Shown here: one piece after another, positions 1 through 64,000 of the stretch
How the letters are laid out: each line of letters begins with the position of its first letter
Numbering within the stretch: position 1 is the stretch's first letter
Source of the DNA: Macrostomum lignano
Lineage: Eukaryota
NCBI GenBank assembly: GCA_002269645.1
Contig: NIVC01002907.1
Coordinates: 60,204-124,203, forward strand
Length of the DNA stretch: 64,000 nt
Reading direction: 5' to 3'
Translations under genes and position numbers: made by a program
Notes under the pieces: model-generated
Told to the model about the DNA's origin: nothing
What the model saw: only the letters and a program-made list of their open reading frames with translations
The model's database searches: none

Positions 1-2510
1 AACACGCTTGCACACTCATGCGTGTAATTAGAGTAGGGAGAGAGAGAGAGAGAAGGGGAGATGCAGTCCGAATAATGCAGCAATGCAGAGCAATGAATTG
101 AGACGAAGGTGAGACCGAGAGGCTCAACCCCTGGGGCGGGGGATTCCGCTTCCCCGTGGCCGTCCAGGCCGAGCGGAAGAAACAATTAGCGAGCCCGGGG
201 GCCGAGAAGAAAGAAAAATTGTGTCGAAACGCGAGCATGAAAAGTGGAAATCTTGCATCTCGATGGAGGCGCAGATTGGTTTAGGTGACTGACTGACGGG
301 CAAGTAAGCGCAAACTGCGTTCGTGCGCAAGTTTAGAATGCGGCGCAGTCAGTCAGTCAGTCAGTCAGTCAGTAGCGTGTTCCCTGTGGCCTACAGCACA
401 CACTGCGACCGCCACCTCTGCTGGAATGACGGCCGCAGTGAGGGGGTGGGGTCGAAAAGAATGATGGACCTGGAATGGCGCCCTGTCCCCTCTCCCCATT
501 CGCTTCTCCCTGGCTTTCTGCTGATCCCCACCCTTCATTCTCTTCTCTCTATATTGCTCTCTGCGGAAGGCTGAACCAGTCAGGGATTGGGCCGCTGAAA
601 AGGGGGGGGGGCGCAGAGGGGAAGCCCCGGCTGGTTGCTGGGGCGGACCGCGGGGTCTCCCCTTCTCCTACCGACCGTTGGGATTAGTACACGCAGAGGG
701 GCGGGACTGCGTGCAGCCGTGTGTGTGTGTGACCGCATGTGCAGCTGAGAGAGGTGGATAAAAAGCTGATCCAGTCCTGCCTCGAGGAGCCGCGCCGATC
801 AGACCCTCCTCTGCAGCTACCCCAAGGCTCCGCCCACAGGTTCTGCGCCCCTGAACGCACGGAGAGGCCGCAGAAACCCCCGTTTCAGCATTCCCGCGTT
901 CTCCTGTCGGGCCGTCTAGCGCAACACTGCGCGCCAGATTCCAGCGCCTTGGCTATTTTTCTCTCCACCTCTTCTTTTATTCTTATTTCATTCAGGCGCA
1001 GCTTTTTACCGCATCATCCCTCTCTCTCCCCCTCTCTCTTCACTTCTTGAGTGCCGTTCGAGGGGCCGCCGACCTCTGCAAAAATCAGATCCCCGCTTCA
1101 CCTCGCCTGTGGTTCTCCGCAGCAGCATCCAAAGAGGCTCTTCACGCCTTGCACACGCGGGCCGCTGGCTAGCTAACAGGCACAGACCTCCGATCTCCGT
1201 CCCGCATGCCGCTGCTGCACTAAGTGTCCGCTGCCGCTGCGATCCTTGAAGTTGCTGCTGTCTTGAAGAAGACAAGGAGAGAGAGAGAGAACGAGAAAGC
1301 AGAGTAAAAGGAAGCAACATCCGAGTCTGGACCGCCACCCTGATGAGGCTGCTAGAATGCATTGCTGGTGAGTATAACTGCTCCGCATATTTAATTGCCA
1401 CGTTTTTGTGCGCCAAACTTTCCTTCGTGCTCCTAGTTGGGGTTATTCAAGGTCACGGGCTCCGTTCTAGGCGCGCGAATCGGATACTCGCACATCTGAA
1501 TATGGGTGTGCAATGCAGCGGATTGACAGAGCAGACAGCGCGGCCCTGCTGGCCACAAAAGGAGATCAATGCATCCAGGGCCCAAATGCTCTCTCTCTCT
1601 GTCTGTCTCTTGCGTCTCAGTGGATTTGATCGCTAAGCTGCAAGTGTTCCTGACGCCGCAGACATCAATTGCGGCCACATTCATCTGAAACTCGTGCTCG
1701 AACATTCGCCACAGATTTGCGCCCGTGATGTACAACCCACAAGGCGCAGAAAGTGTCAGGAATGTGCATAGGTGACGGATAGACAAGTCGGGGCCGCTGT
1801 GCACCCTCAGGGGTACTTAGGGCTTAGCGGAATTAACATAACTGCTTGCTTCCTCCGACACCGTTGCTGCTCTAGCTGCCCCCCTCAGGTTGCTGTCCTT
1901 CATTCAGCAGGATAAAAATAGTAAATAAGAGCTGAGGGTGCGCAGCCAGTTGCCATTAGCTTGGCTGATCGAATATGCAGCCAGATGCATGCGCACCGGG
2001 CAGCCGGCGCACCCGACTGGCCCCCAGGAGGGCCGCAGGGAGCTCAATCAAATAGGCAGGCAGCTGCGTAAAAGCAGAAAGGGGGCGGAGAGGACCGCGA
2101 AACCCGCCCCGCACTTTTTGCTTGCTGCTCAAGCTTTCGCGCCAACCCCCCTCCCTCAAACCCACCGGCGCCGGTTGACTTGCAATTTTCATGCGAAAAT
2201 TGCCTGCTTGCCTGCCGGGGCACCCATGGGGCCAGCGGCGGGGCGTTGCTTGTGCTAGTTAGACTGACATACAGGCAGAGAGACAGACAAATAAATGACA
2301 GGGGAAATTGGAAATAACAGTATGCGGTCAATCAAACAATCAGTATGGGAGCTGATTGTAAAAAAATCGATTTTTGAGCACAGGGTACATGATCAAAAAA
2401 ATGAGTTCACTTTCTCTAGTATTATTCAGCAATTCACTTGGCTTTGTCTTCCTCATCTCATGCCATTCAAGTCGACTTAAACACAACCAGAGTCACCGAA
2501 ACACGGCATT

Positions 2511-5500
2511 AAGACACGAAACAGACATCAGGCATATCAAAAGACACGAAACAGACATCAGGCATATCAAAAAGACACGAAACAGACATCAGGCATATCA
2601 AAAAGACACGAAACAGACATCAGGCATATCAAAAAGACACGAAACAGACATCAGGCATATCAAAAGACACGAAACAGACATCAGGCATATCAAAAGACAC
2701 GAAACAGACATCAGGCATATCAAAAGACACGAAACAGACATCAGGCATATCAAAAGACACGAAACAGACATCAGGCATATCAAAAAGACACGAAACAGAC
2801 ATCAGGCATATCAAAAGACACGAAACAGACATCAGGCATATCATAAAGACACGAAACAGACATCAGGCATATCATAAAGACACGAAACCAGACATCAGGC
2901 ATATCATAAAGACACGAAACAGACATCAGGCATATCATAAAGACACGAAACCAGACATCAGGCATATCATAAAGACACGAAACCAGACATCAGGCATATC
3001 ATAAAGACACGAAACCAGACATCAGGCATATCTAAAGACACGAAACAGACATCAGGCATATCATAAAGACACGAAACCAGACATCAGGCATATCATAAAG
3101 ACACGAAACCAGACATCAGGCATATCATAAAGACACGAAACCAGACATCAGGCATATCATAAAGACACGAAACCAGACATCAGGCATATCATAAAGACAC
3201 GAAACCAGACATCAGGCATATCATAAAGACACGAAACCAGACATCAGGCATATCATAAAGACACGAAACCAGACATCAGGCATATCTAAAGACACGAAAC
3301 CAGACATCAGGCATATCATAAAGACACGAAACCAGACATCAGGCATATCATAAAGACACGAAACCAGACATCAGGCATATCATAAAGACACGAAACCAGA
3401 CATCAGGCATATCATAAAGACACGAAACCAGACATCAGGCATATCATAAAGACACGAAACCAGACATCAGGCATATCATAAAGACACGAAACCAGACATC
3501 AGGCATATCATAAAGACACGAAACCAGACATCAGGCATATCATAAAGACACGAAACCAGACATCAGGCATATCATAAAGACACGAAACCAGACATCAGGC
3601 ATATCATAAAGACACGAAACCAGACATCAGGCATATCTAAAGACACGAAACCAGACATCAGGCATATCATAAAGACACGAAACCAGACATCAGGCATATC
3701 ATAAAGACACGAAACCAGACATCAGGCATATCATAAAGACACGAAACCAGACATCAGGCATATCATAAAGACACGAAACCAGACATCAGGCATATCATAA
3801 AGACACGAAACCAGACATCAGGCATATCATAAAGACACGAAACCAGACATCAGGCATATCATAAAGACACGAAACCAGACATCAGGCATATCTAAAGACA
3901 CGAAACAGACATCAGGCATATCATAAAGACACGAAACCAGACATCAGGCATATCTAAAGACACGAAACCAGACATCAGGCATATCATAAAGACACGAAAC
4001 CAGACATCAGGCATATCATAAAGACACGAAACAGACATCAGGCATATCATAAAGACACGAAACCAGACATCAGGCATATCATAAAGACACGAAACCAGAC
4101 ATCAGGCATATCATAAAGACACGAAACCAGACATCAGGCATATCATAAAGACACGAAACCAGACATCAGGCATATCATAAAGACACGAAACCAGACATCA
4201 GGCATATCATAAAGACACGAAACCAGACATCAGGCATATCATAAAGACACGAAACCAGACATCAGGCATATCATAAAGACACGAAACCAGACATCAGGCA
4301 TATCATAAAGACACGAAACCAGACATCAGGCATATCATAAAGACACGAAACCAGACATCAGGCATATCATAAAGACACGAAACCAGACATCAGGCATATC
4401 ATAAAGACACGAAACCAGACATCAGGCATATCATAAAGACACGAAACCAGACATCAGGCATATCATAAAGACACGAAACCAGACATCAGGCATATCATAA
4501 AGACACGAAACCAGACATCAGGCATATCATAAAGACACGAAACCAGACATCAGGCATATCATAAAGACACGAAACCAGACATCAGGCATATCATAAAGAC
4601 ACGAAACCAGACATCAGGCATATCATAAAGACACGAAACCAGACATCAGGCATATCATAAAGACACGAAACCAGACATCAGGCATATCTAAAGACACGAA
4701 ACCAGACATCAGGCATATCATAAAGACACGAAACCAGACATCAGGCATATCATAAAGACACGAAACCAGACATCAGGCATATCATAAAGACACGAAACCA
4801 GACATCAGGCAGATCTAAAGACACGAAACCAGACATCAGGCATATCATAAAGACACGAAACCAGACATCAGGCAGATCTAAAGACACGAAACCAGACATC
4901 AGGCATATCATAAAGACACGAAACCAGACATCAGGCATATCATAAAGACACGAAACCAGACATCAGGCATATCATAAAGACACGAAACCAGACATCAGGC
5001 AGATCTAAAGACACGAAACCAGACATCAGGCATATCATAAAGACACGAAACCAGACATCAGGCAGATCTAAAGACACGAAACCAGACATCAGGCATATCA
5101 TAAAGACACGAAACCAGACATCAGGCATATCATAAAGACACGAAACCAGACATCAGGCATATCATAAAGACACGAAACCAGACATCAGGCATATCATAAA
5201 GACACGAAACCAGACATCAGGCAGATCTAAAGACACGAAACCAGACATCAGGCATATCATAAAGACACGAAACCAGACATCAGGCAGATCTAAAGACACG
5301 AAACCAGACATCAGGCATATCATAAAGACACGAAACCAGACATCAGGCAGATCTAAAGACACGAAACCAGACATCAGGCATATCATAAAGACACGAAACC
5401 AGACATCAGGCAGATCTAAAGACACGAAACCAGACATCAGGCATATCATAAAGACACGAAACCAGACATCAGGCAGATCTAAAGACACGAAACCAGACAT

Positions 5501-8500
5501 CAGGCATATCATAAAGACACGAAACCAGACATCAGGCATATCATAAAGACACGAAACCAGACATCAGGCATATCATAAAGACACGAAACCAGACATCAGG
5601 CATATCATAAAGACACGAAACCAGACATCAGGCATATCATAAAGACACGAAACCAGACATCAGGCATATCATAAAGACACGAAACCAGACATCAGGCATA
5701 TCATAAAGACACGAAACCAGACATCAGGCATATCATAAAGACACGAAACCAGACATCAGGCATATCATAAAGACACGAAACCAGACATCAGGCATATCAT
5801 AAAGACACGAAACCAGACATCAGGCATATCATAAAGACACGAAACCAGACATCAGGCATATCATAAAGACACGAAACCAGACATCAGGCATATCATAAAG
5901 ACACGAAACCAGACATCAGGCATATCATAAAGACACGAAACCAGACATCAGGCATATCATAAAGACACGAAACCAGACATCAGGCATATCATAAAGACAC
6001 GAAACCAGACATCAGGCATATCATAAAGACACGAAACCAGACATCAGGCATATCATAAAGACACGAAACCAGACATCAGGCATATCATAAAGACACGAAA
6101 CCAGACATCAGGCATATCATAAAGACACGAAACCAGACATCAGGCATATCATAAAGACACGAAACCAGACATCAGGCATATCATAAAGACACGAAACCAG
6201 ACATCAGGCATATCATAAAGACACGAAACCAGACATCAGGCATATCATAAAGACACGAAACCAGACATCAGGCAGATCTAAAGACACGAAACAGACATCA
6301 GGCATATCATAAAGACACGAAACCAGACATCAGGCAGATCTAAAGACACGAAACCAGACATCAGGCATATCATAAAGACACGAAACCAGACATCAGGCAT
6401 ATCTAAAGACACGAAACCAGACATCAGGCATATCATAAAGACACGAAACCAGACATCAGGCATATCATAAAGACACGAAACCAGACATCAGGCATATCAT
6501 AAAGACACGAAACCAGACATCAGGCATATCATAAAGACACGAAACCAGACATCAGGCATATCATAAAGACACGAAACCAGACATCAGGCATATCATAAAG
6601 ACACGAAACCAGACATCAGGCAGATCTAAAGACACGAAACCAGACATCAGGCATATCATAAAGACACGAAACCAGACATCAGGCAGATCTAAAGACACGA
6701 AACCAGACATCAGGCATATCATAAAGACACGAAACCAGACATCAGGCAGATCTAAAGACACGAAACCAGACATCAGGCATATCATAAAGACACGAAACCA
6801 GACATCAGGCATATCATAAAGACACGAAACCAGACATCAGGCATATCATAAAGACACGAAACCAGACATCAGGCATATCATAAAGACACGAAACCAGACA
6901 TCAGGCATATCATAAAGACACGAAACCAGACATCAGGCATATCTAAAGACACGAAACCAGACATCAGGCATATCATAAAGACACGAAACCAGACATCAGG
7001 CATATCATAAAGACACGAAACCAGACATCAGGCAGATCTAAAGACACGAAACCAGACATCAGGCATATCATAAAGACACGAAACCAGACATCAGGCAGAT
7101 CTAAAGACACGAAACCAGACATCAGGCATATCATAAAGACACGAAACCAGACATCAGGCAGATCTAAAGACACGAAACCAGACATCAGGCATATCATAAA
7201 GACACGAAACCAGACATCAGGCAGATCTAAAGACACGAAACCAGACATCAGGCATATCATAAAGACACGAAACCAGACATCAGGCAGATCTAAAGACACG
7301 AAACCAGACATCAGGCATATCATAAAGACACGAAACCAGACATCAGGCAGATCTAAAGACACGAAACCAGACATCAGGCATATCATAAAGACACGAAACC
7401 AGACATCAGGCATATCTAAAGACACGAAACCAGACATCAGGCATATCATAAAGACACGAAACCAGACATCAGGCAGATCTAAAGACACGAAACCAGACAT
7501 CAGGCATATCATAAAGACACGAAACCAGACATCAGGCAGATCTAAAGACACGAAACCAGACATCAGGCATATCATAAAGACACGAAACCAGACATCAGGC
7601 AGATCTAAAGACACACGAAACCAGACATCAGGCATATCATAAAGACACGAAACCAGACATCAGGCAGATCTAAAGACACGAAACCAGACATCAGGCATAT
7701 CATAAAGACACGAAACCAGACATCAGGCATATCATAAAGACACGAAACCAGACATCAGGCATATCATAAAGACACGAAACCAGACATCAGGCATATCATA
7801 AAGACACGAAACCAGACATCAGGCATATCATAAAGACACGAAACCAGACATCAGGCATATCATAAAGACACGAAACCAGACATCAGGCATATCATAAAGA
7901 CACGAAACCAGACATCAGGCATATCATAAAGACACGAAACCAGACATCAGGCATATCATAAAGACACGAAACCAGACATCAGGCATATCATAAAGACACG
8001 AAACCAGACATCAGGCATATCATAAAGACACGAAACCAGACATCAGGCATATCATAAAGACACGAAACCAGACATCAGGCATATCTAAAGACACGAAACC
8101 AGACATCAGGCATATCATAAAGACACGAAACCAGACATCAGGCATATCTAAAGACACGAAACCAGACATCAGGCATATCATAAAGACACGAAACCAGACA
8201 TCAGGCAGATCTAAAGACACGAAACCAGACATCAGGCATATCATAAAGACACGAAACCAGACATCAGGCATATCATAAAGACACGAAACCAGACATCAGG
8301 CATATCATAAAGACACGAAACCAGACATCAGGCATATCATAAAGACACGAAACCAGACATCAGGCATATCATAAAGACACGAAACCAGACATCAGGCATA
8401 TCTAAAGACACGAAACCAGACATCAGGCATATCATAAAGACACGAAACCAGACATCAGGCATATCTAAAGACACGAAACCAGACATCAGGCATATCATAA

Positions 8501-11500
8501 AGACACGAAACCAGACATCAGGCATATCTAAAGACACGAAACCAGACATCAGGCATATCATAAAGACACGAAACCAGACATCAGGCAGATCTAAAGACAC
8601 GAAACCAGACATCAGGCATATCATAAAGACACGAAACCAGACATCAGGCATATCATAAAGACACGAAACCAGACATCAGGCATATCATAAAGACACGAAA
8701 CCAGACATCAGGCATATCATAAAGACACGAAACCAGACATCAGGCATATCATAAAGACACGAAACCAGACATCAGGCATATCATAAAGACACGAAACCAG
8801 ACATCAGGCATATCATAAAGACACGAAACCAGACATCAGGCATATCATAAAGACACGAAACCAGACATCAGGCATATCATAAAGACACGAAACCAGACAT
8901 CAGGCAGATCTAAAGACACGAAACCAGACATCAGGCATATCATAAAGACACGAAACCAGACATCAGGCATATCATAAAGACACGAAACCAGACATCAGGC
9001 ATATCATAAAGACACGAAACCAGACATCAGGCATATCATAAAGACACGAAACCAGACATCAGGCATATCATAAAGACACGAAACCAGACATCAGGCATAT
9101 CATAAAGACACGAAACCAGACATCAGGCATATCATAAAGACACGAAACCAGACATCAGGCAGATCTAAAGACACGAAACCAGACATCAGGCATATCATAA
9201 AGACACGAAACCAGACATCAGGCATATCATAAAGACACGAAACCAGACATCAGGCATATCATAAAGACACGAAACCAGACATCAGGCATATCATAAAGAC
9301 ACGAAACCAGACATCAGGCAGATCTAAAGACACGAAACCAGACATCAGGCATATCATAAAGACACGAAACCAGACATCAGGCATATCATAAAGACACGAA
9401 ACCAGACATCAGGCATATCATAAAGACACGAAACCAGACATCAGGCAGATCTAAAGACACGAAACCAGACATCAGGCATATCATAAAGACACGAAACCAG
9501 ACATCAGGCATATCTAAAGACACGAAACCAGACATCAGGCATATCATAAAGACACGAAACCAGACATCAGGCATATCATAAAGACACGAAACCAGACATC
9601 AGGCATATCATAAAGACACGAAACCAGACATCAGGCATATCATAAAGACACGAAACCAGACATCAGGCATATCATAAAGACACGAAACCAGACATCAGGC
9701 ATATCATAAAGACACGAAACCAGACATCAGGCATATCATAAAGACACGAAACCAGACATCAGGCATATCATAAAGACACGAAACCAGACATCAGGCATAT
9801 CATAAAGACACGAAACCAGACATCAGGCATATCATAAAGACACGAAACCAGACATCAGGCATATCATAAAGACACGAAACCAGACATCAGGCATATCTAA
9901 AGACACGAAACCAGACATCAGGCATATCATAAAGACACGAAACCAGACATCAGGCAGATCTAAAGACACGAAACCAGACATCAGGCATATCATAAAGACA
10001 CGAAACCAGACATCAGGCAGATCTAAAGACACGAAACCAGACATCAGGCATATCATAAAGACACGAAACCAGACATCAGGCAGATCTAAAGACACGAAAC
10101 CAGACATCAGGCATATCATAAAGACACGAAACCAGACATCAGGCATATCATAAAGACACGAAACCAGACATCAGGCATATCATAAAGACACGAAACCAGA
10201 CATCAGGCATATCATAAAGACACGAAACCAGACATCAGGCATATCATAAAGACACGAAACCAGACATCAGGCATATCATAAAGACACGAAACCAGACATC
10301 AGGCAGATCTAAAGACACGAAACCAGACATCAGGCATATCATAAAGACACGAAACCAGACATCAGGCATATCATAAAGACACGAAACCAGACATCAGGCA
10401 TATCATAAAGACACGAAACCAGACATCAGGCATATCATAAAGACACGAAACCAGACATCAGGCATATCATAAAGACACGAAACCAGACATCAGGCATATC
10501 ATAAAGACACGAAACCAGACATCAGGCATATCATAAAGACACGAAACCAGACATCAGGCAGATCTAAAGACACGAAACCAGACATCAGGCATATCATAAA
10601 GACACGAAACCAGACATCAGGCATATCATAAAGACACGAAACCAGACATCAGGCAGATCTAAAGACACGAAACCAGACATCAGGCATATCATAAAGACAC
10701 GAAACCAGACATCAGGCATATCATAAAGACACGAAACCAGACATCAGGCATATCATAAAGACACGAAACCAGACATCAGGCATATCTAAAGACACGAAAC
10801 CAGACATCAGGCATATCATAAAGACACGAAACCAGACATCAGGCAGATCTAAAGACACGAAACCAGACATCAGGCATATCATAAAGACACGAAACCAGAC
10901 ATCAGGCAGATCTAAAGACACGAAACAGACATCAGGCATATCATAAAGACACGAAACCAGACATCAGGCATATCATAAAGACACGAAACCAGACATCAGG
11001 CATATCATAAAGACACGAAACCAGACATCAGGCATATCATAAAGACACGAAACCAGACATCAGGCATATCATAAAGACACGAAACCAGACATCAGGCATA
11101 TCATAAAGACACGAAACCAGACATCAGGCATATCATAAAGACACGAAACCAGACATCAGGCATATCATAAAGACACGAAACCAGACATCAGGCATATCAT
11201 AAAGACACGAAACCAGACATCAGGCATATCATAAAGACACGAAACCAGACATCAGGCATATCATAAAGACACGAAACCAGACATCAGGCATATCATAAAG
11301 ACACGAAACCAGACATCAGGCATATCATAAAGACACGAAACCAGACATCAGGCATATCATAAAGACACGAAACCAGACATCAGGCATATCATAAAGACAC
11401 GAAACCAGACATCAGGCATATCATAAAGACACGAAACCAGACATCAGGCATATCATAAAGACACGAAACCAGACATCAGGCATATCATAAAGACACGAAA

Positions 11501-14401
11501 CCAGACATCAGGCATATCATAAAGACACGAAACCAGACATCAGGCATATCATAAAGACACGAAACCAGACATCAGGCATATCATAAAGACACGAAACCAG
11601 ACATCAGGCATATCATAAAGACACGAAACCAGACATCAGGCATATCATAAAGACACGAAACCAGACATCAGGCATATCATAAAGACACGAAACCAGACAT
11701 CAGGCAGATCTAAAGACACGAAACCAGACATCAGGCATATCATAAAGACACGAAACCAGACATCAGGCATATCATAAAGACACGAAACCAGACATCAGGC
11801 ATATCATAAAGACACGAAACCAGACATCAGGCAGATCTAAAGACACGAAAACAGACATCAGGCATATCATAAAGACACGAAACCAGACATCAGGCAGATC
11901 TAAAGACACGAAAACAGACATCAGGCATATCATAAAGACACGAAACCAGACATCAGGCAGATCTAAAGACACGAAACAGACATCAGGCATATCATAAAGA
12001 CACGAAACCAGACATCAGGCAGATCTAAAGACACGAAACCAGACATCAGGCATATCATAAAGACACGAAACCAGACATCAGGCATATCATAAAGACACGA
12101 AACCAGACATCAGGCATATCATAAAGACACGAAACCAGACATCAGGCAGATCTAAAGACACGAAACCAGACATCAGGCATATCATAAAGACACGAAACCA
12201 GACATCAGGCATATCATAAAGACACGAAACCAGACATCAGGCAGATCTAAAGACACGAAAACAGACATCAGGCATATCATAAAGACACGAAACCAGACAT
12301 CAGGCAGATCTAAAGACACGAAAACAGACATCAGGCATATCATAAAGACACGAAACCAGACATCAGGCAGATCTAAAGACACGAAACCAGACATCAGGCA
12401 TATCATAAAGACACGAAACCAGACATCAGGCAGATCTAAAGACACGAAACAGACATCAGGCATATCATAAAGACACGAAACCAGACATCAGGCATATCAT
12501 AAAGACACGAAACCAGACATCAGGCATATCATAAAGACACGAAACAGACATCAGGCATATCATAAAGACACGAAACCAGACATCAGGCAGATCTAAAGAC
12601 ACGAAACAGACATCAGGCATATCATAAAGACACGAAACCAGACATCAGGCATATCATAAAGACACGAAACCAGACATCAGCATATCATAAAGACACGAAA
12701 CCAGACATCAGGCAGATCTAAAGACACGAAAACAGACATCAGGCATATCATAAAGACACGAAACCAGACATCAGGCATATCATAAAGACACGAAACCAGA
12801 CATCAGGCATATCATAAAGACACGAAACCAGACATCAGGCATATCATAAAGACACGAAACCAGACATCAGGCATATCATAAAGACACGAAACCAGACATC
12901 AGGCAGATCTAAAGACACGAAACCAGACATCAGGCATATCATAAAGACACGAAACCAGACATCAGGCATATCATAAAGACACGAAACAGACATCAGGCAT
13001 ATCTAAAGACACGAAACAGACATCAGGCATATCATAAAGACACGAAACCAGACATCAGGCATATCATAAAGACACGAAACCAGACATCAGGCATATCATA
13101 AAGACACGAAACCAGACATCAGGCATATCATAAAGACACGAAACCAGACATCAGGCATATCATAAAGACACGAAACCAGACATCAGGCAGATCTAAAGAC
13201 ACGAAACCAGACATCAGGCATATCATAAAGACACGAAAACAGACATCAGGCAGATCTAAAGACACGAAACCAGACATCAGGCATATCATAAAGACACGAA
13301 ACCAGACATCAGGCAGATCTAAAGACACGAAACAGACATCAGGCATATCATAAAGACACGAAACCAGACATCATGCATATCATAAAGACACGAAACCAGA
13401 CATCAGGCATATCATAAAGACACGAAACCAGACATCAGACATATCATAAAGACACGAAACCAGACATCAGGCAGATCTAAAGACACGAAAACAGACATCA
13501 GGCATATCATAAAGACACGAAACCAGACATCAGGCATATCTAAAGACACGAAACCAGACATCAGGCATATCATAAAGACACGAAAACAGACATCAGGCAT
13601 ATCATAAAGACACGAAACCCGACATCAGGCATATCATAAAGACACGAAACCAGACATCAGGCATATCATAAAGACACGAAACCAGACATCAGGCATATCA
13701 TAAAGACACGAAACCAGACATCAGGCATATCATAAAGACACGAAACCAGACATCAGGCATATCATAAAGACACGAAACCAGACATCAGGCATATCATAAA
13801 GACACGAAAACAGACATCAGGCAGATCTAAAGACACGAAACCAGACATCATGCATATCATAAAGACACGAAACCAGACATCAGGCATATCATAAAGACAC
13901 GAAACCAGACATCGGGCATATCATAAAGACACGAAACCAGACATCAGGCAGATCTAAAGACACGAAAACAGACATCAGGCATATCATAAAGACACGAAAC
14001 CAGACATCAGGCAGATCTAAAGACACGAAACCAGACATCAGACATATCATAAAGACACGAAACCAGACATCAGGCATATCATAAAGACACGAAACCAGAC
14101 ATCAGGCATATCATAAAGACACGAAACCAGACATCAGGCATATCAAAAAGACACGAAACCAGACTTCAGGCAGATCTAAAGACACGAAAACAGACATCAG
14201 GCATATCATAAAGACACGAAACCAGACATCAGGCATATCATAAAGACACGAAACCAGACATCAGGCAGATCTAAAGACACGAAACCAGACATCAGGCAGA
14301 TCTAAAGACACGAAACCAGACATCAGGCATATCATAAAGACACGAAACCAGACATCAGATATATCTAGAGACACGAAACCAGACATCAGACATATCTAAA
14401 G
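2511..14401. repeat. Satellite array, 32-bp monomer AAAGACACGAAACCAGACATCAGGCATATCAT with a 31-bp variant (...GGCAGATCT); roughly 370-380 copies
   Basis: Continuous tandem array read directly. Alternating 32+31 units give the 63-bp (21-aa) periodic ORFs in the track. Confidence 0.98.
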
Positions 14402-14781
14402 GCTCAACAAAGCGACGAAAGTCTACAGTAATCTCTCAAGGCGCTCCTCTCCTAGCGTAAGGATCCGGCATCAGCTGCAGAATCAATTCACTCCCCTGGC
14501 TACGTCCTGTCGGTGGTAAATCTTCCCTCCCCCCACTATCGAGCAGATGGGGCGCGAAAGCGACACCCAGATGCTGTTTAAGCTGGAGGCGGCACTAACT
14601 AACATCGATTGCTGCTGTTTCCTTGAAAGGCGAGCTTCTATTACAGACTGGTTAGGTCTCTCTCTCTCTCTCTCAGTCTCAGTCTCAGTTTCACAAAGCA
14701 GACTTCGCTGCTAATGCTCCATCGCTCTTTGACCCACCGATTAATCCTCAATCCCAACTAATATCGATTGGCGCAAGCTCG

Positions 14782-28913
<14,132 letters not shown>

Positions 28914-29330
28914 GTTCGAGGGCTGCTAATTGCTCAAGAATGGCTTGGACTCAATTAAACTATAATATCGCAATTGTATCCGTCTCCCCTCGCTGAAGCC
29001 ATCGCTGCTAATTGCAGTTAAATCCAGACTCGTTTAGCTAAAGCAAACTCGCTATCGATAGACCGAAGGCAAAGATGGAATGAAATCTTCCCGCATTGAT
29101 TTGCGGCACACAAGTGCGCCTATACACGTACTGTGCAGGCAGCCCGTTTTTGGTGTTGTAATTGTTGCAAATCCGACTGTCATTTGATTTTGCCTGCAAG
29201 TGACTGTTTCCCTTTTTTTGTTCATTTCCTTCACTTCGAGTTCACTTGCAACAGATATCGAAAGTTATTCTCTTTGTTGAGTGCTTACAGATTAAACTTT
29301 CCTGATCGTGTATTTAATGAGGCGAATGAT

Positions 29331-29620
29331 GAAGCTGTGTCCTGTCTGATTGGCTGGCTGGGAACCAAAGGGACAGAGAGTGAAGCTGTGCCCCTGTCTG
29401 ATTGGCTGGCTGGGGACCGAAGGGGCAGAGAGTGAAGCTGTGCCCTGTCTGATTGGCTGACTGGCAATCGAAGTGGTAAGAGAGTGAAGCTGTGCCCTGT
29501 CTGATTGGCTGGCTGGCAATCGAAGTGGTAAGAGAGTGAAGCTGTGCCCTGTCTGATTGGCTGGCTGGCAATCGAAGTGGTAAGAGAGTGAAGCTGTGCT
29601 GCTATCTAATTGGCTGACTG
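29331..29620. repeat. 52-bp minisatellite, ~6 copies, each with a CTGATTGGCTG (reverse CCAAT) motif
   Basis: GAAGCTG at 29331, 29382, 29434, 29486, 29538 and 29590. Confidence 0.9.
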
Positions 29621-30984
29621 GAGGAAAGAACGGATCATAAACTGCTGCTCAAGCACAAAGTTTAATGTGATTAATATCGATTTTTGGATAATAATTTTTA
29701 ACTCCAATGAGAAACAGCCACTTGAAATTTTTATTGCAACAATAAGCAAAATGTTCAGTACGTGCAAACGCAGTCTCAAATGACAATTTTCTAGTGAAAT
29801 GAGCATTTTTACACGAACACATCACTCCTTTTTGTCTTTTGTCGATTGACTGGTTTGCACGCGCATAGCTTCATGAAAAGTACCAAATGTATCTAAGCCA
29901 CGAATGCAGAAGCCCTTGGTAAGCCCAAGCTATAATTGTATACTGTCATAACTTTAGTAATAAAAAAGACAACACATATAACTATTAACCGCGTGTCTTA
30001 CCTTTTTTTGCTTGGCGCCATTGAATTCGCTTCGACTTTTTAAAGCTTATGTGGCAGCGACTTTAAAATAGGTTTTTTGGAGGAGTCTGGATATAAGAAT
30101 TATGAATGGGGATTTTTAGGCCTTTCGTGATCGCCCGAGCCGCGTGCCGCTGAGCAACTGCCGCAATCAGTCGGCCCAGAATTCATTGCATTGTCCCCGC
30201 CGCTTCCGCTCTGACCTGCCTGCTGTCTGTCCGCTGGGGAGGCTGCGCCGATCGAGGCGGTGTGGTGCCAGCCATCAACTGGCCCAGGCTGGACGGTCGG
30301 TCGCTTTTCAAAATTCAATTGCTCTTGGCCTCCCCCTCTCTCTGTCTGTCAATAAATCCCAGACAGGCAGGCAGCCAGCCCGGAGCCAGCGGAGGTCTGG
30401 GCTAAACGATGAAGTTCTGGAAAACTCTTAAGAAGGTTGACTTTCCGCTCTGAACTGGCACTTATTCTGCATAGGTAAGAAGCGGCTTTATGACTAAAAA
30501 AACCGGGCGGAATTGTACGATTGACTGCCCAGATAAGTTTAGTGAGCCGGATGAATCTTGTAGATGGATACAGGATCCTTATCACTCTTGCAATAAAGGC
30601 AATGACGCATCCGGGATGGCTGACCAGTCTCAGCCTGACCGAGCCTCTGCAATTTGGTGGCTCCGGTGCGATGGGCGATAAACTTGGCGCCCTGGTAGGT
30701 CGTCAGATTTCTAGTGGGCTCGGTAGCGTCAGAAATCAGCGGATAGGGCGCTAAATACAGCGTAAAATAGGCAGATAGGGCGCCAAATCGAGAGATATAG
30801 TGGCGCCGAATTAGGGAATAAAGGTGCCATATTAAGAGGTGGACTAAATCGTAAATAAAATTGTTCCTTCAGCAGTCAAAGTGGTCAATACTCTAAAAGA
30901 TGATCCATATTTTACTGAATGAATGAATATTCATACTTGTCCAGATATTTGGAGAGCTATCTTTAATTGAGCAATTAGTGAGTG

Positions 30985-31783
30985 GCTTCTCACTGTTTCT
31001 CACTGCTTCTAACTGCTTCCTCACTGCTTCCCCACTGCTTCCCCACTGCTTCCCCACTGCTTCCCCACTGCTTCCCACTTGCTTCCCCACTGCTTCCCAC
31101 TTGCTTTCCACTTGCTTCTTACTGCTTCCCACTTGCTTCCCACTTGCTTCCCCACTGCTTCCCACTTGCTTCCCACTTGCTTTCCACTGCTTCCCACTTG
31201 CTTTCCACTTGCTTCTTACTGCTTCCCACTTGCTTCCCACTTGCTTCCCACTGCTTCCCACTTGCTTTCCACTTGCTTCTTACTGCTTCCCACTTGCTTT
31301 CCACTTGCTTCTCTCTGCTTCCCACTTGCTTCCCACTTGCTTTCCACTTGCTTCTTACTGCTTCCCACTTGCTTCCCACTTGCTTCCCCACTGCTTCCCC
31401 ACTTGCTGCCCACTTGCTTCCCACTTGCTTCCCACTGCTTCCCCACTGCTTCCCACTGCTTCCCACTTGCTTTCCACTTGCTTCTTACTGCTTCCCACTT
31501 GCTTCCCACTGCTTCCCACTTGCTTTCCACTAGCTTCTCACTGCTTCCCACTTGCTTCCCACTGCTTCCCACTGCTTCCCACTTGCTTCCCACTGCTTCC
31601 CACTTGCTTTCCACTAGCTTCTCACTGCTTCCCACTTGCTTCCCACTGCTTCCCACTTGCTTCCCACTTGCTTCCCACTGCTTTCCACTAGCTTCTCACT
31701 GCTTCCCACTTGCTTCCCACTGCTTCCCACTTGCTTCCCACTGCTTCTCACTTGCTTCCCACTGCTTCTCACTTGCTTCCCAT
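30985..31783. repeat. 10-11-bp minisatellite (CCCACTTGCTT / CCCACTGCTT)
   Basis: Read directly; source of spurious LPTCFPLASH-type ORFs. Confidence 0.93.
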
Positions 31784-33277
31784 GGCTCTACACAGTTTTT
31801 TTCACTTATACTTTGCCACTGGTTTCCAATTTCGACCAATTTACTTTGTAAGTTAACATTATAAACCTCCTAGACTGGACAAATATTAGATTTATAATCA
31901 GCCTTCATCAACGAAACTGAGCAAAGCTTTGGCCACCGCATGCAAAAAGTACATCGCCAGGCGGAAAAAAGTTCGCTCGAAAAAAATTGATATTCGCGCC
32001 CCCATAGTTGGCCTACTCGGGCGCTGTGCACAGTTTTCAGTCGCAGCAGCAATTTTATTTTTGTGACCCCGGCTTCCCGCGCCGCTCGGGTACCTTCTTC
32101 CCCTTCATAAAATCCTCATTCCCAACCTCTTTCGGGCTTGCCTGCCAAAAGCATTTCAACCGGCGGCATTTACCCTCGACTTGGCTGGAGCAGAAAATGC
32201 GATTGGCCCTGCGTGTGGGTGCGGCCGCGGCCTGGTAAATCACTTCCAAAATGGGCTATCAGACCCCCTTGATGAATTGGCTGGCCGGCGGCCCCATGCA
32301 GACGCATAGGAGAGCCTTAGGCATAGCGAAGAAGGGTTACCGGTGTTCAGTCAAACAATCCAGCGGAACCGCGGGCACTTATGACTACGTCTGGGGGGTG
32401 AGGGTTCTTGCGTTACACGTATATACTGGCATTCTAGATCCGCCTGCACATTGCGTTTCTTCTAGCCAGGTGTGCGAAGAAAGCGCAGCCAGCATAATTG
32501 CCAAGTGCTGCAAAGACTTCTGCAGCTCTGCCAGCATAGCCAAGTGTTGCATTGTCCGTCGCATAAAAAAGAACTGGCCATGTAGTAAATGTGCTGACTG
32601 TGGCATTTAAACGTAATTTGCCATTCTTTTTTGCGTTTTAAAAGTCTAATACAACGTAGATTTATGTTCACGATGTGCCGTTGAGATTTTACCAACCTGT
32701 AAATTATCCACGTGTCTTAATTGGAGTTGAATTGCAACAATCCAGGTGTCTTATTTGGAGTTGAATTGCAACAATCCAGGTGTCTTATTTGGAGTTGAAT
32801 TGCAACAATCCACGTGTCTTATTTGGAGTTGAAATGCAACAATCCAGGTGTCTTAATTGGAGTTGAAATGCAACAATCCAGGTGTCTTAATTGGAGTTGA
32901 AATGCAACAATCCAGGTGTCTTATTTGGAGTTGAAATGCAACAATCCACGTGTCTTAATTGGAGTTGAAATGCAACAATCCAGGTGTCTTAATTGGAGTT
33001 GAAATGCAACAATCCAGGTGTCTTAATTGGAGTTGAATTGCAACAATCCAGGTGTCTTAATTGGAGTTGAATTGCAACAATCCAGGTGTCTTATTTGGAG
33101 TTGAATTGCAACAATCCAGGTGTCTTATTTGGAGTTGAATTGCAACAATCCAGGTGTCTTATTTGGAGTTGAATTGCAACAATCCAGGTGTCTTATTTGG
33201 AGTTGAATTGCAACAATCCAGGTGTCTTAATTGGAGTTGAATTGCAACAATCCACGTGTCTTAATTGGAGTTGAAAT

Positions 33278-34468
33278 TGTGATAAATAGGCAATTAGATA
33301 ATAGCATGCACGGTAAGCAATTATTTAGGCCCTAGACAAATCTACTTGGAGCGTTTGGAGATTTTAAAGCTATTAATCCTAATCGCCTATCGCCGGTCGG
33401 CGAGTCCTACCAGTCTTTCTCCAATAGCCGCAGGTACAGTACAAGAAAATAAAGAACACGAGGGAACACAAACCGAAAGATTTAGAGAGTGATAATCCTA
33501 TTTCAAGAATAACTAACTTGATTGACGGTTTAATTTGATTAGCTGAGTTACAAGATTTAGAGCAAATTCGCGGCGCAGATAATTAGACTGATAATAACGA
33601 ATAATAACGATTAATAATAATGATTATATTACGCACTGACAAGCGGATCTCAGCTGAAGAAGAAGAAGGAGAAGGAGAACCGAACACGACCACGGAGAAG
33701 ACTCCTAACCCCTGGCCTAAGCCAGAACCTACTCTCAAACGAGAGCCCTGCCGAACCGACCGTTCAACGGAGTACCGACTAAATTCTATCGGCACTGCCC
33801 TTCAGTGTAACACTGAGGCCCTCGGGGTCGAGGCCGCGTACTTGATCAGATCCGACAGTCTCTATCTAACCGCGCTTGATAGCGACGACTTCAGACAGAA
33901 ATTTGCCGTAGACGTTACGCCACAAGACTACTGCGGTTGGGCGGAACAAAAAAATGGACCGGGGGTGATGAATTCAGGCGCCTCAAAGCGCGAACCAACA
34001 AGAGGAGAAAAATCGGGCCACCGGCCGGGAACTGGACAAGACAAAACCGGGGAAAGGGAGCAAGTGAGATCCGATTGCCAAAACACACTTTCATATATAG
34101 TCAGAGTCACAACCCCTCAAAACTCCCCTCAAGCCGGGTGGTGGTCGTCTGGCCGGCCGCTCGCTTAAGCCGAATTGCACTGTGCCCGCGGCGCCGGGTA
34201 GAATTGAAACTTGCCGCGTGCCAGGGTCCAGGCCGGTTCTGATTGGCTGACCGCGCAAAGCTGGGGTTCGCAGACAAACTCAACCCTCCGCTGAGTCACA
34301 AAATTGGCGTCTAACTCTAACCTGTTTACAATTTTAGATTTCAACCAACTAGAAAAAGTACACAAAAAAACGCATGACTAAACTAAAGCAAAATAACAAT
34401 TCAATAACAATATAGAAACTAATGCAGTCAATTTACAACAAAATACACGCAAAGATGCTCACACTACA
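33278..34468 (-). mobile_element. 3' LTR (1191 bp)
   Basis: Begins TGTGATAAAT after satellite AAAT, ends CACACTACA; PPT adjacent; matches 50787-51976 except a 1-bp C indel seen by eye. Confidence 0.95.
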
Positions 34469-34480
34469 CTCCCCCCTCCT
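34469..34480 (-). promoter_or_regulatory. Polypurine tract (AGGAGGGGGGAG)
   Basis: Immediately 5' of the 3' LTR on the element strand. Confidence 0.92.
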
Positions 34481-35037
34481 AAAAGAAATAGAGTACAAAA
34501 GAAGAAAAATTTGAAAAATTCGAACATGCGTAACATACTACTTTCAGTAAGCAAATGAGTACTATATAACGAAATTTGCGTTTACGGGAACCAAAATTCG
34601 CAAAACAAGCAATGTTACAACGAGAATAACTATAGCAACAGAAGAAAAAAAACGCAAATGGGAACACAACGTAATTCACTATGCAAAACATGACGCGACA
34701 ATGAAACGCAAGCAAGAACACAAATACAATTCTATGACACGGCAAAACGCAATCAAATACATAAGCAAAGCTACTATTCAATACGCGACACGACAAAACA
34801 CAAGCAAATCAATAAATAAATCGAAACAAATCGCGACGGAACGCAACGTTTACGCAAACTATGGCACGACTTTCTACAATCGAAAACTTAAAGCAAAACG
34901 CATGCTACCCATCACCAAGAACAAATAACGCGTTGACGCATTTTACACAAGTTAATTAAATTACTCCTTCACGACGTGCTAAGATGAACCTTATCGGCTG
35001 GCAAAATTTTATTACTCGCTGATTTAACTATCCGCAC

Positions 35038-35053
35038 CTCCCCCCTCCTAAAA
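35038..35053 (-). promoter_or_regulatory. Second, internal copy of the PPT region (TTTTAGGAGGGGGGAG)
   Basis: 16-nt exact match to 34469-34484. Confidence 0.75.
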
Positions 35054-35208
35054 AGGTAGGGTGGGCGCTACGACCCTCGCTGTCTCCACAGCGGAATTCT
35101 TATCGCAATTTTCCACGACGCTTATCTCTATCGGGTGCCTCGACGATAATTAACTCACGCCCACGCTCCCGTGGCGTTCCATCCACTCAGCGAAGTCTAT
35201 CGCCCATT

Positions 35209-35565
35209 GGCTGCAGTTTATGGTCTTGCCCAGGACCAATCCCCCTGGCGAAATTCACCGCCCAATGGCTGCAGTTTTCTGTCGTGCCCAGGACAAAGGC
35301 TCCTTTCTTTCGAACTTCAGTCTTTTGTGATTGCAGTTTAACGTCATGCCCATGACGTCGCTTTTCTATCTTTCTCGGACTTCTTTCGTCTCGTGGTTGC
35401 TTCTTTTGGTAATTTCTCTTCCTACGGCTGCAGTTTAACGTCGTGCCCAGGACGCCGGCTCTAGTGAACTTCCTTTCCAGCGGCTGCAGTTTAACGTCGT
35501 GCCCAGGACGCATCATTAGTTAGTTTCTCTCCTAGCGGTTGCAGTTTAACGTCGTGCCCAGGACG
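35209..35565 (-). repeat. Six 29-nt hairpin-containing repeats separated by non-identical spacers in the retrotransposon 3' UTR
   Basis: Plus-strand consensus GGCTGCAGTTTAACGTCGTGCCCAGGACG at 35209, 35267, 35329, 35426, 35482 and 35537; spacers 29, 33, 68, 27 and 26 nt. Confidence 0.9.
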
Positions 35566-36172
35566 CTTCAGACATTTCTAGCTGCAACATGTGACATGTC
35601 GATCAGCTGTAAGTTAGACTTATTTTTGCGTCAAGCAGTTTCTGACTCAAGCAATTTAAATAATATTTTTGTGTTGTTTTATGAAGCTTTTACAATTTTT
35701 ATGTTTTTATCAAATATTCACGCATGTCAGTTCTACTGCAAGACTGTTTTTTAATAGTTTTAATAATATTTTTTATTCCTTAATAATTTTCCCATAATAA
35801 TAATTCCGGATATACTGGCCGATGGAACCGCAGACGACTTCAATCTGGGCTCAATTCAATTTCAATTTCTATTTGCAACTTCCAATCGTTTCATATCTTC
35901 TATGGTCGTCTATGGTATTTCTCTTTCATTAGCGTCCTGGAATCTACCAGGTGTGGCAGCTCGAGCAGTTCGTCTTCAACTCCTGCAACTGCAGTGTCAA
36001 CATCAGCACTTCCAAGTCTCCATTATTTCCAATTTCTAATTTCTATTGACTATTTTTTCTCTGGTTCCATTTTCGTTCAACAAATTTCTCGCGTCTGTCT
36101 CGACAAGTTACTATTAGTAATACAATTGAAATTTTTCGTCTCGACAGTACTTTTCGTTTCCATAGACTCCAT

Positions 36173-39100
36173 TCAATGATAACCATATCGCTCCGGGGGT
36201 CTAATTGCCGCGCGGTTCCGCAGCCGCGGTATCCAGCTAACGTTATTCGTGCCTGCCCGCTGCGGGGGCGTACTGTGCACTGGACTCAGATGCATTAAAT
36301 TTGGTGGAGTGCGCACAGGAATCTGCCTGGCCTGAGACCCCGCAGGACTCGCCTGCGTCTGCTGGTTTGCATTGGCCGCTGTCTGAGTATTTTCGACTGC
36401 TCTATTCATATTACTTTCAGTAGCTTCGTGAGCTCTCTCACGTTGCAAAAATCTAATTCTCTCTGGTCTCTGAATCTCCACTTGGACTCGTTCTGACTCC
36501 TCCGAGCCGTCATCACTAGCACTTCCAGCTTCCTCTTCTCGATATTGACGCAACTTCTCTTCTGACAAGTAGCAGGGCTTTGTTCTGTCTACTGTCACTA
36601 CGTCATGAATTCTGACGGGCTGCTCTATTCGGTCAACCTTTGGACCGGGCTCAATTTTTAAATTTTTTCCATTATTTCTTACTTCAAGCACTCGATACGG
36701 ACCTACCCACTTCCTATTCGTATCATAACAATTCTGCGTATTCGCTATCCAGACCAGGTCACCTGGCTGATAATACTGCTGGAATACTTTCGTGTCATAA
36801 TTAGATTTCTGCCGCCTGACTGATATTTGTTGCTTTTCTCTGGCGATTCTATACGATTCCATGCACTTCTTATACAGATCATGTAAATGTTTATCACGGG
36901 TCTTGCGCTCCGGTGCAGGCAATCCGAGCTCAGCATCAACCGGTAGCCGCATCTTTCGACCATAGACTAATTCGAACGGGCTAAACTTATTACTTTCACT
37001 GATTGTGCTTCGCTGAACCATCAAAGCGTGCGGAAGCACCTCATCCCATGCCAAACTGAGTTCACTCTGAGCTAATCTGATTCCATCTTTCACTACTCTG
37101 ACCATGCGCTCGCAGCGACCGTTAGCTTGCGGATGGTAGCTAGTAGTATGGCGCAAATCTATTCGGAAATTTTCGGTTAACGATTTCACTAATTCTGCAG
37201 TAAACGATGTACCTCTGTCTGATATGAATGCTTCAGGGGCACCATGCCGAGTGATCCACTCTGTGTACAGGGCCCAAGCTGTACTTTCAGCTGTACAATC
37301 TCTCAGCGCTTTTACCTCTAGCCAGCCCGTAAAGTGATCGACCATCAGCAGGAGGTACTTGTTCCCCCGTGCTGTGGCGTTGAACGGACCGGCGAAATCT
37401 ATATGTACTTTCTCGCCCATGTAACTGCTGACTTCTGGTTCTAAGGGCGCTCGTGGCTTCGGCCCGTATTTCTTTCTTGTCTGGCACTCAGTACAAGTCT
37501 TAATATATCTATCTAAGTTCGTTGAATAGTTTGGCCACCAAAATCTCTGTCGAATCAAATCTTTAGTCTTCGAAATACCGCCGTGAGCCATTTGATCGTG
37601 GTAAGCTCTAAACAACTGCTGCTCCAGGGCTTGGTTTTCCGGCAGTACTGTCTGCTCAAATTTTCGGCCTTCGGAATCTATCCAATTCCTGTAAATTATG
37701 TCATTTTTCACTAATAGCTGCTCATAATCGCTAAATAAAGACTTATAACTGCGGCTCATTCCAACCCATTCATTCTTGGGCGGACAGGGCTCTCCCTGTC
37801 TGAGCTTTTGCTTGAGCAGCAGCAACTCTGGCTGGCTCTCCTGCAGTTCTACAATTCCCGCTGGCGTATCGATATTAATTGCACCGCAGTGGACTGTTGC
37901 TGTCTTCGTCGCACTGCAAGTGGGGCATTCCTCATGGTAGCGTTTCGGGGGACCATCCCGCTGAGGTCTGCGACTCAGGGCGTCTGCGTTACCATGGGCA
38001 ATCCCTTGGCGGTACTGAATTGCAAAGTCATATTCTTCCATTCTCGAGATAACTTCAAACTGATCGAACTGCTCAAGGATCATGTTCCATCTGCCTAACA
38101 TGCCTTTTGCACCGTGGCACTTGCGTAGCCATTGGAGGGCCGCGTGGTCTGTCCTGACCTTGAAACGACGGCCGACCAGATAAGGCCGGTAATGTTCTAA
38201 GAAATATATCAGCGCAAACATTTCCTTCATCGTAGTGCAGTAATTCAACTGATGCTCATTTAACGGATGCGAAGCATAGGCTATTACTTTTTCTTCCCCA
38301 TCTTGCTCTTGTAATAAATTTCCACCTATAGCTACGTCACAGGCGTCGACATCGAGGATGAACGGTCCCGCGTCGCTATCGAACCTGGGGTAGCTCAGTA
38401 CAGGTGCGCTTACTAGCTTCTGCTTTAATAGATCGAATGCCTTCTGGCAACTGTCATCCCACTTATACTTGACTTCTTTTCTAGTTAAATTATTTAAGGG
38501 CTCACTTATTCGCGCAAAGTCTTTAATAAATCTGCGATAGTAGCCGGCTAAGCCTAAGAATCCGCGCAGCTCAGAGATATTCTCTGGCCGGGGCCATGTT
38601 TGGACTTTTTCTATCTTATCTTTGCTGGTATAGATACCGTGCTGGCAGACGGTGTGCCCTAGGAAGGTGACTTCTTTCCGAAACAGAAAGGTCTTCTCTG
38701 GCTTGATTTTCATACCAGCATCTGCTAATCGAGAGAAAATTAATTCCAAATTACTGAGCATTTCTTCGAAATTCTTGCCTGTGCAAATAACATCATCTAG
38801 GTAAAGTAAAGCGAACTTATAAGCGTAATCGCCTAAGATCTTCTGCATTATGCGCTGAAAGCAAGCGGGTCCATTCGTGACTCCGAAAGGCAAAACTTTC
38901 CACTGGAACAGGCCATCATGGGTTCGAAACGCTAATTTCTCGCGGTCAGTCTCTCTGACCTTCACTGACCAATAAGCGCCGACCATGTCTAGGGTGCTAA
39001 AGTACATGTTGCCTGCCAGGGATTCCAGCGATTCTTGAATTAGCGGTAACGGAAAACTGTCCTTCTTAGTCTTATTATTTAACTGTCTGAAATCACAGCA

Positions 39101-40963
39101 AAATCTGAATTCTCCGGACTTCTTCCGGGCGAGAACAATAGGGCAACTCCACTCAGATTCTGAGGGCTCAATCAAATCGTGCTCTAACAGCTGCTGCACA
39201 TGCCCACTAACAAATTCTCGTTGCTCAGGGCTTTGCTTGCGCAGGGGAATTCTGACTGGGATTTCATCGGTAGTCTCGATCTTGAATTCGCCCATCTGGG
39301 TCTTGCCGATATCCCACTGATCCTTCGAAACTATATTCTGATAACGATGTAATAATTCAATTACTTTTGCCTTCTGAGCTTCACTTAAATCGGTCTCGTT
39401 TAAGCGGAATTGCTTTCTAATTCTTTCTGCTTCTTGCATCGTGACTGCTGCCTTCTGCTGCTTCCGCGCACCTGCTTCTAAATCAGTTTCTGACATTGCG
39501 AAAAGTTCTACTTCTTCCTTCATCGGTTGATACTGCGCAACTACCTCATCCTTATGAATTGTCTGAGCGTCTTCTGTCAGGTTCATTAATCTAACGTAAG
39601 TTTCGCCGAATTCGTCTAATCTAGTAATAGCTTTGGCTACTAATGGCTCATCTTTCTCGCTAATTTGACTGCGGCCTGAAATGAAGCCGAGTTCTGCAGT
39701 TTCTGGAGTATCTTTACATTTAGCCTTGACATAAATTTCGCTCATCGGTGCTATAGATACTTTCTTGACTACTTGCAGTAGGACGCAACGCGTTTCATCA
39801 CTCGTTGTTACAAGCGGAATTCTGCGATCACTAAATTCTAAGGATTTTCCTGCTATATCTAATTTAATTTTATGCCTAGTTAACAAGTCGATGCCTATTA
39901 TTGATGATGTTAGTAAGCCTTCAGCAACATAGAATGGGTGCGTAATCTCGCAGTCCCCGAATCTGACGCGCAATGCTACTTGGCCTAGTAAATTTGAAGT
40001 TTGGCCATTGGCGGATCGCATATTCACTGAGCATGGCTTCAGACTATGATTTGCCGGATAGAGGCGCTGATATAATTTCTTATCGATTAGGCAATTTGAG
40101 GCGCCGGTGTCAACTAATATTTTTTCACTTAATCCGTTAATCTGGCTATCGAGGAATAATCCTGAATTCACTAATTGGCTAGATATGTCTGCTTCTACGG
40201 TCTTCTCTCGCTTCTCTGTTGCTTTCTTTTCAGCTGCCACATCTCGCTGGATGGCTGTCTCTAACTTCCTTAATTCTTGCTTCATTTCCCTAAGTTCAGC
40301 TCTAAGTTCTGCTGTCGTGGCACTCTTGTCAGGTTCTTCTTTCGTTGATTCTTCTTGGACTTTTTCTACCAAGCATTGGCGCAAGTCCTTCAATTCGGTT
40401 CTTAGATCTGATAATTCTTTTACTACCTTAGATTCGTCTGCTGAAGCTTTCTGTCCTTCCACCTCACTGAGTCTCAAGTCTATGCTGTTTAATGCGCTTC
40501 TCTGAGCTGCCGCAGCTTCGCTTCGTTTCTCTAATTCTTCTATCAATGCCTCTGACTGTCTAGCTAAGCTCGCTGACTTCTGTTTATCGATTTCTGCTAA
40601 TCTGCGTTCCTCGCTTGAGCAAATTTTAACATTGACCGCTCTCTGTTTCCTACTATGAGTAGTATCGTTAGTGCGAATAAATTTTACTGTCGCCCTCTGG
40701 CGCAGAAAATGCATAATTTCGTAATCAGTTGCTATATTAGTATTAGTCACATGAAAGAATATATCTCTATTATTGCTATCTCGCAGGAATCCGTAGCCTC
40801 TGTAATAATTATACCAAACTAAATTTCCATATTCTACATTGACTGAGCTGTCTTGCTGGTCCTCTACTGCTGCAGCTCTTCTATTGGGAGTGAATCTGTT
40901 TAGTGGCTGGGGGCGGTTGGCCCTCCCTTGGTGCCGCCCCGTCGGTAGTTTAAAGAATTTCTT
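36173..40963 (-). CDS. pol: Gypsy Pol polyprotein: cold-shock domain, coiled coil, aspartic protease, RT, RNase H, integrase (GPY); expressed by -1 frameshift from gag
   Basis: Frame is stop-free from 40963 (track starts only at GTG 40750). Motifs: LVDTGAS (D at 40109-40111), YLDD (38792-38803), RNase H LDVDAC/KEMFAL/RTDH, integrase H-H-C-C zinc motif, IDFAG/SDRG/ERM and KWVGPYRV. Confidence 0.95.
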   Translation of the reverse strand, partial: KKFFKLPTGRHQGRANRPQPLNRFTPNRRAAAVEDQQDSSVNVEYGNLVWYNYYRGYGFLRDSNNRDIFFHVTNTNIATDYEIMHFLRQRATVKFIRTNDTTHSRKQRAVNVKICSSEERRLAEIDKQKSASLARQSEALIEELEKRSEAAAAQRSALNSIDLRLSEVEGQKASADESKVVKELSDLRTELKDLRQCLVEKVQEESTKEEPDKSATTAELRAELREMKQELRKLETAIQRDVAAEKKATEKREKTVEADISSQLVNSGLFLDSQINGLSEKILVDTGASNCLIDKKLYQRLYPANHSLKPCSVNMRSANGQTSNLLGQVALRVRFGDCEITHPFYVAEGLLTSSIIGIDLLTRHKIKLDIAGKSLEFSDRRIPLVTTSDETRCVLLQVVKKVSIAPMSEIYVKAKCKDTPETAELGFISGRSQISEKDEPLVAKAITRLDEFGETYVRLMNLTEDAQTIHKDEVVAQYQPMKEEVELFAMSETDLEAGARKQQKAAVTMQEAERIRKQFRLNETDLSEAQKAKVIELLHRYQNIVSKDQWDIGKTQMGEFKIETTDEIPVRIPLRKQSPEQREFVSGHVQQLLEHDLIEPSESEWSCPIVLARKKSGEFRFCCDFRQLNNKTKKDSFPLPLIQESLESLAGNMYFSTLDMVGAYWSVKVRETDREKLAFRTHDGLFQWKVLPFGVTNGPACFQRIMQKILGDYAYKFALLYLDDVICTGKNFEEMLSNLELIFSRLADAGMKIKPEKTFLFRKEVTFLGHTVCQHGIYTSKDKIEKVQTWPRPENISELRGFLGLAGYYRRFIKDFARISEPLNNLTRKEVKYKWDDSCQKAFDLLKQKLVSAPVLSYPRFDSDAGPFILDVDACDVAIGGNLLQEQDGEEKVIAYASHPLNEHQLNYCTTMKEMFALIYFLEHYRPYLVGRRFKVRTDHAALQWLRKCHGAKGMLGRWNMILEQFDQFEVISRMEEYDFAIQYRQGIAHGNADALSRRPQRDGPPKRYHEECPTCSATKTATVHCGAINIDTPAGIVELQESQPELLLLKQKLRQGEPCPPKNEWVGMSRSYKSLFSDYEQLLVKNDIIYRNWIDSEGRKFEQTVLPENQALEQQLFRAYHDQMAHGGISKTKDLIRQRFWWPNYSTNLDRYIKTCTECQTRKKYGPKPRAPLEPEVSSYMGEKVHIDFAGPFNATARGNKYLLLMVDHFTGWLEVKALRDCTAESTAWALYTEWITRHGAPEAFISDRGTSFTAELVKSLTENFRIDLRHTTSYHPQANGRCERMVRVVKDGIRLAQSELSLAWDEVLPHALMVQRSTISESNKFSPFELVYGRKMRLPVDAELGLPAPERKTRDKHLHDLYKKCMESYRIAREKQQISVRRQKSNYDTKVFQQYYQPGDLVWIANTQNCYDTNRKWVGPYRVLEVRNNGKNLKIEPGPKVDRIEQPVRIHDVVTVDRTKPCYLSEEKLRQYREEEAGSASDDGSEESERVQVEIQRPERIRFLQRERAHEATESNMNRAVENTQTAANANQQTQASPAGSQARQIPVRTPPNLMHLSPVHSTPPQRAGTNNVSWIPRLRNRAAIRPPERYGYH
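40622..40837 (-). other. Cold-shock (OB-fold RNA-binding) domain at the N-terminus of the Pol frame
   Basis: Manual translation: VEYGNLVWYNYYRGYGFLRDSNNRDIFFHVTNTNIATDYEIMHFLRQRATVKFIRTNDTTHSRKQRAVNVKI; aligns to the CspA/Y-box pattern G.V.W.N..KGYGFI....DVFVH....L.....V.F......A.NV. Confidence 0.82.
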
Positions 40964-42135
40964 CTAGTTGAACAGTCTCTAGCCAGGTGAGTTTCTTCGC
41001 CGCACTCATAACAGGCCTTTCTCGCATTTGGCGCGTTCGCCCCCGAAGGTTTGAACCTGTCATTGGCCCCTCCGGCCTCGTGACCAAAGCGTGGCGGGCG
41101 TGTCATGGCGGGCCTGACAAATGGCGAAGACTGACGATTATAGGGTCTCGAGTAGCTGCTCATGTGATGCTGTGGCCGAAAGCTATTCGGAGGCTGCACT
41201 GGTGCCTGTGGCCTATAGCTTGGGTTCATTTGTCTATGGGCAAACCTGGGTTGCCATTGCCTGTAGTCGAACTGAGGCTGATGATTCTGGTACGATTGGT
41301 ACTGCGAAGGATAGTTGCTCGGGGAAGCAAACTGAGGTCCAAATGACTGGTGGCCTTGCCCCGTGCTGGGTGCTGCTACAGGCGTCTGTTCCTTCCCTAC
41401 TTGAGCCGTTAACGTATTCGAGCCCTCTTGCTTCCTTCTACTCTTTTGGCTACCTGGGTTTGCGAGTTCTTCGAGGATCTCCTCGTTCTTAGCTGCAGTC
41501 AATAAATCTTGAGTCTGATACTTCGATTCATGGGTTCTACGATAGGCAATAACTGCGCGCCTGACTTTATAATTTGCTATGCCGGCTTCAAATCGTTCAG
41601 AAACTCGCTCTCGAGCCTGATTCTCTAGTCCTGCTTTCCTAACTAATTCAACTAGTGCGTCGTAAAATTCTTCTAACGATTCGTCTTCCTTCTGCCTGCG
41701 GTTCATCAGCTCTAGCTTTGCTTCTTCCTTCTGTCCTACGGGCTTAAATTTGTCCTTTAAAGTCTTTTCGATGCTTTCGAAAGATTCGGTGCTCGCTAGG
41801 CCTAAGTTAATGTAAACCTTATAGGCGTCTTCGTCTAGGAGCGACAATAGCTGATACACTTTGGCCGATTCGTCTATACTGTTGCCTTGACAGTAGTTGT
41901 TGAAGATTCTTAGAAACAATTCGAAATCTGAGCCAAGTCGGTATGGCTTTGGCTTTGCTACGCTGTTATGCGACTTCAAAATCACTCTAGGTTCGGGATT
42001 TTCGGTTTCCATTCTTCTTATGCGATCCTGCAGTTCTCTCACTACTGTTCTCAAATGTTCGGCCTCATCTATTTCGCCTTCGTTCCTAATCTCAGCTGAC
42101 TTCGATTCCTGACTATTTTCTCCGTCTTGCGCCAT
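40900..42135 (-). CDS. gag: Gypsy Gag (411 aa) with a single CX2CX4HX4C zinc knuckle
   Basis: ATG at 42135; helical capsid-like region; CYECGEETHLARDC at 41013-40972. Confidence 0.92.
   Translation of the reverse strand: MAQDGENSQESKSAEIRNEGEIDEAEHLRTVVRELQDRIRRMETENPEPRVILKSHNSVAKPKPYRLGSDFELFLRIFNNYCQGNSIDESAKVYQLLSLLDEDAYKVYINLGLASTESFESIEKTLKDKFKPVGQKEEAKLELMNRRQKEDESLEEFYDALVELVRKAGLENQARERVSERFEAGIANYKVRRAVIAYRRTHESKYQTQDLLTAAKNEEILEELANPGSQKSRRKQEGSNTLTAQVGKEQTPVAAPSTGQGHQSFGPQFASPSNYPSQYQSYQNHQPQFDYRQWQPRFAHRQMNPSYRPQAPVQPPNSFRPQHHMSSYSRPYNRQSSPFVRPAMTRPPRFGHEAGGANDRFKPSGANAPNARKACYECGEETHLARDCSTRRNSLNYRRGGTKGGPTAPSH
40909..40954 (-). promoter_or_regulatory. -1 programmed ribosomal frameshift signal (T TTA AAC plus downstream GC-rich stem)
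   Basis: Slippery heptamer at 40954-40948 is in gag phase; pol is the -1 frame; GGGGCGG/CCGCCCC stem starts 7 nt downstream. Confidence 0.85.
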
Positions 42136-42642
42136 TGCTAAGTTTTAATCAATCGGAATTTCTATTACTGCAACTTCAGAAAGTACAACTTGTAAAGCTA
42201 TAACAATTTCAATGATCTAGCTCTCTATTGTATCTACTGAGCGGAATCGGTCGCCTCGCTCGCACTGGCAATAACTGATAAGAAAAACTGAATGTACACT
42301 GAGACAAATTCAACCGGTGTACTCTCTAGTGCGCGCACTCGCAGACTATGCTAATAAACACTAATAAAATTTTCAACTGTAAACAAAATCTACTTTCACA
42401 CGCAAGTTTCTATTAAAGTGCTAATTTTAGTTTTAGAAGGTCAATTTTATTTTTCCCACTCCTAAATCCTATTCAGTATTTTGGGGTAACTGGCCAACCG
42501 CAAAACCACACCTAATGCGGAATTGCTGCACACTGCGTGGTTGACGAAATAGCCGCTACGAGCCTGGAACAGACTCGTTGAATTTTAGTCTAAGCTTGCT
42601 CACTTAGAGCGCCTACCAATAAACTGCCGCCTGCTAACTATT

Positions 42643-42660
42643 GGATTCCCAGGGGCTCCA
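42643..42660 (-). promoter_or_regulatory. Primer-binding-site-like sequence TGGAGCCCCTGGGAATCC
   Basis: Starts with TGG 2 nt after the 5' LTR end (...TCACA ag TGG); priming tRNA not assignable by eye. Confidence 0.7.
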
Positions 42661-42662
42661 CT

Positions 42663-42983
42663 TGTGATAAATAGGCAATTAGATAATAGCATGCACGGTA
42701 AGCAATTATTTAGGCCCTAGACAAATCTACTTGGAGCGTTTGGAGATTTTAAAGCTATTAATCCTAATCGCCTATCGCCGGTCGGCGAGTCCTACCAGTC
42801 TTTCTCCAATAGCCGCAGGTACAGTACAAGAAAATAAAGAACACGAGGGAACACAAACCGAAAGATTTAGAGAGTGATAATCCTATTTCAAGAATAACTA
42901 ACTTGATTGACGGTTTAATTTGATTAGCTGAGTTACAAGATTTAGAGCAAATTCGCGGCGCAGATAATTAGACTGATAATAAC
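42663..42983 (-). mobile_element. 5' LTR, truncated to the 321-bp U5-side end
   Basis: Identical by eye to 33278-33598, then switches to satellite via ...GATAATAAC|AACAACAATCC. Confidence 0.93.
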
Positions 42984-44820
42984 AACAACAATCCAGGTGT
43001 CTTAATTGGAGTTGAATTGCAACAATCCAGGTGTCTTAATTCGAGTTGAATTGCAACAATCCACGTGTCTTAATTGGAGTTGAATTGCAACAATCCAGGT
43101 GTCTTAATTGGAGTTGAAATGCAACAATCCAGGTGTCTTATTTGGAGTTGAAATGCAACAATCCAGGTGTCTTATTTGGAGTTGAATTGCAACAATCCAC
43201 GTGTCTTAATTGGAGTTGAATTGCAACAATCCAGGTGTCTTATTTGGAGTTGAATTGCAACAATCCACGTGTCTTAATTGGAGTTGAAATGCAACAATCC
43301 ACGTGTCTTAATTGGAGTTGAATTGCAACAATCCAGGTGTCTTATTTGGAGTTGAATTGCAACAATCCAGGTGTCTTAATTGGAGTTGAATTGCAACAAT
43401 CCACGTGTCTTAATTGGAGTTGAATTGCAACAATCCACGTGTCTTAATTGGAGTTGAATTGCAACAATCCACGTGTCTTAATTGAAGTTGAAATGCAACA
43501 ATCCACGTGTCTTAATTGAAGTTGAATTGCAACAATCCACGTGTCTTAATTGGAGTTGAATTGCAATAATCCACGTGTTTTAATTGGAGTTGAATTGCAA
43601 CAATCCACGTGTCTTAATTGAAGTTGAAATGCAACAATCCACGTGTCTTAATTGGAGTTGAATTGCAACAATCCACGTGTCTTAATTGGAGTTGAATTGC
43701 AACAATCCAGGTGTCTTAATTGGAGTTGAATTGCAACTATCCAGGTGTCTTATTTGAAGTTGAATTGCAACAATCCAGGTGTCTTTTTTGGAGTTGAATT
43801 GCAACAATCCAGGTGTCTTAATTGGAGTTGAATTGCAACAATCCAGGTGTCTTATTTGGAGTTGAATTGCAACAATCCAGGTGTCTTATTTGGAGTTGAA
43901 TTGCAACAATCCAGGTGTCTTAATTGGAGTTGAAATGCAACAATCCAGGTGTCCTTTTTGGAGTTGAATTGCAACAATCCACGTGTCTTTTTTGGAGTTG
44001 AATTGCAACAATCCAGGTGTCTTATTTGAAGTTGAATTGCAACAATCCAGGTGTCTTAATTGGAGTTGAATTGCAACAATCCAGGTGTCTTAATTGGAGT
44101 TGAATTGCAACAATCCAGGTGTCTTAATTGGAGTTGAATTGCAACAATCCAGGTGTCTTAATTGGAGTTGAATTGCAACAATCCAGGTGTCTTAATTGGA
44201 GTTGAATTGCAACAATCCAGGTGTCTTATTTGGAGTTGAATTGCAACAATCCACGTGTCTTAATTGGAGTTGAATTGCAACAATCCACGTGTCTTAATTG
44301 AAGTTGAAATGCAACAATCCACGTGTCTTAATTGAAGTTAAAATGCAACAATCCACGAGTCTTAATTGGAGTTGAATTGCAACAATCCACGTGTCTTAAT
44401 TGGAGTTGAAATGCAACAATCCAGGTGTCTTAATTGGAGTTGAATTGCAACAATCCAGGTGTCTTATTTGGAGTTGAATTGCAACAATCCAGGTGTCTTA
44501 ATTGGAGTTGAAATGCAACAATCCAGGTGTCTTAATTGGAGTTGAAATGCAACAATCCAGGTGTCTTATTTGGAGTTGAATTGCAACAATCCACGTGTCT
44601 TAATTGGAGTTGAATTGCAACAATCCAGGTGTCTTAATTGAAGTTGAAATGCAACAATCCAGGTGTCTTATTTGGAGTTGAATTGCAACAATCCACGTGT
44701 CTTAATTGGAGTTGAAATGCAACAATCTACGTGTCTTAATTGGAGTTGAATTGCAACAATCCAGGTGTCTTAATTGGAGTTGAATTGCAACAATCCACGT
44801 GTCTTAATTGGAGTTGAAAT

Positions 44821-45141
44821 TGTGATAAATAGGCAATTAGATAATAGCATGCACGGTAAGCAATTATTTAGGCCCTAGACAAATCTACTTTGAGCGTTTG
44901 GAGATTTTAAAGCTATTAATCCTAATCGCCTATCGCCGGTCGGCGAGTCCTACCAGTCTTTCTCCAATAGCCGCAGGTACAGTACAAGAAAATAAAGAAC
45001 ACGAGGGAACACAAACCGAAAGATTTAGAGAGTGATAATCCTATTTCAAGAATAACTAACTTGATTGACGGTTTAATTTGATTAGCTGAGTTACAAGATT
45101 TAGAGCAAATTCGCGGCGCAGATAATTAGACTGATAATAAC
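44821..45141 (-). mobile_element. Orphan 321-bp LTR fragment in the satellite
   Basis: Same left junction as 33278 (TTGAAAT|TGTGATA) and same right junction as 42983; one G>T SNP near 44891. Confidence 0.93.
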
Positions 45142-48100
45142 AACAACAATCCACGTGTCTTAATTGGAGTTGAATTTCAACAATCCACGTGTCTTAATTG
45201 GAGTTGAATTGCAACAATCCAGGTGTCTTATTTGGAGTTGAATTGCAACTATCCACGTGTCTTATTTGGAGTTGAATTGCAACAATCCAGGTGTCTTTTT
45301 TGGAGTTGAATTGCAACAATCCAGGTGTCTTAATTGGAGTTGAATTGCAACAATCCAGGTGTCTTATTTGGAGTTGAATTGCAACAATCCAGGTGTCTTA
45401 TTTGGAGTTGAATTGCAACAATCCAGGTGTCTTAATTGGAGTTGAAATGCAACAATCCAGGTGTCCTTTTTGGAGTTGAATTGCAACAATCCACGTGTCT
45501 TTTTTGGAGTTGAATTGCAACAATCCAGGTGTCTTATTTGAAGTTGAATTGCAACAATCCAGGTGTCTTAATTGGAGTTGAATTGCAACAATCCAGGTGT
45601 CTTAATTGGAGTTGAATTGCAACAATCCAGGTGTCTTAATTGGAGTTGAATTGCAACAATCCAGGTGTCTTAATTGGAGTTGAATTGCAACAATCCAGGT
45701 GTCTTAATTGAAGTTGAATTGCAACAATCCAGGTGTCTTATTTGGAGTTGAATTGCAACAATCCACGTGTCTTAATTGGAGTTGAATTGCAACAATCCAC
45801 GTGTCTTAATTGAAGTTGAAATGCAACAATCCACGTGTCTTAATTGAAGTTAAAATGCAACAATCCACGAGTCTTAATTGGAGTTGAATTGCAACAATCC
45901 ACGTGTCTTAATTGGAGTTGAAATGCAACAATCCAGGTGTCTTAATTGGAGTTGAATTGCAACAATCCAGGTGTCTTATTTGGAGTTGAATTGCAACAAT
46001 CCAGGTGTCTTAATTGGAGTTGAAATGCAACAATCCACGTGTCTTAATTGGAGTTGAATTGCAACAATCCAGGTGTCTAAATTGAAGTTGAAATGCAACA
46101 ATCCAGGTGTCTTATTTGGAGTTGAATTGCAACAATCCACGTGTCTTAATTGGAGTTGAAATGCAACAATCTACGTGTCTTAATTGGAGTTGAATTGCAA
46201 CAATCCAGGTGTCTTAATTGGAGTTGAATTGCAACAATCCAGGTGTCTTAATTCGAGTTGAATTGCAACAATCCACGTGTCTTAATTGGAGTTGAATTGC
46301 AACAATCCACGTGTCTTAATTGGAGTTGAAATGCAACAATCCAGGTGTCTTAATTGGAGTTGAATTGCAACTATCCAGGTGTCTTATTTGGAGTTGAATT
46401 GCAACAATCCACGTGTCTTAATTGGAGTTGAATTGCAAAAATCCAGGTGTCTTATTTGGAGTTGAATTGCAACAATCCACGAGTCTTAATTGGAGTTGAA
46501 TTGCAACAATCCACGTGTCTTAATTGGAGTTGAAATGCAACAATCCAGGTGTCTTAATTGGAGTTGAATTGCAACAATCCAGGTGTCCTAGTTGGAGTTG
46601 AATTGCAACAATCCACGTGTCTTAATTGGAGTTGAATTGCAACAATCCACGTGTCTTAATTGAAGTTGAAATGCAACAATCCACGTGTCTTAATTGAAGT
46701 TAAAATGCAACAATCCACGAGTCTTAATTGGAGTTGAATTGCAACAATCCAGGTGTCTTAATTGGAGTTGAATTGCAACAATCCACGTGTCTTAATTGGA
46801 GTTGAAATGCAACAATCCAGGTGTCTTAATTGGAGTTGAATTGCAACAATCCAGGTGTCTTATTTGGAGTTGAATTGCAACAATCCAGGTGTCTTAATTG
46901 GAGTTGAAATGCAACAATCCACGTGTCTTAATTGGAGTTGAATTGCAACAATCCAGGTGTCTTAATTGAAGTTGAAATGCAACAATCCAGGTGTCTTATT
47001 TGGAGTTGAATTGCAACAATCCAGGTGTCTTAATTGGAGTTGAAATGCAACAATCTACGTGTCTTAATTGGAGTTGAATTGCAACAATCCAGGTGTCTTA
47101 ATTGGAGTTGAATTGCAACAATCCAGGTGTCTTAATTCGAGTTGAATTGCAACAATCCACGTGTCTTAATTAGAGTTGAATTGCAACAATCCACGTGTCT
47201 TAATTGGAGTTGAAATGCAACAATCCAGGTGTCTTATTTGGAGTTGAAATGCAACAATCCAGGTGTCTTATTTGGAGTTGAATTGCAACAATCCAGGTGT
47301 CTTAATTGGAGTTGAATTGCAACAATCCAGGTGTCATATTTGGAGTTGAATTGCAACAATCCACGTGTCTTAATTGGAGTTGAAATGCAACAATCCACGT
47401 GTCTTAATTGGAGTTGAATTGCAACAATCCAGGTGTCTTATTTGGAGTTGAATTGCAACAATCCAGGTGTCTTAATTGGAGTTGAATTGCAACAATCCAG
47501 GTGTCTTAATTGGAGTTGAATTGCAACAATCCAGGTGTCTTAATTGGAGTTGAATTGCAACAATCCACGTGTCTTAATTGAAGTTGAAATGCAACAATCC
47601 ACGTGTCTTAATTGAAGTTGAAATGCAACAATCCACGTGTCTTAATTGGAGTTGAATTGCAATAATCCACGTGTTTTAATTGGAGTTGAATTGCAACAAT
47701 CCACGTGTCTTAATTGAAGTTGAAATGCAACAATCCACGTGTCTTAATTGGAGTTGAATTGCAACAATCCACGTGTCTTAATTGGAGTTGAATTGCAACA
47801 ATCCAGGTGTCTTATTTGGAGTTGAATTGCAACTATCCAGGTGTCTTATTTGGAGTTGAATTGCAACAATCCAGGTGTCTTTTTTGGAGTTGAATTGCAA
47901 CAATCCAGGTGTCTTAATTGGAGTTGAATTGCAACAATCCAGGTGTCTTATTTGGAGTTGAATTGCAACAATCCACGTGTCTTAATTGGAGTTGAATTGC
48001 AACAATCCACGTGTCTTAATTGAAGTTGAAATGCAACAATCCACGTGTCTTAATTGAAGTTAAAATGCAACAATCCACGAGTCTTAATTGGAGTTGAATT

Positions 48101-50786
48101 GCAACAATCCAGGTGTCTTAATTGGAGTTGAATTGCAACAATCCACGTGTCTTAATTGGAGTTGAAATGCAACAATCCAGGTGTCTTAATTGGAGTTGAA
48201 TTGCAACAATCCAGGTGTCTTATTTGGAGTTGAATTGCAACAATCCAGGTGTCTTAATTGGAGTTGAAATGCAACAATCCACGTGTCTTAATTGGAGTTG
48301 AATTGCAACAATCCAGGTGTCTTAATTGAAGTTGAAATGCAACAATCCAGGTGTCTTATTTGGAGTTGAATTGCAACAATCCACGTGTCTTAATTGGAGT
48401 TGAAATGCAACAATCTACGTGTCTTAATTGGAGTTGAATTGCAACAATCCAGGTGTCTTAATTGGAGTTGAATTGCAACAATCCACGTGTCTTAATTGAA
48501 GTTAAAATGCAACAATCCACGAGTCTTAATTGGAGTTGAATTGCAACAATCCAGGTGTCTTAATTGGAGTTGAATTGCAACAATCCACGTGTCTTAATTG
48601 GAGTTGAAATGCAACAATCCAGGTGTCTTAATTGGAGTTGAATTGCAACAATCCAGGTGTCTTATTTGGAGTTGAATTGCAACAATCCAGGTGTCTTAAT
48701 TGGAGTTGAAATGCAACAATCCACGTGTCTTAATTGGAGTTGAATTGCAACAATCCAGGTGTCTTAATTGAAGTTGAAATGCAACAATCCAGGTGTCTTA
48801 TTTGGAGTTGAATTGCAACAATCCAGGTGTCTTAATTGGAGTTGAAATGCAACAATCTACGTGTCTTAATTGGAGTTGAATTGCAACAATCCAGGTGTCT
48901 TAATTGGAGTTGAATTGCAACAATCCAGGTGTCTTAATTCGAGTTGAATTGCAACAATCCACGTGTCTTAATTAGAGTTGAATTGCAACAATCCACGTGT
49001 CTTAATTGGAGTTGAAATGCAACAATCCAGGTGTCTTATTTGGAGTTGAAATGCAACAATCCAGGTGTCTTATTTGGAGTTGAAATGCAACAATCCAGGT
49101 GTCTTAATTGGAGTTGAATTGCAACAATCCAGGTGTCTTATTTGGAGTTGAATTGCAACAATCCACGTGTCTTAATTGGAGTTGAAATGCAACAATCCAC
49201 GTGTCTTAATTGGAGTTGAATTGCAACAATCCAGGTGTCTTATTTGGAGTTGAATTGCAACAATCCAGGTGTCTTAATTGGAGTTGAATTGCAACAATCC
49301 ACGTGTCTTAATTGGAGTTGAATTGCAACAATCCAGGTGTCTTAATTGGAGTTGAATTGCAACAATCCACGTGTCTTAATTGAAGTTGAAATGCAACAAT
49401 CCACGTGTCTTAATTGAAGTTGAAATGCAACAATCCACGTGTCTTAATTGGAGTTGAATTGCAATAATCCACGTGTTTTAATTGGAGTTGAATTGCAACA
49501 ATCCACGTGTCTTAATTGAAGTTGAAATGCAACAATCCACGTGTCTTAATTGGAGTTGAATTGCAACAATCCACGTGTCTTAATTGGAGTTGAATTGCAA
49601 CAATCCAGGTGTCTTATTTGGAGTTGAATTGCAACTATCCAGGTGTCTTAATTGGAGTTGAATTGCAACAATCCAGGTGTCTTATTTGGAGTTGAATTGC
49701 AACAATCCAGGTGTCTTAATTGGAGTTGAATTGCAACAATCCAGGTGTCTTATTTGGAGTTGAATTGCAACAATCCAGGTGTCTTTTTTGGAGTTGAATT
49801 GCAACAATCCAGGTGTCTTAATTGAAGTTGAAATGCAACAATCCACGTGTCTTAATTGAAGTTAAAATGCAACAATCCACGAGTCTTAATTGGAGTTGAA
49901 TTGCAACAATCCAGGTGTCTTAATTGGAGTTGAATTGCAACAATCCACGTGTCTTAATTGGAGTTGAAATGCAACAATCCAGGTGTCTTAATTGGAGTTG
50001 AATTGCAACAATCCAGGTGTCTTATTTGGAGTTGAATTGCAACAATCCAGGTGTCTTAATTGGAGTTGAAATGCAACAATCCACGTGTCTTAATTGGAGT
50101 TGAATTGCAACAATCCAGGTGTCTTAATTGAAGTTGAAATGCAACAATCCAGGTGTCTTATTTGGAGTTGAATTGCAACAATCCACGTGTCTTAATTGGA
50201 GTTGAAATGCAACAATCTACGTGTCTTAATTGGAGTTGAATTGCAACAATCCAGGTGTCTTATTTGGAGTTGAATTGCAACAATCCAGGTGTCTTAATTC
50301 GAGTTGAATTGCAACAATCCACGTGTCTTAATTGAAGTTGAAATGCAACAATCCACGTGTCTTAATTGGAGTTGAATTGCAATAATCCACGTGTTTTAAT
50401 TGGAGTTGAATTGCAACAATCCACGTGTCTTAATTGAAGTTGAAATGCAACAATCCAGGTGTCTTAATTGGAGTTGAATTGCAACTATCCAGGTGTCTTA
50501 ATTGGAGTTGAATTGCAACAATCCAGGTGTCTTATTTGGAGTTGAATTGCAACAATCCACGTGTCTTAATTGGAGTTGAATTGCAACAATCCAGGTGTCT
50601 TATTTGGAGTTGAATTGCAACAATCCAGGTGTCTTATTTGGAGTTGAATTGCAACAATCCAGGTGTCTTATTTGGAGTTGAATTGCAACAATCCAGGTGT
50701 CTTATTTGGAGTTGAATTGCAACAATCCAGGTGTCTTAATTGGAGTTGAATTGCAACAATCCACGTGTCTTAATTGGAGTTGAAAT

Positions 50787-51976
50787 TGTGATAAATAGGC
50801 AATTAGATAATAGCATGCACGGTAAGCAATTATTTAGGCCCTAGACAAATCTACTTGGAGCGTTTGGAGATTTTAAAGCTATTAATCCTAATCGCCTATC
50901 GCCGGTCGGCGAGTCCTACCAGTCTTTCTCCAATAGCCGCAGGTACAGTACAAGAAAATAAAGAACACGAGGGAACACAAACCGAAAGATTTAGAGAGTG
51001 ATAATCCTATTTCAAGAATAACTAACTTGATTGACGGTTTAATTTGATTAGCTGAGTTACAAGATTTAGAGCAAATTCGCGGCGCAGATAATTAGACTGA
51101 TAATAACGAATAATAACGATTAATAATAATGATTATATTACGCACTGACAAGCGGATCTCAGCTGAAGAAGAAGAAGGAGAAGGAGAACCGAACACGACC
51201 ACGGAGAAGACTCCTAACCCTGGCCTAAGCCAGAACCTACTCTCAAACGAGAGCCCTGCCGAACCGACCGTTCAACGGAGTACCGACTAAATTCTATCGG
51301 CACTGCCCTTCAGTGTAACACTGAGGCCCTCGGGGTCGAGGCCGCGTACTTGATCAGATCCGACAGTCTCTATCTAACCGCGCTTGATAGCGACGACTTC
51401 AGACAGAAATTTGCCGTAGACGTTACGCCACAAGACTACTGCGGTTGGGCGGAACAAAAAAATGGACCGGGGGTGATGAATTCAGGCGCCTCAAAGCGCG
51501 AACCAACAAGAGGAGAAAAATCGGGCCACCGGCCGGGAACTGGACAAGACAAAACCGGGGAAAGGGAGCAAGTGAGATCCGATTGCCAAAACACACTTTC
51601 ATATATAGTCAGAGTCACAACCCCTCAAAACTCCCCTCAAGCCGGGTGGTGGTCGTCTGGCCGGCCGCTCGCTTAAGCCGAATTGCACTGTGCCCGCGGC
51701 GCCGGGTAGAATTGAAACTTGCCGCGTGCCAGGGTCCAGGCCGGTTCTGATTGGCTGACCGCGCAAAGCTGGGGTTCGCAGACAAACTCAACCCTCCGCT
51801 GAGTCACAAAATTGGCGTCTAACTCTAACCTGTTTACAATTTTAGATTTCAACCAACTAGAAAAAGTACACAAAAAAACGCATGACTAAACTAAAGCAAA
51901 ATAACAATTCAATAACAATATAGAAACTAATGCAGTCAATTTACAACAAAATACACGCAAAGATGCTCACACTACA
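50787..51976 (-). mobile_element. Solo LTR (1190 bp) with 4-bp target-site duplication AAAT
   Basis: GAAAT|TGT...ACA|AAATGCAAC restores the satellite monomer TTGAAATGCAAC with AAAT duplicated. Confidence 0.94.
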
Positions 51977-54900
51977 AAATGCAACAATCCAGGTGTCTTA
52001 ATTGGAGTTGAATTGCAACAATCCACGTGTCTTATTTGGAGTTGAAATGCAACAATCCAGGTGTCTTAATTGGAGTTGAAATGCAACAATCCACGTGTCT
52101 TAATTGGAGTTGAATTGCAACAATCCAGGTGTCTTAATTGGAGTTGAAATGCAACAATCCAGGTGTCTTATTTGGAGTTGAATTGCAACAATCCACGTGT
52201 CTTAATTGGAGTTGAATTGCAACAATCCACGTGTCTTATTGGAGTTGAATTGCAACAATCCACGTGTCTTATTTGGAGTTGAATTGCAACAATCCACGTG
52301 TCTTAATTGGAGTTGAATTGCAACAATCCACGTGTCTTAATTGAAGTTGAAATGCAACAATCCACGTGTCTTAATTGGAGTTGAATGCAACAATCCAGGT
52401 GTCTTAATTGGAGTTGAATTGCAACAATCCACGTGTCTTAATTGGAGTTGAATTGCAACAATCCAGGTGTCTTAATTGGAGTTGAATTGCAACAATCCAG
52501 GTGTCTTAATTGGAGTTGAATTGCAACAATCCAGGTGTCTTAATTGGAAGTTGAAATGCAACAATCCAGGTGTCTTAATTGGAGTTGAATTGCAACAATC
52601 CAGGTGTCTTAATTGGAGTTGAAATGCAACAATCCAGGTGTCTTAATTGGAGTTGAATTGCAACAATCCAGGTGTCTTAATTGGAGTTGAATGCAACAAT
52701 CCACGTGTCTTAATTGGAGTTGAATTGCAACAATCCACGTGTCTTAATTGGAGTTGAATTGCAACAATCCAGGTGTCTTAATTGGAGTTGAATTGCAACA
52801 ATCCAGGTGTCTTAATTAGAGTTGAATTGCAACAATCCACGTGTCTTAATTGGAGTTGAATTGCAACAATCCAGGTGTCTTATTGGAGTTGAAATGCAAC
52901 AATCCAGGTGTCTTATTTGGAGTTGAATTGCAACAATCCAGGTGTCTTAATTGGAGTTGAATTGCAACAATCCAGGTGTCTTATTGGAGTTGAATTGCAA
53001 CAATCCAGGTGTCTTAATTGGAGTTGAATTGCAACAATCCACGTGTCTTAATTGGAGTTGAATTGCAACAATCCACGTGTCTTAATTGGAGTTGAATTGC
53101 AACAATCCAGGTGTCTTAATTGGAGTTGAATTGCAACAATCCACGTGTCTTAATTGGAGTTGAATTGCAACAATCCACGTGTCTTAATTGGAGTTGAATT
53201 GCAACAATCCACGTGTCTTAATTGGAGTTGAATTGCAACAATCCACGTGTCTTAATTGAAGTTGAAATGCAACAATCCACGTGTCTTAATTGAGTTGAAA
53301 TGCAACAATCCACGTGTCTTAATTGGAGTTGAATTGCAACAATCCACGTGTCTTAATTGGAGTTGAATTGCAACAATCCACGTGTCTTAATTGGAGTTGA
53401 ATTGCAACAATCCACGTGTCTTAATTGGAGTTGAATTGCAACAATCCAGGTGTCTTATTTGGAGTTGAATTGCAACAATCCAGGTGTCTTATTTGGAGTT
53501 GAATTGCAACAATCCAGGTGTCTTATTTGGAGTTGAATTGCAACAATCCAGGTGTCTTAATTGGAGTTGAATTGCAACAATCCAGGTGTCTTATTTGGAG
53601 TTGAATTGCAACAATCCAGGTGTCTTATTTGGAGTTGAATTGCAACAATCCAGGTGTCTTAATTGGAGTTGAATTGCAACAATCCAGGTGTCTTAATTGG
53701 AGTTGAATTGCAACAATCCACGTGTCTTAATTGGAGTTGAATTGCAACAATCCAGGTGTCTTAATTGGAGTTGAATTGCAACAATCCACGTGTCTTAATT
53801 GGAGTTGAATTGCAACAATCCAGGTGTCTTAATTGGAGTTGAATTGCAACAATCCAGGTGTCTTATTTGGAGTTGAATTGCAACAATCCAGGTGTCTTAA
53901 TTGGAGTTGAATTGCAACAATCCAGGTGTCTTTTTGGAGTTGAATTGCAACAATCCAGGTGTCTTTTTGGAGTTGAATTGCAACAATCCAGGTGTCTTAT
54001 TTGGAGTTGAATTGCAACAATCCAGGTGTCTTAATTGGAGTTGAATTGCAACAATCCAGGTGTCTTAATTGGAGTTGAATTGCAACAATCCAGGTGTCTT
54101 AATTGGAGTTGAATTGCAACAATCCAGGTGTCTTAATTGGAGTTGAATTGCAACAATCCAGGTGTCTTATTTGGAGTTGAATTGCAACAATCCAGGTGTC
54201 TTATTTGGAGTTGAATTGCAACAATCCACGTGTCTTAATTGGAGTTGAATTGCAACAATCCACGTGTCTTAATTGAAGTTGAAATGCAACAATCCACGTG
54301 TCTTAATTGAAGTTAAAATGCAACAATCCACGAGTCTTAATTGGAGTTGAATTGCAACAATCCACGTGTCTTAATTGGAGTTGAATTGCAACAATCCAGG
54401 TGTCTTATTTGGAGTTGAATTGCAACAATCCAGGTGTCTTAATTGGAGTTGAAATGCAACAATCCACGTGTCTTAATTGGAGTTGAATTGCAACAATCCA
54501 GGTGTCTTAATTGAAGTTGAATTGCAACAATCCAGGTGTCTTATTTGGAGTTGAATTGCAACAATCCACGTGTCTTAATTGGAGTTGAAATGCAACAATC
54601 TACGTGTCTTAATTGGAGTTGAATTGCAACAATCCAGGTGTCTTAATTGGAGTTGAATTGCAACAATCCAGGTGTCTTAATTCGAGTTGAATTGCAACAA
54701 TCCACGTGTCTTAATTGGAGTTGAATTGCAACAATCCACGTGTCTTAATTGGAGTTGAATTGCAACAATCCAGGTGTCTTATTTGGAGTTGAATTGCAAC
54801 AATCCACGTGTCTTAATTGGAGTTGAAATGCAACAATCCACGTGTCTTAATTGGAGTTGAATTGCAACAATCCAGGTGTCTTAATTCGAGTTGAATTGCA

Positions 54901-57704
54901 ACAATCCAGGTGTCTTAATTGGAGTTGAATTGCAACAATCCACGTGTCTTAATTGGAGTTGAATTGCAACAATCCAGGTGTCTTAATTGGAGTTGAATTG
55001 CAACAATCCACGTGTCTTAATTGAAGTTGAAATGCAACAATCCACGTGTCTTAATTGAAGTTGAAATGCAACAATCCACGTGTCTTAATTGGAGTTGAAT
55101 TGCAATAATCCACGTGTTTTAATTGGAGTTGAATTGCAACAATCTACGTGTCTTAATTGGAGTTGAAATGCAACAATCCACGTGTCTTAATTGAAGTTGA
55201 AATGCAACAATCCACGTGTCTTAATTGGAGTTGAATTGCAATAATCCACGTGTTTTAATTGGAGTTGAATTGCAACAATCCACGTGTCTTAATTGAAGTT
55301 GAAATGCAACAATCCACGTGTCTTAATTGGAGTTGAATTGCAACAATCCACGTGTCTTAATTGGAGTTGAATTGCAACAATCCAGGTGTCTTATTTGGAG
55401 TTGAATTGCAACAATCCAGGTGTCTTATTTGGAGTTGAATTGCAACAATCCAGGTGTCTTAATTGGAGTTGAATTGCAACAATCCAGGTGTCTTAATTGG
55501 AGTTGAATTGCAACAATCCACGAGTCTTAATTGGAGTTTAATTGCAACAATCCAGGTGTCTTATTTGGAGTTGAATTGCAACAATCCACGTGTCTTAATT
55601 GGAGTTGAATTGCAACAATCCAGGTGTCTTAATTGGAGTTGAATTGCAACAATCCAGGTGTCTTATTTGGAGTTGAATTGCAACAATCCAGGTGTCTTAA
55701 TTGGAGTTGAAATGCAACAATCCAGGTGTCCTTTTTGGAGTTGAATTGCAACAATCCACGTGTCTTTTTTGGAGTTGAATTGCAACAATCCAGGTGTCTT
55801 ATTTGAAGTTGAATTGCACCAATCCAGGTGTCTTAATTGGAGTTGAATTGCAACAATCCAGGTGTCTTAATTGGAGTTGAATTGCAACAATCCAGGTGTC
55901 TTAATTGGAGTTGAATTGCAACAATCCAGGTGTCTTAATTGGAGTTGAATTGCAACAATCCAGGTGTCTTATTTGGAGTTGAATTGCAACAATCCACGTG
56001 TCTTATTTGGAGTTGAAATGCAACAATCCAGGTGTCTTATTTGGAGTTGAATTGCAACAATCCACGTGTCTTAATTGGAGTTGAATTGCAACAATCCAGG
56101 TGTCCCAATGGGGGTTGAATTGCAACAATCCAGGTGTCCTAGTTGGAGTTGAATTGCAACAATCCAGGTGTCCCAATGGGGGTTGAATTGCAACAATCCA
56201 GGTGTCCTAGTTGGAGTTGAATTGCAACAATCCAGGTGTCCCAATTGGGGTCTAATTGCAACAATCCAGGTGTCCCAATTGGGGTCTAATTGCAACAATC
56301 CAGATGTCCCAATTGGAGTTGAATTGCAACAATCCAGGTGTCCCAATTGGGGTCTAATTGCAACAATCCAGGTGTCCCAATTGGGGTCTAATTGCAACAA
56401 TCCAGGTGTCCTAGTTGGAGTTGAATTGCAACAATCCAGGTGTCCCAATTGGGGTCTAATTGCAACAATCCAGGTGTCCCAATTGGGGTCTAATTGCAAC
56501 AATCCAGATGTCCCAATTGGAGTTGAATTGCAACAATTCAGGTGTCCCAATTGGGGTCTAATTGCAACAATCCAGGTGTCCCAATTGGGGTCTAATTGCA
56601 ACAATCCAGGTGTCCTAGTTGGAGTTGAATTGCTCGTGCAGCCCTCCACAAATCCGCTACATGTGCCGGCTTTCCAACCTTCTTCATTTATTTCGACTTC
56701 CTATCTTCGCCCCCGTCTCTACGTGTATAAATAGTTTCCATAAGGCTGCCAACCCGCCAGCGAACATGGGACTAATCTGATTTACCTCAACTGGGCCGGG
56801 CCAGACTCGAAAGGGATCCGTAATTATTCATGCGCATCCAGCTGCACCGCCGCCCAGCCTCCTTCCTCCACCAGGGCCAGCAAGTGAATCCGAGCTCTTC
56901 CCGCTGGGGACTGCCTGTCATTTTTTTGTGCGTAGCTGGCTAAACTGAAAAAATGCGGTAATTGCTACTGGTAGTATAAAGAAAGTCAAAGCTATCTTCT
57001 AGTACATGTAGCTCCGTATTGATGCGGAAAAAACTGCCGTATAACTGGAGGGCTGAGCAGGCGGCTGGCTAGGGTGAGCCGCAGATAGGGACATGGGATG
57101 TGTGGCGCTGCAGAAAGGATAAAGGGATGAGGAATTGCAGGAAGACGAGCTCCAGACACACCTAGCTTGCGTTCAGCACTTCCGCAGCCTCCCATCCCCA
57201 GATTCCCATCCGTTCCAAGTCTTTTACCCACTCTTCCTAGAGCTCTTCTCTTCCTAGCCGGCAGTTCCCCTCCTCTACGTTCCCGTGCGCGATGTTTTGT
57301 GGCACATCCACGGCCGCGGCAGACCGGCCATTGATCCCAACGGCGTGTTCTCCCCTCCCTGTGCGTCTCCCAGCTTCAGCCCGCAGATGGCGAGCCCAGC
57401 TGCCAGGCCGATCCGGGGGGGGGGGGGGGAGCATCGGACCCAGGGCTCTGGAGGCTCAGGGGAGAAGGATGCGGAGAGAAGTGGGAGAGAAAAGCCGCCT
57501 GAAATATTTATGCCGGACTCAGCGTAGAGAGGCGCGGCCGCATCCCTAATATCCTCCCAAATAACCTTTCCGCTACTACCAGGACGGCTCATGTATCCGT
57601 CTTTACTATCTCGCTTGCAAAAATGATAGTCTAATCATTTTAGTACTCTCGAATATGTCTTTTAGAGTTTTTTCCAGAACTTTGTGGTCGGAATTTGTAT
57701 TGTC

Positions 57705-57923
57705 GGGGTTGTAGCCTAGTGGTTAGAGCGACTCAGGACTAAAAGGTCGGGGGTTCGATTCTCGACCTACTCGGAACAATTTGTGTCCTTGAGCAAGACA
57801 ACTCTGCATTGCTTCAGTTCACCCAGCTGTAAAATGGGTGCCAGCATTAGCTGGGGTAATTGAGGCTGTGTGTGGCGACCCCCCAGTCCTTGGACTGAAC
57901 AGCCGTACGCAGCCTTCAGATGC
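57705..57923 (+). mobile_element. tRNA-derived CORE-like SINE, copy 2
   Basis: Clear similarity to 26102-26320; canonical B box GGTTCGATTCT. Confidence 0.8.
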
Positions 57924-59619
57924 GCCGCGCAATAGCTGCGGCTGAGCTGTCGGTTGCACATCTGCACATTGGGGCCGGTGTAATAAAACTTCAACGCACA
58001 GTCAGGTTGTTTCGTTAATTCAAATTCGAATCTGCGCCAAAAGCCGGAAATTAATTTTGTTTCCAAAAGTAATCACTCCTAACGAAATTCTTAAGCTTTA
58101 AAGAAGCATTAAGTACTTAACTGTGCATTTTGCTTCAATTTAGATTTTGTCATATCCAACTGCCCAGATCCTAGTCATGCCTGCTTCCAGAATTAACTTC
58201 TGCACGCCAAGCCGAGCGTTTTCATTGTTTAATCCCCACATTTCTAGAAGCTCTATTTTTGTTATTGTTTTAATCAGATGTACAGCACCGCATGCAAACA
58301 GCATGTAGGCTGGAGCTTTAAAACAGACAGTTCCTTTGGTTAAACAGTGCAGATCAGCGACTGGGACCACAGGGATGGATGGATTGATGAGCGAGGGGAG
58401 CGTGAAGGGCGGGATGGGTGGATTAGGAAAGCGGAGCACTGATCCAGCGCTGCACTGCCCCTTTATTTTGCCATTCGCTTTCTCCCTCTCCTCTCCCCCT
58501 CCCCCCAGCCCCCGATTTTCATTCCCCATGGGATGGCCTCAGAGTGAGTTAGAGTGGTTGCGATTCTTCAGAGATTCTCTGGCTGCCGTCCAGGTTTTCT
58601 TTTCAGAGAACTCGTTCGGCCGGGGCCCCCTGAAACAGAACTGGCTACTCATTAGCCCCGTGTCTCGAATGGGAATTAGATTGTCCAATTCAATTATGAC
58701 TCTTGCGAGGCCCTGGCCTTCCTTTTGCTCTCCTCCCTACCCCCCTCTTGCTGTTTCTATAGAAGAGACTATGGTACTACGGAGGTGAGAGGGCTCCCCG
58801 AGGGTGGCTGATCGGCGCTTGAGTTCAGCCGGGGCCAATTATGAAGCAAGCGGCGGGCTGCCCGAGACTCAACAGTTCCTACTTTCGAAGGAAGAACTCT
58901 TAATAAAATGAAAGATCTAAATATAGTAAGCAGCGCGTCGGGAATTTGAGCAGTAAGAAAAAACACGCGCGAAAATCGCCACTAGAACCCGTTTTTACGC
59001 GGCTGTGTCTCTTGCCTTTGCTGCCGCTGTAGGCTGTCTCTGTCTTATATGCATTTTTCCTTCTATTTATATCGAATATCGCCCCTCAACCCAGCTCCGA
59101 GTCCGTGGAGAGAGAGAGAGCTAGAGACAGAGGGAGAGATAATATCTCGTATTTTCGCTAAGCCAGGATCCCACGCACAAAACAGAGAATGACTCGAGTA
59201 GAGACGACAGACAGGCGAGGCAAATGAGAAGACGAGAACCTGAATACAAGGAGATGAGAGTTTTTAGCTTGCTGGGCCAGCGCCCAGCGGCCTGAGTATG
59301 CGTATCAATAATTAATGAGCCCCATCACTGAGCTGGCTGAGCAGCCGCCCTTGTCCCAGTTCTCAGAGGCCCAAGAGCGGATAGCTACATTAATTGTCGC
59401 TCTTCTTCGACTGCTCGCCAATTGGTGCGAAATATACATGTATTGCGCCTTCGTATGCTGCAGTTGCTCAGCTCGATCTGGGGTGATCAGGGCGAGGGTT
59501 GCAATTCCATTCATTCTGCGCTTTCTCTTCTGACTTTAATGCACTCATACTGGCCCCCACCTTGTATCCTTCTTACTTGCCTAATCTCACCTGTTTCTGC
59601 TCCCGGCTCTTCTCGCGTG

Positions 59620-60628
59620 TCTCTTTCACCTGTCTCTTCTCACCTGTCTCTTCTCACTTGTCTCTTCTCACCTGTCTCTTCTCACCTGTCTCTTCTCACC
59701 TGTCTCTTCTCACCTGTCTCTTCTCACCTGTCTCTTCTCACCTGTCTCTTCTCACCTGTCTCTTCTCACTGTCTCTTCTCACCTGTCTCTTCTCACCTGT
59801 CTCTTCTCATCTCTCTTTTCTCACCTGTCTCTTCTCACCTGTCTCTTCTCACCTGTCTCTTCTCACCTGTCTCTTCTCACCTGTCTCTTCTCATCTCTCT
59901 TTTCTCACCTGTCTCTTCTCATCTCTTTTCTCACCTGTCTCTTCTCATCTCTCTTTTCAAACCTGTCTCTTCTCTCCTCTCTCTTCTCACATGTCTCTTC
60001 TCACCTGTCTCTTCTCACCTGTCTCTTCTCACTTGTCACTTGTCACTTGTTTCTTCTCACCTGTCTCTTCTCACTTGTCTCTTCTCAACTGTCTCTTCTC
60101 AAACGGTCTCTTCTCACCTGTTTCTTCTTACCTGTCTCTTCTCACCTGTCTCTTCTCACTTGTCACTTGTCACTTGTCACTTGTTTTTTCTCACTTGTCT
60201 CTTCTCAACTGTCTCTTCTCACTTGTCACTTGTCACCTGTCTCTTCTCACCTGTCTCTTCTCACCTGTCTCTTCTCACTTGTCACTTGTCACTTGTCACT
60301 TGTTTTTTCTCACTTGTCTCTTCTCAACTGTCTCTTCTCACTTGTCACTTGTCACCTGTATCTTCTCACCTGTCTCTTCTCACCTGTCTCTTCTCAACTG
60401 TCTCTTCTCACCTGTCTCTTCTCACCTGTCTCTTCTCACCTGTCTCTTCTCAACTGTCTCTTCTCACCTGTCTCTTCCCAATCTCTCTTCTCAACTGTCT
60501 CTTCTCACCTGTCTCTTCTCAACTGTCTCTTCTCACCTGTCTCTTCCAATCTCTCTTCTCAACTGTCTCTTCTCACCTGTCTCTTCTCACCTGTCTCTTC
60601 TCAACTGTCTCTTCTCACATGTCTCTTC
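59620..60628. repeat. 14-bp minisatellite (TCTCTTCTCACCTG)
   Basis: Read directly; source of spurious LFSPVSSHL ORFs. Confidence 0.93.
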
Positions 60629-61981
60629 CCTACTGTCTCTACCTCTGCCTCTACCTGGCTACTATAATCTTCCCATCCCGTCTCTCCCATCTCTCCTCAG
60701 AGCACGCATCTGAATCGCAGACCTAAGCTTCAATTGTTTATACTTCAATCCCACAAGCTATTCAAGTGACAGAATTAGCCCGGGCCCAGCCAGTCTATTT
60801 CAGCTTTTTTAACTTCCTCTCCGGACTGAAAAGCCTCAGGAAGCAGCCCCTCCCCCCCCCCCGATCCCTGTCGGGGTCTGAGTAGTTCTCAAGGATTGGG
60901 AAGAAACACAGGAAATCCCCACCCTTTAGGCACACGAGGAAGAGGCACTGCTGCTGCTGCTGCTGCTGGTGGACTAAAGTCTCCCCGTCCGCGCTCGCTC
61001 TTCGGTTTCCCGTTGGGAAATTCTCGGGCCAAAGAGTCGCAATATGAGGAAAATTTTAGAAACGGGGTGGACTCGCGCCTATTTAAAGACTGCACACCTC
61101 CTGTCATTCGTGTTCTTCTCTTTTTTGTCGCCGAATTTGTCGTTCCCGCCGTTGCTACCCCGAGCCGGGCTGCTTCTCCCCTCAATCAAGCGTGTCTGTC
61201 GTCGGCCCAAAATCAATGCCCTACAGCCCGGTAGTGTCTGCCTGGGGGGGGGGTAGCGAAGCATCGATTTTGAAGGATTAAGCGTAGGGGGGGGGCTCAT
61301 AGTGGGTAGGTGTCAAAGAAGAATTTTCACCCAGGGGCTCGCTCTTGCTACAGTGTTAAATATGGCCGCTAAGCCGCTACGAGACGATGTTTTGCTTAGT
61401 TCGATGATGAGCCGATTTTTCTACATCGATTCTCGAGTAGTTCGCCTGTTGTGTTTCCCGAAGACCCACCCGACTGAGAGGCAGACAGAGACAGGCAAAG
61501 ACTGAGGCAGAGAGTGGGGGCTTCCCTCTGGTAGCCGGGAGCAACAGGCCGGTTCCTTGCCTCCTAATTAACAAATTGCTGTTTTTTCTACATCATCTTT
61601 TACGTTACCTTAAAGAGGAGCTGCTTTCGAAACGGGAGACCCAGCCTATTGGGATTAATCAACTTGCAACAGGGGGGCGGAGGAGGAGGAAGAAGGGGAG
61701 ATTTGTGGCGCATGGGATGCGGCCTGAGAGAATGGGAGTGGGCGAGACTGAAGTGGAAGCGAGTGAGTCAGCGACGGATAACGGCTGAAGAGGCGCGCCG
61801 GGGATAAGTATGCTAATGCATCTGAGAGCGACTTTGCTGTGAATTGCTGAGTCGGTGAGGGAGAGGGAAGGAAGGAAGAAGCAGAAAGGAATGAATGCGG
61901 AACCTCATTTGTGCCCTGAGCCCGTTCCTTAAAATCCACATTTTGCCCCGCGTTAGAAAGGTCGGATCACACACTCACTCA

Positions 61982-62107
<126 letters not shown>

Positions 62108-62827
62108 TCGCGTGGTCGTTCACAAAGCAGAAGCCCTTGGTCGCTGTGGGGAAGTTAAGAGAGAGAGGCGCCGTGCTGGGAGAGCTGCGCTGGTCGGTCG
62201 CAGCTTCATGTGCGGGCTGGCGGAATGAGGATGAGAACTCTCGTCCCCTCATCCCCGTACCCGTCTTGCGCACTCCCACTGGCCGGATTGGGATGCGGAA
62301 GAGGCTGGGAAATCGGGCGCCAGGGTGAGACAGAGGCTGAAGGTTGCTGCTGAAAGCCTCAAGCTCTCACTGGCCTGACTCTCTGAGCCTGAGCTTCTTC
62401 TCCCTTTGCTCTCTCCATCTCCATGCCTCTCCTTCCCGTCTCAGCCACTGCTTCGGCCTGCACCTCTCACCCCCATCTCCTCCTCCCGGCCAAGCCTCCA
62501 TAAACGGGAGGTATCGGCCTCCCTTCCCCACTCTTCATCATTCCCACGCATCCAGCCTCTTTGCTCACCGCATCCGTCTCTCCGTCTCGCTCCGTCCTGC
62601 GACCTCCCCTCCGGCCTGCTCTCTATCCTCTCGTCTCCGCTCGGTGCAGCCTTAGCAGTGCCTGCCCAGTTCTCTGCATCCCAAGTTAGCGAGCGGCTCC
62701 CCCAGCGCCTAGCATTAAGTTCGCCAGTGCACTAGCGGTGAAAGCGAGCACTGCGCTAGCAGGTAAATCAGACAGCGCCAACTACTCAGCTCTCAAAAGC
62801 CTTTTTCCATAGTTAAGCCAAGAAGAC

Positions 62828-62940
62828 ATGGCAACTCGATTGGACCCCGGAAGAAGTTGCCGAAGGAGGATATGCAGTTTCTGATGTCAAACACCAACTT
62901 TACTAAGAAGCAGATTAAGCAGTGGTATCGTGGTTTTATT
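62828..62940 (+). CDS. First coding exon of a neuronal calcium sensor (recoverin/frequenin/NCS-2-like EF-hand protein); apparent 1-bp deletion after the ATG; remaining exons lie beyond the window
   Basis: [30 protein letters not shown] matches the NCS N-terminus pattern L.KEDLEFL..NT.F...QI..WY.GF; TTTTCCATAG acceptor ending 62812; GTGAGT donor at 62941. Confidence 0.8.
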
Positions 62941-63109
62941 GTGAGTGGAATTTTTCTGCCTTTTTTCCGTAATTGTCAGCTGCATGATCGTTGTAGCATA
63001 AATCCATTGAGGGGTACCTTGCACAAGTTATGCAGCACTCATTATCGAATACATGCTCTGACTTACAGAGGCCAGCTCCCTCAGAGTGAGCTCTGATGCA
63101 CCCAAATTC

Positions 63110-64000
63110 TGCAGCTGGCACCCCACCGTACTCTCAGAATCCTTCAGCTGGCGCCCCATCCCACCGCAGATCCCAGATCCCTTCAGCTGGTGTCTCCGCC
63201 CACAACATCCCAGATCCCTTCACCCCATCACACTCCAATATCCCTTCAGCTGGCTCCCTCCACCACACTCCAGATCCCTTCACCCCATCACACTCCCAGA
63301 TCCCTTCAGCTGGTGCCCACCACACTCCAGATCCTTCAGCTGGCGCCTCGCCCCAAAACACTCCCAGATTCTTCAGCTGGCGCTCCGCGCTCCACCACAC
63401 TCCCAGATCCCTTCAGCTGGCGTTCCGCGCCCCACCACACTCCCAGATCCCTTCAGCTGGCGCTCCGCGCCCACCACACTCCCAGATCCTTCAGCTGGCG
63501 CTCCGCGCGCCCACCACACTCCCAGATTCCTTCAGCTGGGCGCCGCGCCCCACCACACTCCCAGATTCCTTCAGCTGGCGCTCCGCGCCCCACCACACTC
63601 CCAGATCCCTTCAGCTGGCGCTCGCGCCCCACCACACTCCCAGATCCCTTCAGCTGGCGCTCCGCGCCCACCACACTCCCAGATCCCTTCAGCTGGCGCT
63701 CCGCGCCCCACCACACTCCCAGATCCCTTCAGCTGGCGCTCCACGCCACCACACTCCCAGATCCCTTCAGCTGGCGCTCCACGCCCACCACACTCCCAGA
63801 TCCCTTCAGCTGGCGCTCCACGCCCACCACACTCCCAGATCCCTTCAGCTGGCGCTCCACGCCCACCACACTCCAGATCCCTTCAGCTGGCGCCCTAACA
63901 CACTCCCAGATACTTTCAAGCTTGGCGCCCGCGCCCCCACTTCCTGATCCTTCAGCGCGCGCCCGCCCCCACCAATTCCCAGATTCTTCATCAGGCGCCC
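63110..64000. repeat. ~39-bp GC-rich minisatellite (CACTCCCAGATCCCTTCAGCTGGCGCTCCGCGCCCACCA) in the NCS intron
   Basis: Imperfect tandem copies to the window end. Confidence 0.9.

Follow-up and report, generated by a model that had tools for sequence, protein, structure and literature searches.

What six short repeats parted by different-looking sequences are doing in the 3' UTR of a retrotransposon is the question raised by this locus. The repeats lie at 35209-35565 of the window (the whole analysed stretch of 64,000 nucleotides) and had been described in a first-pass annotation as a CRISPR-like repeat-spacer array of covarying hairpins. All six were recovered, with periods of 58, 62, 97, 56 and 55 nt (a 29-nt repeat plus spacers of 29, 33, 68, 27 and 26 nt), as were the base-pair changes recorded within them. 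The placement in a retrotransposon 3' UTR was also confirmed: the array is found between the pol stop codon (36173, minus strand) and the polypurine tract (PPT) and 3' LTR of a Ty3/gypsy element (Table 1), about 600 nt past the stop and about 730 nt before the LTR, in a UTR of 1.7 kb. It must therefore belong to the genomic RNA. As this RNA is read from the minus strand, R6 comes first and R1 last, and the periods along it are 55, 56, 97, 62 and 58 nt.

Pol of this element is 99% identical to a Macrostomum lignano protein, which points to this flatworm as the host; the next relative (P0004) is 59% identical, and in a further full-library protein search the best relative, the M. lignano copy aside, reached about 51%. 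The cold-shock-domain match in Pol (E=8.6e-6, 26 bits against a Pfam cut-off of 27) falls just below threshold, and a literature search returned nothing on cold-shock domains in Ty3 elements. The upstream copy of the PPT lies about 160 nt 3' of the last unit, R1, with the canonical PPT 569 nt further downstream; the flanks of the two copies are non-homologous, and the upstream copy could serve as primer for a second plus strand. Between the two PPTs, a 553-nt U-rich tract (34485-35037, minus strand; 44% U) holds loosely repeated UUUGCG/UUUGUG-like words and is a candidate for single-strand RNA binders. At the other end of the element, the promoter-bearing part of the 5' LTR is replaced by a 34-bp satellite. 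According to the available part of PMC12801592, the Ty3/gypsy (Ty3/Mdg4) elements of M. lignano share with this one gag, the -1 frameshift, the PR-RT-RH-INT order, the PPT and TG...CA LTRs. They differ in LTR length (223-402 nt in the six families searched, 1.19 kb here), and the cold-shock-like domain in Pol, the doubled PPT and the array set the present element apart from them.

Table 1. Coordinates of the retrotransposon, the array units and the hairpins behind them.
Feature	Position	Strand	Remarks
Ty3/gypsy LTR retrotransposon		-	LTRs, PPT, gag and pol in PR-RT-RH-INT order present
3' LTR	33277..34468	-	1192 nt, TG...CA, TATA-like box at 34099
Canonical PPT	34469..34484	-	abuts 3' LTR
Second PPT copy, upstream	35038..35053	-	16 nt identical to canonical PPT
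Second hairpin of R1	35183..35210	-	inner 5-bp stem 35189-35204
Unit R1	35213..35238	-	last on RNA; outer pairs G-C and U-A
Second hairpin of R2	35241..35268	-	inner 5-bp stem 35247-35262
Unit R2	35271..35296	-	outer pairs U-A and U.G; spacer starts GA
Unit R3	35333..35358	-	loop ends A-U; stem extends to tetraloop hairpin
Unit R4	35430..35455	-	core same as R6
Unit R5	35486..35511	-	core same as R6
Unit R6	35541..35566	-	5-bp hairpin, 8-nt loop, A-rich spacer; would be met first by a 5'-3' nuclease
pol ORF	36173..40963	-	1596 aa; cold-shock domain, protease, RT, RNase H, integrase (Pfam)
Cold-shock-domain match	~40625-40828	-	Pol aa 46-113; start of Pol, N-terminal to protease
gag ORF	40900..42144	-	zinc knuckle (Pfam); overlaps pol in -1 frame
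gag-pol -1 slippery site	40945-40954	-	U UUA AAC; 7-bp hairpin behind
PBS-like stretch	42640-42661	-	starts TGG, after 5' LTR
5' LTR remnant	42662..42983	-	last 322 nt only; then PBS-like stretch

The cores of the repeats are 25 nt long and are identical in R4-R6, the end that had been named as the best conserved. Between copies, 19-25 of 25 core positions were identical against 8-18 of 26 in the adjacent linker bases, and in R4-R6 the linkers differed at 9-10/26 positions. The linkers of several copies could be aligned (R6/R5, p=0.004; R6/R4, p=0.001; R5/R4, p=0.021; R2/R1, p=0.0005), with p<0.05 in 6 of the 15 pairs, and the tandem repeat finder TRF gave a 55-nt period across R4-R6. At the sequence level, these alignments show a decayed tandem duplication of a 55-62-nt unit, in which the core was conserved and the linkers drifted; the 'spacers' are homologous because they are the diverged parts of the tandem units. 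They had been described as different spacers in the first-pass annotation, which had itself named spacers alignable with each other as one of the observations that would speak against its reading. A CRISPR-like array that acquires spacers and is processed at its repeats, suggested by palindromic repeats set between different-looking sequences, is thus refuted: the spacers are tandem remnants of 26-68 nt, not of near-constant length, no CRISPR repeat was matched in Rfam, the two ORFs of the element encode nothing but retrotransposon domains and the cold-shock domain, no cas genes were found by Pfam in these two ORFs and one other of the window's 36 long ORFs, and the host is an animal. R3 is possibly a degenerate copy. 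A 109-codon ATG ORF running through the array (35187-35516, minus strand) was considered as coding and set aside, the repeat periods not being multiples of three; it is probably due to chance.

The repeats had been folded on the plus strand. The element is transcribed from the minus strand, which has CUGGGCAC as the loop and places the conserved arm 3' of the hairpin: in the 25-nt core, a 5-bp stem closes an 8-nt loop and NNAAACUGC comes next, and in R4-R6 the core reads CGUC CUGGGCAC GACG UUAAACUGC. The stem-tetraloop proposed earlier is one reading only, its innermost position (C.C, A-U or C.A) being paired in 1/6 copies. The 5-bp stem is possible in all six. Its outer pair 1 varies between C-G, U-A and G-C, and outer pair 2 (the fifth pair) between G.U (three copies), A-U, U.G and U-A; this fifth pair holds in 6/6 copies on the sense strand and in 2/6 on the antisense strand, which points to selection at the RNA level. 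The covariation claimed earlier was borne out: for the stem and a 3-bp loop-spacer helix taken together, 48 of 48 cells pair and the score was reached by none of 500 shuffles, a figure that, the units being six related paralogues, is not a true p-value. Slid controls were 15-50% paired. The loop-spacer pairs are invariant among the six copies and hence without covariation of their own, and the loop middle, UGGGCA, is likewise invariant in the array units.

Selection on the structure of the RNA is supported by these data. Selection on an RNA or single-stranded DNA structure had been proposed; it is the RNA part that stands, and more strongly than was claimed, the fifth covarying pair being confined to the sense strand. 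Folding of the 451-nt region gave a stability not unusual against shuffles (z=+1.17 sense, -0.16 antisense). When pseudoknot energy was left aside, the first hairpin was disfavoured in R2 (P=0.02) and formed in part in R4 and R5 (0.30-0.36). For R3, P was 1.0 for the stem and 0.18 for an unpaired loop A; the extended tetraloop stem of this copy would compete with loop-spacer pairing.

Short conserved words between drifting linkers are also typical of arrays of DNA-level protein-binding sites, such as an insulator or enhancer, and GTC-N8-GAC has dyad symmetry. In the 5' UTR of Drosophila gypsy, the Su(Hw) repeats, whose spacers vary, are an arrangement of this kind. An array of DNA sites is nevertheless very unlikely here, as it would leave unexplained the G.U and U.G pairs, which form on the transcribed strand only, the C-G to U-A and G-C swaps and the match of the units to a motif of RNA viruses.

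That match is a near-identity to the Xrn1-resistant motif coremin, visible on the minus strand only and missed in the earlier annotation. Coremin is a 20-nt Xrn1-stalling element of benyviruses and cucumoviruses (PMC10520033). Identity was scored at the 16 non-loop positions against the coremin 20-mer printed in that paper, with the loop left free, and was 15/16 in R3-R6, 13/16 in R1 and 12/16 in R2; the comparison covered published text and tables, and the sequence lists in published figures may hold closer variants. Among 20,000 shuffled 56-nt units (both strands, loops of 4-8 nt) the best reached 13/16 and none 14, and the analytic chance of at least 15/16 was 3.7e-6 per unit, or about 8e-7 given a hairpin. 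A loose coremin descriptor (three Watson-Crick pairs, Y-R closure, loop of 4-8, AAACURC) found six sites in the 64-kb window, every one of them a sense-strand site within the array, against means of 0.049 (UTR) and 1.17 (window) in shuffles; the descriptor was written after the repeats had been seen and the six copies have one origin, so that the fair figures are those per unit (113 matches in 200,000 shuffled units).

Several rules of the motif are followed by every copy. The first hairpin has 5 bp and a C-G closing pair in 6/6, in keeping with the coremin rule of 3-5 bp and a pyrimidine-purine closing pair (PMC6546385); spacer length and A15-U19 are intact in 6/6; and all six lie in a UTR on the element's coding strand, as in viral coremins. 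Variation among the copies is found in the bottom pairs, at positions 13 and 14 and at the two loop ends, and positions 15-21 and A22 never vary. According to BNYVV mutagenesis, the bottom pair, the fifth pair and positions 13-14 are free, and A16-A20 and the closing pair are not (PMC6546385); the differences among copies thus fall on positions that mutagenesis or natural isolates tolerate. Loops of 8 nt, 5-bp stems and a 3' UTR position are found among viral coremins; other viruses have functional loops of 6-8 nt, and BSBMV, TAV and PMTV carry the motif in tandem (PMC10520033, PMC6546385). With xrRNA-C (BNYVV RNA3, cucumoviruses and others; PMC6546385, PMC10520033) the units share the stem letters, the C-G closing pair, the spacer length, 8/9 spacer bases in R3-R6, A22, the sense-strand 3' UTR location and the tandem arrangement. 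Unlike xrRNA-C, they have an 8-nt loop with U at position 2, G at position 20 and a weak second hairpin in 4/6, number six copies, and have as their carrier not an RNA virus but an LTR retrotransposon of an animal genome.

The 8-nt loop is within the coremin range of 4-8 nt, for which the consensus is YGAD / YGNNAD (PMC10520033). Scored against YG..AD, the first base is Y in 5/6 copies, the second G in 0/6 (it is U in all, which breaks the consensus), the penultimate A in 6/6 and the last D in 2/6. The last base is C in four copies and otherwise U or A, and the working octaloop of GRV also ends in C (PMC10520033). Spacer position 20 is G in 6/6, not the A of coremin; A20U abolishes resistance (PMC6546385), A20C works with a loop partner (PMC10321173), and no resistance test of A20G was found in the available text and tables of the coremin papers. 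The long linker between R4 and R3 contains a 3-bp hairpin (35361-35380, minus strand) whose 7-nt loop fits YG..AD and which has AAA but not CUAC after it; this is possibly a decayed canonical coremin or a chance occurrence.

In the register of a second class, xrRNA-WCC, G20 has a partner in the loop. In that class, pairing of loop positions 6 and 7 with 20 and 19 was proven by disrupt-restore mutants (PMC10321173). Here, pairs 6-20 (C-G) and 7-19 (A-U) are possible in 6/6 copies, and loop GCA can pair with spacer UGC (A-U19, C-G20 and G-C21, the loop being counted from its 3' end). The units resemble the xrRNA-WCC found in SPlV5 (Sanxia picorna-like virus 5) and screen hits 1 and 2 (PMC10321173) in the 6-20/7-19 register, in A7-U19 as in SPlV5, and, with loop positions again numbered from the 3' side, in having a G at the place equivalent to G5 (6/6 copies, with four bases before the G). 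They differ in that pair 6-20 is C-G and not G-C; in that G8-C18, required in the SPlV5 context (PMC10321173), is absent in 6/6; in the four extra bases of their 8-nt loop, which does not match the WCC tetraloop with G5 as single L1 base; and in the possible third pair G-C21. In the WCC screen, 15 of the 17 variants tested were non-resistant, several with possible loop-spacer pairs (PMC10321173), so that complementarity alone does not predict resistance. The GCA-UGC pairs being invariant among the copies, the pseudoknot is given here as a possible part of the modelled fold.

A second hairpin is strictly required for resistance in both xrRNA-C and xrRNA-WCC (PMC10520033, PMC10321173); two base pairs are enough for coremin in vitro (PMC10520033), and in xrRNA-WCC the hairpin is needed for Xrn1 resistance and not for frameshifting (PMC10321173). 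Those of R1 (-11.6 kcal/mol; 3/200 shuffles as good) and R2 (-10.1 kcal/mol; 12/200) have the same second stem with pairing-neutral changes and a diverged loop. The second hairpin of R6 is minimal (2 bp and a tetraloop, -1.1 kcal/mol; 59/200 shuffles as good) and that of R5 weak (-1.7 kcal/mol; 144/200). No stable one is predicted for R4 (best +0.8 kcal/mol) or R3 (+0.5 kcal/mol). CC-loop-GG occurs two bases after C21 in 5/6 units.

By the rules tested, the array is a member of neither published coremin class, and is claimed to act alike. On the motif identity and the pattern of variation, it is rather probably a coremin-like variant of a new kind, which would halt decay in the 5'-3' direction so that nested 3' fragments remain. 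Each unit would fold into a small H-type pseudoknot in which loop GCA pairs with spacer UGC and the AAA run occupies the first stem's minor groove, the second hairpin lying behind, as in the Watson-Crick coremin model. Genomic RNA decapped or cut upstream, by piRNA slicing or NMD, would be degraded 5'-3' by Xrn1, which would stall about 1 nt ahead of a unit, as coremin stalls the enzyme about 1 nt before its hairpin. The predicted result is a ladder of 3'-coterminal RNAs, with 5' ends 55, 56, 97, 62 and 58 nt apart and lengths up to about 2.0-2.3 kb, which would keep both PPTs and U3-R. Tandem copies may provide redundancy, R1 and R2 being the best-built. An active piRNA pathway silences transposons in M. 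lignano (PMC4604429), and in yeast the P-bodies are where Ty3 RNA and Xrn1 come together (PMC4589538), which makes an encounter between the array and Xrn1 plausible.

What such fragments would do is a matter of speculation: they might act like flaviviral sfRNA or BNYVV ncRNA3, as a silencing decoy or by slowing Xrn1, or they might keep the 3' end available for reverse transcription. The full account, in which a six-fold array of new coremin-type pseudoknots, either captured from an RNA virus or evolved convergently, would use Xrn1 to make sfRNA-like RNAs as a counter-defence against piRNA/RNAi decay or for preservation of PPT-U3-R, is put forward tentatively and is doubtful as a whole. The likeness to flaviviral xrRNAs, sfRNA and class 3 xrRNA-LT (PMC12397905) is one of proposed logic only, namely tandem 3' UTR roadblocks that would give nested subgenomic RNAs; their folds are larger, with 54 nt and a 9-bp pseudoknot in ST9a and three-way junctions in flaviviruses. 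Class 3 xrRNAs were considered as coremins and rejected, the fold being different and coremin going unmentioned in the available part of PMC12397905.

Some findings count against a roadblock. These are the loop that breaks the consensus, the absence of G8-C18, G20, the non-resistance of most WCC screen variants tested, the second hairpin being strong in only 2/6 copies and at or above 0 kcal/mol in another 2/6, the low or partial formation of the first hairpin in R2, R4 and R5 when folded without pseudoknots, the invariance of the loop-spacer pairs, the lack of a related array in the 79 distant loci scanned, the fact that UUAAACURC also arises in the slippery sites of gypsy elements (see below) and the carriage of the array by an element copy whose 5' LTR is largely missing. 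Another role might be served by this selected fold, as a multivalent site for Gag/NC, the cold-shock domain of Pol or a host protein (for packaging, localisation or NMD avoidance in the 1.7-kb UTR), or as a block to another 5'-3' motor. Strand-specific covariation argues for RNA-level selection and names no function; the invariant loop middle is longer than the pseudoknot needs, and both a cold-shock-like domain and a zinc knuckle are encoded by the element. Scanning ribosomes are stalled by coremin motifs too, and frameshifting is stimulated by them (PMC10520033, PMC10321173); the hairpin that Xrn1 resistance needs, and WCC frameshifting does not, is weak in 4/6 copies. Such a role is nonetheless unlikely, since it leaves the 15/16 match of stem and spacer to an exonuclease-resistance motif unexplained, and scanning or frameshifting would have no evident use 600 nt beyond the last stop codon.

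Related arrays were looked for in other elements. Rfam (E<=10, 33200-36300) gave three chance matches only (E 3.3-4.4), and blastn against phage gave chance matches only. A profile search with a 20-protein alignment was made, and the best 79 of 292 confirmed gypsy loci were scanned (29-48% identical over the best segment; 614,901 nt). In none of these 79 distant loci was a related array found by descriptor, identity or covariance model, a weak negative, many of the loci being short or ending before the 3' UTR and all being distant. The descriptor gave 13 sites, spread over 11 loci, where 15 shuffles yielded 6-17, with no clustered pair; the best identity to coremin was 13/16, with none higher; wider pseudoknot descriptors gave scattered matches only. 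The covariance model found nothing better than E=0.84 outside the window, and within it reported three of the six units because its 66-nt span overlaps the neighbours. The best-looking match, in locus L019, proved to be the gag-pol slippery site of that element and was rejected as a unit; UUAAACURC thus also arises in gypsy slippery sites, both there and at 40945-40953 of the window. The slippery site of the present element, U UUA AAC, spells the exact 9-nt coremin spacer, probably by coincidence. A search of genome contigs for the DNA of P0004 gave nine pattern matches, none of them confirmed, so that this DNA was not found there, and the motif was not matched in the alignments of six other M. 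lignano families, which are partial and line-wrapped in the available part of PMC12801592.

P0004, the closest relative of Pol, is labelled a protein of a bacterial metagenome-assembled genome (MAG), and 292 confirmed gypsy pol stretches of eukaryotic type were found on contigs of GTDB representative MAGs; gypsy pol in these bins is likely host contamination.

The lack of a relative with an array, in the 79 distant loci and the genome-contig search for P0004, would also fit a functionless relic: a chance or virus-captured hairpin multiplied by RT slippage, its copies alike through recent duplication or conversion. Linkers alignable in two subgroups, the TRF period over R4-R6, regional folding no better than shuffles and a degenerate-looking R3 are in line with such an origin. 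It is quite improbable all the same: the cores are far closer to each other than the linkers, those of R4-R6 have stayed identical while their linkers came to differ, the changes in the stem come in sets that preserve pairing, and between R1 and R2 the second stem is kept as its loop drifts.

If a coremin-like roadblock is confirmed, retrotransposons and RNA viruses would have a post-transcriptional counter-defence in common, and an xrRNA encoded in a genome could be tested in a transgenic animal model whose piRNA pathway is known. In the available parts of the literature examined, Xrn1-resistant RNAs of the coremin type come from RNA viruses only, and no report of a natural xrRNA in a retroelement was found among the papers listed by a literature search in which subscription journals are largely missing. 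The fold of coremin was without a solved structure in the 2023 papers on it. Six natural copies with a changed loop-spacer pair would offer a direct test of the pseudoknot model and a wider descriptor for mining, and the pair of loop C and spacer G would be a natural covariation that helps to fix the unsolved fold.

The retrotransposon sits inside a 34-bp satellite. The stretches 2507-14401, 42986-56633 and 15992-16187 consist of large satellites (32-bp and 34-bp) and of a 12-bp telomere-like array that is perfect. A solo LTR with a 4-bp ATTT target duplication is present at 50786-51976 and partial LTRs at 44820-45158 and 42662-42983, all 99.4-100% identical. The LTR ends at 33277, 44820 and 50786 share a common satellite junction, so that the LTR copies look like satellite-driven duplicates of one insertion. 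Elsewhere in the window, a gene for a neurotransmitter-gated ion channel (PF02932, E=7e-8) probably has its last exon at 28065-28913 (plus strand).
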